Below are positions 1-64,000 of a stretch of DNA of 64,000 nucleotides, piece after piece. Location of the stretch: contig DOSJ01000010.1 of assembly GCA_003514005.1 (NCBI GenBank), positions 39,425 to 103,424 on the forward strand. Reading direction: 5' to 3'. Origin of the DNA: Candidatus Falkowbacteria bacterium. Lineage in GTDB: Bacteria > Patescibacteriota > Patescibacteriia > Patescibacteriales > UBA12075. A model generated the notes under the pieces. The model did not search any database. It saw only the letters and a list, made by a program, of their open reading frames with translations, and was not told where the DNA came from. Each line of letters opens with the position of its first letter. The stretch's first letter is position 1. The position numbers were made by a program, and so were the translations under genes.

Positions 1-191
1 TCTATTCCAAGCTCTTGCAAATTTGGCAACCAAGGGTCAATAAACAAAAGCACAAAATTAAATATACTCCAGATGCCGACAAAGAATGCGTAGGTAATTG
101 ATGAGTGGATTTTTTTTGACAACAAAAATTTGTCAGCAACATATATGCCGGCGTTTATGGAGTAGGAGAGGATGGCGATTAGGATGAACAT
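1..191 (-). CDS. Hypothetical membrane protein, partial (start at 191, runs off the left edge)
   Basis: Manual minus-strand translation from ATG at 191-189 gives MFILIAILSYSINAGIYVADKFLLSKKIHSSITYAFFVGIW..., open to position 1 and hydrophobic. Absent from the track, presumably because it is truncated. Confidence 0.35.
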   Translation of the reverse strand, partial: MFILIAILSYSINAGIYVADKFLLSKKIHSSITYAFFVGIWSIFNFVLLFIDPWLPNLQELGI

Positions 192-291
192 TGAGTTAAA
201 AGTTGTAAAGTAAAAAGTTGTAAAGTAAAAAGTTTTTTAATTTATGAACTTTATACTTTATAACTTTTAACTTTAAACTAAAACATAACTC

Positions 292-1521
292 TTACTTTAT
301 ACTATTCGATCTACAAATCTCCGCATAAAAATCCGCACTTGGTCGCTTCTTGCGCTCAAATGTATCACGGTCAACCGCGAACAAACCGAATTTCGGCGAC
401 CAGCCTTTATCCCATTCAAAATTATCCAATAGCGACCAATAAAAATAACCGCGCACGTCAATGCCTTCTGATATCGCCTTGTGCACGTAATAAAGATGAT
501 CTTTAATAAATTGCATACGCTTTTTATCGCTTTCATCTGCCAGCCCATTTTCCAAAATATAGATCGGCTTTTTATATTTACTTAATTCTTTTAAAACATA
601 AAACAGTCCTTCGGGAAATATTTCCCAACCCATGTCAGTAATATTATCTTTATCTCTTTTTATAAACGGCGGTATCAGGGACAAGTTGATTCTGCGATAA
701 TAATCAACGCCGATAAAATCTATATAATTATTTATTTTATTAAAAAATTTATTTATTCCATAATACGCAACAATCTTTTTAAATAACTGTTCCGGAGCAA
801 ACCACTTTCTTGCTGGCTCAAAATAATTGCTTAAATTTGTGATGCTTACATTTGCATTTGGAAAAAAATTATGAATTTTTTCATAAGCCTTGATATGGGC
901 TTTTATCAAATTATTGGTTGCTTTTTTAAATTTAAAAAAAGAATGTTTATTTGGTGGAAAGTATCCAAGAAAATAACTATAATTAGCAAAAAGCATCGGC
1001 TCATTCAATGTAACCCAAAAATCAATATTTCCGCCCAAATTTTCGATTATCAAATCAACATATTTTAAATAATGTTCCACCGCGCTCTTTTTTGTCCAGC
1101 CACCCTCTCTTGCCAGCCAAACCGGATTTGTCCAATGCCAAAGAGTTACAACGGTTTTTAGGTTCCTTTTTTTTGCTTCTTGCAAGACATCACGGTAATG
1201 ATTGATAGCCTCCACATCCCAAACATCTTTTTTCGGCTGAATCCGCGCCCATTCAATTCCAATGCGAATTGAGTTTGAATTAAGCGAAACCGCCAAATCC
1301 AAGTCTTCCTTATATCTATTATAAGAATCACAAGCCTTCCCACATATATAATCTTTAGGATTCTTTCCTTTTTTTTCTAACTTCTTACTTCTGCCTTCTG
1401 ACTTCTCCCATTCACTCCAATCATTCGTAATTCCGCCCTCGATTTGATATGCGCTTGTGGAAGTTCCCCACAAAAATCCGTCTGGAAATTTAATTTCTTT
1501 TTCAAAATTTTCATTATTCAT
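292..1521 (-). CDS. Glycoside hydrolase family 1 beta-glucosidase
   Basis: 409 aa. GH1 motifs present: FLWGTSTSAYQIEG, TLNEP (acid/base Glu) and YILENG (nucleophile Glu). Confidence 0.85.
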   Translation of the reverse strand: MNNENFEKEIKFPDGFLWGTSTSAYQIEGGITNDWSEWEKSEGRSKKLEKKGKNPKDYICGKACDSYNRYKEDLDLAVSLNSNSIRIGIEWARIQPKKDVWDVEAINHYRDVLQEAKKRNLKTVVTLWHWTNPVWLAREGGWTKKSAVEHYLKYVDLIIENLGGNIDFWVTLNEPMLFANYSYFLGYFPPNKHSFFKFKKATNNLIKAHIKAYEKIHNFFPNANVSITNLSNYFEPARKWFAPEQLFKKIVAYYGINKFFNKINNYIDFIGVDYYRRINLSLIPPFIKRDKDNITDMGWEIFPEGLFYVLKELSKYKKPIYILENGLADESDKKRMQFIKDHLYYVHKAISEGIDVRGYFYWSLLDNFEWDKGWSPKFGLFAVDRDTFERKKRPSADFYAEICRSNSIK

Positions 1522-1765
1522 AAAACTTAATGCTATTTTAAATTATCTTGCCATATTATTATAGCATTTTTTCGATTTTAAATAAAAAAGTGCATACTAA
1601 GTGTAAAAACTGTGCAAAATACTAAGAAATAATTTAAAATAAATTTAATTTTAAAAATTCCCGAAAAATTAAGTAAACATATTTTATAATAATTATATAA
1701 AATATAACTAATATTAAACAATTTTTAATTATTAATTTTTAATTATTAATTAGCACATAATTCTC

Positions 1766-1794
1766 TTGACAATAAATAAAAAAACGTTTAATAT
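1766..1794 (+). promoter_or_regulatory. Sigma70-type promoter upstream of the 16S gene (TTGACA-17 nt-TAATAT)
   Basis: TTGACA at 1766-1771, a 17-nt spacer, then TAATAT at 1789-1794, about 300 nt upstream of the 16S 5' end. The same hexamer pair and spacing recur upstream of infB. Confidence 0.5.
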
Positions 1795-1872
1795 ACAATT
1801 ACGTTTAAATATTGGGTAAAAAGCAATGTTTAACTAACAATTCAAACCTAAATTTAGTTTCGCTTACAGTAT

Positions 1873-1923
1873 AAAACAGATTGTAAGATCTGTTTTTTGG
1901 TTGAATTGCTTGCTACTTAACAA
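1873..1923 (+). promoter_or_regulatory. rrn leader: boxB-like hairpin plus boxA-like antitermination box
   Basis: A 9-bp hairpin (AAAACAGAT/ATCTGTTTT, 1873-1896) is followed by TGCTACTTAACAA at 1911-1923. That differs from the E. coli rrn boxA (TGCTCTTTAACAA) at 2 of 13 positions. Confidence 0.45.
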
Positions 1924-1931
1924 TCTAATTT

Positions 1932-1954
1932 TTGGCGCTAGCAGGCGCCAATTT
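1932..1954 (+). other. 5' half of the 16S precursor processing stem
   Basis: TTGGCGCTAGCAGGCGCCAATTT is complementary over about 15-16 nt to 3811-3832 on the far side of the 16S gene. This is the typical RNase III stem arrangement. Confidence 0.6.
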
Positions 1955-2098
1955 GTTCGTTCTAAAAACGGACACAACCAAATTTGTGAGATTCTAACAT
2001 CTTCAAATATTCCTTTGATATACTTCTCTTTAAAAAAGAAATATGTCGCTTGGCACAACCAAGTAAAAAACTACAGGACAAGTAAACCTGTCAAAAAA

Positions 2099-3580
<1,482 letters not shown>

Positions 3581-3810
3581 CTAGGGAGAATGGCTCTGAG
3601 TTCAAAGTTTGAAAGTTAAAAGTTATATAGTTATTTCGATAATTCTATACTTTGAAACTTTCTACTTTATAACTCCTAGCCGTCGACACTTCTTTCCACT
3701 TTTTAAACAGTGTATGTTTAAAAAGATGAAGTGCTGGAACAGAATTTATTCTGGTTCAGGATTAAAAGTCTTTGCCTCTAAGTGAGTGGCAAAGCAAACC
3801 GGTTGTAAAA

Positions 3811-3832
3811 AAGTTGGCGCCTGCTAGCCCCA
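3811..3832 (+). other. 3' half of the 16S precursor processing stem
   Basis: AAGTTGGCGCCTGCTAGCCCCA. Its reverse complement matches 1932-1954. Confidence 0.6.
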
Positions 3833-3889
3833 AATCATTCCGCGAAAAAGCGGAAACGGTTTTATGGGGCCGTTCTTTGATTTAAAAGC

Positions 3890-3934
3890 AAAAAAGATTG
3901 GTCCTTACTTTGTACGAGCCAATCTTTTTTGTTT
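3890..3934 (+). terminator. Intrinsic terminator downstream of the 16S gene
   Basis: Stem AAAAAAGATTGG / CCAATCTTTTTT with a 17-nt loop, followed by TTTTGTTT. Confidence 0.5.
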
Positions 3935-3963
3935 GGACCACAAATCAACGAATCGATCACAAA

Positions 3964-3992
3964 TTCACAAATATTTATAATTATACTATAAT
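3964..3992 (+). promoter_or_regulatory. Sigma70-type promoter of the tRNA cluster (TTCACA-17 nt-TATAAT)
   Basis: TTCACA at 3964-3969, a 17-nt spacer, then a perfect TATAAT at 3987-3992, about 55 nt upstream of tRNA-Ile. Confidence 0.5.
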
Positions 3993-4048
3993 AATCCCAA
4001 AGCCTTGTACCACGTTGGGGCATGCCCCGCGTAGCCAAAGGCGAAGTG

Positions 4049-4122
<74 letters not shown>

Positions 4123-4128
4123 CAGAAT

Positions 4129-4197
4129 AATTTATGATTTTAGATTTAGGATTTATGAAATATTTATATCATATATCCTAAATCCAAAATCATAAAT
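4129..4197. repeat. AT-rich inverted repeat filling the tRNA-Ile / tRNA-fMet spacer
   Basis: Arms TTTATGATTTTAGATTTAGGAT and ATCCTAAATCCAAAATCATAAA face each other. Confidence 0.6.
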
Positions 4198-4202
4198 ATC
4201 AT

Positions 4203-4275
4203 AGCGGGGTAGAGCAGTTGGCAGCTCGCCAGGCCCATAACCTGGAGGCCGTCGGTTCGAATCCGACCCCCGCAA
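4203..4275 (+). tRNA. Initiator tRNA-Met (anticodon CAT)
   Basis: Aligns arm by arm with E. coli tRNA-fMet (GCGGGG-T-GAGC...GCTC...CATAA...GTCGGTTCGAATCCGAC-CCCCGCAA). Position 1:72 is an unpaired A:A. No encoded CCA. Confidence 0.8.
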
Positions 4276-4281
4276 CAAATT

Positions 4282-4356
4282 CAATTAAAAATTAAGAATT
4301 AAAAATTAAGAATTAATTGCTCGAATTATTAATTCTTAATTTTTAATTCTTAATTG
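4282..4356. repeat. AT-rich inverted repeat filling the tRNA-fMet / tRNA-Phe spacer
   Basis: Arms built from AATTAAAAATTAAGAATT words and their complement, around a central GCTCGAATTATT. Confidence 0.6.
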
Positions 4357-4368
4357 ATAATTGACGGC

Positions 4369-4440
4369 GCCTCGGTAGCTCAGTGGTAGAGCATGCGACT
4401 GAAAATCGCAGTGTCGTCAGTTCAATTCTGACCCGGGGCA
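4369..4440 (+). tRNA. tRNA-Phe (anticodon GAA)
   Basis: Acceptor GCCTCGG/CCGGGGC, D arm GCTCAGTGGTAGAGC, anticodon stem-loop TGCGA-CTGAAAA-TCGCA, T arm GTCAGTTCAATTCTGAC. Confidence 0.9.
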
Positions 4441-4520
4441 CAAGGAGTTTTCGATTGACGATTTTCGATTTACGAATGTTGAAATATCAATAAATCGGAA
4501 ATCGGAAATCGTAAATTACC

Positions 4521-4591
4521 CGGGGTGTCGTATACCGGTAGTACGCATGGTTTGGGACCATGTTGACTGGGTTCAATTCCCAGCACCCCGA
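4521..4591 (+). tRNA. tRNA-Pro (anticodon TGG)
   Basis: Acceptor CGGGGTG/CACCCCG, anticodon stem-loop CATGG-TTTGGGA-CCATG, T arm CTGGGTTCAATTCCCAG. Confidence 0.85.
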
Positions 4592-4599
4592 CAGACAAT

Positions 4600-4730
4600 A
4601 ATTTTCAATTTTAAATTTTAAATTTTTAAACAATTTTAAATGATTTAATTTTCAATGCTTTAAATAAAAAAAATTAATCATTAAAAATTTTCTCATTCAT
4701 TAAAAATTTAAAATTAAAAATTAAAAATTC
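4600..4730. repeat. AT-rich inverted repeat in the tRNA-Pro / tRNA-Gly spacer
   Basis: AATTTTCAATTTTAAATTTTAAATTTTTAA at the left is roughly complementary to TTAAAAATTTAAAATTAAAAATTAAAAATT at the right. Confidence 0.45.
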
Positions 4731-4736
4731 TCCTCT

Positions 4737-4809
4737 GCGGGTATAGTATAGTGGCTTTTTATGCTAGCCTTCCAAGCTGGAGAGACGGGTTCGATTCCCG
4801 TTACCCGCT
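4737..4809 (+). tRNA. tRNA-Gly (anticodon TCC)
   Basis: Acceptor GCGGGTA/TACCCGC, anticodon stem-loop CTAGC-CTTCCAA-GCTGG, T arm ACGGGTTCGATTCCCGT. Confidence 0.85.
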
Positions 4810-4817
4810 CAAATAAC

Positions 4818-4856
4818 AAAATCCACCAAAACGAAGCGACGGTGGATTTTGTTTTT
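4818..4856 (+). terminator. Intrinsic terminator after the tRNA cluster
   Basis: Stem AAAATCCACC / GGTGGATTTT followed by GTTTTT. Confidence 0.7.
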
Positions 4857-4895
4857 CAAAAAATATTATCTGACTAAATTTTCAAATCCAAAAAA

Positions 4896-4924
4896 TTGAC
4901 ATTTTCAATTTAATATTGTAATAT
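4896..4924 (+). promoter_or_regulatory. Sigma70-type promoter upstream of infB (TTGACA-17 nt-TAATAT)
   Basis: TTGACA at 4896-4901 and TAATAT at 4919-4924. Confidence 0.5.
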
Positions 4925-5033
4925 TAAATAAATTTACAGATAAAAATATCTGTTTCTTTATTTTATAAAGTTTTTTAACTTATCCGCAAAATATCGCTTA
5001 TATTCGGCTTTAAATACGCGGCTCAATACATAC

Positions 5034-7016
5034 ATGAATGTAACCGAACTTGCCAGAACATTAAAAGTAACTCCAAACGAGTTGCGGCAGATGATGCCGG
5101 ATCTCGGTTTTGATATTGGCCAAAAGGCAATCAAAATCAATGGGAGCGTAGCCAACAAAATTATTAAAGCCTGGCCATCGCTCAAAAGAAAGCTAGAACA
5201 GAAAAAACAGGAAGAGGAAGCAAAAAATCGTTTACTAAAACAATCTTTACCTGAGGGAGAGAAAAAAACCATTCATGTACCAAATTTTATCAGTGTGCGC
5301 GAATTCGCCAATTTGTCAGAACTGCCTTTAAGCATCATTTTATCCGAATTAATGAAAAACGGCATATTCTCATCTTTGAATGAAAAGATCGATTTTGATA
5401 CGGCTTGGCTCGTCGGCTCTGAACTGGGTTTGGAAATAAAGCGCCAAAAAGAAGAAGCTGACACCAAAGAAGAGGAAGAAGGTAACAAATTAATCCAAGC
5501 CTTGGAAAAAGAAGACACAAAAACTTTAATTGCTCGTCCGCCGGTAATCGTTGTCATGGGGCATGTTGACCATGGCAAAACCAAGCTTTTGGACGCGATC
5601 CGCCAAACCCACGTTGTCGAGGGTGAAGCCGGGGGCATAACACAGCATATCGGCGCCTACCAGGCAAAACGCCAAGGCCAAATCATCACCTTTATCGATA
5701 CTCCGGGACATGAGGCTTTTACTGCTATGCGTAGCCGTGGCGCCCGCATCGCTGATATCGCAATATTGGTTGTCGCGGCTGATGACGGCGTAAAACCGCA
5801 GACCGTTGAGGCTTTCCGCATTATCGAGGCAGCAAAGATCCCGTACGTTGTTGCGATTAACAAAATCGACAAGCCGGACGCGAATATCGACAAAGTGAAA
5901 CAAGAGCTTTCCAATATTTTGAAAATCACTCCGGAAGACTGGGGCGGAAAAACAATCTGCGCCCCGATTTCGGCTTTGAAAAATATCGGCATCGACGACC
6001 TTCTTGATCTTGTGCTACTCTCAGCCAAAACCGAAGCGGAAAATATTATCGCGAACCCAGACGCATCCGCAATCGGTACGATTATTGAATCGCACATCGA
6101 CAAAGGCGCCGGTCCGGTAGCGACTATTCTGGTCCAAAACGGAACCTTGCGCGTCGGCGACAACCTTATTTTAAATAATTATAATATCGGTAAAGTAAAA
6201 AGCCTAAGCGATTATCGCGGACGCAAAATCCAATCCGCTGGACCGGCAACCCCGACCCAGATTTTGGGCCTTAAAAACGCTCCCCAAGTCGGCGATATGC
6301 TGGAAGTCGGAACCGGCGAAAGATCAAAGCTAAAAAAGATCAAAGGCATAGCAAACGCGAGCGGGACACAATCGGCCAATTCAGGCGATGACGATGAAAA
6401 AATCAAAAAACTCAATCTTATAATCAAAAGCGATGTACTCGGCTCCGCGGAAGCGATTGAAGAATCATTAATCAAGATCAACACAAAAAGCGTACACGCA
6501 AAAATAATCTACAAAGGTCTTGGAAACATTTCAGACAGCGACATCAGACGCGCGGAAACCTGCAACGCCCAAATAATCAGCTTTAACGTCAAAACTCCGC
6601 CCAATATCCAAGAGCAGGCAAGAGAAAAAAACGTAGCCATAAAATCATATTCCGTTATTTACGATATCATAAACGATGTCCGCAAAGAAATGGAAGCAAT
6701 CCTTGAGCCGACCATAACGCGCGTTGAGCTGGGCAGGCTGAAAGTCTTGGCTATATTCCGCACCGACAAAGACAAGCAGATAATCGGCGGAAAAGTGATT
6801 GAAGGCATTATTGAAAACGGCGCGAAAATCGAGATTTTCCGCAACAAAGAATATATTGATTCTGGCGAACTTACCCGCTTGCAATCCGGCAAGCAAGACG
6901 TCAAAACCTGCGAGACCGACGAAGAATGCGGCATGGAATACAAAGGCCGTCCCGTTATCCTTGTTGGTGATATCCTGAATTTCTCTAAGGAAGAGAAAAC
7001 GATTAACAAGCTATAG
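5034..7016 (+). CDS. infB: Translation initiation factor IF-2
   Basis: 660 aa. GTPase motifs GHVDHGKT, DTPGH and NKID; IF-2 N-terminal and C-terminal domain pattern; followed by rbfA. Confidence 0.95.
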   Translation: MNVTELARTLKVTPNELRQMMPDLGFDIGQKAIKINGSVANKIIKAWPSLKRKLEQKKQEEEAKNRLLKQSLPEGEKKTIHVPNFISVREFANLSELPLSIILSELMKNGIFSSLNEKIDFDTAWLVGSELGLEIKRQKEEADTKEEEEGNKLIQALEKEDTKTLIARPPVIVVMGHVDHGKTKLLDAIRQTHVVEGEAGGITQHIGAYQAKRQGQIITFIDTPGHEAFTAMRSRGARIADIAILVVAADDGVKPQTVEAFRIIEAAKIPYVVAINKIDKPDANIDKVKQELSNILKITPEDWGGKTICAPISALKNIGIDDLLDLVLLSAKTEAENIIANPDASAIGTIIESHIDKGAGPVATILVQNGTLRVGDNLILNNYNIGKVKSLSDYRGRKIQSAGPATPTQILGLKNAPQVGDMLEVGTGERSKLKKIKGIANASGTQSANSGDDDEKIKKLNLIIKSDVLGSAEAIEESLIKINTKSVHAKIIYKGLGNISDSDIRRAETCNAQIISFNVKTPPNIQEQAREKNVAIKSYSVIYDIINDVRKEMEAILEPTITRVELGRLKVLAIFRTDKDKQIIGGKVIEGIIENGAKIEIFRNKEYIDSGELTRLQSGKQDVKTCETDEECGMEYKGRPVILVGDILNFSKEEKTINKL

Positions 7017-7046
7017 TTATATAAATTTCTTTAAGCATTTTCATCT

Positions 7047-7183
7047 TGTCATTCCCGCGAAGGCGGGAATCTCGGTAATAAAGTAAGTAAACAAGAAGTA
7101 TAAAAAATGTTTTTATAAAAAATTTTACAGAAAAATTATTTTGTTATTTTAACACCAAGATTCCCGCCTTCGCGGGAATGACA
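7047..7183. mobile_element. MITE-like element, copy 1 (TGTCATTCCCGCGAAGGCGGGAATC terminal inverted repeats)
   Basis: Left end TGTCATTCCCGCGAAGGCGGGAATCTCGG, right end CCAAGATTCCCGCCTTCGCGGGAATGACA. 137 bp, lying between infB and rbfA. Confidence 0.75.
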
Positions 7184-7222
7184 AATACTAGATAGCTTTA
7201 ATTAAAACTAAAATTATAATCC

Positions 7223-7570
7223 ATGTCAGAACGTATCCTCCAAATCAACGAACTCTTACGCCAGGAAATTGCCGGGCTGATTTCGCGCGAAATATTTTTG
7301 GAAGATGGCTTAATTACCGTAACCCGCGTAATCTGTTCGCCAAACCTGCACAACGCCAAAGCATTCATATCCGTATTGCCGGCTAACCACGCGGGTAGCG
7401 CACTAAGTTTGCTGAGAAGTAACAATTCATTATTCAATAAAGAACTGCGAAAAAAAATAAAAATGAAATTTATACCGAAAATTTTTTGGGCAATCGACGA
7501 ACAGGAACGCTATGTCATGGAAATCGACAAAGTTTTCGATGAAATAAACAATAATGATTCTCTTGATTAA
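7223..7570 (+). CDS. rbfA: Ribosome-binding factor A
   Basis: 115 aa, RbfA-like sequence, in the conserved position after infB. Confidence 0.8.
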   Translation: MSERILQINELLRQEIAGLISREIFLEDGLITVTRVICSPNLHNAKAFISVLPANHAGSALSLLRSNNSLFNKELRKKIKMKFIPKIFWAIDEQERYVMEIDKVFDEINNNDSLD

Positions 7571-8525
7571 CCATTACATAAAGGCCTTGCACAAAATATT
7601 CAAGGCAAAAAACATCCTTCTAGTGACCCATCGGCGTCCGGATGGCGATGCTTTGGCATCGATCAGCGCGATGATGGAGCTTTGCATTGGCATGGAAAAA
7701 AAATTCTCCGCCTACAGCGCGGATCCGGCGCCTGCCCACTATCATTTCTTGCCGCATGTTGAAAAAATCGTCAATGACAAAAACCAACTGGATTTTTCCA
7801 GTTTTGACCTCATAATCGCACTTGACTGCGGGAGTCTGGATCGGACCACCTTGAGCCAAGAAATTTCCGAACGCAGTGAAGACCAATTCGTAATAGAATT
7901 TGATCATCATCCGCGCGTTGACGAATACTCTGATCTGGAAATACGCTATCTTGAAGCGTCTTCAACCGCGGAAATATTATATTATTTTTTCAAAGGAAAC
8001 AATATCAAGTTCAACAAAAACCTAGCCAACTGCATCCTGACCGGAATACTGACTGATACCGGCAATTTCCTTTACCCTTCGACCACGGATGAAACCATAA
8101 AAATCGCGTCCAAGATGCTTCTGCACGGCGCACGCTTTCCGGTTATTCTTGAACATACTTGGCGCAACAAAAGCATGGGCGGCATGAAAATCTGGGGACA
8201 GGCTATGAGTAATCTGCAGATTAACAAAAAATATAATATCGCTTTTACGGTCCTAACCCGCGAAGATATAAACCGCTATCAAGTCAGCGACGAAGAACTG
8301 GAAGGCGTATCCGGCTTTCTCAGCAACCTAAGCGACGTAAACGCGCTTTTATTCCTAAGAGAAGAAGATAATGGCAGAATCAAAGGATCACTCCGAACCT
8401 CACATCCCAAAATAGACATCTCCCGGCTTGCCACTCATCTCGGCGGCGGCGGACACCCAAAGGCTTCCGGATTCATGTTAAAAGGAAAACTGGAGAAAAC
8501 TAAAACAGGATGGCAAATAAATTAG
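7554..8525 (+). CDS. DHH/DHHA1 phosphoesterase (NrnA-like oligoribonuclease/pAp phosphatase)
   Basis: 323 aa. Motifs HRRPDGDALAS, DCG, DHH (EFDHHP) and the DHHA1 motif GGGGHPKASG. Confidence 0.8.
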   Translation: MILLINHYIKALHKIFKAKNILLVTHRRPDGDALASISAMMELCIGMEKKFSAYSADPAPAHYHFLPHVEKIVNDKNQLDFSSFDLIIALDCGSLDRTTLSQEISERSEDQFVIEFDHHPRVDEYSDLEIRYLEASSTAEILYYFFKGNNIKFNKNLANCILTGILTDTGNFLYPSTTDETIKIASKMLLHGARFPVILEHTWRNKSMGGMKIWGQAMSNLQINKKYNIAFTVLTREDINRYQVSDEELEGVSGFLSNLSDVNALLFLREEDNGRIKGSLRTSHPKIDISRLATHLGGGGHPKASGFMLKGKLEKTKTGWQIN

Positions 8526-8604
8526 GTAATTAGGGCATAGGTACTTAGGGAATGGGTATTAACAAAAATCTATTCCCTAAGCACCTAAGTACCTATGCCC
8601 TATT
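8526..8604. repeat. Palindromic element (TAGGGCATAGGTACTTAGG arms), left of clpP
   Basis: GTAATTAGGGCATAGGTACTTAGGGAAT ... ATTCCCTAAGCACCTAAGTACCTATGCCCTA. The same arms recur at 9241-9353. Confidence 0.7.
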
Positions 8605-8665
8605 TAAATAATTTCATCAATTTTCAACAACTCAAATTGGGTATTGATTATTGAATATTACTACA

Positions 8666-9244
8666 ATGACCCTAATACCAACAGTTATCGAAAAATCCAG
8701 CCATGGCGAACGTGCCTATGATATTTATTCACGCCTTTTGCGCGAACGAATAATATTTTTAGGCGAAGCAGTTGACGACCATGTCGCCAATATCATAATC
8801 GCGCAATTCCTTTTTTTGGATGCCGAAGACAAAAACAAAGATATTAAATTCTACATCAATACTCCGGGCGGCTCCGTTACAGCTGGCATGGCGATTTATG
8901 ATACTATGCAATTCATAAAATCAGATGTTTCCACTATCTGCATCGGCATGGCCGCATCTATGGGCGCGACTTTGCTAGCCGCCGGCGCATCTGGCAAGAG
9001 ATTTGCCTTGCCCAATTCCGAAATAATGATTCATCAGGTAATGGGCGGAGTCGAGGGTCAAGCCAGCGATGTCAAAATCCGCGCTGATCACATCCTGCGC
9101 GTCAAAGACCGTTTAAACAAAATATTTGCTAAACACACAGGGCAAAAAATTACCACCATTGAGAAAGATACCGATCGAGATTATTATATGACACCGGAAG
9201 AAGCGCTGAAGTATGGAATTATTGATAAGATTATTGTTAAATAA
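8666..9244 (+). CDS. clpP: ATP-dependent Clp protease proteolytic subunit
   Basis: The ClpP signature runs throughout ([18 protein letters not shown], catalytic Ser in GMAASMG, MIHQ). The ATG at 8666 (MTLIPTVIE) is preferred over the TTG at 8651 used in the track. Confidence 0.9.
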
Positions 9245-9353
9245 TTTAGGGCATAGGTACTTAGGTACTTAGGGGCTATAAAAAACGTCTTGATTTTTTA
9301 TCAAGACGTTTTTTATTATTCCCAAGTACCTAAGTACCTATGCCCTAATTACC
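9241..9353. repeat. Palindromic element (same arms as 8526-8604) enclosing a bidirectional terminator, right of clpP
   Basis: Arms TAGGGCATAGGTACTTAGGTACTTAGGGG and CCCAAGTACCTAAGTACCTATGCCCTAATTACC. The inner hairpin is AAAAAACGTCTTGAT/ATCAAGACGTTTTTT. The right arm supplies the last codons and stop of the 9338-11560 gene. Confidence 0.7.
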
Positions 9354-11560
9354 TTTTGTGAAATCTCTTCCAAAACAACCCCAGCCCCTTTCTCCCACGA
9401 CCTCTCCGAAAGTAACGCTCGCCCCTTACCAACATTCAATTCCACCTCCTCCGCATGTCTGACTGCAAACTTAAGCTGTCTGGACAAATCCAAATAATCA
9501 TCCGGCTTAAAATACAAAACCGCGTCTTGCCCGATTTCACGCATTACTTCCGTGTCGCTGATAATCGCCGGCACACCCGCGTCCATTGCTTCAAGCAAGG
9601 GCAAAGACGAACCCTCGCGCGCGCTTGGATGCACAAAAATTCCGGCCTCGCCAAACAATTTCCATTTTTCATCATCACTAATATACCCAGGCATAATAAT
9701 TTTTTCACTTAGTTTTATATCAACAACGAGATGTTTTATTTCTTCCGCTCCGTATCCATCACGCCCGGCCAAAACCAATTTCCAATCAGGATAAGAATAA
9801 GAAAATTCATTAAACGCCTCCACTAATATATCAACAGATTTTTTCTTTTCGATTCTTCCAATATATATAATACTTTTATTTTTTAAATATTGATTATTAA
9901 GTATTGAATATTGATTATTTCTAGAGTATCCCATCGGCACGCAAACAATCTTCTCCCCAGCCAACCCATAATGCTTCACAATCTCTTTCTTGGAAAACTC
10001 CGAAACCGTAAAAATCTTTTCGGCTCTTTTAATATTTAATTTCGCGGCCGTGTCTTGCATTATCCTTTCACTAAACGAATAACACTCCGGGTTTGATTTA
10101 AAAATCACATCATGAATAACAGCAAAACTTTTCTGCGGCGCGTTTTTTGGAATATAGTAAGATGGCGTAAAAAAATAATCAACCGGAGAATTTTTTAGCT
10201 CCTTGTTCAGCTTGATACTGGTCCAGCCTCGACCATAAGGGATAATTTTTTGAATAGCAGGTGAAAGCGAGCGAATCGGACGCGGAGTATAAATTCGAAC
10301 GCGCAGATTTTTTTCTTGTGCTTTTAAAACAAGCGCGCGGATCATATTCATGGCATAAATCTCAACTCCTGTCCGAATGTTTTTTCCCGGAAAACGCGGG
10401 TCTTCCCAGCGCGAAGCATCAATTCCGATTATCTTGCGGCTTGGATTATTATCCGCGATTATTTCTCTCATCTTATCAAAAAAACATTGCTCTTGATATT
10501 TTTGCGCGTGCGCTATACATTTTTCTTTCTTGCTCAAGCACCATTCAACAGTCATTTTTTTTATTCCGGCAATTACATCTTCTTTATTCGGATTTGCCGG
10601 AATCAATATTCCCGTCTCCCCTTCAATCGTCGACTCAATCAACCCTCCTTCTTTTACTCCCAAATAAGGCTTACCGGCGGCATTGCTTTCCAGATGCGTC
10701 ATACCAGCATCTTCATCCAAAGGAATATAAATAGTTGCTTGTGCGCGACCGACAAGCAGAGAAAGTTTCTCATCGCTAACCCACCCCAATACTTTAATAT
10801 TTTCACAACCCCCTACTATCTCTTTTACTTGGTTAAACCTTGGTCCACCCGAAGCAATAATTAATTTTTTATCAGGCATTTCTTTGAATGCCTCAGCAAT
10901 AAGTTCAACGCGCTTTGCTTCATCAAGTCTTCCATAGGACAAAAAATAATCACCGGTTTCAATGTATTGGAATTTATCAATCGCGATCGGTGGCCAAACA
11001 ACATAGTTGGCATCGGTTTTGACATGATCCCGTATCCTTTGGCGGATATTTTTTGAGTTGGCAATATTTATATCAAAACGGCAAATCGCCTCAAGATACA
11101 AAAATTTCCAAAATCGCGTAAACAATGCATAGGGCAAGCGTAAATAAAAAGGGTATCCTGCTTTGCTAATCGTGTACATATCAAATATCCGGCGTGGCGT
11201 CGTGTGGGTATAGACCATTTTTAAAGCCTTGAGTTGCGCATAAAAGCCTACCGCTTCGGTCGCGGCCTGCGATGATGCGATTAAAACGTCATATTGTTTT
11301 AACAAACTCCGATTTTTAAAAAACAACCAGCGCAACCAAAAAAACCGCAATCCGCGAGTTGTTACGATATTCTCCGTCAAGCATTTAAGCCTACTCCCAA
11401 GTTTTTCTTGATACTCCGGAAAAGTATGCGCGCTCGCATAAGCGGTAATAAAATCGGCGCCCAAATCAAGCGCCAACATCATCACGGTTCTTTCACCGCC
11501 GCCACAAAACCCAAGATGGTCATGTACGATGGCTATTTTTAAATTGTTTATTTTATTCAT
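9338..11560 (-). CDS. Two-domain glycosyltransferase (tandem GT4-like modules)
   Basis: 740 aa. Two separate GT-B/GT4 E-x7-E regions (EDAGMTHLESNAAGKP and REGSSLPLLEAMDAGVP). Confidence 0.7.
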   Translation of the reverse strand: MNKINNLKIAIVHDHLGFCGGGERTVMMLALDLGADFITAYASAHTFPEYQEKLGSRLKCLTENIVTTRGLRFFWLRWLFFKNRSLLKQYDVLIASSQAATEAVGFYAQLKALKMVYTHTTPRRIFDMYTISKAGYPFYLRLPYALFTRFWKFLYLEAICRFDINIANSKNIRQRIRDHVKTDANYVVWPPIAIDKFQYIETGDYFLSYGRLDEAKRVELIAEAFKEMPDKKLIIASGGPRFNQVKEIVGGCENIKVLGWVSDEKLSLLVGRAQATIYIPLDEDAGMTHLESNAAGKPYLGVKEGGLIESTIEGETGILIPANPNKEDVIAGIKKMTVEWCLSKKEKCIAHAQKYQEQCFFDKMREIIADNNPSRKIIGIDASRWEDPRFPGKNIRTGVEIYAMNMIRALVLKAQEKNLRVRIYTPRPIRSLSPAIQKIIPYGRGWTSIKLNKELKNSPVDYFFTPSYYIPKNAPQKSFAVIHDVIFKSNPECYSFSERIMQDTAAKLNIKRAEKIFTVSEFSKKEIVKHYGLAGEKIVCVPMGYSRNNQYSILNNQYLKNKSIIYIGRIEKKKSVDILVEAFNEFSYSYPDWKLVLAGRDGYGAEEIKHLVVDIKLSEKIIMPGYISDDEKWKLFGEAGIFVHPSAREGSSLPLLEAMDAGVPAIISDTEVMREIGQDAVLYFKPDDYLDLSRQLKFAVRHAEEVELNVGKGRALLSERSWEKGAGVVLEEISQKVIRA

Positions 11561-11591
11561 TTTTTATACTATCTATATATTCCCTATACTT

Positions 11592-11729
11592 TGTCATTCC
11601 CGCGAAAGCGGGAATCTTGGTTTTAAAACAACGAGATACTTCTTTAGTAAAATTGATATAAAAACACCTTATAAATTTATTTGTTTATTTATTTTTTTTA
11701 CCGAGATTCCCGCCTACGCGGGAATGACA
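11592..11729. mobile_element. MITE-like element, copy 2
   Basis: TGTCATTCCCGCGAAAGCGGGAATCTTGG ... CCGAGATTCCCGCCTACGCGGGAATGACA, 138 bp. Track ORF 11529-11741 is a spurious translation of it. Confidence 0.75.
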
Positions 11730-11773
11730 AGATATTTTTAAATAGTTCAATTAAACTTGATGCATTCGTGTTC

Positions 11774-12616
11774 TTATAATCTTTTCTTAAAAATCTCCAA
11801 AGTATTCCAAAAAAGCATAGCAATTGTCATCGGTCCAACGCCACCTGGTACGGGAGTGATAAACGCAACCTTGTCTTCCACATCATCAAAATCAACATCG
11901 CCCAGTACTTTCCCTTTTTCTTTTGTTATGCCAATATCAATCACAACCGCGTCTTTTTTTACCATTTCTTTTTTTATAAAATGCGGACGACCAACAGCTG
12001 ATATCAAAATATCGGCTTTACTGGTTTTACTTTTCAAATTTTTATCATCCGCTTTCATAAGCTCGGTTTTTGCGCCTCGACAATCAAGTACATGTGCCAA
12101 ACTTTTACCAAAAACATCCGAATTCGCAATCAAACAAACTCGTTTATCTTTCAAATCGATTTTAATTTCATTCAGCATTATTAAAACCGCTTTTAAAACC
12201 GGAGGCAAAACTTCTTCATGATTACAGCTGGCTAATAATTTTTTCAAATTTTCCGGATGAAACAGATCAACGTCTTTTTTCGGATCAATCGCTTTGATAA
12301 TCTTATCAGTATCAAAACTATCAGGCAATGGCAATTGCACTAGAATTGCATCAATCAACTCATCATTATTCAAACATTCAATCATCTGGATTATTTCCGA
12401 TTCAGGGGTAGTATCGGTACAGCGATAAATATGCGTATCAATGCCAACCTTCAATGCCTCTTTTTCTTTTAGCGCAACATAAAGCCGAGAATCTTCGCGC
12501 TCCCCTATCAATATTATCGCCAAATTCGGACGCTTGCCTTGAAACGTCAAAATCTCCGCAACAATAGTGTCTTTAATTTTCTCGGCAATTAGTTTACCAT
12601 TTATTAACTCACTCAT
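11774..12616 (-). CDS. folD: Bifunctional methylenetetrahydrofolate dehydrogenase/cyclohydrolase
   Basis: 280 aa, FolD-like throughout (GKLIAEKI, VQLPLP, PGGVGPMT). Confidence 0.9.
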   Translation of the reverse strand: MSELINGKLIAEKIKDTIVAEILTFQGKRPNLAIILIGEREDSRLYVALKEKEALKVGIDTHIYRCTDTTPESEIIQMIECLNNDELIDAILVQLPLPDSFDTDKIIKAIDPKKDVDLFHPENLKKLLASCNHEEVLPPVLKAVLIMLNEIKIDLKDKRVCLIANSDVFGKSLAHVLDCRGAKTELMKADDKNLKSKTSKADILISAVGRPHFIKKEMVKKDAVVIDIGITKEKGKVLGDVDFDDVEDKVAFITPVPGGVGPMTIAMLFWNTLEIFKKRL

Positions 12617-12654
12617 TATTTCAAATATTATAAATATGGTTTTTCAATATACTT

Positions 12655-12842
12655 TGTAGCTTAAGCCGAAAATAAATAATTGATTGTTATTAAATTACTG
12701 CTTGAAGCGGATCATATTACCTACTCGAATGTTTATATGTGTATCTAACTTATATCTAATCCTCAACTTCTGCGCCTTTTCTGAGCTGAGCTTAATTTAA
12801 TAAAAATCAATTATTTATTTTCGGCTGATACGAACTTGAAAT
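12655..12842 (+). repeat. 188-bp palindromic element, copy 1 of 3
   Basis: Near-identical to 51555-51742 and 57661-57848. Terminal inverted repeats of about 34 bp (GCCGAAAATAAATAATTGAT..TTATTAAATTA) flank the conserved core CTGCTTGAAGCGGATCATATTACCTACTCGAATGTTTAT. Confidence 0.8.
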
Positions 12843-12878
12843 TCCAATAAAATAAGTCATAAAAAAAATAAAATATTA

Positions 12879-14123
12879 TTAAACACTCGGAATTGGAAAC
12901 TCCAAGCACATTTCTCGAACTTCTTTTTTGATACTGTCCAGCACCTCGATATTTTCCCGATTCTTGATCGCGCTATCAATCCAAACCGCGATTCTTTTCA
13001 TCTCGGTTTCTTTCATACCGCGCGTCGTAATCGCTGGCGTGCCAAATCGCACACCTGAAGGATTCATAGGCGGGTTCGGATCATTCGGAATAGTTGAGCG
13101 AGAAACGGAAATTCCAATCCGGTCCAAAACATTTTCCGCATCTTTGCCGGAAAGGCCTTTACTCGACATATCAGCGACCAGCAAATGATTATCGGTTCCG
13201 TCTGATATCACATGATAGCCAAGACTCATTAATTCGCCGGCCAAAACGCTGGCATTACTGATTACTTGCTTGGCATATTCTTTGAAACTCGGGTCTAGCG
13301 CTTCTTTAAAGGCAACTGCCTTTGCCGCGGTAATATGATCATGCGGTCCGCCTTGCATTCCGGGAAATACCGCCTTATCAATCTTTTGCGCAAATTCTTC
13401 CTTGCACATTATCATGGCACCGCGTGGCCCGCGCAAAGTCTTGTGCGTAGTCGTGGAAACGACGTCAAAAATCGGGACAGGATTTTCCATCTGCTCGCCC
13501 GCAATAAGCCCCGCGGTATGGGCGATATCCGCAAAAGTAAAGGCGCCAACCTCGTCGGCGATTTCCTTGAATTTTTTCCATTCAATCTCGCGCGAATAAG
13601 CGCTATATCCGGCAACGATCATTTTCGGTTTTTCTTTTTGCGCGATTTTTCTGACCGCGTCCATGTCAATCCTTCCGCTTTCCGCGTCAACCTCATAATG
13701 CGCAAAATCATAGAGCATTCCGGAAAAATTGACTGGATGCCCATGAGATAAATGTCCGCCATGATCAAGCCGCAAGCCAAGCACCTTTTCACCCGGCTTT
13801 AAAAACGCGAAATAAACCGCGGCATTAGCCGGAGACCCTGACAAAGGCTGGACATTCACATGCTCCGCGCCAAATAATAACTTTGCGCGCTCAATCGCGA
13901 TATTTTCAATCTCATCAATGACATGATTCCCGCCATAATATCGCTTACCCGGATAGCCTTCGCTATACTTATTCGTCAAAACGGTTCCCATCGCCTCCAA
14001 AACCGCCTTGGAAACATAATTTTCCGAAGCGATCATCTCCATCTCCTCAATCTGCCGCTTTTCCTCCTTATTAATAATCTTCATTATCTCTTGATCATCT
14101 TTTTTTAAATTTGAATAGTCCAT
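12879..14123 (-). CDS. glyA: Serine hydroxymethyltransferase
   Basis: 414 aa with the PLP-lysine region TTTHKTLRGPRG. Confidence 0.95.
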   Translation of the reverse strand: MDYSNLKKDDQEIMKIINKEEKRQIEEMEMIASENYVSKAVLEAMGTVLTNKYSEGYPGKRYYGGNHVIDEIENIAIERAKLLFGAEHVNVQPLSGSPANAAVYFAFLKPGEKVLGLRLDHGGHLSHGHPVNFSGMLYDFAHYEVDAESGRIDMDAVRKIAQKEKPKMIVAGYSAYSREIEWKKFKEIADEVGAFTFADIAHTAGLIAGEQMENPVPIFDVVSTTTHKTLRGPRGAMIMCKEEFAQKIDKAVFPGMQGGPHDHITAAKAVAFKEALDPSFKEYAKQVISNASVLAGELMSLGYHVISDGTDNHLLVADMSSKGLSGKDAENVLDRIGISVSRSTIPNDPNPPMNPSGVRFGTPAITTRGMKETEMKRIAVWIDSAIKNRENIEVLDSIKKEVREMCLEFPIPSV

Positions 14124-14289
14124 GGGGTTATTTTTTAGTTTTTATAAATTATTTATATAATAATTTTAATTTAATTCCACCATTTTGTCAAAAAAATATT
14201 CTGCTAAAATTGCAGAATATTTTATATAAAATCTATAAATAATTTTTTTTGGTGGGCTGGTTATAAATTGTTTTTAACCAGCCCAATTT

Positions 14290-14472
14290 TTATTTCTTTC
14301 TTTTTTCCAAAATCTCCTCAATTTTATTAAATGCTTTAACACTTTTTTCCCTATGTTGAAACATTTCTTTACCGTAACTCATAGATCCTGCTATGCGCGA
14401 TTCTTCACAATATTCATCATACCACACCTTAATCTCTGGATCTTCTAATAATTCTTTAGCTATTTTTGGCAA
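14290..14472 (-). CDS. Small hypothetical protein (60 aa)
   Basis: TTG start preceded by AAGGGGGA 5 nt upstream. Lies between the Elp3-like gene and glyA on the same strand. Confidence 0.4.
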   Translation of the reverse strand: MPKIAKELLEDPEIKVWYDEYCEESRIAGSMSYGKEMFQHREKSVKAFNKIEEILEKRKK

Positions 14473-14504
14473 TTTTTCCCCCTTTTTTTTGTTATTTCAA
14501 TTAA

Positions 14505-16160
14505 TTATTTTAATTTCTTTTCCATATAAGTTTCATGCAATCGATAGCCTAATTTTCGATAATAACCGCGCACCCCTACCCCTGATATTATTTTTAATAT
14601 ATCATAATTTTCATTTTTTGCAATCTCCTCCGCCTCCCCCAACAATATCTTCCCCAACCCCGCATGCTGAACCTTTTTCTCGCCCCCAACCGAAACCAGC
14701 TCGCCATAAACATGCAGCTCACGAACAATCGCCAACCCCTCATCAACCAATCGCAACCGACAAAATCCCAATAGTTTATCTTCCTTTGAAACTGCTTGAA
14801 TAAAATACTCCTTACCGCCTGAAGCATTATAATTAATAATATTAAATCGAAAATCGAAAATCGAAAATCGAAAATCACCAACTTCCCTACACCGAATACA
14901 CCGACAAACAACCCCCTCATCTTGCATCACCTGCCGCAAATTTGTTATCTTATTCCCAGCAACAATCGATTCACCTGGAATATCCCGAATCAAACGAATA
15001 ATACGAACATATTCCGGCGTTATTTTTTTACACTTAATAATCAACTCACGCAATTGTTTATCTGTATATGGTTTATACTTCCCTTGTTTCCACCAATGAT
15101 AAAGCAAAGAGCCCTTGGTGACAACACAAGGATAAAACTTTATCTGATCCGGCTGAAAACGCTCATCGGTAAAAAGTTGCCGATACATCTTGAAATCACG
15201 CGCCGGCGTTGACCCTGGCAATCCAGGCATTATATGATAAGTAACCTTAAATCCATAATTTTTTAATAAAGCAGTCGCATCCGCGATTTCCTTTACCCCA
15301 TGCCCGCGCTTATTCAGCTTCAAAATCTTATCATCAAGGTGCTGCACCCCAAGCTCCACCCGCGTACACCCAAACGTACGCATCTGTAACAACTCTTCAT
15401 CACAAATATAATCCGGCCGCGTCTCAAGAGTCAAACCAATAATCTGATATTTAGTATTTTCATTCTTCTTCTGTTCTTTTATTAATAAATTTTTTAATTC
15501 TCCTCTTGTCATTCCCGCGAAGGCGGGAATCTTGGTTATAGGCGAAATGGCTTTTTTTTCACCAAGATTCCCGCCTTCGCGGGAATGACAAAATTGGTTT
15601 GCGGCCGCAAAAAGATTCAACACATACCAATACTTATACTTCTCCGGCAAATAAGACCACGTCCCCCCGATAACAATCAACTCAATCTTCGTCGGCTCAT
15701 GCCCATTATTAATCAAAGCCCGCAAACGATCTTGGACTTGAACAAACGGATTATAACCACAACGTATCGCCCGCATCACCGCTGGCTCATTCGAAAGATA
15801 GCTCTGCGGCACGTCTTTTTCAGTTGGGCAATACGCGCATTTTCCCGGGCAAGGATAAGGCTTGGTTAAAACCGCAACCGGCGCGATACCCGACATAGTC
15901 CGCACCGCACGCTTTCGCAAAAGTTTTTTTAATAAGGGGTTCAACCCCTGCGCCAGGGTTTGAACCCCTTTTATAATCTCCGCATTACTAAAAATATCCA
16001 ATCCATACTTCTTGGCTATTTTACGTTTTACAAGCATTAAATCTTTACTGTCAGCAATTTTAGCAGACAACAATTCTTTAATAGCTTCTTCAATTTTTTC
16101 ATTAATATCTTTCATAATACTTTCTAGCACTAGATTAACACTCAGAAAATCATTAGTCAA
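14505..16160 (-). CDS. Elp3-like radical SAM / GNAT acetyltransferase (tRNA U34 modification family)
   Basis: 551 aa. Elp3-type radical-SAM cysteine motif CPGKCAYCP followed by PQSYLSNEPAVMRA, and a C-terminal GNAT region QHAGLGKILLGEAEEIA. The start may instead be the ATG at 16115 (MKDINEK). Confidence 0.75.
   Translation of the reverse strand: MTNDFLSVNLVLESIMKDINEKIEEAIKELLSAKIADSKDLMLVKRKIAKKYGLDIFSNAEIIKGVQTLAQGLNPLLKKLLRKRAVRTMSGIAPVAVLTKPYPCPGKCAYCPTEKDVPQSYLSNEPAVMRAIRCGYNPFVQVQDRLRALINNGHEPTKIELIVIGGTWSYLPEKYKYWYVLNLFAAANQFCHSREGGNLGEKKAISPITKIPAFAGMTRGELKNLLIKEQKKNENTKYQIIGLTLETRPDYICDEELLQMRTFGCTRVELGVQHLDDKILKLNKRGHGVKEIADATALLKNYGFKVTYHIMPGLPGSTPARDFKMYRQLFTDERFQPDQIKFYPCVVTKGSLLYHWWKQGKYKPYTDKQLRELIIKCKKITPEYVRIIRLIRDIPGESIVAGNKITNLRQVMQDEGVVCRCIRCREVGDFRFSIFDFRFNIINYNASGGKEYFIQAVSKEDKLLGFCRLRLVDEGLAIVRELHVYGELVSVGGEKKVQHAGLGKILLGEAEEIAKNENYDILKIISGVGVRGYYRKLGYRLHETYMEKKLK
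14844..14876. repeat. 7-nt tandem array (AAATCGA x4.7) inside the Elp3-like CDS
   Basis: AAATCGA repeats at 14844, 14851, 14858 and 14865, plus a partial unit. It encodes DFRFSIFDFRF. The same array occurs at 23113-23143. Confidence 0.85.
15507..15590. mobile_element. MITE-like element, copy 3 (84 bp, in frame inside the Elp3-like CDS)
   Basis: TGTCATTCCCGCGAAGGCGGGAATCTTGG ... CCAAGATTCCCGCCTTCGCGGGAATGACA. It is 84 bp (28 codons) and is translated as ..CHSREGGNLGEKKAISPITKIPAFAGMTRG.. Confidence 0.8.
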
Positions 16161-16245
16161 TCTTATAAAATTTTCAGAAATATAAAAAATATGCTATAAT
16201 AAAATCAAATAAATGCTTTTTTAAAATTTTATGAAAGGGGGAATT

Positions 16246-16545
16246 ATGGATTTTAATTACTGTTGTTTTGACTACAAAAATCAAGTCGCCTTAATTAAAC
16301 AAAAGTTAAAAATATTTAATGCCATTATTTTTAACACAAACTGCAAAAGCGGCGAATGTCGGATTTATACAAAAGAAAAAGACGTCGAAAGCTTATTTCA
16401 AAAAAACAACGAATCTTTAAAACTCACAAAAACAAACGACAGTGATAATTTCATTATTCTTGACGCATACAATGATATTGCCGGCGATATCCTTGCCTAT
16501 CAGCTCGGTAGCATCACTTTTCACCCTGGATTAAATAAAATCTAA
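16246..16545 (+). CDS. Hypothetical protein (99 aa)
   Basis: The ATG at 16246 is preceded by AAAGGGGGA, so it is preferred over the track start at 16231. No recognisable family. Confidence 0.45.
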   Translation: MDFNYCCFDYKNQVALIKQKLKIFNAIIFNTNCKSGECRIYTKEKDVESLFQKNNESLKLTKTNDSDNFIILDAYNDIAGDILAYQLGSITFHPGLNKI

Positions 16546-16557
16546 ATTTTCAAAAAC

Positions 16558-16590
16558 AAAAAAGGGATCCATGAAAAAGATCCCTTTTAA
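16558..16590 (+). terminator. Hairpin after the 16246-16545 gene
   Basis: AAAGGGATC / GATCCCTTT stem with a 9-nt loop followed by a T-rich tail. Confidence 0.45.
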
Positions 16591-16671
16591 ATTTGATTAA
16601 TTCAAACCGCTTCTGCTATAATAAAACCAACGCTAATAATTATCTCCCGCAAAAATAAGCGGAAAAAAATT

Positions 16672-18099
16672 ATGAAAATCAATCCAAATATCATCCGAGG
16701 CTATGACATCCGCGGATTAGTTAACAAGGATTTAAATGAAGAAATCTTAGAAAATTTCGGCAAAGCTTATGGATCATACATGATACGTCATGGGGAATAT
16801 AAAGCAATAATCGGCCATGATTCCCGTGGTGATAGCGTCGCCTACAAAGATGCTTTTATTCGCGGGCTTATTTCGACCGGCATGGATGTCATTGACATGG
16901 GCTTAATAATGGTTGGCACAAAATATTGGGCACAATATCATTTCAATACCAAGTCCGCGATAATGATAACCGCTTCGCATAACCCAAAGGAATTTAACGG
17001 CATGAAACTCGCAAAAAATTATTCCGAATCAATGATTCTAGAAGATCTAAAATCATTAATCAGACAAATAGAAACCGAAGATTTTGTTGTAGCTAAAACT
17101 GCGGGCTCAATCAAAAAAATCGATATCACTCAAGAATATTTTAATGATATTTTACAAAGAGTCAAAATTGAAAAGAAATTCAAAGTCGTAGTAGATCCAA
17201 GCTGTTCTACTCCGGGCGCAATCGTCCCAAACTTATTGCGCCAAGCCGGTTGTGAAGTAATCGAAAGCAATTGTAATCTTGATCCAAGTTTTCCTCTCGG
17301 CGTTGCTGATCCAACAGAAACAATAGTCGCGGAAAGATTACGCGACAAGGTTCTGGAAACCGGCGCCGACTTAGGTTTTTCTTATGATTCAGACGGAGAT
17401 CGTATCGGTATTGTTGATGAAAAAGGCACGATAATTTGGAATGACGTACTTGTCGCGTTATTAGCACTCGATGTTTTAAATAGCCACCCGCACAGCAAAA
17501 TAATGTTCAATACGCTATGTTCCAAGGTTGTATCCGACACCATCGAAAAATACGGCGGCGAGGCTTTTATGTGGCGAACTGGTCATGGATTCTTAAAGAA
17601 AAAAAACCAAGAAATCGGCGCGCCTTTTATCGGCGAATTATCCGGCCATTTCTTTTTTTCAGCAGATTTTTACAACCACGATGATGGATGCTATGTTACG
17701 CTCCGCTTATTAGAATACTTAAGCCGAACAAACCAGAGCCTAAATCAAGCTATCTCTCAACTACCTCACTATATTTCCAGTCCGGAAATTAAACTTTATT
17801 GCGACGATAGCAAAAAAATTGCTCTTATCGAAAAAATATCACCAATCTTAAAAAATGATTTTAAAGATGCAGAAGTTATCGACGACGAACGCGCCGGTGA
17901 TGGCGTAAGACTAGAAATGAACGATTCGATGTTTATAATCCGCTACTCGCAAAATGGCCCGTATATTACCATTAAATTTGAAGCAAAAACCGAAGAAAAA
18001 TATATTCAACTAAAAAAATATATTAGTAATCTATTGCACACCTTTATAGAAATAGAGTGGGACAACGAAATAAGAGTTAATGTAGAAAGTTTAGAATAA
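16672..18099 (+). CDS. Phosphoglucomutase/phosphomannomutase family protein
   Basis: 475 aa. Active-site Ser loop TASHNP, metal loop DSDGDR and sugar loop GELSGH. Confidence 0.9.
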   Translation: MKINPNIIRGYDIRGLVNKDLNEEILENFGKAYGSYMIRHGEYKAIIGHDSRGDSVAYKDAFIRGLISTGMDVIDMGLIMVGTKYWAQYHFNTKSAIMITASHNPKEFNGMKLAKNYSESMILEDLKSLIRQIETEDFVVAKTAGSIKKIDITQEYFNDILQRVKIEKKFKVVVDPSCSTPGAIVPNLLRQAGCEVIESNCNLDPSFPLGVADPTETIVAERLRDKVLETGADLGFSYDSDGDRIGIVDEKGTIIWNDVLVALLALDVLNSHPHSKIMFNTLCSKVVSDTIEKYGGEAFMWRTGHGFLKKKNQEIGAPFIGELSGHFFFSADFYNHDDGCYVTLRLLEYLSRTNQSLNQAISQLPHYISSPEIKLYCDDSKKIALIEKISPILKNDFKDAEVIDDERAGDGVRLEMNDSMFIIRYSQNGPYITIKFEAKTEEKYIQLKKYISNLLHTFIEIEWDNEIRVNVESLE

Positions 18100-18144
18100 A
18101 TTAATACAAATTATTATATTCCAAAAACTCCAAAAACGCACAAG

Positions 18145-18196
18145 CCTCCACAAACAAGCCCCGCCTTTCGCGAAAGGCGGGGCTTGTTTGTGGAGG
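18145..18196. terminator. Perfect 26-bp-arm GC-rich palindrome (bidirectional terminator between convergent genes)
   Basis: CCTCCACAAACAAGCCCCGCCTTTCG / CGAAAGGCGGGGCTTGTTTGTGGAGG. The core CCCCGCCYTTCGCGAARGGCGGGG recurs at 24991 and 63478. Confidence 0.7.
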
Positions 18197-18224
18197 CGAT
18201 GGTAATATATAAAAAGTTAAAAAC

Positions 18225-20144
18225 TTATACCTTAATCACAACCGGCAAAACCATCGGTCTTCGCTTAGTCCGGCTGAACAAAAACTGTCCAACCTCATTG
18301 CGAATCTTGTTCTTAATAAAATCATCATCAGTTTTTGTAGCAGTACTATTCTCCTTTACCAAAGTTTTTACTTTCATGCGCGTTTTTTCAATCAACTCCC
18401 GATTCTCTTTCATATAAACAAAACCGCGCGAAATTATATCCGGATTGCCGATCGGTTCCCCGGTTTTCGTATCGATTGTCGCAATCACGACAATCATTCC
18501 GTCCTCAGCCATAACTCGGCGATCGCGCAAAACAATATTGGAAACATCGCCCACACCCAAGCCGTCAACCATGACATAATCGGTAACCACTTTTTCTTTG
18601 GTCAATGTCCCGACCACTTGTTCCGGAATATTGGTCCGGACTGCGCCCGGATAATTATGGTGCGGAATCTTCACATGCGCGTTAACGGCGGAAATCTCTA
18701 CGACCTGTCCGTTATCCGGTACAAAAATATTTTCCGACGGAATACCAACCTGCTCAGCAAGCTCCGCGTGCGCGCGCAACATATAATGGCTGCCCTCGAT
18801 TGGAATAAAAAATTTCGGCTTCAAAAGGCGCATCATCAGCTTCAAATCCTCTTGCTTCGCGTGTCCGCCGGCATGCACATCCATCATCTGATAATGAATG
18901 ATATGTGCACCTTGTCTTACTACCTGGTCTTTCAAATTCTGAATCGAACGCTCATTTCCGGGAATAACCGAAGATGAAAAAATAACAGTATCGCCTTTTT
19001 TCAAGCTGATAGTCCGATGCTCGCCAGTTACAACCCTAACTAAAAAAGCATTAGTTTCTCCTTGCGCGCCTGTGCCAAGAATCATAATCTTGTCATCGCT
19101 TAATTTGTTTATATCAGAATCATTTGCCAAAATCCGCGGATTAAAATCCAAATACCCGATCTTGTGCGCAATCTCTACATTATCATTCATACTACGCCCT
19201 TGCAGATAAATCTTGCGATTATGCTTCTTTGCCAAATCAAAAAGCTTTTGTATACGGGAAAGCTGGGAAGCAAAAGTACCGATAATTACCCGACCGGTAA
19301 TATTTTCCAAAATCTTGTCCATCTCGTCGCCGATTGATGATTCAGATACTTGATAGCCTGGGTGCGTAGAATCAGTAGAATCAGAAAGCATCAAAAGCAC
19401 GCCCTTGCCTCCGATCTGCGCAATGCGATTCAAATCCGCCGGCTTGTCATTAACCGGAGAATAATCAATCTTGAAATCGCCGGTATGGATAACCGTGCCA
19501 ATCGGAGTATGGATGATTACGGCAAAAGAATCCGGAACCGAATGATTGACGCGCAAAAATTCAACCTTAAATGATTTCCCCATCTGCACAAGCGATGTTT
19601 CATTAATCTCAAAAATATTCAACTGCGGACAATTGCGATGCTCCTCACAGCGTTTACGTATCAAACCGGCTGTTAATTTTCCGGTAAACATCGGTGGATT
19701 GCCGATTTTGCCAATTATGTGCGGAATGCCGCCGATATGGTCCATATGCCCGTGCGTGATTACCGCACCCTTGATCCAATCAATCTTGTTTTCCAAATAC
19801 GAAATATTCGGAATAATATAATCAATGCCATACATATCCTCTTCCGGGAACATAAGTCCCATGTCAATGATAATGATTTCTTGATTATACTCAATCAAGG
19901 TCATGTTCCGGCCGACTTCTTCCAGTCCGCCCAAAACAATCACGCGCAATTTATCTTTATGAAAAACCTGCGTTGCTTTGATCGTATTTTCCTGACCGTT
20001 TTTTTTCTTATAATTCGGGTCAGAAGAATTATATTTACCAACAGCTGATTTGGCTGTTAAATTTTTTTCATTATCCTCACGCGGTTTCGCTTGTTTTTTA
20101 AAAACGGCCGCTGAAGACGATGATGATTTGTATTTTTTAATCAT
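18225..20144 (-). CDS. rnj: Ribonuclease J
   Basis: 639 aa. Metallo-beta-lactamase motif HGHMDHIGG with beta-CASP organisation, plus an N-terminal extension of about 65 aa rich in Lys and Ser. Confidence 0.9.
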   Translation of the reverse strand: MIKKYKSSSSSAAVFKKQAKPREDNEKNLTAKSAVGKYNSSDPNYKKKNGQENTIKATQVFHKDKLRVIVLGGLEEVGRNMTLIEYNQEIIIIDMGLMFPEEDMYGIDYIIPNISYLENKIDWIKGAVITHGHMDHIGGIPHIIGKIGNPPMFTGKLTAGLIRKRCEEHRNCPQLNIFEINETSLVQMGKSFKVEFLRVNHSVPDSFAVIIHTPIGTVIHTGDFKIDYSPVNDKPADLNRIAQIGGKGVLLMLSDSTDSTHPGYQVSESSIGDEMDKILENITGRVIIGTFASQLSRIQKLFDLAKKHNRKIYLQGRSMNDNVEIAHKIGYLDFNPRILANDSDINKLSDDKIMILGTGAQGETNAFLVRVVTGEHRTISLKKGDTVIFSSSVIPGNERSIQNLKDQVVRQGAHIIHYQMMDVHAGGHAKQEDLKLMMRLLKPKFFIPIEGSHYMLRAHAELAEQVGIPSENIFVPDNGQVVEISAVNAHVKIPHHNYPGAVRTNIPEQVVGTLTKEKVVTDYVMVDGLGVGDVSNIVLRDRRVMAEDGMIVVIATIDTKTGEPIGNPDIISRGFVYMKENRELIEKTRMKVKTLVKENSTATKTDDDFIKNKIRNEVGQFLFSRTKRRPMVLPVVIKV

Positions 20145-20389
20145 TTTTTTGTGTGTCGTTTAATAATGTTTGAGAACTAAAAAGTTTAAAAACCGTACTG
20201 AACGAATTTTTTTAATAATAAATTTTGGCCTATTTTATATATTAGGCCGAAGGTAATATATAAGAAGTAAAAATAAAATTTTTCGTTAACTTCGTGTATT
20301 TTCGTTTTTTTCGTGTTTTCGCCGTAAACAGGGCATAAAAATAACGAAAACATATGAATAAAACGAAGGAATTAAAATTCTTTTACAGC

Positions 20390-22231
20390 CTATCGCCAAG
20401 ACATTTTCTTTTCCGTTTCAATGTACCAATCAAAGATATTTTCAAAACGGTCGCTTGGTACAAGGATATCGCTGACAGCAAATCCTTTTACTTTATTGTT
20501 TTGCGCATATGTATAAAGAGGAGAATACATAAAGATCGCCGGTACTTCTTCGGCAATTATTTTCTGAAACTTCTGATACTCGCCCTGTCTGGTCGCTACA
20601 TCATTCGTCAAACGGGCTTCTTCCAAATATTTATCAACTTCCTTGTTGTTGAAATTAGTGATATTCAAACCCTGCTCTCCGATCTGGGATGAATGCCAAA
20701 ACGGATATGGGTCCGGGTCCGCTCCCAAAACCTGCCCATAAAAAAGCAATTCAAATTCTCTGGGTTTGATTGTTTTTGCTTGAATCTGGTTTGCCGGTAT
20801 CGTTTCCAGCTCAGCCTTGATTCCTAGTTCCTCCCAATAACTTTTAACTTCCTCGATAATACTTTGATTTTCCGAGCGTTCTACTGTTGTCAGTTTTACC
20901 AAAAAATATTCTTTGTTTTTCATGCGCCATTCACCGACTCCCATGCGAAGAATTTTTTCCGCTTCTTTTTTCGTATTAATATCATTTGATTCAATATCAC
21001 CGCTCGCCTTTTCAAACATCTCCTGACTGATTACGGACTTTTTCCAATCAATGCTTTCCAATAATCTTTCCACTTCCGCCTTATTATATTCATATTTTTT
21101 TATATCGGCAAAATATGCAAAACTGTTCGGTAAAATCGGCCCGTCGATTTTATATGCGCCGCCATTCAAAATTTTATTGATTATGGAATTCATATCAATC
21201 GCATGCGCTAATGCCTGGCGCACCACTTTGTCTCCCAAAATCGGATTTTTGTCAGTATTAATAAATATCGCCGTTATCTGCGGCAAATAAAGTTTGAAAA
21301 AATTTGTAGACTTTTGCTTTTCAACATTATTAATCATCTCAGACGGTAAATAACTGATACCGTCAACCTCTCCATTATTAAAAGCATTGATTGAGTCTTC
21401 AAAATTTCCAAAAAATTTAAAATTCAAATTCAAATACGGCAAACTTCCATAATAATTTTCATTAACCGCTAGCTGATATTCCTTGATAGTACCGAGCTTT
21501 TCTTCTTTCGTAAACTGATTATAGCGATAAGGTCCGGAACCGATCGGCTTCAAGTTAATCCCGGCCTGCCCGGCTGACTCCGGCGGAATCAAAGCCCAAG
21601 CATCAGCGGGCATAATACCGAATGTAAGAAGTTCCAAAAAAGCCGCGTACGGGCTGGCCAAAATAAATCGAAAAGAATAGTCATCGATAATTTCAATCGC
21701 CACACCCGAAAAACTTGAACGCAGTGGCGATTTATACGCCGCGTCTTTTATGGCATTAAAAGTAAAATAAACATCATTACTAGTCAAATCACCCCCATTG
21801 TGCCATTTTACATCTTTCCTGATTGACAACGTATATACCTTTTTATCCTCGCTGATTTCATAGGTATCAACCAAGTCTTTTACAAGCTTGCCGCTACTGT
21901 CGTGTCGAAATAAAAATGAAAATATTAAACTGCTAATATCACTATCTACGTCGCTGATACTGGAGTATAAGGGATTAATATATTTTGGCTGTCCAACCAA
22001 GGCCTCGGTATATGTTCCGCTTCGCTTTGGAACGATTTCCAGATGAGTAAAATAAAAATTTCCAACCAGAAATATCGCGCTTAAAACCAATAACGCTAGA
22101 CTTGAATATAATAGCCAAAATTCCTTACGACTCAGATAGTGGTTAATGTATTTCAGCTGGCGCAAACCAGGAATCCTTGCTTTTGATAACGATAAGACTA
22201 GTTTTTTATCCAAATCCGTCTGCGTCTTCAT
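20390..22231 (-). CDS. Peptide/nickel-type (family 5) extracellular solute-binding protein, membrane anchored
   Basis: 613 aa. N-terminal TM helix and an SBP_bac_5-like body. No permease or ATPase genes are adjacent. Confidence 0.65.
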   Translation of the reverse strand: MKTQTDLDKKLVLSLSKARIPGLRQLKYINHYLSRKEFWLLYSSLALLVLSAIFLVGNFYFTHLEIVPKRSGTYTEALVGQPKYINPLYSSISDVDSDISSLIFSFLFRHDSSGKLVKDLVDTYEISEDKKVYTLSIRKDVKWHNGGDLTSNDVYFTFNAIKDAAYKSPLRSSFSGVAIEIIDDYSFRFILASPYAAFLELLTFGIMPADAWALIPPESAGQAGINLKPIGSGPYRYNQFTKEEKLGTIKEYQLAVNENYYGSLPYLNLNFKFFGNFEDSINAFNNGEVDGISYLPSEMINNVEKQKSTNFFKLYLPQITAIFINTDKNPILGDKVVRQALAHAIDMNSIINKILNGGAYKIDGPILPNSFAYFADIKKYEYNKAEVERLLESIDWKKSVISQEMFEKASGDIESNDINTKKEAEKILRMGVGEWRMKNKEYFLVKLTTVERSENQSIIEEVKSYWEELGIKAELETIPANQIQAKTIKPREFELLFYGQVLGADPDPYPFWHSSQIGEQGLNITNFNNKEVDKYLEEARLTNDVATRQGEYQKFQKIIAEEVPAIFMYSPLYTYAQNNKVKGFAVSDILVPSDRFENIFDWYIETEKKMSWR

Positions 22232-22472
22232 CTGTTCCAGATTGGAGTTTTTAGGATTTTTTAGAAAAATGAAATCGGCCTTAAGCTTGCTTATAGCTGA
22301 TAAGCCTAGATTAAAGATTTTTTTAAATACAATATTCAGCTTCGCTTTTACTTTTTGATTAGAGTCCGATATATAGTTAAATTTATTATTTGCTTAGAAG
22401 CCGCGTCAAAGTTATAAGTCTTTGCATAAGCCCTGACAAACAAAAAACAGCCGCATAAAAATTTCATATTGC

Positions 22473-22685
22473 CTATAAAATTATAGCCAACAAAGAAACC
22501 GAGAAGAATAAAACCGATAAAACGATAGTCGCGATGAATAGTTTCTTTTCCAAACCGCGCTTTGTCATATAGACATTGCCACCACCGCCAAAAACATTTG
22601 ACAGCCCGCCGCCGCGATTTTGCATCAGAATAGAAACAATCAAAAGGATTGCGATTATCAGTTGAGATATTTTAATTATCTGCAT
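22473..22685 (-). CDS. secG: Preprotein translocase subunit SecG
   Basis: 70 aa, two TM segments, Gly-rich loop MQNRGGGLSNVFGGGG. Confidence 0.75.
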   Translation of the reverse strand: MQIIKISQLIIAILLIVSILMQNRGGGLSNVFGGGGNVYMTKRGLEKKLFIATIVLSVLFFSVSLLAIIL

Positions 22686-22708
22686 AAGAATTATTGGGAT
22701 AATGGGAG

Positions 22709-23065
22709 TTATTTTTTTGCAACCGCAACTTCTTGAACGATTTTATCCAAAATAACTTTATTATTTACGGCAAAATCAGAAAGGATTTTCCGATCCAATC
22801 CAATATTATTAGCTTTCAAAGCGGCAATGAAACGTGAATAACTAAGACCTTTTTCTCTAACAAAAGCGCCAATCTTAATTTGCCACAAAGCGCGATTAGT
22901 CCGTTTCTTTTTTCTTCGGTCCATAAAAGCATGAGCGCCAGCTTTAACAACCGCTTCTTTCGCTGCTACAAGCAAGTTATTTCTCCCCCACTTGTAGCCT
23001 TTTACTTTGGCCATAAGTCTATTTCGTTTTTTAACATGGTTTACACCTCTTTTTACTCTTGGCAT
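22709..23065 (-). CDS. rplT: 50S ribosomal protein L20
   Basis: 118 aa, starts MPRVKRGVNHVKKR.., follows rpmI and infC. Confidence 0.95.
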   Translation of the reverse strand: MPRVKRGVNHVKKRNRLMAKVKGYKWGRNNLLVAAKEAVVKAGAHAFMDRRKKKRTNRALWQIKIGAFVREKGLSYSRFIAALKANNIGLDRKILSDFAVNNKVILDKIVQEVAVAKK

Positions 23066-23070
23066 TTCAT

Positions 23071-23143
23071 CGAATGTCGAATGTCGAATGTCGAATGTCG
23101 ATTTAAAGTTTTAAATCGAAAATCGAAAATCGAAAATCGAAAA
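23071..23143. repeat. Two facing 7-nt tandem arrays (CGAATGT x4 and AAATCGA x4) filling the rpmI-rplT spacer
   Basis: CGAATGT units at 23071-23098 and AAATCGA units at 23113-23140. The two arrays are partly complementary and form an imperfect hairpin abutting the rplT start codon. Confidence 0.8.
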
Positions 23144-23341
23144 TTAATTATACGGCATTAATTTCTTAATGGTTTTTTTGATTGTTTTGTCAGTATCAAT
23201 ATCGCGGCGCTTATTGCGCTTGGTATTGCCAGTTTCACGAGCATTATAGTGATCCTGCCCGGCTTTTCTCTGCTTAATCTTATTATTTTTGGTAATAACA
23301 AATCTTTTTGCAGTAGCTTTATGAGTCTTTACTTTTGGCAT
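23144..23341 (-). CDS. rpmI: 50S ribosomal protein L35
   Basis: MPKVKTHKATAKRF... starts at the internal ATG at 23341. The 11-codon extension in the track is not L35-like. Confidence 0.9.
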   Translation of the reverse strand: MPKVKTHKATAKRFVITKNNKIKQRKAGQDHYNARETGNTKRNKRRDIDTDKTIKKTIKKLMPYN

Positions 23342-23406
23342 AAAATATAAATTACAGTCTTTAAAATAATACAAAAACCAGGCAAAGTACCTGATTGATA
23401 TAGATA

Positions 23407-23964
23407 TTAATCTTTTTTATTTACCAGTATCATTATAAACCTTCCCCCTTGTTTTGTCAAGTCTTGTTCTCGCATAATATTCAATCCTTCATTTTTCTGC
23501 AATTCCGCCACAAATTCATTGATTATTTCGACGGCTTTTTCCGGATGCTGTTTTTCCCGCCCTTTTAAAACCAAATCGATTTTTACCTTATGTCCCTTGC
23601 TAAAAAACTTTAGCGCCTGATCCGCTCTTAGGGCCAAATCATTTTTACTAATGCGCACCGATAATCGGACGCCTTTTGTATCGATTTTTTTCTGGGCGAT
23701 TTTCTGTTTATGCGCCTTTTTTTCTCTTTCGTATTTTAATTGGCCATAATCAACAATCTTTACAACCGGCGGCTGTCCGGTCGGGTTAACCTCTACCAAA
23801 TCCAGCCCGATTTCTTCCGCCCGTCGCAACGCCTCGGCTATTGTTACAATACCAACGTTTTCACCAACTTCATCAATTAAATACACTTCCGGTACCCGAA
23901 TCTGCTGGTTTGTTCTAAATCTTTTTTCTATTTTAGGTTGCGCCTTGCGCCATGTTCTCCGCAT
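23407..23964 (-). CDS. infC: Translation initiation factor IF-3
   Basis: 185 aa, IF-3 N- and C-domain pattern (IRVPEVYLIDEVGE...), in the infC-rpmI-rplT operon order. Confidence 0.9.
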   Translation of the reverse strand: MRRTWRKAQPKIEKRFRTNQQIRVPEVYLIDEVGENVGIVTIAEALRRAEEIGLDLVEVNPTGQPPVVKIVDYGQLKYEREKKAHKQKIAQKKIDTKGVRLSVRISKNDLALRADQALKFFSKGHKVKIDLVLKGREKQHPEKAVEIINEFVAELQKNEGLNIMREQDLTKQGGRFIMILVNKKD

Positions 23965-24114
23965 CGATATTAATTATTGATATTAAATTAAAACAGCCTG
24001 TTTTTCAAAGACTATATTCTGTATAAGTTATACTAATACATTTGTTAAAAAAAATCAAGCAGAATAGTATTAAAATTATTAATAAAAATATACAGCGATA
24101 GTGTAGAAAGTCTT

Positions 24115-24306
24115 AAATTGAGACTTGAGAAAAGTTTTTTTTCTGTCATTCCCGCGCAGGCGGGAATCTTGGTTAAAAAATCACTTAACATTTTATAATA
24201 ACGTTGGCTAAAAAATCTTTAGCTCAAAAATCAGTTTTTCTTTTTTTTAAACCGAGATTCCCGCCTGCGCGGGAATGACAAGAGTTTTTTTCTCAAGTCT
24301 CAAATT
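24115..24306. mobile_element. MITE-like element, copy 4 (137-bp core 24144-24280 plus outer inverted repeat)
   Basis: The core has the TGTCATTCCCGCGCAGGCGGGAATC ends, and its internal sequence is nearly identical to copy 7 (52930-53065). The outer arms are AAATTGAGACTTGAGAAAA / TTTTCTCAAGTCTCAAATT. Confidence 0.75.
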
Positions 24307-24418
24307 GGTTATTACCGAAGTGAGGACTGTTTGAGCCGCTTCCAAAATAAATAATAAATAAAAAAGGCGAGTTCCCAGCCTACCGGCAGGCACGGCGCAA
24401 CGAGGTAATAACCAATTT
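24303..24418. repeat. Inverted repeat (15-bp arms AAATTGGTTATTACC) around an 86-nt relatively GC-rich centre
   Basis: AAATTGGTTATTACC ... GGTAATAACCAATTT. The centre contains GGCGAGTTCCCAGCCTACCGGCAGGCACGGCGCAACG. Confidence 0.5.
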
Positions 24419-24797
24419 AAACCTTTACGAAACGGACAAAAAAAGAATACATGGCTTTTTTCAAAATAAAAAGGAGCCCAACGGGGCCCCCTTCTTTTTT
24501 ATATAAAAAAATGAATTTATGGGGTCTATATGTTGAGCTCCATCCCTAAGAATTATTTGATACATTTATATGTAATATAAATTTTCTCAGGGCAAATGGA
24601 ACTACTTCCTAACTTTAGTAGTTAATATTCACCGATTGGTAGTAATCCCAAATAATTTTTTTTATATTATATTCAGAACTACTGTTTTTTTTGTTTTTGT
24701 TTTTGCTTTTTTGTAAAGGCCTGTCAGGACTGGCCGATAACCAGTGAATAATATGTTGTTAAATAACATCTACAATTAATATATCATATTTTTAGAC

Positions 24798-24822
24798 TTA
24801 AGTCAACGATATCCTAGACTTA
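24798..24822 (+). promoter_or_regulatory. 25-nt motif copy C0 (TTAAGTCAA-CGA-TATC-CTAGAC-TTA)
   Basis: Aligns with five other copies of the consensus WTAAGTCYA-N3-AAAC-STRGAC-TTA. This is the most degenerate copy. Confidence 0.45.
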
Positions 24823-24874
24823 AATTATTATCTAATATAAGACACGAAAATCTAATTAATAATAGTTATCAACA

Positions 24875-24899
24875 ATAAGTCCAGGTAAACGTGGACTTA
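24875..24899 (+). promoter_or_regulatory. 25-nt motif copy C1 (ATAAGTCCA-GGT-AAAC-GTGGAC-TTA)
   Basis: Perfect 8-nt inverted repeat TAAGTCCA/TGGACTTA with an 8-nt spacer. Confidence 0.6.
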
Positions 24900-24920
24900 A
24901 AGTATTATTTTCAATAATTT

Positions 24921-24950
24921 TTATCCACATTTCCACAGTTTTTATCCACA
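24921..24950 (+). promoter_or_regulatory. Two perfect DnaA boxes (TTATCCACA) plus one degenerate box in direct orientation
   Basis: TTATCCACA at 24921-24929 and 24942-24950, with ATTTCCACA at 24929-24937. Confidence 0.6.
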
Positions 24951-24966
24951 TCATAGTCATATGAAC

Positions 24967-24991
24967 TTAAGTCTAATAAAACGTAGACAAA
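24967..24991 (+). promoter_or_regulatory. 25-nt motif copy C2 (TTAAGTCTA-ATA-AAAC-GTAGAC-AAA)
   Basis: Aligns position for position with the other copies. Confidence 0.55.
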
Positions 24992-25018
24992 ACCCCGCCC
25001 TTCGCGAAGGGCGGGGTT
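24991..25018. terminator. GC-rich hairpin downstream of tRNA-Cys
   Basis: AACCCCGCCCTTCG / CGAAGGGCGGGGTT. On the minus strand it is followed by TTTTGTC. Confidence 0.6.
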
Positions 25019-25025
25019 ATATTTG

Positions 25026-25096
25026 AGGTCTGGAACGGATTTGAACCGATGATGGCAGTTTTGCAAACTGCTGCCTTACCACTTGGCTACCAGACC
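25026..25096 (-). tRNA. tRNA-Cys (anticodon GCA)
   Basis: The minus strand reads GGTCTGGTAGCCAAGTGGTAAGGCAGCAGTTTGCAAAACTGCCATCATCGGTTCAAATCCGTTCCAGACCT. The anticodon loop is TTGCAAA. Confidence 0.85.
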
Positions 25097-25227
25097 AATT
25101 TAAAATACCACTTATTCAATATAACAAAAAAATATTTTAAAAACAAGTCCTATTGACTTTTTCCAATTTTTATGCTATAAATATGACATAAAATAAACAT
25201 ATTGATCTTTAAAAATAAGGGGGTACT

Positions 25228-25710
25228 ATGAAAAAAATATATTGGGTGGTTATTTTTAGCTTAATGCTAACTAGTTGTGCAGTTAAAAAATTTAATGCTG
25301 GGTACGAAGGAGAAAATGGATATAAAAATGAAGGTGGGGTTTCATTTCTTAGTCCTCCAGAAAGTGCAAAAAGTTTAGCAGAGGCCGAGCTTTTGGTTTC
25401 TCAAGCTCAAATAAATAAAGCTATTGCAGAGCAAATAAAAAAAGGATCAAGTCAGGGGGTCGTGCCTAATAATTTTATAGGTGTAATTCACAATATTAAC
25501 GCAAAAAAAACCGCACTTATTATGAATCCGTTTTATGGACAAACACACTTGGTACCGCCTGGGGAGCATGTAATAATCACTGGTCCTACAATTCCGGATA
25601 ATATATTCGTGCTCTATACCGGAAATAATAATTTTGAAACACGTAAAATTTACAAAAAGGTCCATTACTTCAATTCCATAAAAATGGATTTTGGGGCAAA
25701 TGTATATTAA
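25228..25710 (+). CDS. Hypothetical lipoprotein
   Basis: 160 aa. Signal peptide with lipobox LTSC, and an AAGGGGG Shine-Dalgarno sequence upstream. Confidence 0.6.
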   Translation: MKKIYWVVIFSLMLTSCAVKKFNAGYEGENGYKNEGGVSFLSPPESAKSLAEAELLVSQAQINKAIAEQIKKGSSQGVVPNNFIGVIHNINAKKTALIMNPFYGQTHLVPPGEHVIITGPTIPDNIFVLYTGNNNFETRKIYKKVHYFNSIKMDFGANVY

Positions 25711-25775
25711 CTTAATAAACAAAAAAAGGAAGCAACACCATGCTTCCTTTTATATTTACAAAAAATAATATTTTA

Positions 25776-26231
25776 TCAACCTGGCGGCAATGAACCCCCC
25801 GTACCTCCTCCCGCATCTCCCTTACTATCTCCAAACGGCAAAGCCTTGAATACAAATGCGGTTATAGCATAGGCTGATACGATAATAACAAGTCCAATAA
25901 TCGCTTTTTTGATTGTTTCTTTAGCTGTCGTAACCTTTTGCTCTTCTCCTCCAGCCGTCATCCAAATAAAACCGGCATAAATCATTAATATTATAAAAAT
26001 AATAGCGAGTAATCCCAAAAACGCTTTAATTACTATTGAAATAATTTCACCAAGCTCGGCACCGTCGCTGTCGCCAATATTAAATCCTGAGCTTTTAGCA
26101 AATTTCCCCATCAAACTTTCTCCACCGACAACTTCATTCGGATCATTCAACGGTCCTGCCAGAGAAGTGCCTACAAAAAAACTAAAAGAGATAATAATAA
26201 TAGACAAACTTATCAAAATATATTTTCGCAT
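25776..26231 (-). CDS. VirB2/TrbC-like pilin-family small membrane protein, paralogue 8 (Gly-rich C-terminal tail)
   Basis: 151 aa. Signal peptide, then two TM helices around the conserved loop YAGFIWMTAGGEEQKVTTAKETIKKAIIGLVI. The tail is GDSKGDAGGGTGGSLPPG. Confidence 0.7.
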   Translation of the reverse strand: MRKYILISLSIIIISFSFFVGTSLAGPLNDPNEVVGGESLMGKFAKSSGFNIGDSDGAELGEIISIVIKAFLGLLAIIFIILMIYAGFIWMTAGGEEQKVTTAKETIKKAIIGLVIIVSAYAITAFVFKALPFGDSKGDAGGGTGGSLPPG

Positions 26232-26241
26232 CTTTTTAAAA

Positions 26242-26616
26242 TTAATTTAATAACTTAAATAATACAAAATTACTAATCGCATACGAGCCAACGGTTATAA
26301 TTAATCCGATAATCGCGCGTCGAATCGTGCTTAATGCCTTATCTACCTTTGACTGATCGCCCGCCGCAATCATATAATTGTACCCGGCGTAAAGCATCAA
26401 AACTACAAATATTATTCCCAGTATCGAAAAAAATATGCTTACGATTTTACCTGCGTTTGTAACTAAATCGTTTTCGCTTGTAACGCCGGAATAACCGCCC
26501 TTAACCCCAACATCACTTAGCTTGTCTAAAGGTGACTGCGCAAATACAAAATATGGTAAAATTAAAACTACCACAAGACACATTAACACAAAAATATTTT
26601 TGATTTTAGTTTTCAT
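26242..26616 (-). CDS. VirB2/TrbC-like pilin-family small membrane protein, paralogue 7
   Basis: 124 aa, same architecture (YAGYNYMIAAGDQSKVDKALSTIRRAIIGLII). Confidence 0.7.
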   Translation of the reverse strand: MKTKIKNIFVLMCLVVVLILPYFVFAQSPLDKLSDVGVKGGYSGVTSENDLVTNAGKIVSIFFSILGIIFVVLMLYAGYNYMIAAGDQSKVDKALSTIRRAIIGLIITVGSYAISNFVLFKLLN

Positions 26617-26632
26617 TTTTTTATTTTTAGTT

Positions 26633-27079
26633 TTATAAATTTAAATCCGGTTCGCTTTCTTCCCAGCTAGAGTCATTTTTAAACACATCTTTTGTAACAT
26701 TTTGAATGACAAAAAAAGAAATCGCATAAGCCAAAACTATAACAACTACACCAATAACAGCGGCGGTTATCAAGTTTTTTGCTCTTGTCACTTCCTGTTC
26801 ATTATCACGCGCCATCATCCAGATATATCCGCCATAAATCATTAAGATTAAGAATATAACTCCCAAAATTGATAATACAACACTGATTATTTTTGCAATC
26901 ATACTTTCTGCGCTTACACCTGTATCGTAACCACCGGAAACTGCAACTGTATTTGCATTACCAAACGCATCTTTAAGATCTTGTGCATGTGCCACAAAAA
27001 CAAAGCTTAGGCTGCACAATACAATAAATATGTCAACAAATATTTTTTTTTGCTTCAAAAACATATATTTATTACGCAA
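26633..27079 (-). CDS. VirB2/TrbC-like pilin-family small membrane protein, paralogue 6
   Basis: 148 aa (YGGYIWMMARDNEQEVTRAKNLITAAVIGVVV) with an acidic C-terminal tail. Confidence 0.7.
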   Translation of the reverse strand: MRNKYMFLKQKKIFVDIFIVLCSLSFVFVAHAQDLKDAFGNANTVAVSGGYDTGVSAESMIAKIISVVLSILGVIFLILMIYGGYIWMMARDNEQEVTRAKNLITAAVIGVVVIVLAYAISFFVIQNVTKDVFKNDSSWEESEPDLNL

Positions 27080-27080
27080 A

Positions 27081-27467
27081 TCATTTTAATAAATTCTCAC
27101 CTACAAAATTCGTTATCGCATACGCGGCTATTACTATTACAAGTCCGATTAGGGCATTGCGAATAATATCTTTAGCCCTGGTTACCTCTGACTCAACCCC
27201 TCGCGAGTTCATCCAGATAAAACCACCCCAGATAGTAAAGATTAAAAACAAAACGCCGATTATCGATAAAAGAATCTGGATTAAAAGTCCGACCGAGCCC
27301 AAGGCGCCTAGTTTTGATATTTTTGAGCCTAAGTGTCCGGTTCCTTCCGCAGTTTTTTCAAGGCTATTATTAAAAATCGATTTTGCATCTTCGCCCTCTG
27401 CTAACACAAATGAAATATTTATAAATAACAAAAAACAAATTATTCCAATTGTAAATATTCTCTTCAT
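27081..27467 (-). CDS. VirB2/TrbC-like pilin-family small membrane protein, paralogue 5
   Basis: The internal ATG at 27467 (MKRIFTIGIICFLL) gives a signal peptide and removes the overlap with paralogue 4. Loop: WGGFIWMNSRGVESEVTRAKDIIRNALIGLVI. Confidence 0.7.
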   Translation of the reverse strand: MKRIFTIGIICFLLFINISFVLAEGEDAKSIFNNSLEKTAEGTGHLGSKISKLGALGSVGLLIQILLSIIGVLFLIFTIWGGFIWMNSRGVESEVTRAKDIIRNALIGLVIVIAAYAITNFVGENLLK

Positions 27468-27474
27468 AAAAATT

Positions 27475-27876
27475 TTATAACAATTGTTGTCCAATAAATT
27501 GTGTGATCGCATAGGCCGCCAAAACAACCACAAGCCCGATAATCGCGGCCTGAATCAAATCCTTGGCTTTTGTAACCTCGCCTTCATTTCCGCGAGCAAT
27601 CATCCATATAAATCCGCCATATATCATTAGTCCCAAAAACAAAATACCAATCAAAGAAAGACCAACACCGATTACTTTTCCAATCGCGCTGGGTAAGCTT
27701 GCCATGCCACCATCCGGTATTTTCCCATAACCTTTTTTAGCGGCTTCATCAAGCCCAGTAATTGCGCTGGAATCAACCGCCATAGCCATAGGTAAAACAA
27801 AAACAAAAAACAGTAAAATAATAAATAATATTCTTACGATGTTTTTTTTATTCTTTATAATTCCCGTCATGTTCAT
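27475..27876 (-). CDS. VirB2/TrbC-like pilin-family small membrane protein, paralogue 4
   Basis: 133 aa (YGGFIWMIARGNEGEVTKAKDLIQAAIIGLVV). Confidence 0.7.
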   Translation of the reverse strand: MNMTGIIKNKKNIVRILFIILLFFVFVLPMAMAVDSSAITGLDEAAKKGYGKIPDGGMASLPSAIGKVIGVGLSLIGILFLGLMIYGGFIWMIARGNEGEVTKAKDLIQAAIIGLVVVLAAYAITQFIGQQLL

Positions 27877-27937
27877 TAATCGAAAACAGATAATAGCAAA
27901 ATAAGCAAGCTATTATCTGTTAAAATACAAAATGATT

Positions 27938-28339
27938 TTATAAATCGCCATTAATTGCGTCGGCAGACATATTTATTACAAAATTCACGATTGCAAAGGC
28001 GGCAATAATAACTACAAGTCCAATAACTCCGGCGATAATAATACTTTTCGCTTTTCCAACACGATCATCATTCCCGGCAGCCGTCATCCAAACAAAACCT
28101 CCGTACAAAATTATAACTACGGCAATAATTCCTAAAAAGGTAATCAAATATTTAATAATCGTTACTGCCATATCCCGAACATCTTCATCTGCCGCAGCCG
28201 GCAAACCGACATTTTCTGCATACTTTATTCCTAATGACTCATCTAAAGATTGTGCTTGGCTTAAGTTTGCTTGAAAAAATAAAGAAAAAACACACAAAGA
28301 TACAATTGTAGCGACTAAATACTTTTTAAAAGTAAGCAT
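27938..28339 (-). CDS. VirB2/TrbC-like pilin-family small membrane protein, paralogue 3
   Basis: 133 aa (YGGFVWMTAAGNDDRVGKAKSIIIAGVIGLVV). Same subtype as paralogues 1 and 2. Confidence 0.7.
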   Translation of the reverse strand: MLTFKKYLVATIVSLCVFSLFFQANLSQAQSLDESLGIKYAENVGLPAAADEDVRDMAVTIIKYLITFLGIIAVVIILYGGFVWMTAAGNDDRVGKAKSIIIAGVIGLVVIIAAFAIVNFVINMSADAINGDL

Positions 28340-28376
28340 ATTTTTAAATTTTTCTAAATAAGTAGCTGTAATTATT

Positions 28377-28754
28377 TTAAATGTTTCCGCTTATCGCGTC
28401 ATTAGTTATATTAACGATAAATGTAATTATTGCAAATGCCGACAATATAACTACTAGTCCGATTGCGCCGGCAATTATGATTTTTTTTGCGTCTTCAACA
28501 CTATCCTGATTTCCGGCAGCAGTCATCCATTTAAAACCTCCGTATAATATAATCACAACGGCAATAATTCCCAAAAATGTCATAAGATATTTAACGATTT
28601 CAACCATCATCTGTTTTGGGTCTGTTTCTGAAGCTACTTGCAAATCTAAATTTTCAGCATAATCCAGACCAATATCTTGCGCGCTCACCGGAATAATATT
28701 AATTAAATTTAAAAAAATTATTAAAATCGCTAATACGGTTTTAAAGAATGTCAT
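28377..28754 (-). CDS. VirB2/TrbC-like pilin-family small membrane protein, paralogue 2
   Basis: 125 aa, very close to paralogue 1 (SAQDIGLDYAENLDLQ...ITNDAISGNI). Confidence 0.7.
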   Translation of the reverse strand: MTFFKTVLAILIIFLNLINIIPVSAQDIGLDYAENLDLQVASETDPKQMMVEIVKYLMTFLGIIAVVIILYGGFKWMTAAGNQDSVEDAKKIIIAGAIGLVVILSAFAIITFIVNITNDAISGNI

Positions 28755-28870
28755 AAAATTGTATTGTTAATTATTATTTAGTCCACCCTTATGGCAATAT
28801 TTTTTTATTGCCATAAGGGTGGATCCCTAGAATTCTAGAGGGACCCACGATATTTTGCGAATTACAGGTT

Positions 28871-29260
28871 TTAGATGTTTCCGCTCAAAGCATCATTTGT
28901 AATGCCAACAACGAAAGTAACGATTGCGAATGCGCACAAAATAATTATCAAGCCGATAACACCGGCGATAATTAATTTTTTTGCCTCAGCAACCTTGTCT
29001 TCGTTTCCAGCCGCAGTCATCCATTTGAAACCACCCAACAATATTACTACAACAGCGATAATACCCAAAAAAGTCATCAAATACTTGACAATGTCTACAG
29101 CCATTTGCTTAGGATCGGATTCGTTAGCTGCCTGTAAATCAAGGTTATTAGCATAATCCAAACCTATATCTTGCGCTGATACCGGTAATATAGCCATTGT
29201 TGAAAACAAAAAAACCATAACTATCGCCGCAAAAATATTTCGAAATAAATTTTTATTCAT
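28871..29260 (-). CDS. VirB2/TrbC-like pilin-family small membrane protein, paralogue 1 (likely major subunit)
   Basis: 129 aa. It is the only array member inspected that has a strong Shine-Dalgarno sequence (GGGGAGGTGA 6 nt before the ATG), and it is followed by a 16-bp perfect hairpin. Confidence 0.75.
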   Translation of the reverse strand: MNKNLFRNIFAAIVMVFLFSTMAILPVSAQDIGLDYANNLDLQAANESDPKQMAVDIVKYLMTFLGIIAVVVILLGGFKWMTAAGNEDKVAEAKKLIIAGVIGLIIILCAFAIVTFVVGITNDALSGNI

Positions 29261-29416
29261 AATTCACCTCCCCTCATTTTATTTTAAACTAAAAAAATTT
29301 TTTAATTTAAAAAAATTAAGTTATTAACATTAACTATATTTTACCATATTTTCTAGCTATCAGCAATTAGATATGATAATATATAAATACTTCGATATGA
29401 ATCAAGTCAAAAAGAA

Positions 29417-30982
29417 ATGAAATTTACTTATTTAAACACATTAAAAGCGCTATTATTATTTTTTGTTTTTATTTTATTTCTTTATAATTCCTTCAACTAT
29501 CTGGACCCGGATTTTGGGTGGCATTTAAAGGCCGGCGAGGAAATATATCAGGCAAAATGCGTTCCCTGGCAAGAAAATTATAATTATACTTTGGAGGGAA
29601 AAAACTGGGTTGACCATGAATGGCTGTTAAACTTGATTAGCTATCTCATATATACCAAGTTTGGTTATTTTATCCTAAATATTATTTTTGCTTTTATCGC
29701 CTTTTTAGTTTTCTTCTTATTAAATTTTTATCTAATCAAAAAATATATAAGAGATTATCTGCATTTTCTTCTCATTATCTCAATCGAGTTGATTGCCATA
29801 ATCGGTATTCTCCCACACTCCGGGGTGCGCATGCAAGAATTTTCAGTTTTAATGTTTTTAGTTGAACTAATTTTGCTTGACAAGTTTTATGAAACAAGCA
29901 AACAAAAAACTCTGTTCTTTTTACCTTTACTCTTTTTAATCTGGGCAAATTTGCATGGCGGCTTTATGATTGGGCTTTTTGTTTTATGGTTATTTTGGAT
30001 AATAAATATAATCGCCCCAAAAATAATTAATAAATTTAAAATAAATTATTTTGAATATAAAGCAAACACTAATAAAGTCTTGCTCTTGGTTGCCATCCTT
30101 TCATCTTTATCAGTTTTCATTACCCCATATCATTATAAATATTTCAGCTTCATGCTTTCATATACCAATACTTATTATATGAAGCATATTTCCGAATGGC
30201 TGCCTGCTTACTTGCCGCCGATTATTTACAGCCAGCAATTATATTTCATTATTTTTTCGCTTATTATCATTTTTTTATTTTTAAACAAAAAACAATCCAA
30301 AATAAATCTCTGGTATCTGGTTTTGGGCTTTGTGCTTTTTGTTTCCGCCCTTAAATCACGCCGCAATTTCCCGCTTTTTTTTATTGCGTCCATCCCCTTA
30401 ATTACGATTGCCACAAGCAATTTTAATAAAGAAAATTTTAAAGCCTTTTATGCTCTGCTATTTTCAAAATATTTAAAAATGAATCTGGTCTTCGTACTTT
30501 TACTTAGTATGGCTATGTTTTTACTAAGCACAAATTTCACAAACACCCCCTTTCAGAATGAAAAATTCTGTTCTGCTTATCCTTGTGAAGGATTAAAAAG
30601 CATAAAAAATCTTCCGCAAGAAAATTTAAAAATTTTTAATGACTACGGATCCGGCGGATTTCTTGTCTGGAATTGGCCGAATCAAAAGATTTTTATTGAC
30701 GGCAGATTACCAATGCTAATCGTAAACAATCATTCTCTTTTGGAAGAATATTATGATTTTTTTGATAAAGAGCAGATTTCTGATAATATAAAGATGCACG
30801 ATATTAATCTTGTCCAAGGAAAAAAATACAAAACTAATAATTATAACTGGTTTGAAAAAACATTTTTGGGAATGAAAAATAAAAAAGAAAAAATAAATCC
30901 GCTTGAAGAATACCTGCTAAATTCATCTGAATGGAAAAAAATATTCGAGGATGAAAATTTCTTTATTTATTACAAAGCATAA
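29417..30982 (+). CDS. Polytopic membrane protein, GT-C-like glycosyltransferase candidate
   Basis: 521 aa with more than 10 predicted TM helices. It has an acidic first-loop motif (LDPDFGWH) and a C-terminal soluble domain. The function is inferred from this architecture only. Confidence 0.45.
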   Translation: MKFTYLNTLKALLLFFVFILFLYNSFNYLDPDFGWHLKAGEEIYQAKCVPWQENYNYTLEGKNWVDHEWLLNLISYLIYTKFGYFILNIIFAFIAFLVFFLLNFYLIKKYIRDYLHFLLIISIELIAIIGILPHSGVRMQEFSVLMFLVELILLDKFYETSKQKTLFFLPLLFLIWANLHGGFMIGLFVLWLFWIINIIAPKIINKFKINYFEYKANTNKVLLLVAILSSLSVFITPYHYKYFSFMLSYTNTYYMKHISEWLPAYLPPIIYSQQLYFIIFSLIIIFLFLNKKQSKINLWYLVLGFVLFVSALKSRRNFPLFFIASIPLITIATSNFNKENFKAFYALLFSKYLKMNLVFVLLLSMAMFLLSTNFTNTPFQNEKFCSAYPCEGLKSIKNLPQENLKIFNDYGSGGFLVWNWPNQKIFIDGRLPMLIVNNHSLLEEYYDFFDKEQISDNIKMHDINLVQGKKYKTNNYNWFEKTFLGMKNKKEKINPLEEYLLNSSEWKKIFEDENFFIYYKA

Positions 30983-30988
30983 TTAAAC

Positions 30989-31525
30989 ATGGCTCGAAAT
31001 ACGGAAACAATTGATTATACAAATGATTATTACAGGGGCTTTGCCGGCTTTTATTTTCGAAAAATACTGGAAACAATTATTGAGTTTGGAAATTTACGAA
31101 ATGAAAGCGAGATTATTTTAGATTTTGGCTGCGGGATTGGACATTTAAAAAAAACGCTAAACAAAAATAATATAATCAATTATGACATTGAACCGAGCCT
31201 GACTGAAATTTCTGATTATAAAACAATTAAGCCAAAAAAAATTGTTCTTTCCGGCGTACTTGAGCATTTGTATTTAAATGAAATAGAAAATTTGTTAAAA
31301 GAATTTATCAAGATAAATAATAGTGTGGAATTATTAGTTTATCTGCCTACGGAAAATTTTGTTTCAAAAATTGCCATGCTCCTTGCCGGCCAAAAAAACG
31401 CTCATGACGACCATGTGTCAAATTACCGAGAAATAAATAAATTATTGAAAAATCAATTCATATTAAAAAAGCGCAAATATATTTTTGCCCGCATGGCACA
31501 AATCAGCTATTATGCCAGAAGATAA
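30989..31525 (+). CDS. Class I SAM-dependent methyltransferase
   Basis: 178 aa with motif I ILDFGCGIGH. Confidence 0.6.
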   Translation: MARNTETIDYTNDYYRGFAGFYFRKILETIIEFGNLRNESEIILDFGCGIGHLKKTLNKNNIINYDIEPSLTEISDYKTIKPKKIVLSGVLEHLYLNEIENLLKEFIKINNSVELLVYLPTENFVSKIAMLLAGQKNAHDDHVSNYREINKLLKNQFILKKRKYIFARMAQISYYARR

Positions 31526-32255
31526 AATTATTACTAAAAACCTTAGTCCGGATCTTTCCGTAGTTGTTTTGTGCTACCAAACCGGAAAAAACACTGAGAC
31601 TTTTGTCGAAAGCATAATCAAACATTTTTTTTCAAACAATATTACTAATTATGAACTTGTCCTGGTCGGCAATTATCATCCCGGAAAAAAGGACGACACG
31701 CCGGAAGTATTGCGCTTACTCGCGGCTAAATATGCTTTTGTTAAATTTGTTGCAAAACCGAAACAAGGCATGATGGGCTGGGACATGCGGAGCGGATTGG
31801 AAATAGCAAGCGGTAATTTTATCGCGATTATCGACGGCGACGGACAGATGCCTATCGATGATATCGCAAGGGTTTACAAAGAAATAAAAAGTAGTGATTG
31901 CGATTTGGTAAAAACTTTTCGCACAAAGCGCGGCGATGGCGCTTGGCGCAGAATAATATCAATTGTTTATAACGCTATTTTTATATTACTTTTTCCCGGC
32001 GTATTTTATCGCGATATCAATTCAAAACCAAAAATATTCAGTCGCTCCGCTTTAAACAAATTGCATCTTTGTTCAAATGACTGGTTTATTGATGCTGAAA
32101 TAATGATCTTGGCACGACGCCATAAATTAATTATCAAAGAGATTCCTACAAACTTTTTCAAACTTGCTGACCGGGCATCATATGTAAAGTTCTCAGCAAT
32201 TTTTGAATTTATAAAAAATTTAATTATATTCAGGATTAAAGAATTTAAAAAATGA
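31512..32255 (+). CDS. GT2 glycosyltransferase (polyprenol-phosphate sugar synthase-like)
   Basis: GT-A fold pattern VVVLCYQ ... IDGDGQ (DxD). The start is moved to the ATG at 31512 (MPEDKII). Confidence 0.7.
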   Translation: MPEDKIITKNLSPDLSVVVLCYQTGKNTETFVESIIKHFFSNNITNYELVLVGNYHPGKKDDTPEVLRLLAAKYAFVKFVAKPKQGMMGWDMRSGLEIASGNFIAIIDGDGQMPIDDIARVYKEIKSSDCDLVKTFRTKRGDGAWRRIISIVYNAIFILLFPGVFYRDINSKPKIFSRSALNKLHLCSNDWFIDAEIMILARRHKLIIKEIPTNFFKLADRASYVKFSAIFEFIKNLIIFRIKEFKK

Positions 32256-33094
32256 ACATCTTGATTACCGGCGGAAGCGGTAAAATTGGGAAACACTTAA
32301 TTCCGGTATTGCAAAAATCCGGTCGTTTTTGTTATATACTTAGCCGTAAAAATAAAGAAAACGAATTTTTTCGGCAAGGCGATTTATTGGATATTGATTC
32401 TTTAATAAAATCGCTTAACAATATCGACGCAGTAATACATTTGGCGGCAAAAACGCACACTGATAACGCAAGCGAATATTTTCTAATCAACCTGGAAGGA
32501 ACAAAAAATTTAATTCATGCCTGTGAGCAAACAAAAGTAAATAAATTTATATTCATAAGCAGTTATACTGCCTCTCCTGATGGCGGCGCTTATGCCAAAT
32601 CTAAATATCAGACAGAAGAAATAATAAAAAAAACGGATTTGAATTGGATTATATTAAAGCTTTCGGAAGTTTACGGCGCAGGACAGAGCGAAGCGATAGA
32701 TCTTTTGAAAAAAAATGTAAAAAACCATAAAATAATTTTTTACCCAAAACACAAAGGCATCTATCTTCGACCCATATCAGTTAATGATGCTTGTTTTGCA
32801 ATTAATGCCGCGCTAAACTCTGGCTTTGACAAGAAAACATATTTAATCGCCGGACCTAAAAGACTAGATTATCGTGATCTGCTTCTAAAAATTGCCGAGG
32901 GGCAAAGAAAAAAAATATTTCTTTTTCCAATACCTATTTTTTTAATTCGTATCACGACTTTTCTTCTTGCGCCATTTGGATTATCACCAATAAAAAAAGA
33001 CCAACTAGACAGACTGCTGGTACAAAAACCTTTTGACATAAGTGCCGCTGAAAATGATTTAAATTTTCACCCCAAAGATTTTTTGAATTCGTAA
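32252..33094 (+). CDS. NAD-dependent epimerase/dehydratase family protein
   Basis: 280 aa. Rossmann motif ILITGGSGKIG and the SDR YxxxK motif (YAKSK). Confidence 0.7.
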   Translation: MNILITGGSGKIGKHLIPVLQKSGRFCYILSRKNKENEFFRQGDLLDIDSLIKSLNNIDAVIHLAAKTHTDNASEYFLINLEGTKNLIHACEQTKVNKFIFISSYTASPDGGAYAKSKYQTEEIIKKTDLNWIILKLSEVYGAGQSEAIDLLKKNVKNHKIIFYPKHKGIYLRPISVNDACFAINAALNSGFDKKTYLIAGPKRLDYRDLLLKIAEGQRKKIFLFPIPIFLIRITTFLLAPFGLSPIKKDQLDRLLVQKPFDISAAENDLNFHPKDFLNS

Positions 33095-33125
33095 TAAATA
33101 TCGATTCTTCGACATATTTTGTAGT

Positions 33126-33815
33126 TTAGGCCGAAAATAAAACACTCCCCCAATCATCTTCCTGAATATCCGCCAACTCACAACACTCCTCAATCCCAAA
33201 AACCCCAACTGCCGTCCGTTTAAGTTCTGTAAGATATGCCCCGCACCCGAGATTCTGCCCAATATCATGTGCCAAAGACCGGATATATGTTCCCGAAGAA
33301 CACTTAACCCGAATTTTCAATAAAGGATAATTATATTCAAGTAGCTCAAGCTCATATATATTAATCTCAACCGCCTTCCGCTCAATCTCTATCCCTTTCC
33401 GCGCCAACTCATACAACTTTTTCCCACCAACCTTCTTCGCGCTAAACATCGGCGGAGTCTGTTTTTGCTTTCCTGTATATTTAATTAAAACATTTTCAAT
33501 GTCGAATCTATCCATTTCTAACTTCTCACTTCTAACTTCTAACTTTCCTGTTCGATCAAAAGTATCCGTAACCGCCCCCAAATGCAAAACCGCTTCGTAC
33601 TCTTTGTCCAACTTAACATATTGACTAATCAAACGCGTTGCTTCACGACCAATTGCCACAACCAAAACTCCGCTCGCAAACGGATCCAAGGTACCGGCAT
33701 GGCCGATTTTTTTTATTCCGGTTATTTTTCGAAGTTTAGCAATAACACCAAATGATGTTGGACCAACTGGCTTGTTGATTAATAAAAAACCTGATTTTTT
33801 GATAATTGTTTGCAT
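33126..33815 (-). CDS. truB: tRNA pseudouridine(55) synthase
   Basis: 229 aa. Catalytic-Asp motif GHAGTLDP and QTPPMFSA. Contains a 7-nt tandem array at 33514-33548. Confidence 0.9.
   Translation of the reverse strand: MQTIIKKSGFLLINKPVGPTSFGVIAKLRKITGIKKIGHAGTLDPFASGVLVVAIGREATRLISQYVKLDKEYEAVLHLGAVTDTFDRTGKLEVRSEKLEMDRFDIENVLIKYTGKQKQTPPMFSAKKVGGKKLYELARKGIEIERKAVEINIYELELLEYNYPLLKIRVKCSSGTYIRSLAHDIGQNLGCGAYLTELKRTAVGVFGIEECCELADIQEDDWGSVLFSA
33514..33548. repeat. 7-nt tandem array (ACTTCTA x5, imperfect) inside truB
   Basis: ATTTCTA ACTTCTC ACTTCTA ACTTCTA ACTTTCC, encoding GKLEVRSEKLEM. The same word family makes up the intergenic stretch 54421-54456. Confidence 0.75.
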
Positions 33816-33827
33816 ATTTTAAATTAA

Positions 33828-33975
33828 AATGTAAATCTCAAAATGTAAAATGACAATTTAAAGTTTAAAATTAATTATTGCATATTAACATCAATATATA
33901 AATCGATTTTATTTATTGTTAATAATTATTTAATATACATTGTCATTTTACATTTTGAGATTTACATTTTACATT
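33828..33975. repeat. Long AT-rich inverted repeat (about 30-bp arms, about 85-nt centre)
   Basis: AATGTAAATCTCAAAATGTAAAATGACAAT ... ATTGTCATTTTACATTTTGAGATTTACATT. An arm fragment recurs at 61712-61735. Confidence 0.7.
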
Positions 33976-34040
33976 TTATTCGACTTATCAACAATTGACG
34001 AAAAGCAAAATATTTGCTACAATACTATTATGTGACTTAG

Positions 34041-34065
34041 ATAAGTCCACAAAAACCTAGACTAA
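34041..34065 (+). promoter_or_regulatory. 25-nt motif copy A1 (ATAAGTCCA-CAA-AAAC-CTAGAC-TAA)
   Basis: Its first 17 nt match copy B2 at 16 of 17 positions. It ends 19 nt upstream of the 34084 start codon. Confidence 0.55.
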
Positions 34066-34083
34066 AACAAAAATAAAAACAAA

Positions 34084-34425
34084 ATGACAATAAATACTTA
34101 CGTTTCCCCGATTAATGAGACAGCTACAAAATCACAAATCGGTTGGAAATATTACAATAGCATAAAAAAGAAAGCTTTGGAAAGTGAGTTCAGCTTGTCT
34201 GGACTTATACTAAGTATTTCCATTGCTTTTTTTATTGTGCTGATTACTGCTTACAGTTTGTCATTATTGCATACATCTTATAAAAATACCCAGATTCAAA
34301 ATACTATAAACAAAAACATTTATAGCCTGGAAAAATTCCATACAGAATCGGGTGTCTATTATATACAAGAAAATTTAATTGATCTTTCAAAAACCGAAGA
34401 TTCGGCAAATAATTTATTGGCCTAA
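34084..34425 (+). CDS. Hypothetical single-pass membrane protein
   Basis: 113 aa with a central TM helix. No recognisable family. Confidence 0.5.
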   Translation: MTINTYVSPINETATKSQIGWKYYNSIKKKALESEFSLSGLILSISIAFFIVLITAYSLSLLHTSYKNTQIQNTINKNIYSLEKFHTESGVYYIQENLIDLSKTEDSANNLLA

Positions 34426-34770
34426 TTAATTCCCAAGACTAACAATAGCCTTTAGAATTAATTAGGCTTATGCTTAATTGAATATTTAAGTCGGCCAAAA
34501 CAAATTCGGCCGCAATCGCCATATATTTATGGCAAATCGTTCTTTCGAAATCATGGAGCTGCATATTCGCTCCAAAAAACGGACAACATGCAGCTCCTCT
34601 TTTCTCTCTTTCTTACTTTATCGCTTTAGCGACAAAGTGAGCATGGGGATAAAAGCTTCTATTTCCTTAAGCAAGAGATAGAAAAACATTAACACCGCCG
34701 GACTCTTCAAGCGGTGTTTTTGTTGTATAGATAAATTATACTCAAGTATTTAATACAGAAAAGTATTTGC

Positions 34771-34853
34771 TGATATTTTATGTTTATTCGATTTGGGCGA
34801 CTGCACCTTCCATACGCCCCATGAGAAGAAACATAAAATATCAGCAAATACGT
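34771..34853. repeat. Perfect 23-bp-arm inverted repeat with a 37-nt GC-richer loop
   Basis: GTATTTGCTGATATTTTATGTTT ... AAACATAAAATATCAGCAAATAC. The loop holds an inner stem TGGGCG/CGCCCA. Track ORF 34750-34947 is probably spurious. Confidence 0.65.
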
Positions 34854-34923
34854 TGGTTGTATAAAAATTCAAATCCGTAATTTTTAATATTGATAAAAAA
34901 AAGCGTATAATACAAATAAACAT

Positions 34924-35703
34924 ATGAACAAAATAACCAGTAGTCAAAATCCAAAAATCAAAGAAATACTTAAACTAAGAAAAACAAAGCAAAGAAAAAA
35001 AACCGATTTATTTATTATAGAAGGAGCACAAGAGCTTGGCATGGTAATAAAGTCAGGCATTCAAATTTCAAACCTGTTTTATTGCGCGGATTACTTAAAA
35101 GACAAATCATTTTTATCGCAACTCCATTGTGATATTTACGAATTGGATAAAAATACATTCAACAAAATCTCTTTACGCGAAAATCCGGATGGGATATTGG
35201 TGCTTGCCAAGCCAAAAGATATGTTTTTGAACGATATAAAGCTTTCAAAAAATCCATTTCTCTTGATTCTTGAATCAATCGAAAAACCGGGCAATCTTGG
35301 AGCTATTTTTCGTACGGCAGATGCTTGTGGGGTAGATTGTATCATAATATGCGAACCAAAAACCGATATTTACAATCCAAATGTAATTCGCTCAAGCCTT
35401 GGAACAATATTTACCAATAAAATAGTTATCTGTAAAAACTCAGAGATTTTTTCTTGGCTTAAAAAAAATAATATAAAAAGCTTTGCCACCACTCCTAATA
35501 CAGACATACTCTACACCAGGGCGGATTTTAGCGGAGCAATCGCGATAACAATCGGCACAGAACACGAAGGCCTAAGTACGGAATGGCTAAAATCAGCGGA
35601 CTATAAAATAAAAATTCCCATGAAAGGAAAAATAGATTCGTTAAATGCTTCAGTCAGCGCCGCAATCATTCTTTTTGAGGCATCCAGACAAAGAGAGAAA
35701 TAA
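34924..35703 (+). CDS. TrmH/SpoU family RNA 2'-O-methyltransferase
   Basis: 259 aa. SpoU motifs PGNLGAIFRTA, GTEHEGL and SLNASVSAAI. Confidence 0.8.
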   Translation: MNKITSSQNPKIKEILKLRKTKQRKKTDLFIIEGAQELGMVIKSGIQISNLFYCADYLKDKSFLSQLHCDIYELDKNTFNKISLRENPDGILVLAKPKDMFLNDIKLSKNPFLLILESIEKPGNLGAIFRTADACGVDCIIICEPKTDIYNPNVIRSSLGTIFTNKIVICKNSEIFSWLKKNNIKSFATTPNTDILYTRADFSGAIAITIGTEHEGLSTEWLKSADYKIKIPMKGKIDSLNASVSAAIILFEASRQREK

Positions 35704-35808
35704 AATTTATTTGATAAATAGCCTTGTTTTGTGGTATAATTTTTATACCACTTTTTATTTTACCGGTTAATATCTTGATATTATTTATAATAATTTATCA
35801 TCAACCCA

Positions 35809-38619
35809 ATGTTAAAAAATGTGTTTAACCATTTTTTTGTAAAAAGAAAATCCAAGGAAAAACTGCTTAGTAAAATAGTCGCTATTTCTTTTATTTTGTT
35901 TCAAACGGTTTTTTTAATAATACTTTTGGATTCAAAAATTTTTAAAGTTGGGGCGCAAACTGGCGATACAACCATCATTTCAAATCAAACTTTATACACA
36001 ATCGAACCATTCAAAATAAATATACTAAATCCCGAAAACGCATCAACCCAATTCGGTGATTTAAATATTAAAATTAAATTAAACTTTACCAACATTGCTC
36101 ATATAAACGGTAAATTAATCTTTGGCACCAGCACAATATTCCAAAGTTTTAGCCCGGTTTTAAACGACGGTTATTATAATTATGTATTTCCGACATCCAG
36201 CCTTGAAAATGGTTATTATAAAATAGTTATTCATGCGAGATTAACGACAGCGCAAATAGCTGAGCACTCGATTGAATTTTTTTACCGCAAAAAAACAATT
36301 ACCGAAGTTAATTATCCGATTACGGAACAAGCGACGACAACCACTGAGGCCGTTATTTCTGATGATACCGCAAATGATTTTTTAGCCGAATCAGATTTTG
36401 TTTTAGCTGATTTGAGCGAAATAAGCACTTCCTCGATAGAGGAAATTAACAACACTCTAGCTACCACCAATCCAATTCTTGATAGCGCTTCCGATGTGCT
36501 TATTGCAACTACAGTAGATGGCAGGTTTAACACAGCGCAAACACAACAAAACCCAGACACGGATCCATTAATATTATTTTTTAACGGCACTTTTCCGCAA
36601 ACAATCTCAGCGAATAAAATCTTTAATCTGCAAACCAACAAACCGGTTGATGATGTTGATTTTTTTATTTACGGCCAAACAAATAAAAAATTTGATTCAA
36701 ACTTATATAACAGTATTTATAGCTTCACTCTACCGGCAAAGGATTTTTCAAATGGACGATACATGCTAGAAGCTAGGGCAATAATAAATAACGCAATAGC
36801 GGCGACAAACACTGTTGAAATTATTATTGAAAATCCGGCGCCTCAAATCATGGATAAGCCGATCAGCTACTCGGAAACAGCCACAAATCAAAGCGCTACG
36901 TCCTCGAGAATAGCTACGGCCGAAAATCAAACAAACGAAACAAACGAAAACAAGGAAGTTACGGATGAATGCAAAATAATCGGTATAAACGATTATGGCG
37001 ATTGTCTGATTTTTGAAAACCTAGATCCGCAATGCAAACAAAAGGAAATAAAAACACAATATCAATGCGCGCTTTACTTAAATATGGACGCCAGATGCAA
37101 AGAACTGAATCTAAGTGAAAATGAATGCAGGGAGTATCAGAAACTGTCCCGTGATTGCCAAAACGTAGGCATTACGACTACGTTACAATGCCAAAATTTT
37201 ATTTATAATAAAGCATTGTCGCAAACATGCTTACAAAATAACATAACAGACCATGAAAAATGCAATGAATATTTAACGCTTCTTTCATTGCCTTTTGTTT
37301 GCGCGGAAGCGGAAATAAAAACAAAAGAAAAATGCCGGGATTTTTTAAAAACCAAACAATTAGCTACGGAATGCAAAAACGCCGGAATAAATACCGAAGC
37401 GGAGTGCAATGACTACATTGACGAAGTAAAACAAAAAGCTATTTGCGAATCATTGGAAATTTCAGACAAAAATCAATGCCAGTATTATTGGCAAAATAAA
37501 TATTTAAATCAAGACTGTTTAAACATCGGTATAAATAATCAAACTGACTGCAATGCTTTATTATTCAAAAAATCAAGCAGACAAATATGCGAAACAGCGG
37601 GAATAAGCGATGAAAAAAAATGCGCGCAGTTCATATACAACAAATATCAGTCTGAAATAAATTGTGGAGATACGGACAAATGGCAATGTCAAGAAATTAT
37701 TGAAACAAAATTCTTGGGAGAAATAACCGACAAGCAGACAAAGTATAATGAACTGAATGAAAACTTATCTCACTTTATAAACAAAAAAATATCAATTTCC
37801 GAAATACAATCAGAATTAATCATGGCAAAAGGTTTGCTGCCCTTGAACAGCAAAAATACGCATGTAAAAATATTGCGTCTTGAAAATAAGATACTGCTTG
37901 AAAACAGTAATTTAATCCAAACCTCCCCACTGGCGCTTATTATCGATAATGACGGCGATGGCCTGCCGGATGATACGGAAAAAAGAATAGGCACTGACCC
38001 GAATATTCCAGACAGCGATAATGACGGTTATTCAGACGGCGATGAGGTAAAAAATAATTTTAACCCTTTGGGAACAAGGGGGCTTTCCAAAACTCTTACC
38101 CCGCTTGATCTTGCATTGATAAACGGAGTACTGCTAGAACAGCCTAAAACTGCGGGAATTGTTTCTTCTGATTTTTCCATAAGCAAATTTACCAATTCAG
38201 ACGAAGAAAATTCCTACAAAATATCCGGTACGGCCGAGGCGAATTCTACGATCGCTCTTTATATTTACTCTGACATGCCTCTCCTGGTTACCGCCCGCAC
38301 CGATGAATATGGAAATTGGGAATATGTTTTAAAAGAATCCTTAATTGAAGGCGAACATGAAATCTACGCCGTTTTGAATGACAATACCGGACGCATCACT
38401 AAAAAAAGCAACCCGATTAATTTTTTTATCAAAGAAGCAAAGGCGGTTTCACTCCAAGATTTTGTTTCCGGCGCACCCAAAAACGCGCCAACCAAAACCG
38501 AAAGCATGTTAAGTCTTTATATTGTAATATCCCTCACAATCGCTTTTGCCGGAATACTTTTATTCATCGTCTTTATCATAATGCGTAAAAACAAAAAAGA
38601 TTTAAATGATGAAATATAG
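35809..38619 (+). CDS. Large surface protein: N-terminal anchor, beta-rich domains, 11 Cys-pair repeats, TSP3-like Ca-binding repeats, Ig-like domain, C-terminal TM anchor
   Basis: 936 aa. Cys repeats span aa 388-627. DNDGDGLPDDTEKRIGTDPNIPDSDNDGYSDGDE lies at aa 712-745. The C-terminal helix LSLYIVISLTIAFAGILLFIVFII is followed by a basic tail. Confidence 0.75.
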   Translation: MLKNVFNHFFVKRKSKEKLLSKIVAISFILFQTVFLIILLDSKIFKVGAQTGDTTIISNQTLYTIEPFKINILNPENASTQFGDLNIKIKLNFTNIAHINGKLIFGTSTIFQSFSPVLNDGYYNYVFPTSSLENGYYKIVIHARLTTAQIAEHSIEFFYRKKTITEVNYPITEQATTTTEAVISDDTANDFLAESDFVLADLSEISTSSIEEINNTLATTNPILDSASDVLIATTVDGRFNTAQTQQNPDTDPLILFFNGTFPQTISANKIFNLQTNKPVDDVDFFIYGQTNKKFDSNLYNSIYSFTLPAKDFSNGRYMLEARAIINNAIAATNTVEIIIENPAPQIMDKPISYSETATNQSATSSRIATAENQTNETNENKEVTDECKIIGINDYGDCLIFENLDPQCKQKEIKTQYQCALYLNMDARCKELNLSENECREYQKLSRDCQNVGITTTLQCQNFIYNKALSQTCLQNNITDHEKCNEYLTLLSLPFVCAEAEIKTKEKCRDFLKTKQLATECKNAGINTEAECNDYIDEVKQKAICESLEISDKNQCQYYWQNKYLNQDCLNIGINNQTDCNALLFKKSSRQICETAGISDEKKCAQFIYNKYQSEINCGDTDKWQCQEIIETKFLGEITDKQTKYNELNENLSHFINKKISISEIQSELIMAKGLLPLNSKNTHVKILRLENKILLENSNLIQTSPLALIIDNDGDGLPDDTEKRIGTDPNIPDSDNDGYSDGDEVKNNFNPLGTRGLSKTLTPLDLALINGVLLEQPKTAGIVSSDFSISKFTNSDEENSYKISGTAEANSTIALYIYSDMPLLVTARTDEYGNWEYVLKESLIEGEHEIYAVLNDNTGRITKKSNPINFFIKEAKAVSLQDFVSGAPKNAPTKTESMLSLYIVISLTIAFAGILLFIVFIIMRKNKKDLNDEI

Positions 38620-38677
38620 ACTGCCATAAAACTACAATGAGACCTGAGAAATACTTTTTTAAAAAATATTTTTCACC

Positions 38678-38749
38678 TGTCATTCCCGCGAAGGCGGGAA
38701 TCCAGATTCGATTGATAAACCCTGGATTCCCGCCTTCGCGGGAATGACA
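38678..38749. mobile_element. MITE-like element, copy 5 (short, 72 bp)
   Basis: TGTCATTCCCGCGAAGGCGGGAATCCAG ... CTGGATTCCCGCCTTCGCGGGAATGACA. An outer inverted repeat TGAGACCTGAGAAA / TTTCTCAAGTTTCA flanks it. Track ORF 38576-38776 is spurious. Confidence 0.75.
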
Positions 38750-38810
38750 AAAAAAGGAGTTTTTCTCAAGTTTCAATTTATTATTTTATAATAGTTTTGT
38801 AAAAACCAAA

Positions 38811-40190
38811 ATGGACATAAGAAAATTTTTGTTAAAAAACCGAATGGCGGCGCAGATTGCGTATGGTATCGTTTTGATTGTCTTGATTCCGCTCTTGATC
38901 ACCTTTAATACGGTTTTTATTATCAATAAATACAATCAAAGTCTGGATATTACCTTGCAAAGACAAGCGCTTTCTATTGGCAGAACAATTTCTACCTTAA
39001 TGGAAAACGATCTGCCTTGGGCGGAATTCGTTCAGATTAAAATCGATACCTTGCTAAAAAATAATATTACTTTGCAAGCAATCGACGTTCTTGCGCCCGA
39101 AGGCGATGGTTTTAAAATTATCGCCGCCAGCGACAATGAGAGAATCGGAAAAAAAAGCGATTACTATTTTTATAAGCTGGCTTGGATGCAGCCAAATAAT
39201 GACGGCTTGGCTACCGATTCCCCGGACGAAGATGGTGGCGGACAATTTCAAACCGAACCGGATAGCGGGCGGTATTGGATGGTTGCCATGCCAATGAATG
39301 GAAACGACGGCAAGAAAGCGGCTTTGCTGAGCGTAAAAATTTCGTCCAAAATCGTTGATGATCTAACAAACTACAATCGCAATATTTCAATCTATATTCT
39401 AATCGGAACTGTCATGATTGTTATTATGTTTCTTTTGGTCGCTGTTCGCCTTTGGGACTATGCTTTGCTTTACAAAAAAATAAAAGAAGTCGACAAAATG
39501 AAAGATGAGTTTATTTCTATCGCTTCTCACGAATTACGAACGCCGGTTACCGGAATTCGCGGTTTTGCCTCTATGATTATCGACGGCACTATGGGCAAGG
39601 TCAGCGACAAAGTGCTGGCAAGCGTAAAGATGATCCATCAGGCATCGGAGCGCTTGGGCACGCTGGTCGAAGACCTTTTGAATGTCAGCCGCATTGAACA
39701 GAATCGCATGACAATCGCTTTGGAATCGATTGATGCCGGTCATGTCATAAACGAAATCATATCCGAATTAAAAGTACAGGCCGATGCAAAAAAATTATAT
39801 CTGGAATTCAAGCCGAATACGCTTACGCTTCCGATTATTACCGTTGACCCGGCGCGGTTCAAGGAAATAATGATTAATTTAATCGGTAACGCGATCAAAT
39901 ATACGGAAAACGGCGGCGTTGAAATATTGACAAGAGAAAAAATCAAATCAAATACTTTGGAAATCATAATCAAAGACACAGGGATTGGCATGGCTTCGAC
40001 TGATCGGGAAAGATTGTTTGAAAAATTCTATCGCATCCAAAACGACAAGACGAAAAATATCAGCGGAACCGGACTGGGACTTTGGATCACAAAAAGATTA
40101 GTCGAACTTATGAACGGAAAAATAATTATCGACTCCATGGAAGGCGTAGGCACGCAGATTACGCTTTCATTTTCTATTACCAAAGGATAA
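38811..40190 (+). CDS. Sensor histidine kinase (orphan)
   Basis: 459 aa. Two TM helices flank an extracytoplasmic domain of about 150 aa. H box SHELRTP, N box NLIGNAIKYT, G boxes DTGIGM and GTGLGL. No response regulator in the window. Confidence 0.85.
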   Translation: MDIRKFLLKNRMAAQIAYGIVLIVLIPLLITFNTVFIINKYNQSLDITLQRQALSIGRTISTLMENDLPWAEFVQIKIDTLLKNNITLQAIDVLAPEGDGFKIIAASDNERIGKKSDYYFYKLAWMQPNNDGLATDSPDEDGGGQFQTEPDSGRYWMVAMPMNGNDGKKAALLSVKISSKIVDDLTNYNRNISIYILIGTVMIVIMFLLVAVRLWDYALLYKKIKEVDKMKDEFISIASHELRTPVTGIRGFASMIIDGTMGKVSDKVLASVKMIHQASERLGTLVEDLLNVSRIEQNRMTIALESIDAGHVINEIISELKVQADAKKLYLEFKPNTLTLPIITVDPARFKEIMINLIGNAIKYTENGGVEILTREKIKSNTLEIIIKDTGIGMASTDRERLFEKFYRIQNDKTKNISGTGLGLWITKRLVELMNGKIIIDSMEGVGTQITLSFSITKG

Positions 40191-40240
40191 AGGCTTTATT
40201 ACAAAAAGGTAAATATAAATTTTATATAATCTTCAATACT

Positions 40241-43015
40241 ATGCCATATTTCAAATTTAAAAATATTAGCTTGTTTTTTTTCGCGCTTTTAACACTACCT
40301 GTTTTTTTCTTCTGTCTGTCCAATAATCCGGTTCAGGCTCAAGTTGAGGAGGAAGAATGCGCTGAGGCTAGTTTTTCAATTATCGCGCGCTCGAGTACAG
40401 GTGATTTCATTCCTAGTATTACGGTTGAAGTTTTTGAACAGATTACGGATGCCGATAACCGGCCAAAACCGGGAACGAAAATCGCATCCGGAAAAACTAG
40501 CGCGATTACGGGAATTTTTTCCTATACCTTGAAAAAACCAAGCGGAAAACAATATGCGATAAAAATGAATGCCACGGACAAAGACGCAACAGCTTTTTGG
40601 TTTTACGACAGCCTGACTTTGAATTGCGGAGAAAGCAAAGAAGTAACAAAATCACTGAGCGCGCTCGAAATAGTTATTAGAGATGCTTTAGGAGTATTAA
40701 AAACTAATGAACAATTTTCAATTTACGCGCAAAAATATGATGCGGATAACAAGCCACTCAAAGAAAAGCTTTCGCTGATCGCCAGCTTGAACACGGGGGA
40801 AGGCGGAAAAAGCACAATATATGTTCCTGCCAGCTCAAACTTTATTAACGGCTCGGGGGCAGCTTATTATATTTTTGAAAAAATCAACGCCAACGGAGGC
40901 TCTTACAGCCAATATGACATACATGCCAGCGAAGGCAATACGACAAAAATTGATTATAAACTAAGCCGTTTAAAATTGGAAATGCAGGATATAAACGGCG
41001 TGTCTTTTCCGGCAAATTCAAAAATCGAGATTTTCAGCCAAGTCAAAAACGAAGACAATGTTTCGGTTCTTAGTACAAAAATAAAAGACGTCTACACAGA
41101 CGACTTAGGCATGGTTAATTTTGAATACCCGGCCGGCATTTACGCGCTTCGCCTTTTGGGTTCAAGCGGAGTATATACATATTTTTGGGATATCGAAATC
41201 AGGGATCAAACGCAAACTACCTACCAACTAAAAACAAACGAAGAATGGCTACCAAGCGGAGGCGCATGCGAAGCATCTTCAAACTTTACTTTATTTACGC
41301 GGGACTTGGATTACCGGCTGATCGCGGGTTTAAATTTTAATATTTACGAGCAAGGCGTCAATGCCGATGGCAAACCCTATGCTCTTGGCAAATTAAGTGG
41401 CGGCACGATTAATGAATCCGGCCAAAGCACGATTATCATAAATCCGGACCCAAGAAAGAAATATGCCTTGCAGATTTATGAAAAGAATGAAAAAGTCGGA
41501 GATTTTTGGTTTTTTGATCAGATCCAATTTGCCTGCGGACAAAATATGGAAGTTACAAAACAACTTCCTGCCCTAAATATTATTCTGCGCGACAGCAAAG
41601 GTGAATTGTTAAGAAACCAATTATTCTCTTTATATACGGAAAAATTCGATGCGGACGAAAAACCGATAAAAGAAAAAAAAGATTTAGTCTCGGATAAATT
41701 CGATTCCGGTGAAAGCGGAAAAATCACGGTTTACCTGGCCGCCAACCATCCATACCTAAAAGAAAAACGCGGCTCTTATGTAATAACACTTACAAACAAA
41801 GACAAAATAACATTTACTGAATACGGTATAAACATCAGCCCTTCGCAAAATCTTGAACTGGATTATAGCTTAAGCGGTCTGGCAATCACATACAAAAACG
41901 CAGAGGGAAAAATTAACTCTGAAAAAACAGTTGACATATATGAACAAGTGCAAAATGCCGAACGCCAAAATATTCTAGGAAAAAAAATAAAATCACTCAA
42001 AACCGACGCGTACGGTATAGCTTCCCTTGAATATCCGACCGGCAGTTTCGCCGCTGTTGTAACCGACAGCTTACAACAAAAAAATATTTTTTGGAATCTA
42101 TTGATAAAAAACCGCCAAATGTCAAAGACGGAATTAAATGAAAACAAAATCAGAATTAACATCAAAGATGGAACAGGTAAAAAAATAAGCAAAAAAATGA
42201 CAATCAGTGTCTATACTTTAAAAAAAACTCAGGACGCTTACACAATCGACAAAAAACTGAAATCACTCAGCAGCGAAGCGGACGGAACTCTAGACGCTTC
42301 TTTGGCTCCCGGCGCTTATCTGTTTTCTGTCAGCGACCAAAAGATCGAATATGGCAAAGCCATATATGCCGAAAACGGCAAAGCGCAAACTCTTGAAATA
42401 AAAATGAGCTCTGCGGAAAAAATCCTTAGCGGCCAAAAATTCAAGCTTGGCTCCGCAGACTCTTTATCGCTGGCAGAAAAAATGAAAGGCCGCCTGCTTT
42501 TGCAGGTTGAAAATAATGGCGAAACATGGTATGTAGATCCAAATACGCTCAAAAGATTCTATGTCAAAGACGGTCCGACCGCTTATGAAACTCTGCGTAA
42601 ATTCGGACTAGGTATTACTAATGCTGATTTAAACAAAATACCCGTCGGACTTGACGCCCGTTTTGAAGAATGGGATTATGACGGCGACCTAGTACCGGAC
42701 AAAATGGAAGAAGCGCTAGGCACCGATATGTATGAATATGACACGGATAACGACGGCTATAATGACGGAGAAGAACTAATAAACGGCTATAATACGCTTG
42801 GCGCCGGAAAACATAATCTTGACAATAATCTTGCCAAACGTTTAGGCGGAAAAATTTTATTGCAAACCGAATCAAGGGGAGAGGCTTGGTATATTAACCC
42901 AAGCGATAATCGCCGTTATTACATGAAAGACGGCGAATCCGCTTACGAAATAATGCGCTTCTTATCACTCGGAATTACAAACGCAAATTTGGAAAAAATC
43001 GAAGAAGGGAAATAG
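40241..43015 (+). CDS. Large secreted protein: two ~300-aa repeated super-modules of beta-sandwich domains, two ~51-aa C-terminal modules separated by TSP3-like Ca-binding repeats
   Basis: The start is moved to the ATG at 40241 (MPYFKFKNISLFFFALLTLPVFFFCLSNNPVQAQ is a signal peptide). The track start at 40082 overlaps the kinase gene. Confidence 0.75.
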   Translation: MPYFKFKNISLFFFALLTLPVFFFCLSNNPVQAQVEEEECAEASFSIIARSSTGDFIPSITVEVFEQITDADNRPKPGTKIASGKTSAITGIFSYTLKKPSGKQYAIKMNATDKDATAFWFYDSLTLNCGESKEVTKSLSALEIVIRDALGVLKTNEQFSIYAQKYDADNKPLKEKLSLIASLNTGEGGKSTIYVPASSNFINGSGAAYYIFEKINANGGSYSQYDIHASEGNTTKIDYKLSRLKLEMQDINGVSFPANSKIEIFSQVKNEDNVSVLSTKIKDVYTDDLGMVNFEYPAGIYALRLLGSSGVYTYFWDIEIRDQTQTTYQLKTNEEWLPSGGACEASSNFTLFTRDLDYRLIAGLNFNIYEQGVNADGKPYALGKLSGGTINESGQSTIIINPDPRKKYALQIYEKNEKVGDFWFFDQIQFACGQNMEVTKQLPALNIILRDSKGELLRNQLFSLYTEKFDADEKPIKEKKDLVSDKFDSGESGKITVYLAANHPYLKEKRGSYVITLTNKDKITFTEYGINISPSQNLELDYSLSGLAITYKNAEGKINSEKTVDIYEQVQNAERQNILGKKIKSLKTDAYGIASLEYPTGSFAAVVTDSLQQKNIFWNLLIKNRQMSKTELNENKIRINIKDGTGKKISKKMTISVYTLKKTQDAYTIDKKLKSLSSEADGTLDASLAPGAYLFSVSDQKIEYGKAIYAENGKAQTLEIKMSSAEKILSGQKFKLGSADSLSLAEKMKGRLLLQVENNGETWYVDPNTLKRFYVKDGPTAYETLRKFGLGITNADLNKIPVGLDARFEEWDYDGDLVPDKMEEALGTDMYEYDTDNDGYNDGEELINGYNTLGAGKHNLDNNLAKRLGGKILLQTESRGEAWYINPSDNRRYYMKDGESAYEIMRFLSLGITNANLEKIEEGK

Positions 43016-43016
43016 T

Positions 43017-46000
43017 TTAGATATTTTTATAATATTTTTCCGGTCCCATGGTTTTTAAAAGTATCATTTGCAATTGTTCGTGATTAATTTCTCCATTTAA
43101 AGTAAACAAGTCCTCAATCCGCGTCTTGCTTTCGCCATTTGCCAAGATGTGGCTGGAAAATAATTGACCCATCGAAGAAACCATACAGCCTTCAGGCGCC
43201 AAATTAATGCAAAGGTCATATCCTTCCTTGGCTTTTATACTTATCTCACCAAGATAAGCCGGCAATTCTCCTTGCGGCTTGGCCGTTGCCAATACTGCTC
43301 GCGATTCTCCTAAAATACTTTTCATGTCATACGGCAAACGTAAGCTAGCTGCTTTATATAATGGCTTGGCTAAAACGCGCCTAATTCCTTTTTCCAAAAA
43401 ACGAAGCTTGGCAATTTGCACTTTTTCAATCAATCTTTTGCTGATTTTCGGTTCATAATTGTTTTTCTCTCTCATTTCAGTCATCCGATAATTCAAAATC
43501 AGTTCTAAGTAAAGCCATAACGGAGAATATTCGGCCTGAAACGAAGAAAACCCGATCGCGTCCACCAAACCATAAAAAACATCTTCAACTTGCGCCGCTT
43601 TGATATATGCTTCGCCGTCCAAAAAAATCTTGGTACGGCCTTTTTTGTTTTTGGCTTGAGTCGTCTGCCAGCGTTTGGAAAAATCTGACAAGACTTGGCG
43701 CAAACCATTATTGTTATAAAGCCCAAACGCGAAAAATTTATAAACTGCTCCGACAAAAAGCGAGATGCGGCTGATTTTTTCTGAAATGCGCAAGGCATTT
43801 GTTGTTGGTTTTGTTCTGTCTTCCAATACTTGATTAATCTTTTTTTTCAAGTCTAAATACTCCTGATAAAATAATTTAAACTGTTTATAATCAGCGCAGT
43901 CTGCACCGAATTTTAAGAACAGAAAATGCAGTACGCCTTGCAAAACCAAACCTTGGAATGACTGAACCAAAACCCACTCCGGAACGCCGATATTATAGTT
44001 CTCTTTTTCATGGCCGGCCAAAAGCTTAATCTGATAATCAAGCGACCGGTCAAAATTCGCTCCACAGGCTGAACATTCATGTTTCTTGTTCAAAAGAAAT
44101 TTGTGCATTTCAAAATACTGTCCTTGCCGACAGGGACCTGTGCCTTTGTTATCAAATACCAAAATCCGGCTTTTGTCTTTCACAAGCGGATCATTCGCTT
44201 TTTTTCTTTTGACAAAATCTTCTTCTGCCAAAAAAATATCGGCAAATACCGCGGCCAAAGGCGCGCAAACCGAATCGCCGGCATATTTGCGGCCCAAGCG
44301 CACTTTTTGCTCCAAATCATATTCGCCGTCAAGAAAATTATCAATCACGCTTATGCCGGCGCCGCGAAAAACGCTCGTGAGCATCCGATTATCTTGCAAT
44401 GTCGGAAAATAGATGACATCGGTTTCAGGATTCAATTTTTGCGCGTCATAATCATCGATTATTTTTATTTCAAAATTATTTCCCGAAAAAGTTTGGTGCA
44501 ACTTTTTTTCCAGCTGATTGATATAAGTATTCACCCGATTTTCCAAATGAGCCAGCTCCTTGATCATCGCGTCCGACTGGATGAACAGACTGGGGATTTT
44601 TTTTGTGATCTCGGCGATAAGCGGTGAAATGACAGCATCCGGTCCGCAACGGAAAGTCGATACCTGCACCAATGATATCAAACGACTGTCTTTAATCTGT
44701 TCAAATTTTCGAACTATATTTTGCAAGCGCTCATGTTTTAATATTTCCGAAAGCCGGTTGTTGGCAATCACGTTTATCTTGCTTACCAAGTCATGCGGAT
44801 TGCGCCAATAAATGTGGGCAAAATCCGCATCCAATTTTGCCTCAAAAGCATAAGCCGGAATCGCGATGGATCTTTTGTCTTTTATCAGCTTGCCGATATG
44901 ACTGTCATAAATTCCCGGATTAAGGATGTATTCTCTTCCGCAGACGATGGTTATACTGCGCTTTTCCTTCCAACAAAGCTCCAGCGCAAGAGCGGTAATA
45001 TCGGCTACGCTGTCTTTGATTTTTTGATTCTGTCCGTTTGCAAACGCGACTGCTTCGGCTATTCTTTTTTCAGAAGCCTTTATATTGTAAAATCGAAATA
45101 CTTTTTGCAATTTCCGTTTTAGCTGGTTAGCCAGATATTCTGGATCATAGCTCTTTATGCTTAAATCAAAAAGATGGATATTGCTTTGCGGATAACGGGC
45201 CTTGGCAAACCTTTCCGCAACCGCGATTCCGCCCTGGTTAGTGGTGCAAGTCCGGCCCAGACTTTTGCCTTCTGTCGGTAAAAAATCAATCTGCGGAGCA
45301 AGGATAATGCCATGTTCTTCTCCGGCCAAACGGATGAACTGCCCGACCGCGCCGATCAAAGGCGCGCAAACATCGATATCAAACAAGCCTTGAGCGCTGA
45401 GTATGTCTTGCTCCCGCACATTGTCAACGCAAACCGGAATGTCAAGATTTTCAAAAATCTGTGATAAAAAATAAGCCTGCTCCGATACCGCGAAACTGCG
45501 GGGAATAACCAAGCGTTTTTTGTCCATGCTCTTAGGCATCTGCTGATCAATAAATTTCCAGATATCGCCGTACACATCGCTTATTCCGCTTTCGGTCTTG
45601 TCCCCATAAGCAAGTTCGTTTACGCTTGAACAGCCGCCCAGCAATACCGTAAGCTTGTTATCCGAGTTTTGCGACGTAAGCAAAGTGCGCGCACAGCAAG
45701 CATTCTTGTCGCCACAAGCTACGCCATAGCAGTTAATTATCTTTTTTTCAAATTGCAAATCCAAAAAATCATCCAAGTCACAAACGTTTTCCACGATCTC
45801 TTTTTTGGCAATAGACTCGATCAATCCGATACAGGCCCTATGTCCCGGAAACGGCGGCACCAAAGAAAACATTTCTCCGTCATCCAAAAGCCGACGGGTC
45901 GCGGCCAAGGGCAACGGATCAGAAAGCATTGTCTGTCCGTGCAAAAGCACAACCGCGTTTTTGGGAAAATCGATCTGGTTCCAAAGCGTGCGCGCCATAT

Positions 46001-47669
46001 TCTCGATGATTGCGTAATTACATGATGCCAAAATCTCGTCCTGCGGATAGCCCATTGCTTGCATCTTCTTAGCATTTTCCATTAAAAAAACCGCACAAGT
46101 CGCGTTTATCTCATACGCCTTTGGCGCGTTAAAAGATCGCAAACAAGCCTCGCCGATGCTTTCAATGCCGAACAAAGCCTTGAGCGTATCCATCAAACTG
46201 CCGGTTCCGGCCGAACATTTGATATTCATCGCGTTATCAAATAGCTCCTCTTTTTCCAGAGAAATAGTCGATACTTTCGTGTCTTCGCCGCCGATATCAA
46301 CCAAAACGCAAAACTTGCGGTTTATTTCAGGAAAGCGGCTTTGCAAATCATTAATATGTTTTTTCGCATAAGCGATTGAACCGTGCGCGTGCGCATAATT
46401 TTCTACCAAAACAAAAATATTTATTCCTGATTTCTGATAAATCTTTTGCAATATACTCTGTACCTGATATCGGCCACTGCCGGTAATCCCTATGTTCTGG
46501 ATATTAAGGCTTTTTACCCCTTTCTTTTTAATATCCAAAAAAATCTGCTTTACAGTCTCAATCGTATCGCCATGATTGTCATAAGACCCTTTAAAAATAA
46601 TTCTTCCGTCGATCGCGTCCGCAATCAATATTTTTGCCATTGTCGAGCCAATATCTAGTCCGATGTTTATCGGCATTGTTTCCAATTCATGGCCGATAAC
46701 CTCGGCTATTTCCGAGTCTGGCAGTCTTTTATAATAGCCTTTCTCAATAAAATCGGTTTTCAAACTTTGAAAACCGGGATATTCCAAAAACTTTTCCGCT
46801 TTGCTTAAGCGCCGGTCTTCTTGCTTACGAAAATTTTCCCAGCCGATTTCATTTACCAGACTCGAAACACCTCGCAAAAGCATATCCTGTTCATTATCAT
46901 AAATAATTTCTTTTACTCCGGCTTGCAAAAGAAAATCTTTTGCGCAATCGCGTAAAAATTGCCAAGCAAAAACACGTCCACAAAGATGCACGATCTCAAT
47001 ATTTTCCGGCATCCGGCGGCAAACCTTCATTGCTTCGGATTTTAGCGTTATCGCCAAAGCATATGCCAAGGGCACGCCCTGATTCTTATCGGAAATAGTA
47101 GCCGAGGAACTAAATACTCCGCATCTGTCTGCTCGAACCTGAACATGGCTTCTTTTTTCCTTGCCTTGTTCACCCAAATATTCACAAAGTATTTCATCTA
47201 CTTCTTCATACTGAATATCCAGCTTCTGCAAAATTCGGCTGATATTAATTCCGCTTCCGGCGCCACAACGCGGATTCGCAAGCAAAAGATCGTCTATAAG
47301 CTCCCCCTTCTGATCAACGGCAACCAGCATATAACCGGATGCGGACAAATCAATAATTCCCAAAGACTTGCAATCATGCGCCCTTGCTTCTTTCATCAGA
47401 TGCTTCGCCTCCGCCCACAGGGCGGCGGAACTTAAAATTATTTCTCCATGTCCCAAAGTTTCCCTGACAATATTTGCCAGCTTACCACTAATATATATGT
47501 CATTATTTTTATTTTTCAAAACATCCAAAATCTGAAACTGCAAAAACAGCTTTTCAATCCGGTCATTATTCGGAATAAGCAAATCCCGCTTCTCCACCCC
47601 ATCCCAAATGCGCACATGAATATTCGCAATTCCAGCATCGATTATTATTTGTAATTTTTTTTCTAACAT
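43017..47669 (-). CDS. Giant fused activase/dehydratase-like protein (two HgdC/BcrAD-BadFG-type ATPase domains plus a ~900-aa CoA-enzyme-activase-associated region)
   Basis: The second ATPase domain has DIGSTMAK, VDIGGEDTK, KCSAGTG and TCAVF. The first has IIIDAG, IIDLSASG, RCGAGSG and RCGVFSS. The start is moved to the ATG at 47669 because codons 1-35 of the track ORF derive from repeat sequence. Confidence 0.7.
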   Translation of the reverse strand: MLEKKLQIIIDAGIANIHVRIWDGVEKRDLLIPNNDRIEKLFLQFQILDVLKNKNNDIYISGKLANIVRETLGHGEIILSSAALWAEAKHLMKEARAHDCKSLGIIDLSASGYMLVAVDQKGELIDDLLLANPRCGAGSGINISRILQKLDIQYEEVDEILCEYLGEQGKEKRSHVQVRADRCGVFSSSATISDKNQGVPLAYALAITLKSEAMKVCRRMPENIEIVHLCGRVFAWQFLRDCAKDFLLQAGVKEIIYDNEQDMLLRGVSSLVNEIGWENFRKQEDRRLSKAEKFLEYPGFQSLKTDFIEKGYYKRLPDSEIAEVIGHELETMPINIGLDIGSTMAKILIADAIDGRIIFKGSYDNHGDTIETVKQIFLDIKKKGVKSLNIQNIGITGSGRYQVQSILQKIYQKSGINIFVLVENYAHAHGSIAYAKKHINDLQSRFPEINRKFCVLVDIGGEDTKVSTISLEKEELFDNAMNIKCSAGTGSLMDTLKALFGIESIGEACLRSFNAPKAYEINATCAVFLMENAKKMQAMGYPQDEILASCNYAIIENMARTLWNQIDFPKNAVVLLHGQTMLSDPLPLAATRRLLDDGEMFSLVPPFPGHRACIGLIESIAKKEIVENVCDLDDFLDLQFEKKIINCYGVACGDKNACCARTLLTSQNSDNKLTVLLGGCSSVNELAYGDKTESGISDVYGDIWKFIDQQMPKSMDKKRLVIPRSFAVSEQAYFLSQIFENLDIPVCVDNVREQDILSAQGLFDIDVCAPLIGAVGQFIRLAGEEHGIILAPQIDFLPTEGKSLGRTCTTNQGGIAVAERFAKARYPQSNIHLFDLSIKSYDPEYLANQLKRKLQKVFRFYNIKASEKRIAEAVAFANGQNQKIKDSVADITALALELCWKEKRSITIVCGREYILNPGIYDSHIGKLIKDKRSIAIPAYAFEAKLDADFAHIYWRNPHDLVSKINVIANNRLSEILKHERLQNIVRKFEQIKDSRLISLVQVSTFRCGPDAVISPLIAEITKKIPSLFIQSDAMIKELAHLENRVNTYINQLEKKLHQTFSGNNFEIKIIDDYDAQKLNPETDVIYFPTLQDNRMLTSVFRGAGISVIDNFLDGEYDLEQKVRLGRKYAGDSVCAPLAAVFADIFLAEEDFVKRKKANDPLVKDKSRILVFDNKGTGPCRQGQYFEMHKFLLNKKHECSACGANFDRSLDYQIKLLAGHEKENYNIGVPEWVLVQSFQGLVLQGVLHFLFLKFGADCADYKQFKLFYQEYLDLKKKINQVLEDRTKPTTNALRISEKISRISLFVGAVYKFFAFGLYNNNGLRQVLSDFSKRWQTTQAKNKKGRTKIFLDGEAYIKAAQVEDVFYGLVDAIGFSSFQAEYSPLWLYLELILNYRMTEMREKNNYEPKISKRLIEKVQIAKLRFLEKGIRRVLAKPLYKAASLRLPYDMKSILGESRAVLATAKPQGELPAYLGEISIKAKEGYDLCINLAPEGCMVSSMGQLFSSHILANGESKTRIEDLFTLNGEINHEQLQMILLKTMGPEKYYKNI

Positions 47670-47768
47670 TAACTCATTTATATTAAAATATATTTTGTGA
47701 CTTAGGCCAAAAATGAATGGTTCTTTCGGCAATTCTGTGGACAAATTTTTAAACACTTTTCCTCTACT

Positions 47769-47799
47769 TGTCATTCCCGCGTAGGCGGGAATCTTGGTT
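47769..47799. mobile_element. Solo terminal repeat of the MITE-like family (copy 6, half element)
   Basis: TGTCATTCCCGCGTAGGCGGGAATCTTGGTT has no partner end nearby. A fragment of the 188-bp element end (GACTTAGGCCAAAAAT) lies next to it at 47700-47716. Confidence 0.65.
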
Positions 47800-47893
47800 T
47801 AACAATAACAAAATATTTTATCCATAAAATTATCTCAAAAACTAAATATAACTTTATTAATTGTTCTTTGTCAGTTTACCGAACAAACCCGTT

Positions 47894-49120
47894 TTAATTC
47901 ATTTCCAAAACAACTATTTCACGCCACACCCTTTGACTTTCGCGGCCGTAAATTATTGTTTTGCGAAATGAAAGATTTAACGCTTTTTCGTTTTGCAAAG
48001 ATATTGGCAAAGGATTGATTAATTTGAAGCCGGTTAAATCAACATTCAAAAATTGCATCTTTTGCTTTTGCTTAAAAATCGGAAAAATAATCACAACCCG
48101 TCCCTTTGCTTTTAATATCTGTTTAAACTGCCCCAAAGCTTCTTTGTAAAGACATTCTAATTCTTTTTTTACCGCGTAAATATCAGTCAATCCGCGTTGC
48201 GGACCAAGATAAGGTTCGGTCGCAATCATATCGATTGATTTTTTTTCCAAAAACGCGCCAAGACGCCTTACATCAAGCTGTCTGACTTCAGGCTCTTTTT
48301 TAAAAATATCTTTTGTGTCTCCAAAACGCCGAACAATCCAACCGATATTTTTTTTCGTATCCAAAACCGCTCGCTCTGATAAATCACTGCCAAACACATT
48401 GGCAAAGCCCATCAGCATCGCCTCGGTCAAAATCGTACCCGAACCACAGAAAGGATCATAAATCTTTTTTTCCAGCTTATTGCCAAAATCAGCGCTTACC
48501 AGATTAATCATAATCTGCGCCAATTTCGGCGGCAACATCCCGGAATGATCGTCCCGCGCCGGCCGTCCGTAATCACGCGCGGAAAGTTCTTTAAACGGCT
48601 GAACCGCTTTTGTGTGCCCCAGATAAAAACCATTTTCCGTTTCAATAATTATCAATTCAAAGCCTTTTGTTAGCAGTCTGTTCTGTTCGACAATCACGCT
48701 AGACAAAACATTTTCCTTTCCGCTTACCCAGCGACAATTTCCGTCACGCTCTTTAATTAAACTTTTTATATCCATACCCAAATGCTTAATGTTGATTTTT
48801 TTCCGTCCATAATAAGAAACGCCAAAACAAATCTTTTCCGTTTTCCCTAGGATTAATTCTTCTAAAAAAGGCAGACATTCTTTAATATTTATATTTTTTA
48901 TTTTGCGCTCAAAAAGTTCGCCGATTTTGATAACTCCGCCCATTTTGCCAATCGCCTTTTCTTCGGCAAATGATAAAGCATCTTCAAATAATAAAATCTT
49001 CCCGCCAATTAAGCGATAGTTTTCTTTCATACCAAAAACAGCCGCAATTTCCGCAACCGACAAAGCTATATTACTTCCTAGTTCAAAAAAATAAGTCATA
49101 CAATATGTTTGATTGTTCAA
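47894..49120 (-). CDS. SAM-dependent RNA methyltransferase (UPF0020/Trm11-RlmL-like N-methylase)
   Basis: 408 aa. Motif I DPFCGSGTIL and a motif IV-like ATEPYLG (the NPPY-class position). Confidence 0.55.
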   Translation of the reverse strand: MNNQTYCMTYFFELGSNIALSVAEIAAVFGMKENYRLIGGKILLFEDALSFAEEKAIGKMGGVIKIGELFERKIKNINIKECLPFLEELILGKTEKICFGVSYYGRKKINIKHLGMDIKSLIKERDGNCRWVSGKENVLSSVIVEQNRLLTKGFELIIIETENGFYLGHTKAVQPFKELSARDYGRPARDDHSGMLPPKLAQIMINLVSADFGNKLEKKIYDPFCGSGTILTEAMLMGFANVFGSDLSERAVLDTKKNIGWIVRRFGDTKDIFKKEPEVRQLDVRRLGAFLEKKSIDMIATEPYLGPQRGLTDIYAVKKELECLYKEALGQFKQILKAKGRVVIIFPIFKQKQKMQFLNVDLTGFKLINPLPISLQNEKALNLSFRKTIIYGRESQRVWREIVVLEMN

Positions 49121-49158
49121 AAATAATTATGGGTAATCTTATTAACGCTGAAAATATA

Positions 49159-49316
49159 GTTTAATTTTTAATTAGAAGTTTTTAATTTTTAATGACTTTT
49201 TATTTATCAAATTTTTATTTACTCGAATTAAAACAGCTAGTTCTTATTGTTATAGTAATTTGAAATTTGAAAAATAAAAATTGAATAAAAATTAAAAACT
49301 TCTAATTAAAAATTAA
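49159..49316. repeat. Long AT-rich inverted repeat (about 34-bp arms, about 90-nt centre)
   Basis: GTTTAATTTTTAATTAGAAGTTTTTAATTTTTA ... TAAAAATTAAAAACTTCTAATTAAAAATTAAAC. Confidence 0.7.
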
Positions 49317-49645
49317 ACCGTACTACAAAGAAATACTGCATCTACCTAAAATATTTTCTCAAAAAACAAAATAATTAAAATAACCACCCAAGACTATTCT
49401 ATAACATAACATAAAAACAATAGATATTGCAATTATTTTTTTCTTGTGCTAGGATACAGTCAGTTAATAAAAATATAAAAACAAACCTTTTCCACATCCA
49501 AATATTTGGATAGTTTGCGCCTTTTGGGACAAACTAAAGGTATTCTCAACTAATCCCAATGAAAACGAGAGTATCTTGGGGTTTTTTATTTAATATTCGA
49601 CAAAAAATGGCATAATTATCGCCCTTTTAGCTCGAAAAAATCAAT

Positions 49646-50134
49646 ATGGCAAAAAACAAATCAGGAAAAATGCCTCATTATGAACTTTTATTTATTGTAT
49701 CAAATAAATTTTCCGAAGATGAGGTAAAAGACGTAGTCAAAGACGTGCACAAAATAATTACAGACAACGAAGGAAAAATAACCTACACCGAAGAATGGGG
49801 CAAGAAAAAGTTGTCTTACCCGATAAAGGGTTTCCAATTCGGCTATTATTCATTGGCAGAATTTGACTCAAGCGGCGAAAAAGTAAACAAGATCAATAAC
49901 GAACTCCGCCTTTCCACAGAAGTGCTAAGACACCTTATCGTTGCCAAAGTATCCAGAACCGCGGAAGAAATCCAAGCGGAAAAAAAGCAGGCTGAGAAAA
50001 AAATCATAGCCAAAGCCAAAGCCGAAACCGAAGTCGTAGAGAAAAAAGAAATCGAAAAACCGAAAAAAGCGATTGATTTAAAGGACTTGGACGAAAAATT
50101 AGACAGAATCCTGGAAACCGACGATCTGCTCTAA
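49646..50134 (+). CDS. rpsF: 30S ribosomal protein S6 (with Lys/Glu-rich C-terminal extension)
   Basis: 162 aa, MPHYELLFIV..., in the rpsF-ssb-rpsR gene order. Confidence 0.9.
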   Translation: MAKNKSGKMPHYELLFIVSNKFSEDEVKDVVKDVHKIITDNEGKITYTEEWGKKKLSYPIKGFQFGYYSLAEFDSSGEKVNKINNELRLSTEVLRHLIVAKVSRTAEEIQAEKKQAEKKIIAKAKAETEVVEKKEIEKPKKAIDLKDLDEKLDRILETDDLL

Positions 50135-50199
50135 TAAAATTTATTTAATAAAATAATCGTGCTGTTCAATTTCTCCCTAATTAACAGCAGAAAAAATTT

Positions 50200-50679
50200 A
50201 TGAATCTCAACAAAGTCATGATTATTGGAAATTTGACTCGCGACCCGGAACTGAAAACAACCCCCAACGGTACGCCCGTCGCAACCGTAGGCGTTGCCAC
50301 TAACCAAGTTTGGAACGACCAAAACGGCCAAAAACAAGAGCGCGTAGAGTTTCACAACATAGTAGTCTGGAGAAAATTAGCCGAAATCTGCGGACAGTAC
50401 CTAAGAAAAGGCTCAAAAGTATATTTTGAAGGACGTTTGCAGACCAGAGATTGGGTCGGTCAAGACGGAATCAAACGCTATCGCACCGAGATAATCGCCG
50501 ACAACATGATTATGCTTGATCGCGCTGGCGGCGCGCAAAGCCAAGGTGGCTATTCCGCAAATGCCGTGCCTTTGCCAAGCGAACCAATGATGCATGAACA
50601 AAGCATTGATATAAATGATCCTTATGGCAATCAAAGCCCTCAGGAAGAAGAAATTAAAATAGAAAATATCCCTTTTTAA
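50200..50679 (+). CDS. ssb: Single-stranded DNA-binding protein
   Basis: 159 aa. OB fold MNLNKVMIIGNLTRDPELK and an acidic C-terminal tip ending IPF. Confidence 0.9.
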   Translation: MNLNKVMIIGNLTRDPELKTTPNGTPVATVGVATNQVWNDQNGQKQERVEFHNIVVWRKLAEICGQYLRKGSKVYFEGRLQTRDWVGQDGIKRYRTEIIADNMIMLDRAGGAQSQGGYSANAVPLPSEPMMHEQSIDINDPYGNQSPQEEEIKIENIPF

Positions 50680-50688
50680 TAAAAAATT

Positions 50689-50907
50689 ATGAATAACCAA
50701 ACCCAAACCGAAAAAACCTGCTATTTTTGTGAAAATGGCATCAAAGATGTTGATTACAAAGACATCCGCACTTTGCGCCAGTTCATCAATACTTACAAAA
50801 AAATCTTTCCCCGCAAAAAAAGCGGAGTTTGCTCCAAACACCAGCGCAAACTGGCGAACGCGATCAAAAATGCCAGAATCATTTCTTTGTTACCCTATAT
50901 CAGATAA
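50689..50907 (+). CDS. rpsR: 30S ribosomal protein S18
   Basis: 72 aa with YKDIRTLRQFI and the typical S18 core. Confidence 0.9.
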   Translation: MNNQTQTEKTCYFCENGIKDVDYKDIRTLRQFINTYKKIFPRKKSGVCSKHQRKLANAIKNARIISLLPYIR

Positions 50908-50922
50908 TTAATAAATCCAATT

Positions 50923-51480
50923 ATGCTAAGTCTAAATGAAATCAAAGTAGGCAAGGTTATTGATGTAAACAATGAACCTTTCCTAGTAACCCGCACCGAT
51001 CATCATAAAATGGGAAGAGGTGGTGCCGTCTTGAAAGTTAAGTTGAAAAATTTGATCAACGGCAATATGCTTGATAAAACTTTTCAAGGCAACGACAAGA
51101 CAAACGAAGCTAACACGGAAAAAAGAAAAGCTAACTTCATGTATTTTGACGAAGATAATGCCAACTTCATGGACAATGAAAGCTATGAACAATTTTCTAT
51201 ATCCTTGGAAGCGATCGGAGAAAAGAAAAAATATTTAAAAGAAGGCACAGATGTTGACGTGTTGTATTATGACAACAATCCTGTCGCTATCGATTTGCCG
51301 ATTAAAATGAGTTTTAAAGTAGTTTCCGCTCCACCCGGAGTAAAGGGCAATAGTGCCGGAAACGTTACAAAACAAGTAGAACTCGAAACTGGCTTGCTAA
51401 TTAACGCCCCGATGTTCATAAACGAAGGCGACATCATCAAGATAAATACCGACTCCGGAGAATATTCAGAAAGAGCTTAA
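50923..51480 (+). CDS. efp: Elongation factor P (Arg32 type)
   Basis: 185 aa. The loop-tip sequence is KMGRGGAVLKVKLKNL, with Arg (AGA at 51016-51018) where Lys34-type EF-Ps carry Lys. Confidence 0.9.
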   Translation: MLSLNEIKVGKVIDVNNEPFLVTRTDHHKMGRGGAVLKVKLKNLINGNMLDKTFQGNDKTNEANTEKRKANFMYFDEDNANFMDNESYEQFSISLEAIGEKKKYLKEGTDVDVLYYDNNPVAIDLPIKMSFKVVSAPPGVKGNSAGNVTKQVELETGLLINAPMFINEGDIIKINTDSGEYSERA

Positions 51481-51554
51481 CTATTTTTTCTCAAACAAAA
51501 AAACATCGGCCTATCTTGGGCTGATGTTTTTTGTTTTGATTTTTTAACGTATTC

Positions 51555-51742
51555 TGTAACTTAGGCCGAAAATAAATAATTGATTTTTATTAAATTACTG
51601 CTTGAAGCGGATCATATTACCTACTCGAATGTTTATGTGTGTATCTAACTAATATCTCACCCTCTACTTCTGCGCTTTTTCTGAGCTGAGCTTAATTTAA
51701 TAAAAATCAATTATTTATTTTCGGCCGATACGGATGTGAAAT
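51555..51742 (+). repeat. 188-bp palindromic element, copy 2 of 3
   Basis: See 12655-12842. Lies between the convergent genes efp and recA. Confidence 0.8.
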
Positions 51743-51773
51743 AACCGCAAAATATTTTGATGAGCCTTTGCTT

Positions 51774-52823
51774 TTATTGTTCTTCCACTTCACGCGCTTT
51801 TACTTCTGACATAATTTTTTTTCGGATTTCTTTCATGAGTTTTTTATCAGCCCGCAAAAAGCGTTTCGCATTTTCACGGCCAACGCCCAGTTTGATATCG
51901 CCAAAAGAATATGAATTGCCGGACTTGCCGATCGTACCCATAACCACCCCCGTGTCCAATAGATCGCCGGATATGGAAATACCTTCGTTATACATAATAT
52001 CAAATTCACATGTCTTGAACGGAGCGGCGACTTTGTTTTTTACTATTTTGGTTTTTACGCGATTGCCAATAATCTTGTCTCCCTGTTTAATCTGCGCGCT
52101 GCGGCGCACTTCGATGCGAACCGAGCTATAAAACTTTAGAGCTGTACCGCCGGTAGTCGTTTCCGGATTGCCAAAAAATACACCGATCTTCAAACGGATC
52201 TGGTTAATGAAAATAATAACAGTTTTTGTCTTTGAAACAACGCCCGTAAGTTTGCGCAAGGCTTGGCTCATGAGCCGCGCCTGCAAACCCATGTGTTGAT
52301 CCCCCATTTCACCTTCGATTTCTTTTCTCGGAACCAAGGCCGCGACCGAATCAACAACAATAACATCAACCGCGTTTGAACGGACAAGCGTTTCCACAAT
52401 CTCCAAAGCCTGTTCGCCGGTATCTGGCTGAGATATCAGCATCTCTTTGATATTAACGCCGATTTTCTGCGCATAATCCGGATCAAGAGCGTGCTCCGCA
52501 TCCACAAAAGCCGCAATACCGCCCAATTTTTGCACCTCGGCGACGATATGCTGTGCCAAAGTGGTTTTTCCCGATGCTTCCGGACCAAAAATCTCGATAA
52601 CGCGTCCGCGCGGCACGCCGCCGATACCCAGCGCCAAGTCAAGCGACAAACATCCAGTCGGAATCGCGTCTACATTGGTTTTTTGCGCTTCGCCGAATTT
52701 CATAATAGAGCCTTCACCAAATTTTTCTTTTATCTGCGCCATCGCGTTCATAGCGGCCGCCATTTTCTCATCGGTTTCTTTTTTGTTATCATTTTTTACT
52801 GTTTTGCCTTCTTCATTTGCCAT
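51774..52823 (-). CDS. recA: Recombinase A
   Basis: 349 aa. Walker [10 protein letters not shown] and the RecA signature ALKFYSSVR. Confidence 0.95.
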
Positions 52824-52929
52824 ATTTTTATTTGCTTATTCTGCGCGTTTTTCACAACACACATTATAAGTTATTTAAATTGTTTATAAAAAATTGTAAT
52901 TTAAAATTTAACAAAAAACATTTTTATCT

Positions 52930-53065
52930 TGTCATTCCCGCGTAGGCGGGAATCTTGATTAAAAAATTACTTAATATTTTTTAATACTGTTGGCTAAAAA
53001 ATCTCTAACTTAAAAATTAGTTTTTCTTTTTTTAAACCGAGATTCCCGCCTACGCGGGAATGACA
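52930..53065. mobile_element. MITE-like element, copy 7
   Basis: TGTCATTCCCGCGTAGGCGGGAATCTTG ... CCGAGATTCCCGCCTACGCGGGAATGACA. Its internal sequence is about 85-90% identical by eye to copy 4. Confidence 0.75.
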
Positions 53066-53190
53066 TGGGGTTATTCTCGAATCTCAATTTATAATCTTAT
53101 CAACTATAATAATATAATATTTACAAAAAAAACGCAAACATTTAACACTTTATTTGACTTGTTCGCTTTTTGTTTGCCTAATCTAAGTGA

Positions 53191-53856
53191 TTAATTTACC
53201 AAAATATTTCTAATAACTACGCTTTTCTTGCTATATTTTTTTTGTGATTGAATTACAATCACGTTAAGCCCGACTTTTAAATCCAAAGAATAGTCTATAT
53301 CCCCTTCTCCGCTTATCAATATTTCCTTGCCATTAATATTAACGATTGAATTTTTTTCAGTCTGTCCGCTAATATTGATTTTTCGCTCATTCGTACTGAT
53401 GTCTTTTTCCGGTGAAAAAATTTCAAGCTCCGGAGCTGACACCAGATTGTTGATATAAAAACCGATATAGGTTACGCAAATCGTAATTAAAGCAAGGATA
53501 ATAAAATTTTTTAACAATTTTGGCAGGCTTAAAAAATATCTGGCTTTTGTGACTTTTTGTACAAACAGCCTATTATTTTTTTTAATGATTTGCCCCTCAT
53601 TTTCAGTCTTGTACTGAGAAATAATTTCAGCAACATCAAGACCCAAAAAGTCGGCATAAGTCCGCAAATAATTTTGCGCATAAACACCGGCGGGCAGCTT
53701 TTTAAGCTGCCCGTTTTCCAAAGCTTCTAAATATTTAATATTGATTTTAAGCTGTCTTGCCGCAGAATCAAGTTCAATCCGCTTATCATTCCGCGCTTGT
53801 TTCAATTTCCGCCCCACTGTCTCGCTGTTAATCGATATTTTACTGCTTGTGAACAT
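53191..53856 (-). CDS. Helix-turn-helix membrane protein (RodZ-like)
   Basis: 221 aa. N-terminal Xre-type HTH (VGRKLKQARNDKRIELDSAARQLKINIKYLEALE), a central TM helix and a C-terminal beta-rich domain. Confidence 0.6.
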   Translation of the reverse strand: MFTSSKISINSETVGRKLKQARNDKRIELDSAARQLKINIKYLEALENGQLKKLPAGVYAQNYLRTYADFLGLDVAEIISQYKTENEGQIIKKNNRLFVQKVTKARYFLSLPKLLKNFIILALITICVTYIGFYINNLVSAPELEIFSPEKDISTNERKINISGQTEKNSIVNINGKEILISGEGDIDYSLDLKVGLNVIVIQSQKKYSKKSVVIRNILVN

Positions 53857-53958
53857 AAAGGCTATAAATATATTATATCATTAATTTCGTGTCTTTATTT
53901 AAAATACAAACATGAAATTAACGATAAAATACAAAATAAAAGATAATATGACAATTTA

Positions 53959-54411
53959 TTATTGAAACCATGAGGAATTAAAAATATTTTTTGTCGCTTC
54001 AATGCCCATGGCCTTGGCTGTAAAATTGATTATCGTATAGCTGGCAAAAACCACCAGTAAACCGATAACCGCTCCAATTATTGTATTTTTTCCTCGTTCA
54101 ACCAATGATTTGTTCCCGGCAGAAACCAGAAACATAACTCCGCCAGCCACAAATGCCAAAAGCGCCAAAGCGCCGACAATACCTAAAATAATTTTCGATA
54201 TCCTAACCAAAAGTTCTAAAACATCATTAACTTGATAATTACCACAATATTTTTTACACGCATCATCACTGCATGTTGAACAGTCTCCAGTGAAAGTATT
54301 CGCATCCAAAACGGTAGTCGGCGTCGGATCTGCACTTACAAAAACTGGTAAAAAACAAAACAAAAAAAACAACACGATAATTATACTATTAAATATTTTT
54401 TTTATTCTCAT
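53959..54411 (-). CDS. VirB2/TrbC-like pilin-family small membrane protein, paralogue 9 (Cys-rich N-terminal region)
   Basis: 150 aa. Same two-helix core (AGGVMFLVSAGNKSLVERGKNTIIGAVIGLLV), preceded by GDCSTCSDDACKKYCGNY. Confidence 0.65.
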   Translation of the reverse strand: MRIKKIFNSIIIVLFFLFCFLPVFVSADPTPTTVLDANTFTGDCSTCSDDACKKYCGNYQVNDVLELLVRISKIILGIVGALALLAFVAGGVMFLVSAGNKSLVERGKNTIIGAVIGLLVVFASYTIINFTAKAMGIEATKNIFNSSWFQ

Positions 54412-54459
54412 ATATTCTTCTTACTTCTAACTTTTAACTTCTTACTTCTTACTTAATTT

Positions 54460-55911
54460 TCATTTAACCGTCTGCTGAATCTTTTGCGCGGCCAGATTTA
54501 CTGCTTCAGCTATCGGTTTTTGTCCGGAAACCACGCTGTCAATCATGTCTTTTATAATCATTTCCATAGCATTGGCATCGTGTCCGCGATACCAGCTTTT
54601 TGCCGTTAACAGCTGTTTGGCAAACATGCCCAGCTCCGGATCTTCACTTTGTTCCGGGATTAACGAACGCAAAGCTGTTGTCTTTTTTGTTTTGTCTAAA
54701 TATTTTTTTGCTTGCTTTTCTTCAGCCGCAAAACGGATAAAATCCCAGGCCGTATTTAGCTTTTGTTTGGCATAGTCATTGCCTTTTTGTAAATTCTCAG
54801 CATTAGTTAATATCTTACTGGACACGGTTTCTACCCAATAGTTGGCAAAATTAATGCTATATGCGCTATCTTCAATTTGCGGCATTCCCGCAAGCGCAAA
54901 GTTTAGCTTTGGCGCACGCGCCTTGATTTCCGGCAACATATAAGAATATCCGAACATAATCGCCAATTTATTATTTATAAACATGTCCAGCGATTTTTCC
55001 AACGTATTGTTCCAGCTGTAAACTTCTTTGGAAGGATTGGTAAAGTCCGTATAAAAACGCAAAGCATCCTGCCCGGGAAAATAATTCTTTTGCGTTGATG
55101 AGTTTGGCGCCTTATAAAACGTTACTTGATTCTTGTCCATCATTTCCGCCCCGCTCTGCATCATGAGTAATGCCAAGATATCGGAATACCTTTCAATATT
55201 ATCACTGCCGCCCAAGGCAACGCCGGACTGGATGATTTCACCTTTATTATTTTGCTTGGTAAGCTTTTTTACGTTCTGCTGAAATTCCCGATTCCAAAAA
55301 GCCGGAGCCGCAACTATGCCAGCATTGTTAAACAAATCTTTATTGTAATACATCGTCAACGTATCAACCGACAGAGGCAAAGCAAAAACCTGTTCTTTCG
55401 GTTGTTTTGTACTTTCATCAATAGTTGAGATAACTACGTCATCATAAACGGCATCAATAAAATCCGTTTTAACCTTGTTTGAGTTAACAACCGGTGAAGG
55501 GCGCAGTTCCCAGGTAACTTCTTTTTTTATACTCCCGCTGACAATCGGATAGGCCATGGTGATTTTTTCCGGCATCGCCGTGATCAATCCCTTTTCTTGA
55601 TACTTCCGCGTCCAGGAATTATGTATCGAAAAAATATCCGGGCCGCGGTCAGTTGCAAACGCTTCAATCAAAGCTTGCTCATATTCATCATATCTTAGCT
55701 TGCGATAGTTAATCTTTACAAAAGGATGCGCGGCAGTATAAGCGGCGATTATATCGGCAAAATCATCCGGACCATCCCAAACGCGCCAATAATTCAAGGT
55801 TACCGGCTGTATATATCGTTTTGTGGTATTATCCACACGATTCAATCCGCAACCAGTGATTGAAAAAAGAATTATGAATAAAACACAGAATGAAATAATC
55901 TTTTTTGCCAT
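54460..55911 (-). CDS. Sugar-type (family 1) extracellular solute-binding lipoprotein
   Basis: 483 aa. Lipobox ITGC and an SBP_bac_1-like body. No transporter partners are adjacent. Confidence 0.65.
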   Translation of the reverse strand: MAKKIISFCVLFIILFSITGCGLNRVDNTTKRYIQPVTLNYWRVWDGPDDFADIIAAYTAAHPFVKINYRKLRYDEYEQALIEAFATDRGPDIFSIHNSWTRKYQEKGLITAMPEKITMAYPIVSGSIKKEVTWELRPSPVVNSNKVKTDFIDAVYDDVVISTIDESTKQPKEQVFALPLSVDTLTMYYNKDLFNNAGIVAAPAFWNREFQQNVKKLTKQNNKGEIIQSGVALGGSDNIERYSDILALLMMQSGAEMMDKNQVTFYKAPNSSTQKNYFPGQDALRFYTDFTNPSKEVYSWNNTLEKSLDMFINNKLAIMFGYSYMLPEIKARAPKLNFALAGMPQIEDSAYSINFANYWVETVSSKILTNAENLQKGNDYAKQKLNTAWDFIRFAAEEKQAKKYLDKTKKTTALRSLIPEQSEDPELGMFAKQLLTAKSWYRGHDANAMEMIIKDMIDSVVSGQKPIAEAVNLAAQKIQQTVK

Positions 55912-56011
55912 AAATTTTTTATAAATTTGCCTAACGTGCAGTGCGCATATCTTTATATATTATAACACAAATAACTAAAATATAAAAAAATATAAAAAAT
56001 TTCTACTCTAG

Positions 56012-57532
56012 CTACATAATTTTCGGCCGATATTGCAGAGCCTCGGCAATGTGATGTGATTTTATTGCTTCTTCTTGTCCAAGATCGGCGATGGTTCTTG
56101 CTAGTTTTAAAATGCGAAAATATGCCCGAGCCGAAAGATGCATCTGATCAACCGCGTTTTTCAAAAGCTGTTTGGATATGCTGTCAACTTGGCAGAATGT
56201 TTTTACAGCCTCGGATGTCATCTCGGAATTGGCTGTAAAGCTAGAATTTTTAAATCTTTCACGCTGAACCTTACGCGCCTCTTCCACCCGCTCTTTAATA
56301 ACTGCCGACTTTTCACCATTAGCATCAGCAGAAAGCTTGTCAAACTTTACGCGCGGAACATCGATATGAATATCGATCCGATCTATAATCGGACCGGAAA
56401 TTTTTTTTGAATAATTTACAATCTGCGTCTGCGAGCAAATACATGTACGCTCATTGTCACCGTTGTATCCGCAGGGGCATGGGTTCATAGCCGCAATCAG
56501 AATAAATTTTGCCGGAAAACTCAAATTGCCGGCGGCGCGACTGACATGGATAATGCCATCCTCCAGTGGCTGGCGCAGATTCTCCAATACCTGCCGCGGA
56601 AATTCGGCAAACTCGTCCAAAAAAAGAACGCCGCGATGTGCTAATGATATTTCACCCGGCCGCGGCCAAGCGCCTCCACCGACAAGCGCCACACCGGACG
56701 CGGTATGATGCGGAGAACGAAAAGGCCGACTGGTAATCAAGGATTTGCTATTGGAAAGCTCGCCCGCAACGCTATATATTTTTGTAATCTCAAGCGCTTC
56801 GGCTAAATCCAGATTTGGCAGAATAGAGGGCATTGTCCGTGCAATTAATGTTTTGCCTGATCCGGGCGTTCCGCTCATCATCATATTATGAGCGCCAGCC
56901 GCGGCGATTTCCATGGCGCGCTTCACATGTTCTTGTCCGCGGATATGCGCCATATCAAACATAATTTCCACATTCTGAAAATCAAAATCACTTTCTTCCA
57001 TTTCTGAAATTAACTCCTTATCATTAATATGCCTAACAAGCTCTTTGATATTTTCCACCGGATAAACAGCGAGTTCTTTTACAAGCTTTGCCTCGCGCGC
57101 GTTTTCTTTGGGAACAAATACCGCACTCATGCCCGATTCCTTGGCTTTGATAGCGATCGGCAAAATGCCTTGAATCGGACGCAGATTGCCATTTAAGGCC
57201 AGCTCGCCGACGAACATTGTCTTTTCAATATCCAAGACCGGACTAATATGCCCTTGCATCAAAAGAATACTGATCGCAATCGGCAAATCATAGCTTGGAC
57301 CGTATTTGCGCAAATCTGCCGGCGCCAAATTTATAACCACTTTGTGTTTGGGAAAAGAATAGCCTGAATTCTTTATTGCCGTACGCACGCGTTCCCGCGA
57401 TTCGGAAACCGCCGCGTCCGGCAAACCGACAACAGCAAAAGACCCCAGCTGTCCACTACTGGTGTCTGACTCTACCTCCACGATTTCAGCATTCAAGCCG
57501 ATAACCGCCGCCGAAAGTACTTTTGACGACAT
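56012..57532 (-). CDS. Mg-chelatase-like AAA+ ATPase YifB/ComM family
   Basis: 506 aa. N-terminal Lon-like domain, Walker A GTPGSGKT, and the zinc-ribbon-like motif CPCGYNGD..CIC. Confidence 0.85.
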   Translation of the reverse strand: MSSKVLSAAVIGLNAEIVEVESDTSSGQLGSFAVVGLPDAAVSESRERVRTAIKNSGYSFPKHKVVINLAPADLRKYGPSYDLPIAISILLMQGHISPVLDIEKTMFVGELALNGNLRPIQGILPIAIKAKESGMSAVFVPKENAREAKLVKELAVYPVENIKELVRHINDKELISEMEESDFDFQNVEIMFDMAHIRGQEHVKRAMEIAAAGAHNMMMSGTPGSGKTLIARTMPSILPNLDLAEALEITKIYSVAGELSNSKSLITSRPFRSPHHTASGVALVGGGAWPRPGEISLAHRGVLFLDEFAEFPRQVLENLRQPLEDGIIHVSRAAGNLSFPAKFILIAAMNPCPCGYNGDNERTCICSQTQIVNYSKKISGPIIDRIDIHIDVPRVKFDKLSADANGEKSAVIKERVEEARKVQRERFKNSSFTANSEMTSEAVKTFCQVDSISKQLLKNAVDQMHLSARAYFRILKLARTIADLGQEEAIKSHHIAEALQYRPKIM

Positions 57533-57660
57533 AAATTTTATTGTAATTATTTAATGAGTATATTTAATATATTATATTGTACACCAAAACTAAGTATTTT
57601 AAAAATAGTTGACTATAAATTACAAGAATAAATTTTAATTTTTAATTCTAAAACATATTT

Positions 57661-57848
57661 TTTAACTTAGGCCAAAAATAAATAATTGATTTTTATTAAA
57701 TTACTGCTTGAAGCGGATCATATTACCTACTCGAATGTTTATGTATGAATCTAACTATAATCCAATCCTCTGCTTATGCGCTTTTTCTGAGCTGAGCTTA
57801 ATTTAATGAAAATCAATTATTTATTTTTGGCCGATACGGATGTAAAAT
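57661..57848 (+). repeat. 188-bp palindromic element, copy 3 of 3
   Basis: See 12655-12842. Confidence 0.8.
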
Positions 57849-57952
57849 GTCCACAAGATATGTAAAAAATCATTTTGTATAGTGAATTCTTAATCAAAAA
57901 ACTCCCCCTGGGTACGAAGGAGTTTTTTGAAAGAAGGGGTTATGTGAAAATA

Positions 57953-59353
57953 CTAGCTTAATTTGTGATCATCCTTGTCCTTTTCGTTCTGCTCGCGTCT
58001 TTCTTTGATCAATTCGCGGTTGACCCAAAAAATCCAAGCAATAACCATAAACAAGAAAACAATAAATATCACCAAGTTCATTTTAAGCTTACCTTGTTGT
58101 TCTTTGCTTTCATTAACCAAGCCCTTTTCCTGAGACGATGTTCCATTACCATCTGTATTTAAAATATCTTTAATATCCTGATTAGCTTCTTCGCTTGTAG
58201 TCTTATCCTCTTTTGCATCAGCATCAGCATCAACAACATCATCAGCCTTTTTCTCTTCGGTCTCTTTTACTGCTTCGGGTTTGTCGGTTTTTTTCACTTC
58301 TTCTCCCTGTGTCTGTTCTGTTTCCTTTTTAACATCCTGCTCCTCGCCTTTTACGGCCAGGTCAGAAGCAACCCGTCCGACATTAAAATAAAAAATATTT
58401 GACCAAACACTTTCCTTTCCGCGCGCATCAACCGCTGTTGCGTAAATCATGTGTCTGCCTTCTGTAAGCGGTAAAAACGGTTTGTAATTAAAGTGGGCTG
58501 TTCCGGAAATATGAGCGCCAACCAAAAATTCTCCATTCAACTTTTTATCAACAAACACTCTGATTTTAGAATTATTTTTTGCCACGCCGGCAATAAACGG
58601 CTGGTTAGCATTAGTATTGCCATTAACAACTGTTGCTAATATAGTCGGCGCCGGATTTGGATTTTCTATGCGAAAATGTAGAACATTAGACGCGCCACTA
58701 ATCCTTCCGCTCGCGTCCTCTGTCTTTGCCCAAGCAGTATGCCATCCCGGCTCCAAATTCAAGAAAGGAACATATTTAAAATTCGCTGTTCCGGATTCAT
58801 GCTGTAAATAATCGGTCTTGCCATTGTACTTGCCGTCAATAAAAAGATGCACAAAAGTATTATTAACTGTAAGACCGGTAATAAATGGCTTAACTTTTCC
58901 GGTGATAGTTTTTTCATCCGGCTGGATCAAAGTTGGTGCCGGAAGAGAATTGATTGAAAAATGATATTCGTTGGAAACATTTGAAAGTCGAAGTGAAGTT
59001 TTGTCTTTCGCTATTACCGTAACGCTATGAGTCCCCTCTTTCAAATCTTGCTTGATTTGATAATAAAAATTATCAGTACCGGTTTGCTCGCGATTAATCT
59101 CTGCGTTCCCCTCATAAACTCCGTTCAAATATACCATTACCTCAGAATTTTCCGGACTAAGCCCAAGCACCAAAGGCTGGTTGGCATCCTCTGAGCCATC
59201 TTGATCAACACCGGTAATAAGCGGATCTCTGGTTGTTTCAATCGCAAAAACGCCGCTTAAACCAATATTAAAAAAAACAATTAACAACAAAGAACAAAAA
59301 AACCGTTTTTGATATTTTTTCATATTTCCCTTCTGTTTTCCTCCAAAAAACAT
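57953..59353 (-). CDS. Surface protein with three ~90-aa Ig-like repeats, an acidic/Lys-rich linker and a C-terminal TM anchor
   Basis: 466 aa. Signal peptide, then repeats ending HFSI / HFRI / YFNV, then the helix MNLVIFIVFLFMVIAWIFWV near the C-terminus. Confidence 0.65.
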   Translation of the reverse strand: MFFGGKQKGNMKKYQKRFFCSLLLIVFFNIGLSGVFAIETTRDPLITGVDQDGSEDANQPLVLGLSPENSEVMVYLNGVYEGNAEINREQTGTDNFYYQIKQDLKEGTHSVTVIAKDKTSLRLSNVSNEYHFSINSLPAPTLIQPDEKTITGKVKPFITGLTVNNTFVHLFIDGKYNGKTDYLQHESGTANFKYVPFLNLEPGWHTAWAKTEDASGRISGASNVLHFRIENPNPAPTILATVVNGNTNANQPFIAGVAKNNSKIRVFVDKKLNGEFLVGAHISGTAHFNYKPFLPLTEGRHMIYATAVDARGKESVWSNIFYFNVGRVASDLAVKGEEQDVKKETEQTQGEEVKKTDKPEAVKETEEKKADDVVDADADAKEDKTTSEEANQDIKDILNTDGNGTSSQEKGLVNESKEQQGKLKMNLVIFIVFLFMVIAWIFWVNRELIKERREQNEKDKDDHKLS

Positions 59354-59542
59354 TTATTATTAGTTTCTATTTTTTAAATTTTTAATAAAAAAGTGATAAC
59401 ATTAAAATAACATTATCACCTTATACTATTGCCCTGCCTTAAGTCAAGTTCATATTCCGTTCATAAACTGTGTCTAAACCCATAATATTTGTGGAAAACA
59501 CAGTGGAAAAGCAATGAATAACTATTTAATACTATTTATTTT

Positions 59543-59902
59543 TCATACTATATCTTTATAATGTTTAATATAAGCGACTTTTTTAATTTTATCTATATCC
59601 ACAGCAATCAAATCAAGGCGAATATTTTCATGAAAAATATTATTTTTGCTAAGATAACAGCAAACCGCACGGTTCAAATTACCGGTCTTTTTTGAATTAA
59701 CCGCTTCATCTGCCGTACCATAACGATCACTTGTCCGAGTCTTTACTTCGATAAAAACAATTTTTTCTTTAAAATTAGCAATAATATCAATTTCCAAATG
59801 ACTAAAACGATAATTTCGCTCAATAACCACATAACCATGCCTGCACAAATAATTACAAGCCAGATCCTCGCCATAATCCCCAATAATTTTATTTTTATAC
59901 AT
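59543..59902 (-). CDS. YraN family (UPF0102) endonuclease-like protein
   Basis: 119 aa. GEDLACNYLCRHGYVVIERNYR..EIDIIA...FIEVKTR. Confidence 0.75.
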   Translation of the reverse strand: MYKNKIIGDYGEDLACNYLCRHGYVVIERNYRFSHLEIDIIANFKEKIVFIEVKTRTSDRYGTADEAVNSKKTGNLNRAVCCYLSKNNIFHENIRLDLIAVDIDKIKKVAYIKHYKDIV

Positions 59903-60108
59903 GTGGTTGTGATATTAAAAGTTTCCTTTTCTATGTGTATTACTAGTTTTTTTATATACCTGATTCTATGAACAAACACGAAAAAAACGAAAAAATACGA
60001 AAAAAACGAAAATAATGAATTATATTATATAAAAAAAGCTCAACTATTTTTTGTTAAGCTTTTCGGTATGTTTAATAACTAACTCATCTTTCGTGTTATT
60101 CTAAAAAA

Positions 60109-60495
60109 TTAAGGTATGTATTTTTTAAATTCATCTTCCTTTATCCTTTGTTCTTTAATCTTGGGTATTTCTTTAACTATTCTCAAAATAAAACCTAGCC
60201 AAATTGCCATGCCGATCCACCACAGTAAAAACCAAAATCGCATTGATAAGAAAGGCAACAATTCATAGGCAAAAAAGAACAAAATCAATCCGATAATAAA
60301 ATTACTGATACTAAAAAAATATAATTTTTGCCAGATCCGATTATAAAGATTTCGTTTTTTGTTTTTTAACAAAACAAAAAAGACCGTAGCCGCAAACAAA
60401 ACAACCAACAATCCGATAATTGAAATCATAGCGCCACGCGTCAAAATACCCGGCTGCATATTAAACCACATTTTTAATGTAAAAAGATTACCCAT
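60109..60495 (-). CDS. Hypothetical membrane protein (4 TM)
   Basis: 128 aa and hydrophobic. No recognisable family. Confidence 0.5.
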   Translation of the reverse strand: MGNLFTLKMWFNMQPGILTRGAMISIIGLLVVLFAATVFFVLLKNKKRNLYNRIWQKLYFFSISNFIIGLILFFFAYELLPFLSMRFWFLLWWIGMAIWLGFILRIVKEIPKIKEQRIKEDEFKKYIP

Positions 60496-60516
60496 AATTT
60501 TTCAAACAAACTTACG

Positions 60517-60688
60517 AGACATTCTAAAATATATTTAATTATTTTTTAAAATTACTCGCCTTTACGTTATTACTACTAGCTTTCATATTAAAGTAATGAA
60601 TAAAATGTCTTATCTTGTATAGCCATTTAAATTTTAAAAGTTTAAAGGCTTAATTTTAAAAAATAATTAAATATATTTCAGAATGTCA
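60517..60688. repeat. Long AT-rich inverted repeat (about 36-bp arms, about 97-nt centre), architecture like the 188-bp family
   Basis: CATTCTAAAATATATTTAATTATTTTTTAAAATTA ... TAATTTTAAAAAATAATTAAATATATTTCAGAATG, with one mismatch between the arms. Confidence 0.7.
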
Positions 60689-60801
60689 ATACTGCGTAAG
60701 GTTGAATATTATTTTTCAACTTATACTACCAATACTAATGGCTTGCGTAAAAAAATGCAAGTCATTTTAAATAATTCATATTTTACATTGTGCCCGTACC
60801 T

Positions 60802-61356
60802 CTACATCTTGGTAAATAGCAAGCCATAATGATAAGGACCAGCTAAAAACTCTTCATCAAATTTAAAACCCAAGTTTTTCGCGCCATTGATTATCAATTC
60901 CTTTTTCACGCGCTCTTCCGCCGGTGGCCCAAATGGAATATTTAGGTTTTGCCAATCAACCACAATCAAACTGCCGTCCCGCTTTAGCATGCGCGCCGCC
61001 TCCCGAATAATTTCCAATCGCTTGTGCGATAAAAACAGCGTATTAATCAAAAAGGTAATGTCCAAGCAGGATGATTCTATTTTCGTGGCATTAAAAACCT
61101 CGAGATTACTCCATACCGTCGTTACATTAGCCGCTCTTTCAATTTTTACACGACGCGCAATCGACTCCAATGCAATCTTTAAAATATCCACTGCATAAAC
61201 CCTTCCATGTTTGCCGACCGCCTTGGATAATGGAAAAACAAAATGCCCGGAAGTACCGCAACCCAAATCAGCCACAACCTTATTCGGACCAACCCCCGCT
61301 TTTTTCAAAATATAGTCCACATCCAACAAAATATTTCCACCATTGATATTAACCAT
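60802..61356 (-). CDS. Class I SAM-dependent methyltransferase
   Basis: 184 aa with motif I VADLGCGTSGH. Confidence 0.65.
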   Translation of the reverse strand: MVNINGGNILLDVDYILKKAGVGPNKVVADLGCGTSGHFVFPLSKAVGKHGRVYAVDILKIALESIARRVKIERAANVTTVWSNLEVFNATKIESSCLDITFLINTLFLSHKRLEIIREAARMLKRDGSLIVVDWQNLNIPFGPPAEERVKKELIINGAKNLGFKFDEEFLAGPYHYGLLFTKM

Positions 61357-61460
61357 AATAATAATTTTAATTTTAAATTTAATTATCTATATTATAATTT
61401 ATTTTGGACATATTAACAAGCAACAAAGCTTCTTCCGAAAATTTTCAGATAAAATCTTTT

Positions 61461-61611
61461 TGTCATTCCCGACACTCCTTGCCCCCGGCAGGGAATAGAT
61501 ATTAAATGATCGGGAATCCAGGGATAATAGATTCAAATATCTTAACAAGTTAGCCTAATTTAAAACATTAAGTGCTTTTCCTACTGGATTCCCGCCTTCG
61601 CGGGAATGACA
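61461..61611. mobile_element. MITE-like element, copy 8 (degenerate left end)
   Basis: TGTCATTCCCGACACTCC... at the left and TGGATTCCCGCCTTCGCGGGAATGACA at the right. Confidence 0.6.
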
Positions 61612-61667
61612 AGAGGAGAACAGTGTTTAATATTTACCCGCAAAAATGTCGGAAAACAATAAAAAAA

Positions 61668-61695
61668 CAAAAACTTTGTTATAACAAAGTTTTTG
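61668..61695. terminator. Perfect palindromic hairpin downstream of trxB
   Basis: CAAAAACTTTGTTAT / ATAACAAAGTTTTTG. Confidence 0.6.
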
Positions 61696-61749
61696 TACTT
61701 CAAATATCATTTTGCATTTTGAGATTTACATTTTAATTTAACCACAATA

Positions 61750-62712
61750 CTACTGACTCTTCTCAACTAAACTGCGATCATAAACCATCTGCTCGCCTTT
61801 GCCCTGTTTTAACTGCAGATACTGATACGCGGCCAAAGCCGCGACAGTCGCGTCCCCCATCGCAATCGTTATCTGTTTAAAGTTTCCGGCAGTAACATCC
61901 CCGGCCGCAAACATCCCCGGTGTCTTGGTTGTACGGCGCGGACCCGCTATTATTTGTTTTGTCTCGTCACGCTCCACTAAATCCGCGACTAAATCAGTAT
62001 GCGCGATTCTTCCGATTTCCACAAAAACACCATCAACCAAAATTTCTTTTTCAACATTATTTTGCTTATCCAATATTTTAATTTTTTCTACTTTGTCCTT
62101 ACCGCTAATTTCCAATATTTCCGAATTTAAAACCAGTTCTATGTTCTCCTTGTTTTTAACTTCATTAATCAATGCTTCAAAAGCCTTAAACTCTTCCCGC
62201 CGATGCACAAGATAAACCTTTTTTGCAATCTTTGACATAATTTCCGCTGCATCCAAGGCTGCATTTCCACCGCCGGCAACAGCCACGATTTTATCGCGAT
62301 AAAAAGGCCCGTCGCAATTTGCGCAATACGATACGCCCTTGCCGCCAAATTCGCTTTCGCCAGGAATACCAAGCCGCCGTGGAATCAAGCCCATAGCAAT
62401 AATCACTGTTTTTGTCTCAAATTTCTCTTTTTCCGTATACAGAACGAAGGAGTCGTCTGCTAAATGCTCAATTTTTTTAACCTCGCTAATTTTGATTTCC
62501 ACACCCAATCCGCTTACCTGCTCTTGCATTTTTGAAATCAATTCATAACTATCGATTTTTTTAAACCCCGGATAATTTTCAATTTCCGAAGCCAAGGCCA
62601 CTTGCCCACCCGGCTCTTTAGCAATTACCAAAGTTTTCATTTCCCGACGCGCGGCATAAATTGCAGCCGTAAAACCTGCCGGCCCGGCGCCGATTATTAT
62701 AGTATCATACAT
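61750..62712 (-). CDS. trxB: Thioredoxin-disulfide reductase
   Basis: 320 aa. FAD motif IIGAGPAG, redox CxxC motif CANC, NADPH motif GGGNAA. Confidence 0.9.
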   Translation of the reverse strand: MYDTIIIGAGPAGFTAAIYAARREMKTLVIAKEPGGQVALASEIENYPGFKKIDSYELISKMQEQVSGLGVEIKISEVKKIEHLADDSFVLYTEKEKFETKTVIIAMGLIPRRLGIPGESEFGGKGVSYCANCDGPFYRDKIVAVAGGGNAALDAAEIMSKIAKKVYLVHRREEFKAFEALINEVKNKENIELVLNSEILEISGKDKVEKIKILDKQNNVEKEILVDGVFVEIGRIAHTDLVADLVERDETKQIIAGPRRTTKTPGMFAAGDVTAGNFKQITIAMGDATVAALAAYQYLQLKQGKGEQMVYDRSLVEKSQ

Positions 62713-62838
62713 ATTTTTTAAATATTATTTTATAAACAAAGTATCACCATCTAAGCACAGCACATCTCAACATTATCAACACTTATCCCCGATTTATACA
62801 CACAAACTTTAAATTTAATATTAGCCATTTGGACACAT

Positions 62839-62863
62839 TCTGTCCACGTTTCTGTGGACTTAT
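62839..62863 (-). promoter_or_regulatory. 25-nt motif copy B2 (ATAAGTCCA-CAG-AAAC-GTGGAC-AGA)
   Basis: Read on the minus strand; about 130 nt upstream of the trxB start. Confidence 0.6.
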
Positions 62864-62884
62864 CCCCTAGTGCACTATTTTATT

Positions 62885-62909
62885 TAAGTCCACGTTTTTT
62901 TAGACTTAT
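62885..62909 (-). promoter_or_regulatory. 25-nt motif copy B1 (ATAAGTCTA-AAA-AAAC-GTGGAC-TTA)
   Basis: Read on the minus strand; 46 nt upstream of copy B2. Confidence 0.6.
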
Positions 62910-63082
62910 CTTTAGTATCGTTAAATAAAATTAATTTTCTCAGTTTAAAAAATTACTTCCACATAGAACTTTTTTTCTTACTATATCTTACGTCCTTGTT
63001 ATTTATTATAAAGGATTTGAAATAAAAAGACAATCAGTATGTTTTATAAAATTATTTTACTCACTTTACACACACCATATAG

Positions 63083-63176
63083 CAGGGATTTATAAGATTT
63101 ATATGATTTTTTTCTTTTGGGAATAGGTAAAATAAAAATCTAAAAAAGAACCATATAAATCTTATAAATCCCTGCA
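63083..63176. repeat. Inverted repeat with about 26-bp arms
   Basis: GCAGGGATTTATAAGATTTATATGATT ... AACCATATAAATCTTATAAATCCCTGC. Confidence 0.65.
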
Positions 63177-63311
63177 AAAACAAACAGTAATATTCAGTAG
63201 ACGGGAAATTTATTATTTGTTGTGTAGTTAGAGTTAACAAAATGAGAAATATTATTATATTATAAAAATGATTCGAGTCTTTCTTGTGATCTAAAAATCT
63301 CCAAAAGGGGA

Positions 63312-63333
63312 TTCTTCATTTGTATGGACTATA
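63312..63333 (-). pseudogene. Duplicated 3' fragment of tRNA-Ala (T-loop to acceptor end)
   Basis: TATGGACTATAGGGGACTCGAA versus TGTGGACCATAAGGGACTCGAA at the 3' end of the intact gene (19 of 22 identical). It has no matching 5' half. Confidence 0.5.
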
Positions 63334-63513
63334 GGGGACTCGAATGGCCAAGACCAATTTCCATCAATCCAATTAATTTTGCTTGTCGTCATTATTTTTT
63401 CTTTCTACATGACTTTACCACAAGTCCAGTATAATCAGTATGGCTTGAATCATCCTTATAATCAACTTATAAAATTACCCCGTCTTTCGCGAAAGGCGGG
63501 GTAATTTTATATG

Positions 63514-63587
63514 TGGACCATAAGGGACTCGAACCCTTGACCTCTTGCATGCCATGCAAGCACTCTAGCCAACTGAGCTAATGGCCC
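63514..63587 (-). tRNA. tRNA-Ala (anticodon GGC)
   Basis: The minus strand reads GGGCCATTAGCTCAGTTGGCTAGAGTGCTTGCATGGCATGCAAGAGGTCAAGGGTTCGAGTCCCTTATGGTCCA. The G3:U70 identity pair is present. Confidence 0.85.
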
Positions 63588-63980
63588 ATTTATTAAACAA
63601 TTATATAGCTTTAAAAATTATTTTCTGTTTTTTTTACTTCCTTGTCTTTATAGTTTATTCGCTGATTTACGCGGATGTAAACGCGGATTGACGCAGAAAA
63701 TGTATTTAATAACTAATTTTTAATTATTAGTTCTTTGTGGAACTGTTTTGAATATTTTTTTGTGGGTGGGGCGATAGTTAATAATCTCTAATGACGTGCT
63801 TTAAATAATTACCTAAATAGGGGACAGACTATATTTAATTATTCTCATCAGTAATAATCTGACTTAATTCAGCTAATATTAGGCTTAAATATAAATTTTA
63901 TATTTATATTCTACAAATACATTCAATATTAGCTAAAAATACATCTTATATTTAATATAAGCCACTATTTTCAATAACTG

Positions 63981-64000
63981 TGCCCTCGAGAGGAATTGAA
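63981..64000 (-). tRNA. 3' end of a tRNA gene truncated by the window edge
   Basis: The minus strand reads TTCAATTCCTCTCGAGGGCA: T-loop, 3' T-stem, acceptor 3' strand and discriminator. The anticodon is not visible. Confidence 0.4.

What the first reader, a model, noticed from the sequence alone, without database searches (positions are those of the whole stretch)
36970..37689. Eleven tandem ~21-residue cysteine-pair repeats (C-x3-[GE]-I-x5-C-x2-[YF]) in a surface protein
Residues 388-627 of the 936-aa protein contain 22 cysteines arranged as 11 pairs. Each pair is 7-10 residues apart. The units are CKIIGINDYGDC, CKQKEIKTQYQC, CKELNLSENEC, CQNVGITTTLQC, CLQNNITDHEKC, CAEAEIKTKEKC, CKNAGINTEAEC, CESLEISDKNQC, CLNIGINNQTDC, CETAGISDEKKC and CGDTDKWQC. 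Each is followed by an aromatic residue 2-3 positions later and a linker of about 8 residues.

The rest of the protein has no cysteines. The regular spacing suggests a solenoid of disulfide-stapled hairpins or a metal-binding array on the cell surface. I do not recognise the repeat as a named domain family.
Basis: seen in the sequence. Interest (0 to 1): 0.55.

Follow-up and report, generated by a model that had tools for sequence, protein, structure and literature searches.

The report
Undescribed two-cysteine helical repeat in CPR surface protein
The region encodes eleven copies of a small, previously undescribed two-cysteine helix-loop-helix module, probably each closed by one disulfide, that likely act as a stalk in a membrane-anchored surface protein found across the tiny, mostly uncultured Patescibacteria (CPR), where its gene nearly always sits next to a sensor kinase gene.

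Summary
The ORF at 35809-38619 (+) encodes 936 aa. All 22 cysteines lie in aa 388-627 (nt 36970-37689), as 11 pairs with periods of 21, 21, 20, 24 (six times) and 25.

The repeat is a real family. A profile built only from the window's and one orthologue's units found 176 cluster representatives among 1.84 billion proteins. Family consensus: P-x-E-C-[RKQ]-x-A-G-[IA]-x-[TDS]-x-E-E-C-x-K-[YFI]-[ML]-x-K-K-x-[LM]; 89% of units are C-x10-C.

No Pfam, NCBIfam, PDB-sequence or Foldseek match covers it. AlphaFold2 gives a short helix, a loop and a long helix per unit (pLDDT 87).

Four things argue for one intra-unit disulfide per autonomous mini-module, and against a metal array:
- Positions 9 and 18 covary strongly.
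- Cysteine counts are even.
- Unit numbers show no even/odd bias.
- Isolated two-cysteine units occur in OmpA-domain proteins.

The host protein has a signal peptide, variable Ig-like N-terminus, Cys array, TSP3 calcium repeats, Big_13 Ig domain and C-terminal membrane anchor. It is conserved across Patescibacteria with 0-24 units. A sensor histidine kinase follows in 57 of 63 loci.

A stalk or spacer role is inferred, not shown. This is a new family of a familiar kind, of moderate interest.

The parts
35809..38619 (+). Whole gene: 936-aa type-I membrane-anchored surface protein. It is identical to a public protein named 'Calcium-binding acidic-repeat protein (ARP)' of a Candidatus Falkowbacteria MAG.
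   Evidence: ORF list. 100% match to P0001. Orthologues P0002 (85%) and P0003 (49%).
35711..35740 (+). Promoter-like site (TTGATA, 18 nt spacer, TG-TATAAT; 11 of 12 matches) upstream of the gene.
   Evidence: Consensus scan only. Not evidence of function.
35860..35949 (+). N-terminal hydrophobic segment (aa 18-47) after a Lys/Arg-rich start, followed by VGA-Q. It is a signal peptide or signal anchor.
   Evidence: Kyte-Doolittle window mean 2.52. Cleavage is inferred.
36574..36843 (+). Second N-terminal beta-rich, Ig-like region (aa 256-345). It belongs to the variable distal part of the ectodomain.
   Evidence: Weak Big_7 match at aa 278-322, E=0.068. Big_7 is significant in 16 of 50 homologues. 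59% identity to P0003.
36961..37653 (+). Ten canonical two-cysteine units (aa 385-615): three of 20-21 aa, then seven of 24-25 aa. Each has C-x10-C (x9 in unit 3), G/E-I after C1 and Y/F at C2+3.
   Evidence: Family profile hits. Consensus. AlphaFold2 helices. Covariation of positions 9 and 18.
37654..37704 (+). Cap unit (aa 616-632), I-N-C-G-D-T-D-K-W-Q-C (C-x7-C). It is conserved at the end of arrays across the family (V-x-C-x-G-x5-C).
   Evidence: consensus VxCxGxxxxxC followed by ExHLGxI.
37705..37920 (+). Cysteine-free helical linker (aa 633-704) between the array and the calcium-binding repeats.
   Evidence: AlphaFold2 long helix but low pLDDT. 60% identity to P0003.
37921..38064 (+). 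Bacterial thrombospondin type-3-like calcium-binding repeats (aa 705-752, D-x-D-G-D-G-x-x-D).
   Evidence: Pfam TSP3_bac E=1.4e-10, above the curated cut-off. Present in 38 of 50 homologues.
38194..38460 (+). Membrane-proximal Ig-like domain (Big_13). It is the most conserved block of the family (LYIYSD.P..T..TD..GNW.Y ... DGEHE.YV..ND.TG).
   Evidence: Pfam Big_13 E=9e-8. Alignment A5 has 73% mean column identity. Present in 124 of 151 hits.
38500..38595 (+). C-terminal transmembrane anchor (aa 898-929), followed by RKNKKDLNDEI.
   Evidence: Hydropathy 2.99. A C-terminal hydrophobic segment is present in 116 of 148 hits.
38811..40190 (+). Linked sensor histidine kinase: two TM segments, an extracytoplasmic loop of about 150 aa, HisKA and HATPase_c.
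   Evidence: Pfam. TM segments. Same-strand neighbour in 57 of 63 related loci with enough downstream DNA. No terminator-like site lies between the two genes.

Best explanation
The region encodes eleven tandem copies of an undescribed mini-module of about 24 residues.

Each copy consists of:
- a five-residue helix carrying C1;
- a G-I-x-[T/D/S] loop;
- an 8-11-residue helix carrying C2 in its first turn.

The module is most likely held together by one intra-unit C1-C2 disulfide (C-x10-C) and by a tiny hydrophobic core between the loop Ile (position 9) and the aromatic residue at C2+3 (position 18).

The copies are strung into an acidic, elongated stalk in the ectodomain of a type-I membrane protein. 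That stalk holds the variable N-terminal Ig-like domains away from the conserved membrane-proximal module (TSP3 calcium repeats, Big_13 Ig domain, TM helix). The membrane-proximal module is genetically coupled to a sensor histidine kinase.

Shown:
- the repeat, its family and its consensus;
- the predicted helical units;
- the covariation within units;
- the domain architecture and its taxonomic spread;
- the kinase linkage.

Inferred:
- the disulfides and their connectivity;
- the extended shape;
- the spacer role;
- any adhesin or sensor function of the whole protein.
For: Repeat and conservation:
- 22 Cys form 11 pairs, with identical positions in orthologues of 85% and 49% identity.
- The unit profile finds 176 clusters. 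124 of 151 listed hits also carry the C-terminal Ig block, which was not part of the query. That is independent confirmation of homology.

Unit geometry:
- The C1-C2 distance is 11 in 1425 of 1602 units, whereas the linker from C2 to the next C1 ranges from 3 to more than 60 residues.
- AlphaFold2 on a 144-sequence triple-unit alignment gives pLDDT 86.9, with a short helix, a loop and a long helix per unit. In the 280-aa model every C1 except that of the cap unit lies in a short helix and every C2 in the first turn of a long helix.

Pairing within units:
- The strongest covarying pair is position 9 with position 18 inside one unit. I/L goes with Y/F and A/V with I/V/L: counts are 914 and 240 against 19 and 267, chi-square 824.
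- The Cys count within arrays is even in 186 of 202 proteins.
- In OmpA-domain proteins, single units with exactly two Cys are separated by Pro/Glu-rich linkers of about 35-40 aa.

Plausibility of disulfides: CPR genomes are enriched in MdbA-like thiol-disulfide oxidoreductases, often adjacent to VKOR (bioRxiv 10.1101/335083).

Topology and architecture:
- Signal-like N-terminus and C-terminal TM anchor.
- The N-terminal part varies and the C-terminal part is conserved.
- Unit number ranges from 0 to 24 among species representatives.
Against: - No coordinates were available, so S-S distances in the models could not be measured. Disulfide connectivity rests on indirect evidence.
- The 280-aa model has pTM 0.28 and pLDDT 66.6, so the overall shape is unknown.
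- Orthologous units are kept individually (42-71% identity, against 28% between units of one protein). That is more constraint than a passive spacer strictly needs.
- Isolated units in OmpA proteins do not look like a rigid stalk.
- Many of these organisms live in anoxic water. No Dsb, MdbA or VKOR gene was seen in this 64-kb window (a crude motif scan only).
- The covariation statistics ignore the relatedness of the units.
Confidence: 0.6

Rival explanations
1. The units are binding modules rather than a passive spacer. Each disulfide-closed mini-domain would recognise a ligand on a host cell, a cell wall or a partner protein, and the array would give multivalent adhesion.
For: - Orthologous units are conserved one by one (42-71% identity) more than units resemble each other within a protein (28%).
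- The same unit occurs as separate beads on flexible linkers in OmpA-domain proteins, and in DUF5667 proteins and a DPANN archaeal protein. It is thus a mobile module used in several envelope contexts.
- Known Patescibacteria are episymbionts that must attach to hosts (PMC10936435).
Against: - No ligand or similarity to any binding domain was found.
- Apart from Cys, G8, I9 and the core positions, the exposed positions are poorly conserved across the family.
- Homologues with 0-2 units keep the rest of the architecture.
Confidence: 0.2
2. The array is a metal-binding array. Cys pairs, together with the preceding Glu residues, would chelate Fe, Zn, Cu or other cations at the cell surface.
For: - Each Cys is preceded by Glu in most units (E at position 3 in 67%, at position 14 in 52%).
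- The array is acidic, pI 4.9.
- It lies in the same protein as calcium-binding TSP3 repeats.
- The habitat is anoxic and metal-rich.
Against: - There is no His, CxxC, CC or CxC motif.
- C-x10-C, with the two Cys on two different helices, is not a known chelating geometry.
- Unit numbers show no preference for even values, so Cys4 sites made from two units are excluded as a general design. The window protein itself has 11 units.
- Single units with two Cys occur alone.
- Both Glu residues sit at N3 of helices with T/D/S or Pro at the N-terminus, and positions 11 and 14 covary. This is the classical capping box.
Confidence: 0.08
3. The array is a redox- or contact-responsive sensor arm. Reversible oxidation and reduction, or mechanical strain, of the Cys units would change the shape of the ectodomain, and the membrane-proximal module would pass this on to the adjacent histidine kinase.
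For: - The kinase gene follows on the same strand in 57 of 63 loci, a median of 164 nt after the Ig block.
- There is no terminator-like site between the two genes.
- The kinase has its own extracytoplasmic loop and usually no adjacent response regulator.
Against: - The kinase linkage also holds where the surface protein has 0-2 Cys units (L043, L048, L059, L061). The array is therefore not needed for the linkage.
- Adjacency does not show interaction.
- No experimental data exist.
Confidence: 0.08
4. The pattern is a compositional or chance artefact, or a wrongly called ORF.
For: None beyond the AT-rich, low-complexity flavour of the sequence.
Against: - Cys positions are conserved in orthologues at 49% identity.
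- 176 related clusters were found, with E-values down to 1e-70.
- Synteny is conserved.
- The C-terminal part has Pfam domains above their cut-offs.
Confidence: 0.01

Closest known systems
Helicobacter cysteine-rich proteins (Hcp) and Sel1-like repeats (Pfam PF08238). Comparison from established knowledge.
   Same: Secreted bacterial proteins built from tandem alpha-helical hairpins. In each hairpin one disulfide staples the two helices.
   Different: Sel1 units are 36-44 aa with two long helices and a different consensus. No Sel1 match was seen for the window protein or for 57 scanned homologues. The unit here is 20-24 aa, with a 5-residue first helix.
Twin Cx9C / CHCH helix-loop-helix proteins (for example Pet191, NDUFB7).
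   Same: A small helix-loop-helix stabilised by disulfides. A few triple-unit segments give sub-threshold Pfam matches to Pet191_N (7 of 144) and NDUF_B7 (6 of 144).
   Different: CHCH has two Cx9C motifs, each within one helix, giving two disulfides between two long helices. It is mitochondrial and not tandemly repeated. Here there is one C-x10-C per unit, with the two Cys on different helices. The matches are far below the curated cut-offs.
Small disulfide-rich tandem modules of eukaryotic matrix proteins, notably thrombospondins (EGF-like repeats, then type-3 calcium repeats, then a C-terminal beta-sandwich).
   Same: The order of parts matches: a Cys-module array, then TSP3-type calcium-binding repeats, then a beta-sandwich domain. 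The modules plausibly act as spacers in an extracellular protein.
   Different: There is no sequence or fold relation for the Cys modules: they are helical with 2 Cys, whereas EGF is beta-rich with 6 Cys. Only the TSP3 repeats are homologous (Pfam TSP3_bac). The resemblance is architectural.
Stalk repeats of Gram-positive surface adhesins, the 'periscope proteins' (SasG G5-E, Rib domains). Comparison from established knowledge.
   Same: A C-terminally anchored surface protein with a distal variable N-terminal part and a repeat array between them. Copy number differs between lineages (0-24).
   Different: Periscope arrays are nearly identical at the DNA level and change copy number between strains. 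Here there is no DNA repeat, units are 28% identical, and copy number is fixed at 11 in orthologues of 85% and 49% identity. Members of a cluster at 90% identity do not differ in copy number.
Large cysteine-rich extracellular proteins reported in CPR genomes (Peribacteria; PMC4736985).
   Same: Large exported Cys-rich proteins of CPR bacteria, proposed to give rigidity or attachment.
   Different: Those proteins were described only by Cys content and by weak similarity to the Myxococcus cysteine-rich repeat. No C-x10-C helical unit was defined. The Myxococcus-type repeat (DUF4215) is a different module, seen in only one homologue.

Membership tests
Sel1-like repeat / Hcp (PF08238) | Match to the Sel1 profile; alpha/alpha unit of 36-44 aa. 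| tested here: not met
   No Sel1 hit at E<=10 for the window protein, and none in 50 + 7 homologues. The unit is 20-24 aa.
Sel1-like repeat / Hcp (PF08238) | One disulfide bridging the two helices of each repeat. | not testable with these tools
Indirect evidence favours intra-unit pairing.
CHCH / twin Cx9C | Two Cx9C motifs on antiparallel helices. | tested here: not met
   The spacing is C-x10-C, one pair per unit, with C1 and C2 on different helices. Only sub-threshold Pfam matches to Pet191_N and NDUF_B7 were found.
Bacterial TSP3 repeat (PF18884) | Profile match above the curated cut-off. | tested here: met
   41.3 bits against a cut-off of 25, at aa 713-750. This covers the C-terminal part only, not the Cys region.
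Big_13 bacterial Ig-like domain (PF19077) | Profile match above the curated cut-off. | tested here: met
   32.9 bits against a cut-off of 27, at aa 798-872. Not the Cys region.
Any Pfam-A, NCBIfam or PDB family covering aa 385-632 | A significant sequence or fold match over the Cys array. | tested here: not met
   - Pfam at E<=10: none.
- NCBIfam: none.
- PDB phmmer and profile searches: best E=0.69, a chance match to aldose reductase.
- Foldseek against PDB and BFVD: best E>1.
- 144 triple units against Pfam: only scattered sub-threshold hits.
Periscope-type stalk repeats | Near-identical DNA repeats, with copy number varying between close strains. | tested here: not met
   TRF finds no array. 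There are 11 units in all three orthologues. Length differences within a cluster at 90% identity are truncated gene calls.
Proposed new family: C-x10-C helix-loop-helix module of Patescibacteria surface proteins | P-x-E-C ... G-[IA] ... E-C-x-x-[YFI]-[ML] unit, period 20-24, two Cys per unit. | tested here: met
   The window protein scores 237.6 bits against the unit profile. 8 of 11 units fit the strict motif.
Proposed new family: C-x10-C helix-loop-helix module of Patescibacteria surface proteins | Host architecture: cap unit, TSP3, conserved Ig block, C-terminal TM, and a downstream histidine kinase. | tested here: met

The most novel reading that the evidence does not exclude
The Cys-module surface protein and the histidine kinase that follows it would form a two-gene extracellular sensing device specific to Patescibacteria. 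The long disulfide-stapled arm would report host contact, mechanical load or redox state (oxidised and rigid versus reduced and floppy) to the kinase through the conserved calcium-binding, Ig and TM module. This would be a way for episymbiotic ultra-small bacteria to sense their host.
Probability: 0.1. Interest if true: 0.75.

Novelty: new variant of a known kind. Interest (0 to 1): 0.42.

Why it matters
Patescibacteria (CPR) make up a large share of bacterial diversity. They live attached to other cells, and most of their surface proteins have no annotation.

- **A definable module.** This work defines a compact two-cysteine helical module absent from Pfam, NCBIfam and the PDB. It can now be modelled and annotated in at least 176 protein clusters.
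- **A widely conserved host protein.** The protein that carries the module is one of the more widely conserved envelope proteins of the group, and it is paired with a sensor kinase in about 90% of loci.
- **An experimental candidate.** If the arm proves to be a length-tuned stalk or a sensor, it gives a concrete candidate for attachment or host sensing. Experiments are possible because the cultured Ca. Microsyncoccus archaeolyticus has a homologue.
- **A protein-engineering scaffold.** A self-contained disulfide-stapled helix-loop-helix of about 22 residues is a potentially useful minimal scaffold.

If it is only a spacer, it is an ordinary addition to the catalogue of extracellular repeat modules.

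Tried and rejected
- **Word-indexed homologue searches.** Searches with the repeat region alone and with a 144-sequence unit alignment returned nothing. This is a limit of the index, because the exhaustive HMMER search found 176 clusters.
- **DNA-level repeats.** TRF found no tandem repeat, so recent expansion and slippage are rejected.
- **Copy-number variation between close strains.** None was found. Orthologues of 85% and 49% identity have 11 units. Length differences inside a cluster at 90% identity are truncated gene calls.
- **Structure searches.** Foldseek against PDB for both models, and against BFVD, gave no meaningful match.
- **Helix-hairpin-helix-like DNA binding.** This was considered because of the G-I hairpin and CPR dependence on DNA uptake. 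It was rejected because the arrays are acidic (pI 4.9; 91% of arrays are below 6) and no HhH family appeared among the 25 Pfam families listed.
- **EF-hand-like loop (G..[DST]..E).** Considered and rejected. The D-x-D-x-D half is absent, and T/D11-E14 behaves as a helix capping box.
- **The 2026 preprint on 'cysteine-rich repeats' and horizontal transfer.** It concerns a different six-cysteine repeat.
- **Genome-collection scan with full-length alignment A4.** It failed for lack of a conserved stretch. The Ig-block alignment A5 worked.
- **Disulfide machinery in the window.** A crude CxxC motif scan showed no obvious thioredoxin-fold candidate. This is not informative for the whole genome.
- **Literature.** Searches for a description of this module or of the kinase pairing found nothing.
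Full report
**1. The observation**

The ORF at 35809..38619 (+) encodes 936 aa. It has 22 cysteines, all between aa 388 and 627, which corresponds to nt 36970-37689. The distances between successive Cys are 11, 10, 11, 10, 10, 10, 11, 13, 11, 13, 11, 13, 11, 13, 11, 13, 11, 13, 11, 14 and 8. That makes eleven two-cysteine units with periods of 21, 21, 20, 24 (six times) and 25, the last being a shorter C-x7-C unit.

The aromatic residue lies at +3 from the second Cys in 9 of 11 units. No other ORF of the window carries the motif, and Cys makes up about 1% of the long ORFs. There is no tandem repeat at the DNA level.

The protein is identical to a public entry named 'Calcium-binding acidic-repeat protein (ARP)' from a Candidatus Falkowbacteria MAG. 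Two orthologues, at 85% and 49% identity, keep all 22 Cys with identical spacing.

**2. The repeat is a real family**

No Pfam, NCBIfam or PDB-sequence match covers aa 385-632. I built a profile from double units of the window protein and of P0003 (alignment A1). I searched it exhaustively against 1.84 billion cluster representatives. It found 176 proteins at E<=1e-3, 120 at E<=1e-10 and 47 at E<=1e-30, mostly 600-1700 aa long with up to 18 matched stretches.

Across the 151 listed hits:
- The C1-C2 distance is 11 in 1425 of 1602 units.
- The period is 24 in 729 cases, 21 in 132 and 34 in 61.
- The linker after C2 varies from 3 to more than 60 residues.

The 24-mer consensus, from 900 distinct units, is:

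P(78%)-x-E(67%)-C-[RQK]-[ED]-A-G(63%)/N-I(54%)/A-x-[TDS]-x-E-E-C-[ED]-K-[YFI]-[ML]-F-K-K-Y-[LM]

Homology is confirmed independently. 124 of the 151 hits also carry the conserved C-terminal Ig block, which was not part of the query.

Even homologues with 26 canonical units have no Pfam or NCBIfam match on the array. Scanning 144 triple units gave only scattered sub-threshold hits: SPP1_GP23-1, DUF7478 and the twin-Cx9C families Pet191_N and NDUF_B7. A profile search of PDB sequences gave only chance matches, best E=0.69.

**3. Structure**

AlphaFold2 was run twice.
- With three orthologues (280 aa): pLDDT 66.6, pTM 0.28, all-helical.
- With 144 triple units (72 aa): pLDDT 86.9, pTM 0.52.

Each unit is a 5-residue helix, a 5-residue loop and an 8-11-residue helix. 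Mapping the Cys onto the 280-aa model gives a consistent picture. C1 is the third residue of the short helix and C2 the fourth residue of the long helix, in every unit except the cap unit, whose C1 lies in a loop. Foldseek found nothing similar in the PDB or BFVD.

A mean-field coupling analysis of 501 double units was also run. Apart from the invariant Cys columns, whose apparent couplings are an artefact, the strongest pair is position 9 (the loop hydrophobic after Gly) with position 18 (C2+3), within one unit. The i/i+3 and i/i+4 pairs fit helices at positions 2-6 and 11-24. Couplings between units are weak.

The contingency table on 1811 distinct units gives:

| Position 9 | Position 18 aromatic | Position 18 aliphatic |
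|---|---|---|
| I/L/V | 914 | 267 |
| A | 19 | 240 |

Chi-square on the fuller residue-by-residue table is 824. Relatedness of the units is not corrected for.

The Glu before each Cys sits at N3 of a helix, preceded by Pro or by T/D/S. Positions 11 and 14 covary. This is a capping-box pattern, not a ligand set.

**4. Disulfide or metal**

This question is answered by inference only. The following observations favour one intra-unit disulfide:
- C1-C2 spacing is rigid while the linkers are free.
- Arrays begin with a C1 and end with a C2.
- The Cys count inside arrays is even in 186 of 202 proteins.
- Unit numbers show no even/odd preference (10, 11, 7, 6, 15, 9 and so on). This excludes Cys4 sites built from two units as the general design.
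- There is a natural experiment. In OmpA-domain proteins (P0071, P0110, P0132; Pfam OmpA 1e-14 to 1e-17), single units such as LAQECIDAGIVTEEDCNAYLQSL, with exactly two Cys, are separated by Pro/Glu-rich linkers of 35-40 aa.

The same unit also occurs in DUF5667 proteins and in a protein of a Candidatus Pacearchaeota archaeon.

CPR genomes are reported to be enriched in MdbA-like thiol-disulfide oxidoreductases, often next to VKOR (bioRxiv 10.1101/335083). Oxidative folding outside the cell is therefore plausible. I could not measure S-S distances because model coordinates are not returned.

**5. The host protein**

Hydropathy shows an N-terminal signal-like segment (aa 18-47) and a C-terminal TM (aa 898-929) followed by RKNKK. 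Residues of about 50-897 are therefore outside the cell.

The order of parts is:
1. two beta-rich Ig-like regions (weak Big_7);
2. Thr/Ser/Asn-rich linkers;
3. the Cys array with its conserved cap unit;
4. a helical linker;
5. TSP3_bac calcium repeats (aa 713-750, above cut-off);
6. a Big_13 Ig domain (aa 798-872, above cut-off);
7. the TM anchor.

In 50 homologues, Big_13 is found in 41 and TSP3_bac in 38. The N-terminal parts differ (Big_7, Big_6, FlgD_ig, fn3, DUF4215 and others).

Identity between the window protein and P0003 by region:

| Region | Identity |
|---|---|
| TSP3 | 81% |
| Big_13 | 78% |
| Cys array | 55% (50% without Cys) |
| N-terminal Ig-like 1 | 42% |
| Linkers | 22-28% |

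Orthologous units are 42-71% identical, against 28% between units of one protein. The array is acidic: pI 4.86, family median 4.9.

**6. Distribution and context**

A scan of one genome per species with the Ig block found 72 loci. Nearly all are labelled Patescibacteria, Parcubacteria, Paceibacterota, Falkowbacteria, Moraniibacteriota, Campbellbacteria or Minisyncoccales. They include Ca. Microsyncoccus archaeolyticus PMX.50. A few 'uncultured Gammaproteobacteria' titles look like automatic mislabels.

Complete genes carry 0-24 units, with a median of 10.

The histidine kinase gene that follows in the window (38811-40190) has two TM segments, HisKA and HATPase_c. It is present on the same strand in 57 of 63 loci with at least 1200 nt downstream. 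It starts a median of 164 nt after the Ig block. This also holds in loci whose surface protein has 0-2 Cys units.

A response regulator is absent from the window and follows the kinase in only three loci. No terminator-like site separates the two genes in the window. The upstream SpoU methylase is conserved in only five loci.

**7. Interpretation**

The best-supported reading is an array of autonomous, disulfide-closed helix-loop-helix beads. They would form an acidic, elongated stalk between a variable distal part and a conserved membrane-proximal module linked to the kinase. The stalk length is set differently in different lineages but is stable over short evolutionary distances.

The rival readings are listed separately with their evidence: the units as binding modules, a metal array, and a redox or contact sensor arm for the kinase. 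The spacer role is an inference from architecture and from analogy with other extracellular repeat modules.

**8. Novelty**

I found no description of this unit or of the kinase pairing in the searchable literature. It works like known kinds, namely Hcp/Sel1 disulfide-stapled helical hairpins and the small Cys modules of matrix proteins. It fails the membership tests for those families. I rate it a new variant of a known kind, of moderate interest.

Noticed in passing
window 38811-40190 (+), and loci L001-L073: A sensor histidine kinase gene (HisKA + HATPase_c, two TM segments, no adjacent response regulator) directly follows the surface-protein gene in 57 of 63 related Patescibacteria loci. 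This includes loci whose surface protein has almost no Cys units. It is a widely conserved two-gene pair, apparently undescribed.
   Followed up: partly
P0071, P0110, P0120, P0123, P0132, P0150; P0097, P0129, P0146; P0142 (hits): The same two-cysteine unit occurs outside the main family. It appears as isolated beads between Pro/Glu-rich linkers in OmpA-domain proteins, as 20-aa-period arrays in DUF5667 proteins, and in a Candidatus Pacearchaeota (DPANN archaeon) protein. The taxonomy of the OmpA and DUF5667 carriers was not determined.
   Followed up: partly
P0010, P0022, P0028 (N-terminal parts): Some family members carry a second, different four-cysteine module, C-G-N-x-x-C-E-x5-E-x3-C-P-x-D-C, interleaved with the C-x10-C units. 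P0040 carries Myxococcus-type C-D-D-G-N...G-D-G-C repeats.
   Followed up: no
window 40082-43015 (+): The listed 977-aa ORF starts at a TTG that overlaps the end of the kinase gene. The likely start is the ATG at about 40241, which gives a signal-peptide-like N-terminus (MPYFKFKNISLFFFALLTLPVFFF). It is a large secreted protein with no Pfam domain, internal repeats of about 300 aa and two TSP3-like D-x-D-x-D-G motifs near the C-terminus. It is conserved next to the kinase in only two loci.
   Followed up: partly
window 2099-3580 and 4049-4809: A full-length 16S rRNA gene is followed by five tRNA genes and then infB. No 23S or 5S rRNA gene lies anywhere in the 64 kb, so the rRNA genes appear to be unlinked.
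   Followed up: no
window 14505-16160 (-): A 551-aa protein with radical SAM, Radical_SAM_C, a GNAT acetyltransferase domain and a weak ELP3_N match. This is an Elp3-like protein, which is uncommon in bacteria.
   Followed up: no
window 43017-47774 (-): A 1585-aa protein with 32 Cys that combines a BcrAD_BadFG ATPase and DUF2229 (CoA-enzyme activase type). Its cysteines are unrelated to the repeat studied here.
   Followed up: no
loci L008, L033, L035, L036, L040, L050, L057, L058, L069, L072, L073: Several public MAG records that carry this Patescibacteria-type gene pair are titled 'uncultured Gammaproteobacteria bacterium' (one is 'Binatia', one 'Bdellovibrionales'). These are probably wrong automatic taxonomic labels.
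   Followed up: no

Follow-up and report, generated by a model that had tools for sequence, protein, structure and literature searches.

The largest gene in a 64,000-nucleotide stretch of a Candidatus Falkowbacteria contig (the whole of which is referred to here as the window) probably encodes a self-contained, oxygen-sensitive, ATP-driven low-potential reductase or dehydratase of the BCR-I/HAD ('archerase') type built as one chain. Sequence comparisons place it in a small, tightly conserved clade, distantly sister to PlsA and Ger, two bacterial enzymes of ether-lipid formation; the clade has members in CPR bacteria and DPANN archaea, ultra-small symbionts, and in some sediment anaerobes. The estimate covers machine type and sister-clade placement taken together and leaves the substrate aside. 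The protein carries two tandem ATPase domains, a cysteine-rich linker and two reductase halves [Table 1], has cysteines and folds related to those of known archerases and their partners, and is homologous to the PlsA family, colinearly, along its full length.

A gene of about 1550 codons, larger than any other in the window, had been claimed at this site by the initial annotation, and both points are borne out by the ORF list, in which an uninterrupted minus-strand frame of 1585 aa runs from 47774 to 43017 and the runners-up reach 977 and 936 aa. The start at 47669 (Met36 of this frame, MLEKKLQ) is also the start for most homologs and was chosen independently in the gene calls of the source contig, which likewise give 1550 aa; the in-frame upstream ATG (47772-47774) sits within a GC-rich hairpin (47773-47792). 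A database protein (P0001) is 100% identical to the product, in which no transmembrane segment was found. All of the motifs quoted initially are present (RCGAGSG at residue 134, RCGVFSS at 182, KCSAGTG at 484, TCAVF at 524, VCAPLIG at 767, SVCAPLAAV at 1133 and GPCRQGQY at 1178). The assignment of the host to the CPR also held, since the window encodes a RecA that matches the one from Candidatus Falkowbacteria GW2011_GWC2_38_22 at 100% identity.

Table 1. Positions in the window of the gene, its predicted modules and the region 5' of it.
Feature	Position	Strand	Residues and content	Basis
Complete coding sequence	43017..47669	-	1550 aa + TAA stop (43017-43019)	ORF list, translation
Domain 1, ASKHA-fold, archerase-like	46680..47669	-	aa 1-330	Colinearity, model, cysteines
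Domain 2, BcrAD_BadFG/HgdC-type ATPase	45810..46679	-	aa 331-620	Pfam, PDB matches
Linker module	45600..45752	-	aa 640-690	Four invariant cysteines (C647, C652, C659, C680)
Reductase half 1, DUF2229, HAD-subunit-like	44490..45527	-	aa 715-1060	C768, C808, C1008
Reductase half 2, PlsR-equivalent	43020..44489	-	aa 1061-1550	C1135, C1180, C1495
Intergenic region 5' of gene	47670..47893	-	Promoter-like site and hairpin	Consensus scan, sequence

The N-terminal 700 residues were predicted to fold confidently as a single unit (pLDDT 83.9, pTM 0.84) whose best structural neighbours are MbdQ, HadI and HgdC. Domain 2 is an HgdC-type ATPase: BcrAD_BadFG (PF01869) matches residues 336-585 (E 4e-13), PDB sequences that match it include HadI (4eht, E 3e-10) and HgdC (1hux, E 2e-8), Foldseek aligns it with MbdQ, HadI and HgdC at a TM of about 0.8, and both ATP motifs are intact (GLDIGSTMAK, VDIGGEDTK). 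Its cluster cysteines, C485 (46215-46217) and C525 (46095-46097), align with C127 and C166 of HgdC. In domain 1, IIDAGIANIH stands for GIDVGSTTVK and IIDLSASGY for IELGGQDAK, and Pfam finds no match even at E <= 10, whereas the colinear domain 1 of PlsA and the canonical family retains the ATP motifs and is detected by Pfam. Domain 1 nevertheless aligns in register with domain 2 (hhalign, E 0.019), displays a beta-beta-beta-alpha-beta-alpha-beta-alpha pattern in the model and keeps its cluster cysteines, C135 (47265-47267) and C183 (47121-47123), which align with their counterparts both in domain 2 and in the canonical domain 1 and are invariant in 22 clade and 17 canonical sequences. The pseudo-dimer of two ASKHA domains proposed at the outset thus stands as regards its tandem domains and the HgdC register of all four cysteines, but it is asymmetric, because the ATP-binding motifs of domain 1 are degenerate and the domain is invisible to Pfam.

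The C-terminal part was also modeled confidently (pLDDT 84; pTM 0.84-0.85 for both halves of the protein). DUF2229 (PF09989) matches residues 722-931 above cut-off (E 3e-14 with the whole protein, 3e-15 with the fragment); the third Pfam model proposed initially besides BcrAD_BadFG and DUF2229, HGD-D, stays below it (E 0.026 and 7e-4, respectively). Pfam finds nothing in reductase half 2, and a sequence profile of the C-terminal part retrieves no HAD, BCR or DCCP subunit from the PDB. With hhalign, half 2 follows the canonical family colinearly as far as residue 1522, and the two halves align in register at VCAPLIGA/VCAPLAAV. Foldseek ranks DCCP, HadC and BzdN/O highest for this part with probabilities of 0.96-1.0, albeit with weak E-values (1.5e-3 to 0.08) and TM scores of 0.4-0.5. 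Each half has three invariant cysteines: those of half 1 are shared by the window clade and the canonical family, and those of half 2, along with R1181 and Y1185 of a CRxxxY motif that starts at C1180, are invariant in 39 sequences. Their spacing resembles that of C95/C128/C380 of BzdO and that of HadB/HadC (PMC11971306, PMC7317905), whereas double-cubane proteins have six to seven cysteines (PMC7317905, PMC11971306); the pattern is HAD-like rather than DCCP-like. The suggested kinship of the C-terminal region with dehydratases and double-cubane proteins therefore survives at the level of the HAD/BCR-I/DCCP fold, through Foldseek and DUF2229, and fails for the cysteines, which are not those of a double cubane.

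Between the two parts lies a predicted small, beta-rich linker (strands 641-648, 658-667 and 672-677; pLDDT 60-75). Its four cysteines are invariant in 42 of 42 clade members; three of them (C652, C659, C680) recur without exception in 17 canonical/PlsA sequences, in which the fourth is displaced (CxxC). The module presumably forms a metal site, Fe-S or Zn.

Fused enzymes of this sort were initially said to have unknown substrates, a statement that PlsA/PlsR and Ger, which share a similar architecture (PMC13159169, PMC12838417, PMC9702350), have made outdated, although it still applies to the window clade. A reference E. faecalis-type PlsA was recovered via a published primer; the gene has 4248 bp and a TetR gene upstream, both as published, and its product is 56% identical to the canonical fused family of ~1430 aa. 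PlsA, an anaerobic plasmalogen synthase, and PlsA-PlsR (E. faecalis EF1327-type, a single gene; C. perfringens CPE1194-1195) share the order Act1-Act2-linker-Red1-Red2 with the window protein, and the clade and canonical profiles align over 1319 colinear columns (hhalign, probability 100, E 7e-71). Thirteen cysteines are invariant across 22 clade and 17 canonical sequences including the E. faecalis-type PlsA, as are R912, Y914, R1045, R1181 and Y1185. Identity to PlsA and the canonical family is nonetheless low, at 22% by BLASTP to PlsA (the reductase half being scarcely alignable), 17% over profile columns and 18-20% in a trimmed alignment; characterised enzymes have been linked at 41-55% (PMC12838417), and 30% has been used for Ger homologs (PMC13274423), both above the values found here. 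The window protein is ~120-135 aa longer through several insertions, has a shifted fourth linker cysteine and scores 86-104 bits against TIGR00241, below cut-off, compared with 245.9 for PlsA. Ger (T. maritima Tmari_0479, D. alkenivorans SHJ90043), a glycerol ester reductase or 'modified PlsA', is an anaerobic enzyme that needs no partner on expression in E. coli (PMC13159169). It was compared by description only: its Pfam layout, given as BBD plus small D/H pieces on one chain (PMC13159169), is similar to that of the window protein, but Ger is described as a close PlsA homolog with two Pfam-detectable B domains, whereas Pfam detects a single B domain in the window protein and places no H domain above cut-off.

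These data bear on whether the window protein is simply the PlsA or Ger of its lineage, with the role that these have in Firmicutes or Thermotoga, its low identity reflecting nothing but fast evolution in CPR and DPANN. The identical four-module architecture, the 13 shared cysteines and a gene that stands alone, as plsA does in E. faecalis, are in keeping with orthology, and 'Ger homologs' have been described in candidate phyla and, among DPANN, in Woesearchaeota and Pacearchaeota (PMC13159169, PMC11868695), although the DPANN ones may or may not belong to the window clade. The clade, however, is not fast-evolving: its members, from CPR, DPANN, Nitrospirota, Spirochaetota and others, are 41-74% identical to one another, yet all are at ~18-20% to the PlsA family. 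The database holds 949 matches at E <= 1e-5, well beyond what chance would give; all 120 of those listed have an E of 0 and 47-100% identity, and nearly all of them 94-100% query coverage. An exhaustive phmmer search of the C-terminal part against 1.84 billion representatives leaves a clean gap between clade (E <= 1e-160) and canonical proteins (1e-9 to 3e-4), and a long branch divides the two in an NJ tree. Sixteen cysteines are invariant across 42 clade members, among them the 13 shared with the canonical sequences. Extra invariant cysteines (C217, C242, C613, C647, C1258), the degenerate domain-1 motifs and several insertions are fixed features particular to the clade. Such a pattern is that of an old paralogous family, often meaning a different substrate or product. 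On alignment evidence we thus regard the window protein as non-orthologous to the PlsA and Ger enzymes so far characterised, and consider the ortholog explanation unlikely.

A classical CoA-thioester enzyme fused to its activator, such as a 2-hydroxyacyl-CoA (e.g. lactoyl-CoA) dehydratase or an aryl-CoA reductase serving fermentation, appears more doubtful still. Its fold and three-cysteine clusters would be those of HAD and BzdO (PMC11971306), but the closest characterised full-length relatives use lipids rather than CoA esters (PMC13159169). CPR and DPANN organisms are fermenters, and relatives are labelled '2-hydroxyacyl-CoA dehydratase' or 'activator of 2-hydroxyglutaryl-CoA dehydratase' in databases, although these are generic domain-based names. 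HAD and BCR genes usually lie in operons with CoA-transferase, dehydrogenase or ETF genes, whereas no CoA-transferase, 2-hydroxyacid dehydrogenase, acyl-CoA dehydrogenase or ETF gene adjoins the gene or its homologs in twelve contexts. The search for a substrate-related partner suggested initially found no neighbour conserved in eleven other homolog contexts, save in the closest relative (74% identical), which fits a self-sufficient enzyme. A PlsB-like acyltransferase gene located 1.8 kb from the Spirochaetota homolog is a weak lipid hint.

Comparison with HAD and class I BCR separates what is shared from what is particular to the fused chain. HadBC with HadI, and HgdAB with HgdC, rely on an archerase ATPase whose [4Fe-4S] site is of the helix-cluster-helix kind, a site to which C485 and C525 align, and HAD has two homologous catalytic subunits with a three-cysteine [4Fe-4S] cluster each (PMC7317905), as the homologous reductase halves would. 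The HAD activator, however, is a separate, transiently docking homodimer with both ATP sites intact, whereas the window protein is one chain throughout with one degenerate site, and has no sequence-level match to HadB/HadC. Class I BCRs (BzdNOPQ, MbdONPQ, BcrABCD) resemble it in that two different ASKHA subunits bridge one cluster and serve a heterodimeric reductase, MbdP being, with MbdQ, among the best N-terminal structural matches; they differ in having four separate subunits and, in BzdN, a six-cysteine [8Fe-9S] double cubane (PMC11971306), whereas neither half here has six cysteines. A DCCP-like double-cubane reductase of small molecules is very improbable: DCCP of the DCCP:DCCP-R complex (7yyl_B) is the best Foldseek match of the C-terminal part, as the initial kinship proposal would lead one to expect, and DCCP-R (7yyl_E) matches domain 2, but DCCP forms homodimers, each unit having ~420 aa, with a seven-cysteine motif (PMC7317905; six to seven per ~400 aa) that is missing here, and the spacing of the three cysteines per half fits single-cubane subunits. 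A decaying or mis-assembled relic of horizontal transfer is scarcely credible, since a patchy, cross-domain distribution and a local GC content (0.40-0.45) a little higher than in the rest of the window are outweighed by an intact 4.65-kb frame, 16 invariant cysteines with strong conservation over many lineages, and the same gene on independent contigs.

For the preferred archerase-type reductase, the cofactors, electron path and chemistry that we infer are as follows. A [4Fe-4S] cluster held between the ASKHA domains by C135, C183, C485 and C525 would be reduced by ferredoxin or flavodoxin. Domain 2 would be essentially the sole site of ATP binding and hydrolysis, since the phosphate-binding motifs of domain 1 are gone, and this would push the electron uphill to the C-terminal pseudo-heterodimer, possibly via or beside the linker site. 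Each half would carry a [4Fe-4S] cluster on its three cysteines, and the cysteine-free iron of one cluster may bind the carbonyl oxygen of the substrate, as in 2-hydroxyacyl-CoA dehydratase and BzdO, so that one-electron transfer would yield a ketyl radical. By analogy with PlsA and Ger, the enzyme may act on a pre-formed, scavenged membrane glycerolipid and turn one of its acyl esters into an alkenyl or alkyl ether, our best guess for the substrate but a tentative one, more apt to be wrong than right. DPANN hosts are expected to provide isoprenoid ether lipids with no ester to reduce, which counts against it. A CPR-enriched, post-0.2-um groundwater sample was devoid of bacterial ether lipids (bioRxiv 10.1101/465690), which argues against general ether-lipid formation in CPR.

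The distribution check suggested initially for CPR genomes shows a clade reaching beyond them, recorded only from uncultured CPR bacteria, from DPANN archaea and from some bacterial anaerobes of sediments; all of its named members come from uncultured organisms. Unlike plsA of E. faecalis, the window gene has no TetR regulator gene upstream; a consensus scan of the region predicts a promoter-like site, CTGACA-18-TATATT, at 47874-47845.

The 1550-aa protein of the Falkowbacteria window is, as judged from its sequence relationships, a member of a distinct clade of PlsA/Ger-type single-chain archerase-reductases (an archerase being an ASKHA/BcrAD-BadFG electron-activating ATPase) that is common to CPR bacteria and DPANN archaea and whose first ATPase domain is degenerate. 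Its gene, the longest ORF in the window as the initial annotation had stated, is a single uninterrupted reading frame in whose translation all of the motifs quoted in that annotation were found. The start at Met36 of this frame, which yields the 1550-aa product, is also that chosen by a metagenome gene call (ENA ERZ27254744 k141_575689, 93-kb contig) and corresponds to the beginning of most homologs. A GC-rich hairpin overlapping the upstream in-frame ATG has no T-tract on the strand of the target gene; it could terminate the methyltransferase gene lying upstream, or serve in regulation. The CPR origin proposed for the contig is borne out by the RecA protein encoded in the window, which is 100% identical to that of Candidatus Falkowbacteria bacterium GW2011_GWC2_38_22 and whose next-best matches come from Falkowbacteria and Patescibacteria. 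No transmembrane segments were found in the target, and an integral-membrane enzyme class was dropped on this ground.

Coordinates of the target gene and of other features in the window
Feature	Position	Strand	Remarks
Target ORF, full open frame	47774-43017	minus	stop codon 43017-43019
Target gene from Met36	47669-43017	minus	1550 aa
Linker 4-Cys module	45600-45752	minus	aa 640-690, between ATPase and reductase parts
Hairpin, 8-bp, GC-rich	47773-47792		ATTCCCGC-GTAG-GCGGGAAT
Sigma-70-like site	47874-47845		
Convergent ORF	40082-43015	plus	924-977 aa; stop codon 43013-43015, 1 nt from target stop
recA	51774-52823		
Eight tandem T4SS_pilin ORFs	25776-29260	minus	124-151 aa each
Ninth T4SS_pilin copy	53959-54411		
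ELP3-like protein gene	14505-16160	minus	551 aa
16S rRNA gene	2099-3580		
tRNA-Ile, Met, Phe, Pro, Gly	to 4810		follow the 16S rRNA gene
Predicted surface protein gene	35809-38619		
Predicted surface protein gene	57953-59353		

The amino-terminal part had been described as two ASKHA/BcrAD-BadFG domains, a description that stands in full for domain 2 (aa 331-620): Pfam places BcrAD_BadFG (PF01869) at residues 336-585 (49.9 bits, cut-off 31.5), a PDB sequence search aligns the domain with HadI, HgdC, MbdQ/MbdP and DCCP-R, and its phosphate-1 (DxGST..K) and phosphate-2 (DIGGxD) motifs are intact (GLDIGSTMAK, VDIGGEDTK). Domain 1 (aa 1-330) returned zero Pfam matches even at E <= 10; its profile runs in register with that of domain 2 (hhalign E 0.019; ITGK/ITGSG, DLSASG/DIGGED, NPRCGAGSG/NIKCSAGTG), and in the canonical relatives, the ~1430-aa fused proteins that are colinear with the target throughout, it is a strong PF01869 match. 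Its assignment to the archerases comes solely from profile-profile colinearity with the canonical domain 1 and from the topology of the AlphaFold2 model. The model of the N part (700 aa; pLDDT 83.9, pTM 0.84) has MbdQ, HadI and HgdC as Foldseek neighbours (TM about 0.8 on target, E 1e-13). The phosphate motifs that are intact in domain 1 of canonical PlsA are replaced throughout the clade by fixed alternatives (GIDVGSTTVK by IIDAGIANIH, IELGGQDAK by IIDLSASGY, and GGP by (T/C)GRVF), so that only one of the two ATPase units carries intact phosphate motifs. We infer from these motifs that the archerase is asymmetric, one ATP site only being predicted to be catalytic. Whatever its substrate, a natural enzyme of this kind would lend itself to work on the coupling between ATP hydrolysis and uphill electron transfer.

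Sixteen cysteines are invariant in 42 of 42 clade members, and most of them fall into sets. C485 and C525 of domain 2 align in the printed alignment of the PDB sequence search on C127 and C166 of HgdC, reportedly the ligands of the cluster bridging the HgdC subunits, a [4Fe-4S] center (Locher et al. 2001). C135 and C183 of domain 1 are in register with this pair and all four residues, which make up the putative bridging-cluster set, are invariant in 39 sequences, in agreement with the earlier proposal of two HgdC-register cysteines per ATPase unit. C647, C652, C659 and C680 lie in a small beta-rich linker module that might hold zinc or act as a further Fe-S relay, and of which we found no description in the literature examined. 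Each reductase half contributes three residues (C768, C808 and C1008 in half 1; C1135, C1180 and C1495 in half 2), both of these sets being invariant in the 42 clade members and in 17 canonical sequences, and C242 and C613 complete the sixteen. Each of the two three-cysteine sets would ligate a putative [4Fe-4S] cluster that leaves one iron open. The sole other conserved cysteine in the reductase halves, C1258, is restricted to the clade.

The carboxy-terminal part is recognized by Pfam as DUF2229 (PF09989) at residues 722-931 (53.7-57 bits against a cut-off of 29.4), with a sub-threshold match to HGD-D (PF06050; 14.5-19.7 bits against 28.4); nothing in a Pfam search matched half 2. The two halves nonetheless align with one another, weakly and in register, at the first cysteine motif (VCAPLIGA versus VCAPLAAV). 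PDB sequence-profile searches returned activators only and no catalytic subunit of a 2-hydroxyacyl-CoA dehydratase (HAD), benzoyl-CoA reductase (BCR) or double-cubane cluster protein (DCCP); thioredoxin-like matches at residues 974-1042 (E 0.003-0.9) were taken as chance. The AlphaFold2 model of this part (911 aa; pLDDT 84.6, pTM 0.85) has DCCP (7yyl_B), HadC (3o3m_B) and BzdN/O (8s02) as Foldseek neighbours with a probability of 0.96-1.0, but with weak E-values and TM-scores. With HadB/HadC and BzdO (C95/C128/C380) the target shares three cysteines per ~400-aa half and their spacing, whereas the double-cubane motif of DCCP and BzdN consists of 6-7 cysteines in one ~400-aa unit (CX19CX18-19CX29CX166-170CX32-34CX32C) and is missing from the target (PMC7317905, PMC11971306). 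Of the two relationships first suggested for this region, that to the dehydratases is retained and that to the double-cubane proteins is abandoned. Taken as a whole, the original observation is confirmed and its interpretation partly supported. We consider it likely that the protein is an ATP-driven, Fe-S-dependent one-chain reductase or dehydratase of the BCR-I/HAD type, in which low-potential electrons would be injected into a substrate-binding [4Fe-4S] cluster.

The initial annotation further held that the substrates of such fused forms are unknown, a view outdated by the literature on PlsA/PlsR and Ger, which have the same architecture. PlsA/PlsR, the anaerobic plasmalogen synthase, combines two PF01869 domains with PF09989 and small PF06050 pieces; it takes two genes in C. 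perfringens and a single gene in E. faecalis, Lactococcus and Bifidobacterium (PMC9702350, PMC12838417). The same architecture is found in Ger, a glycerol ester reductase known from T. maritima and D. alkenivorans that yields alkyl ethers (PMC13159169, PMC8788747). Ger homologs have been reported from 'candidate phyla' and DPANN archaea, and PlsA and Ger are indistinguishable by sequence (PMC11868695, PMC13274423). These enzymes are defined by their activity on glycerolipids, whose sn-1 acyl ester they turn into an alkenyl or alkyl ether under anoxic conditions.

A reference PlsA was recovered through an exact match of the E. faecalis K-4 plsA forward cloning primer (Table S6, PMC12838417) in ten metagenome contigs; on one of them (L014) the plsA gene measures 4248 bp, identical to the published length, and on another (L018) a divergent TetR regulator is present, as described upstream of EF1327. 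A 1446-aa Acetoanaerobium protein found via a plasmid collection matches this PlsA at 56% identity over 1407 aa, on account of which we equate the canonical fused family with the PlsA family. That family is very large, with at least 8000 candidates, all at E <= 1e-20; the 120 matches listed for the Acetoanaerobium protein are 1408-1460 aa long, the named ones being mostly Clostridia, and no cultured organism is among the cluster names of the canonical-family matches. Comparison of the clade with the canonical family by hhalign gave a probability of 100 and E 7e-71 over 1319 colinear columns at 17% identity, the canonical set in this comparison (A5) excluding PlsA itself, which is linked to it by the 56% identity given above. 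When 22 sequences of the clade and 17 of the canonical family, PlsA among them, are aligned together, 43 columns are invariant, of which 13 are cysteines and others include R912, Y914, R1045, R1181 and Y1185. The target thus displays the Act1-Act2-Red1-Red2 architecture with full-length homology to the PlsA family. On the evidence of these alignments the machine is one that it shares with that family, and the basic chemistry is probably shared as well.

Orthology is a different matter. By BLASTP the target is 22% identical to PlsA over 443 aa (E 7e-15), in the ATPase part only, the reductase part being unaligned, and in a trimmed alignment it is 18-20% identical to canonical members. Characterised PlsAs are 41-55% identical to one another (PMC12838417), and for a protein to count as a Ger homolog the literature has required E <= 1e-50 (PMC13159169) or more than 30% identity at E <= 1e-30 (PMC13274423); with the BLASTP values above and phmmer E-values of 1e-9 to 3e-4 for its C part against canonical proteins, the target falls outside these ranges. 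Nor does it show the 'BBD' pattern of two activation domains plus DUF2229 present in all confirmed alkyl-ether producers (PMC13159169), having one PF01869 stretch where PlsA and a Haliovirga protein show two each. The PlsA family also keeps the linker cysteine module, but with the ligand corresponding to the clade's fourth linker cysteine shifted, and the clade adds five conserved cysteines and several insertions. NCBIfam holds no dedicated model for PlsA or for the clade. The target is in our opinion likely to belong to a family that is sister to PlsA/Ger and not to be an ortholog of these enzymes. A possible identity of the 1639-aa clade members with the Bifidobacterium PlsA of 1639 aa, which has been characterised, was rejected, as a cluster look-up traced the former to sediment and 'Bacteroidota' MAG proteins.

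An exhaustive phmmer search of 1.84 billion representatives clustered at 50% identity, with the C part as query, yielded 109 proteins in total at E <= 1e-3. About ten of these represent the clade in nearly full-length form (39-50% identity, E <= 1e-160) and most others are fragments, canonical ~1400-aa proteins reaching E 1e-9 to 3e-4 at best. One representative, P0129, is 1891 aa long, shows four separate stretches of similarity to the C part (residues 1112-1818) and may be a longer fusion variant. The named clade members, all from uncultured organisms, belong to Falkowbacteria, Parcubacteria, the 'Patescibacteria group', Woesearchaeota, Nanoarchaeota and an 'archaeon', and further to Nitrospirota (complete 2.29-Mb CP070669), Aminicenantes, Spirochaetota, KSB1 and Bacteroidota MAG fragments. 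A profile-free scan of the contig collection with the target protein found one locus, from an uncultured archaeon. The archaeal assignments are considered genuine since the homolog P0028 adjoins an archaeal S13-S4-S11-RpoD-L18e-L13-S9-RpoN cluster on a 620-kb contig and the homolog P0010 lies among PriS, GINS, eIF2-alpha, aRF1 and proteasome genes. Archaeal sequences are nested among CPR ones in a neighbour-joining tree, and the target is 61% identical to a DPANN protein versus 59% to another Falkowbacteria protein, a pattern indicative of cross-domain gene transfer.

The neighbourhood of the gene is for the most part not conserved. The closest relative (74% identity, contig L003) keeps the convergent 923-aa ORF, which has no Pfam match, as well as genes for a histidine kinase and for a TSP3/Big_13 surface protein; beyond this relative, no conserved neighbours were found in ten further contexts (twelve contexts in all). 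No CoA-transferase, acyl-CoA dehydrogenase or ETF gene adjoins the target homologs in any context examined, which speaks against catabolism of the classical HAD/BCR kind and agrees with a lone enzyme acting, like PlsA, on a ubiquitous substrate. Near the Spirochaetota homolog, at 13489-16107 and 4521-6173 of contig L012, are a gene for a PlsB-like glycerol-3-phosphate acyltransferase, 1.8 kb downstream, and, immediately upstream, one for a B12-binding radical SAM/DUF4080 protein. Downstream of the Nitrospirota homolog, radical SAM, GT2, B12-radical SAM and amine oxidase genes form a cluster (contig L011, 13750-18596). These neighbours, each seen once, may be lipid-related; the PlsB-like gene, the sole lipid-related neighbour, comes from one Spirochaetota MAG and is too thin to build on. 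The annotated parts of the window contain no lipid-synthesis genes, although 64 kb says little in this respect.

CPR genomes measure roughly 1 Mb. The strong constraint on a 1550-aa enzyme with several predicted Fe-S sites in genomes so small, and its exchange between bacterial and archaeal symbionts (50-61% identity), suggest an important function carried out without pathway partners. Our first choice of substrate, a tentative one that we hold with less than even confidence, is a glycerolipid acyl ester, based on the architecture, the shared invariant residues, the stand-alone genomic setting and the biology of lipid-scavenging symbionts. Against it stand the ~20% identity to PlsA, the expectation that DPANN archaea take isoprenoid ethers from their archaeal hosts, and the finding that a CPR-enriched groundwater fraction was devoid of bacterial ether lipids (bioRxiv 10.1101/465690). 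Complete lipid pathways are missing from CPR and DPANN genomes (bioRxiv 10.1101/465690), which raises the question of how these organisms build and adapt their membranes. If the substrate were a pre-formed lipid, lipid auxotrophs could tailor host-derived membranes, and surveys counting 'Ger/PlsA homologs' as sources of ether lipids or brGDGTs may pool two families ~20% identical. It is conceivable, if rather improbable, that CPR and DPANN organisms unable to make membrane lipids share, by repeated cross-domain transfer, an ATP-driven radical enzyme that remodels scavenged host lipids (ester to ether or vinyl ether, or an undescribed related reduction) by means of a half-dead archerase in which one of two ATPase sites is catalytic. 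Lipid remodelling or new chemistry, if shown, would raise the interest of the clade.

Other features of the window deserve mention. The eight tandem small ORFs all match PF18895 (T4SS_pilin) and, with the ninth copy located elsewhere in the window, form a striking array of pilin-like paralogs for a small genome. The ELP3-like protein combines ELP3_N, radical SAM, Radical_SAM_C and GNAT acetyltransferase domains. No 23S rRNA gene accompanies the 16S rRNA gene in the other 60 kb of the window, so that the rRNA genes are unlinked. Finally, Big_13 (and TSP3) repeats occur in both of the large predicted surface proteins; cell-surface proteins of this kind are characteristic of CPR bacteria with an episymbiotic lifestyle.

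Follow-up and report, generated by a model that had tools for sequence, protein, structure and literature searches.

Intergenic DNA of this Candidatus Falkowbacteria contig carries a short inverted repeat at three separate places, which raises the question of what reads the repeat and what it does there. To our knowledge, gene regulation in the Patescibacteria is nearly unexplored, most members being uncultured and encoding very few regulators. The window, by which we mean the whole 64,000-nt stretch analysed here, has a G+C content of 37.5% and contains a 16S rRNA gene, arrays of T4SS-pilin paralogues and other features typical of Patescibacteria (CPR). It also holds a family of long hairpin repeats unrelated to the motif considered below, and a GH1 protein (292-1521) that is found with identical sequence and the same neighbours on DNEU01000002.1 (GCA_003487185.1).

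Six copies of a palindrome in intergenic DNA

An earlier note, made from the letters of the window, had described six intergenic copies of a 25-nt motif, read as an 8-nt inverted repeat with an 8-nt spacer, and had offered three explanations for it: the operator of a dimeric transcription factor, a lineage-specific arrangement of DnaA boxes, or a recombinase site. All six copies are present where the note had placed them (Table 1). They lie without exception within the intergenic 17.6% of the window, at three loci that together span 38 kb. With up to three mismatches allowed, TAAGTCYANNNAAACSTRGAC matches the window eight times, these matches being the six sites, two of which score on both strands; dinucleotide shuffles of the window gave an expectation of 0.20 matches and a maximum of 2. 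The shorter pattern GTCYA-N8-TRGAC occurs five times in the window, always in intergenic DNA (5/5). Moreover, a 26-bp weight matrix trained solely on sites from other genomes picks out precisely the six copies, at 22.7-30.4 bits, the next best match in 71.6 kb scoring 5.1 bits.

The logo of 98 non-redundant sites from related genomes gives the half-site TTAAGTCYAC, whose TTAA flank, which the search had not demanded, is conserved at 79-95%. Because the flank is conserved beyond what the search required, we treat a 26-bp palindrome as the unit and, from the aligned sites, read the full motif as TTAAGTCYAC-N6-GTRGACTTAA. The conserved unit is longer than the earlier note had it, and its spacer is N6. 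The note had also pointed to a half-site and two boxes at 59440-59510. Half-site-like words do occur there, in direct orientation, but they do not make up a full site and the matrix finds no match.

Table 1. Palindromes, genes and putative promoter elements at the three loci. Positions count from the first nucleotide of the window.
Feature	Position	Strand	Remarks
Structured RNA, ~300 nt, no known family	24465..24771	-	own intrinsic terminator 24468-24491
Inferred sigma-70-type promoter, TTGACT (24801-24806), 17 nt, TATATT (24778-24783)	24778..24806	-	from sequence
Palindrome, proximal RNA-gene site, degenerate GTCAA...TAGAC	24798..24823	.	30.1 bits
Palindrome, middle RNA-gene site	24875..24900	.	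30.4 bits
Two consensus DnaA boxes TTATCCACA (24921-24929, 24942-24950), TTTCCACA between	24921..24950	+	flanked by palindromes
Palindrome, distal RNA-gene site, beside tRNA-Cys terminator	24967..24992	.	23.2 bits
tRNA-Cys, then terminator (24991-25018)	25025..25096	-	upstream of module
Inferred promoter TTGACG-17 nt-TACAAT	33995..34023	+	from sequence
Palindrome between inferred promoter and 113-aa membrane-protein start	34041..34066	.	27.7 bits
113-aa predicted membrane protein, no family match	34084..34425	+	lineage-specific target
trxB, thioredoxin-disulfide reductase	61750..62712	-	Pfam Pyr_redox_2 E = 1.3e-48; named homologues
Inferred -10 TAATAT within conserved GCTAATATTA element	62818..62823	-	conserved in L013, L019, L023, L028
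Palindrome, proximal trxB site, half-site gives -35 box	62838..62863	.	22.7 bits
Inferred -35 TGGACA, arm of proximal palindrome	62841..62846	-	from sequence
TTATCCCC box, DnaA-box-like, one mismatch, abuts proximal palindrome	62860..62867	+	second copy 62783-62790
Palindrome, distal trxB site (TTAAGTCCACGTTTTTTTAGACTTAT)	62884..62909	.	29.7 bits

Occurrence of the palindrome in other genomes

A genome collection with one genome per species was scanned for the motif. The scan returned 44 loci, of which about 30 have Patescibacteria-type gene content, a count that includes MAGs titled "Gammaproteobacteria" that carry arrays of T4SS pilins and whose trxB shares 58-66% identity with that of the window. 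In the Patescibacteria loci the palindromes are clustered in groups of 2-11 copies, often with TTATCCAC(A) or TTATCCCC boxes among them. Copies are spaced from 32 to >100 bp apart (45-80 bp within genome-scan clusters) and their loops differ, which led us to reject a CRISPR array. The spacing has peaks at 55, 62 and 77 bp, with no clean periodicity in helical phasing. Three contexts recur, namely the gene of an HTH_17-like protein, a tRNA-linked structured RNA and, in a subset of lineages, trxB or trxA. A scan of metagenomes with the bare palindrome frame yielded at least 120 loci and at least 130 motif clusters. Among the 130 clusters listed, 41 precede the HTH_17-like gene, 34 the RNA gene, 5 trxB and 3 a bactofilin gene. 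Viral contigs gave just six single matches, four of which are one coding sequence, and these are due to chance or unrelated. The extra 7.5 kb and 10 kb of sequence past the window contain neither further palindromes nor a gene for the HTH_17-like protein or dnaA.

Footprinting in related genomes, which the earlier note had proposed as a check, revealed that the sites are kept at orthologous promoters of many Patescibacteria, with the bases of the palindrome conserved from Falkowbacteria and Parcubacteria to Shapirobacteria. In the literature searched we found no description of the motif, or of the protein family and the RNA that accompany it.

This conservation bears on whether the palindrome acts as a hairpin, either as an RNA stem-loop in termination, processing or stability, or as a mobile repeat of the REP/MITE kind. 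An inverted repeat of 8-10 bp with a 6-8-nt loop would suit such a role, some copies would then be transcribed (e.g. that at 34041, in a 5′ leader), and the window does hold the unrelated long hairpin repeats mentioned above. A slight excess of arm complementarity also persists once lineage is controlled for (178 observed, 166 expected; p about 0.01). However, the Y/R position is non-complementary in 39% of 320 sites, the copies are not followed by a T-run, and they occur upstream of promoters in both orientations. From Falkowbacteria to Shapirobacteria it is the bases that are conserved, beyond their pairing. Moreover, the copies do not share flanking sequence in the way of a mobile element, and positions are kept at orthologous promoters. 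We consider a hairpin function of either kind very unlikely.

A small winged-helix protein as the candidate regulator

The earlier note had also suggested a search for a co-occurring HTH regulator, and a gene of this type, encoding an HTH_17-like protein of ~90 aa, was found beside the sites. At five loci of the genome scan, 2-4 copies of the palindrome lie 3-65 nt before the gene of this protein (~90-100 aa), and an ECF sigma / DUF5667 operon invariably runs divergently from that gene. Seven loci (~137 kb) were then fetched by homology to the HTH_17-like protein alone. In six of the seven, 2-3 palindromes precede the gene by no more than ~520 bp, and only two of these palindromes are farther from it than 230 bp. 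The divergent ECF sigma gene is present in all seven; the remaining locus, L059, has the regulator gene with no palindrome. Among the motif-selected metagenome loci, all 47 genes of the family have at least one upstream site and 44 have at least two. The family comprises at least 496 sequence clusters, nearly all of them unnamed, and those named by source are from Patescibacteria or Falkowbacteria.

Against Pfam HTH_17 the protein scores 22.2 bits (E = 1.7e-4), short of the 27-bit gathering score, and against TIGR01764 it scores 18.6 bits, under the cut-off of 28.8 bits; PF12728 is precomputed on many of its homologues. An AlphaFold model (pLDDT 81) predicts a winged HTH with a beta-alpha-alpha-beta-beta core. 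The closest solved structures to this model are Xis, BldC, RacA, GlnR and the DNA-binding domains of the MtaN/MerR family, with E = 7e-3 for the Pukovnik Xis and TM-scores, normalised to the target, of 0.57-0.76 for the group of Xis, BldC and RacA. A sequence search of the PDB with the regulator found no relative.

Taken together, these data make it probable that the palindrome is the operator of a transcription factor conserved in Patescibacteria (CPR), most likely a dimer of the ~90-aa winged-helix protein. The first explanation of the earlier note, the operator of a dimeric factor, is thus the one that we uphold, on the grounds of conservation at orthologous promoters, the position of sites over -35 boxes or between promoter and start codon (see below), and the HTH gene with its 2-4 copies.

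The HTH_17 protein is the candidate by co-localisation, and the palindrome could instead be the operator of another regulator, encoded elsewhere, for which the HTH_17 gene is a further target. The ~82 kb read of this genome, which surround the sites of the window, contain no gene homologous to either the candidate regulator or its ECF partner, and the regulator's presence in this organism is for this reason assumed. Moreover, the assembly that includes L059, where the gene stands without sites, does have 11 sites at another locus (L039). Against this, no second DNA-binding protein family recurs beside the sites in the loci scanned, whereas the HTH_17-like gene has the densest and closest clusters, at a median of 16 nt from its start codon in the metagenome clusters listed, and the ~137 kb around the seven regulator genes contain no palindrome beyond those before the gene itself. 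We therefore regard another regulator as rather unlikely, and keep the winged-helix protein as the candidate.

Other classes of site were considered and rejected. The palindromes are not ECF sigma promoters, since that of the neighbouring ECF operon, TGTAAC-N16-CGTAT, stands apart from them. A reading of the palindrome as a sigma-70 promoter (TTAAGT-17 nt-TAAATA at the regulator gene) fails since most copies in a cluster cannot be promoters. A LexA box was dismissed as recA has no upstream site.

The structured-RNA locus and its DnaA boxes

Homologues of the RNA at 24.8 kb were searched for with nhmmer, using window segment 24450-24750, and were found at 9 genome loci and at least 34 metagenome loci. 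In every case a palindrome cluster precedes the RNA by 58-460 nt, and the RNA is read in the direction that leads away from the cluster; these counts all come from motif-selected loci, and no copy was seen in loci fetched without the motif. In the alignment (A1), 28 of 42 base pairs show compensatory changes and the terminator is conserved; the folding z-score is -5.1. Rfam has no match to the RNA, giving miRNA-like noise on the unrelated long hairpin only. The order of tRNA, terminator, palindrome/DnaA-box module and RNA gene is conserved, and within the module the succession of palindrome, box, ~20 nt, box and palindrome recurs in L009, L016, L017, L024, L036, L038, L046 and L049. The TTGACT of the putative RNA promoter is an arm of the degenerate proximal palindrome, an arrangement shared with L049.

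Several clusters lie just 3′ of tRNA genes. Together with a palindrome that has a central spacer, this is what might be expected of a site-specific recombinase or integrase target (att, dif or attC-like), and in one relative (L183) an integrase gene is located about 1 kb from the trxB sites. However, the window has no recombinase gene, near the sites or elsewhere, loci hold several tandem copies whose spacer sequence is variable, and placement on the promoters of housekeeping genes is conserved in many genomes. We found nothing to support the recombinase site put forward in the earlier note, and such a target appears extremely improbable.

The DnaA boxes raise the further question of whether the palindromes belong to a replication origin. 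An oriC has a GC-skew switch, a cluster of DnaA boxes and an AT-rich unwinding region, and is usually near dnaA. The palindromes might be sites for an origin factor, or weak inverted DnaA boxes, that work together with the TTATCCACA boxes in a region controlled by DnaA. Consensus or near-consensus DnaA boxes interleave with palindromes at the RNA-gene and trxB loci of many genomes, and the half-site GTCCACA has 6-7 bases in common with DnaA-box variants. Several motif-linked trxB loci are 4-5 kb from dnaN-dnaA-rnpA-yidC, this being the distance between the trxB/trxA locus and dnaA-dnaN in L011, L020 and L039, the last of which has 9 copies and 2 boxes within a 1.5-kb non-coding stretch. In the window, as extended by L056, the minimum of cumulative GC skew and a switch in gene strand fall at 63-65 kb, beside the trxB locus.

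However, a stretch of 38 kb cannot hold three origins, and the L039 array has the same RNA gene downstream of it. To the right of 64 kb the skew (mean about +0.05, with plus-strand genes) is nearer to what coding-strand bias predicts than to a replichore switch, no dnaA is found within 7.5 kb of the minimum, and the boxes there are only weak. Sites at the regulator gene are without DnaA boxes, and many half-sites (GTCTAG, GTCTAA) are without the CACA core. As for the DnaA-box region that the earlier note had recognised at 24.8 kb, the boxes are genuine, but there is no change of GC skew and the region is that of the conserved RNA gene's promoter. Since an arm of the palindrome supplies the putative -35 box both here and in L049, we take this locus for an RNA promoter and not an origin. 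An origin or DnaA-controlled region is accordingly a poor candidate for the palindrome as a whole, and we hold it to be quite unlikely.

A reading of the palindrome as itself a DnaA box was rejected on comparison of the half-site TTAAGTCYAC, which allows GTCTAG and GTCTAA, with the 9-mer TTATCCACA (TTWTNCACA). The lineage-specific DnaA-box arrangement of the earlier note must likewise be given up, because the true TTATCCACA boxes are separate elements that are missing at the regulator's own gene.

Why DnaA boxes accompany the palindromes so closely at two of the locus types does not follow from the operator model in its simple form. A more far-reaching reading is that the winged-helix protein is a master regulator throughout the Patescibacteria that works with DnaA, origin-proximal arrays of palindromes and consensus DnaA boxes coupling replication status to thiol redox (trxB/trxA) and to a phylum-wide RNA of ~300 nt. 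If true, an unrelated protein of the excisionase fold would have arrived at a logic like that of CtrA or Spo0A, with arrays of up to 9 + 2 (L039). We think this unlikely.

The trxB and membrane-protein promoters

The earlier note had placed two copies about 130-190 nt upstream of trxB. They are indeed upstream, at a corrected distance of 127-197 nt before the start codon. The proximal copy contributes its arm to a putative promoter (TGGACA, 17 nt, TAATAT), and the same geometry, T(G/A)GAC(A/T)-17 nt-TAAT(A/G)T or TAGTTT, recurs in L013, L019, L023, L028 and L041. Boxes of the TTATCCCC type also adjoin palindromes in L013, L016, L023, L037 and L049. trxB adjoins the motif in 9 genome-scan loci. 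In L011, L020 and L044 there is one copy, ending 13-26 nt before the trxB start codon. When trxB loci were fetched by homology alone the motif was present in only one of three, and the putative control of trxB is therefore restricted to certain lineages.

At 34.0 kb the palindrome lies at about +12 to +37 of the putative promoter, 18 nt before the start codon. No homologue of the 113-aa protein was found in any fetched locus. The palindromes occupy putative -35 boxes or the interval from promoter to start codon, and binding would therefore overlap core promoter elements.

The polarity that the earlier note had read from a conserved AAAC in the spacer is not borne out. AAAC is absent from the sites before the candidate regulator gene, and its orientation to the regulated gene varies: relative to trxB it faces either way, depending on the genome, and at the 24.8-kb locus it faces away from the regulated unit.

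Proposed mode of action

We propose that the small winged-helix protein binds each palindrome as a dimer. The recognition helices would then contact the two GTCYA cores, whose separation is 13 bp, and the wings would touch the TTAA flanks. The regulator would control its own gene through the 2-4 upstream copies, autoregulation being implied by copies that end so close to its own start. For the 34084 gene and that of the regulator itself, repression seems the more natural outcome. The dyads of trxB and the RNA gene would be centred near -40.5, where the protein might either occlude the -35 box or activate in the manner of a class-II site. DnaA may co-regulate the RNA gene through the conserved pair of boxes.

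The candidate regulator-operator pair would extend over the same span of Patescibacteria as the palindrome, from Falkowbacteria and Parcubacteria to Shapirobacteria. Its regulon, in outline, would consist of the regulator's own gene beside the ECF sigma system, trxB/trxA in some lineages, and a conserved RNA gene, absent from Rfam, whose promoter has conserved DnaA boxes. The protein has ~90 aa and the site 26 bp, sizes that put an in vitro test of the prediction within reach even for uncultured organisms.

Comparison with known systems

Small winged-helix regulators that act on palindromic operators are well known. Among such systems, TnrA and GlnR of Bacillus (TGTNA-N7-TNACA) are also small MerR-like winged-HTH proteins, and a GlnR-DNA complex is among the structural matches. 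Their operator is likewise a palindrome of 5-nt cores ~12-13 bp apart, at sites over the -35 box or downstream of the start site, with several sites per promoter. However, there is no detectable sequence similarity, the half-site is another one, and the TTAA flanks here are longer. The candidate also differs in having no tail that interacts with glutamine synthetase, in a putative regulon of trxB, the RNA gene and its own gene, and in belonging to a family confined to Patescibacteria.

Excisionases, BldC and RacA (HTH_17) provide the best structural matches, together with the weak HTH_17/TIGR01764 match, and RacA likewise binds many palindromic sites. In contrast to the inverted repeats seen here, BldC and Xis bind head-to-tail direct repeats. 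Unlike excisionases, the candidate has no recombinase partner, and its gene is a conserved chromosomal one with an ECF sigma operon beside it. CIRCE, the site of HrcA (TTAGCACTC-N9-GAGTGCTAA) before groES or dnaK, is comparable as a long inverted repeat with arms of 9-10 bp and a spacer of 6-9 bp, whose sequence is kept across very distant lineages and which overlaps promoters, in the case of CIRCE those of stress genes. The two differ in sequence, spacer, binding-protein family and regulon, and no chaperone genes are found beside the palindromes.

DnaA acting as a transcription factor offers a parallel in the paired TTATCCACA boxes ~20 bp apart within the same promoter regions. Unlike in DnaA-box clusters, however, boxes and palindrome are separate, the palindrome standing without boxes at the regulator gene, and the half-site does not fit the box consensus. 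CtrA (TTAA-N7-TTAA) and Spo0A resemble the present case in having sites at many promoters, possibly including origin-proximal regions with DnaA boxes, but the candidate has no response-regulator domain, and its link to an origin is putative. Lastly, classical MerR control involves an over-long promoter spacer of 19-20 bp, with the dyad centred between -35 and -10, whereas in the putative promoters of trxB and the RNA gene the spacer measures 17 bp and the dyad is centred near -40.5.

Organisation of the RNA locus and its flanks

A structured RNA of roughly 300 nt, carrying its own terminator, is conserved next to the palindrome/DnaA-box module (in the window, three copies of the 26-bp palindrome and two DnaA boxes). 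Homologues were found at ten loci fetched from other genomes and assemblies (L009, L017, L033, L035, L036, L038, L039, L046, L049, L050) and at 34 metagenome loci, and the order was always tRNA, terminator, module and RNA. No family matching the RNA was found in Rfam. Within it the stretch AAAAACAAAAACAAAA is invariant, and it is possible that GGGGCTCAG and CTGGGCCCC pair alternatively, in competition with the terminator stem. At L024, L038, L049 and L050 the RNA-gene module is flanked by the same T4SS-pilin arrays as in the window. Coordinates of all features are collected in the table.

Features of the window outside the palindrome sites
Feature	Position	Strand	Remarks
16S rRNA gene, then five tRNA genes	2099-4810		Ile, Met, Phe, Pro, Gly
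Long self-complementary repeats	24119-24303, 52915-53087, 7044-7184, 11591-11739
Same family, further members	47767-47841, 38662-38776, 15503-15593, 61561-61615
Structured RNA	24465-24771	minus
T4SS-pilin paralogues	25776-29260		eight in tandem
T4SS-pilin, separate copy	53959-54411		single
Long inverted repeat	33819-33980		arms in common with copy at 61691-61741
Long inverted repeat	63060-63190		arms ~25 bp, loop 50 nt
TTAAGTCAA and GTCTAA	59439-59510		direct orientation, ~30 nt between
GCTAATATTAGC-like palindromic element	62815-62830, 63868-63885, 63920-63935		recurrent
Additional tRNA-like gene	63985-64000	minus	continues past window end

Gene order around HTH_17 and labelling of related genomes

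The gene for HTH_17, the small candidate binder of the palindrome, lies divergent from an ECF sigma gene, which is succeeded by genes for a DUF5667 protein, a methyltransferase and a protein of ~1200 aa. This order is conserved in Patescibacteria (L008, L012, L014, L022, L026, L051-L060). The DUF5667 protein is probably an anti-sigma factor, and no family match was found for the ~1200-aa protein. The promoter of the ECF operon, TGTAAC-N16-CGTAT, is of the autoregulatory type. Thirteen of the fetched loci (L008, L010, L016, L019, L020, L022, L025, L026, L039, L041, L042, L044, L049) come from MAGs titled 'uncultured Gammaproteobacteria'. These MAGs have Patescibacteria-type genes, namely T4SS-pilin arrays, trxB (58-66% identity to the window trxB) and the HTH_17/ECF locus, and are probably mislabelled.

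Other repeats and the ends of the window

Members of the self-complementary family, which form hairpins, share 70-86% pairwise identity and mostly occupy gaps directly 3′ of genes; their Rfam matches are miRNA-like and spurious. They look like either MITE/REP-like elements or bidirectional terminators. The TTAAGTCAA/GTCTAA pair adjoins two TTTTCCAC words, with a Big_13 surface-protein gene downstream, and the matrix built from other genomes' sites found no full palindrome there. No 23S rRNA gene was found in the window, and the rRNA genes therefore seem not to be linked.

The inverted repeat at 63.1 kb has tRNA-Ala on one side and the two trxB palindrome sites on the other. At trxB promoters the inferred -10 box, TAATAT, sits inside the GCTAATATTAGC-like element, which was also present in L013, L019, L023, L028 and L039. 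The window's 1.7-kb non-coding stretch past tRNA-Ala contains two further copies. Beyond the tRNA-like gene, the extension of the window (L056) holds ~7 kb of small hypothetical genes (28% G+C), on the plus strand throughout, before the contig ends.
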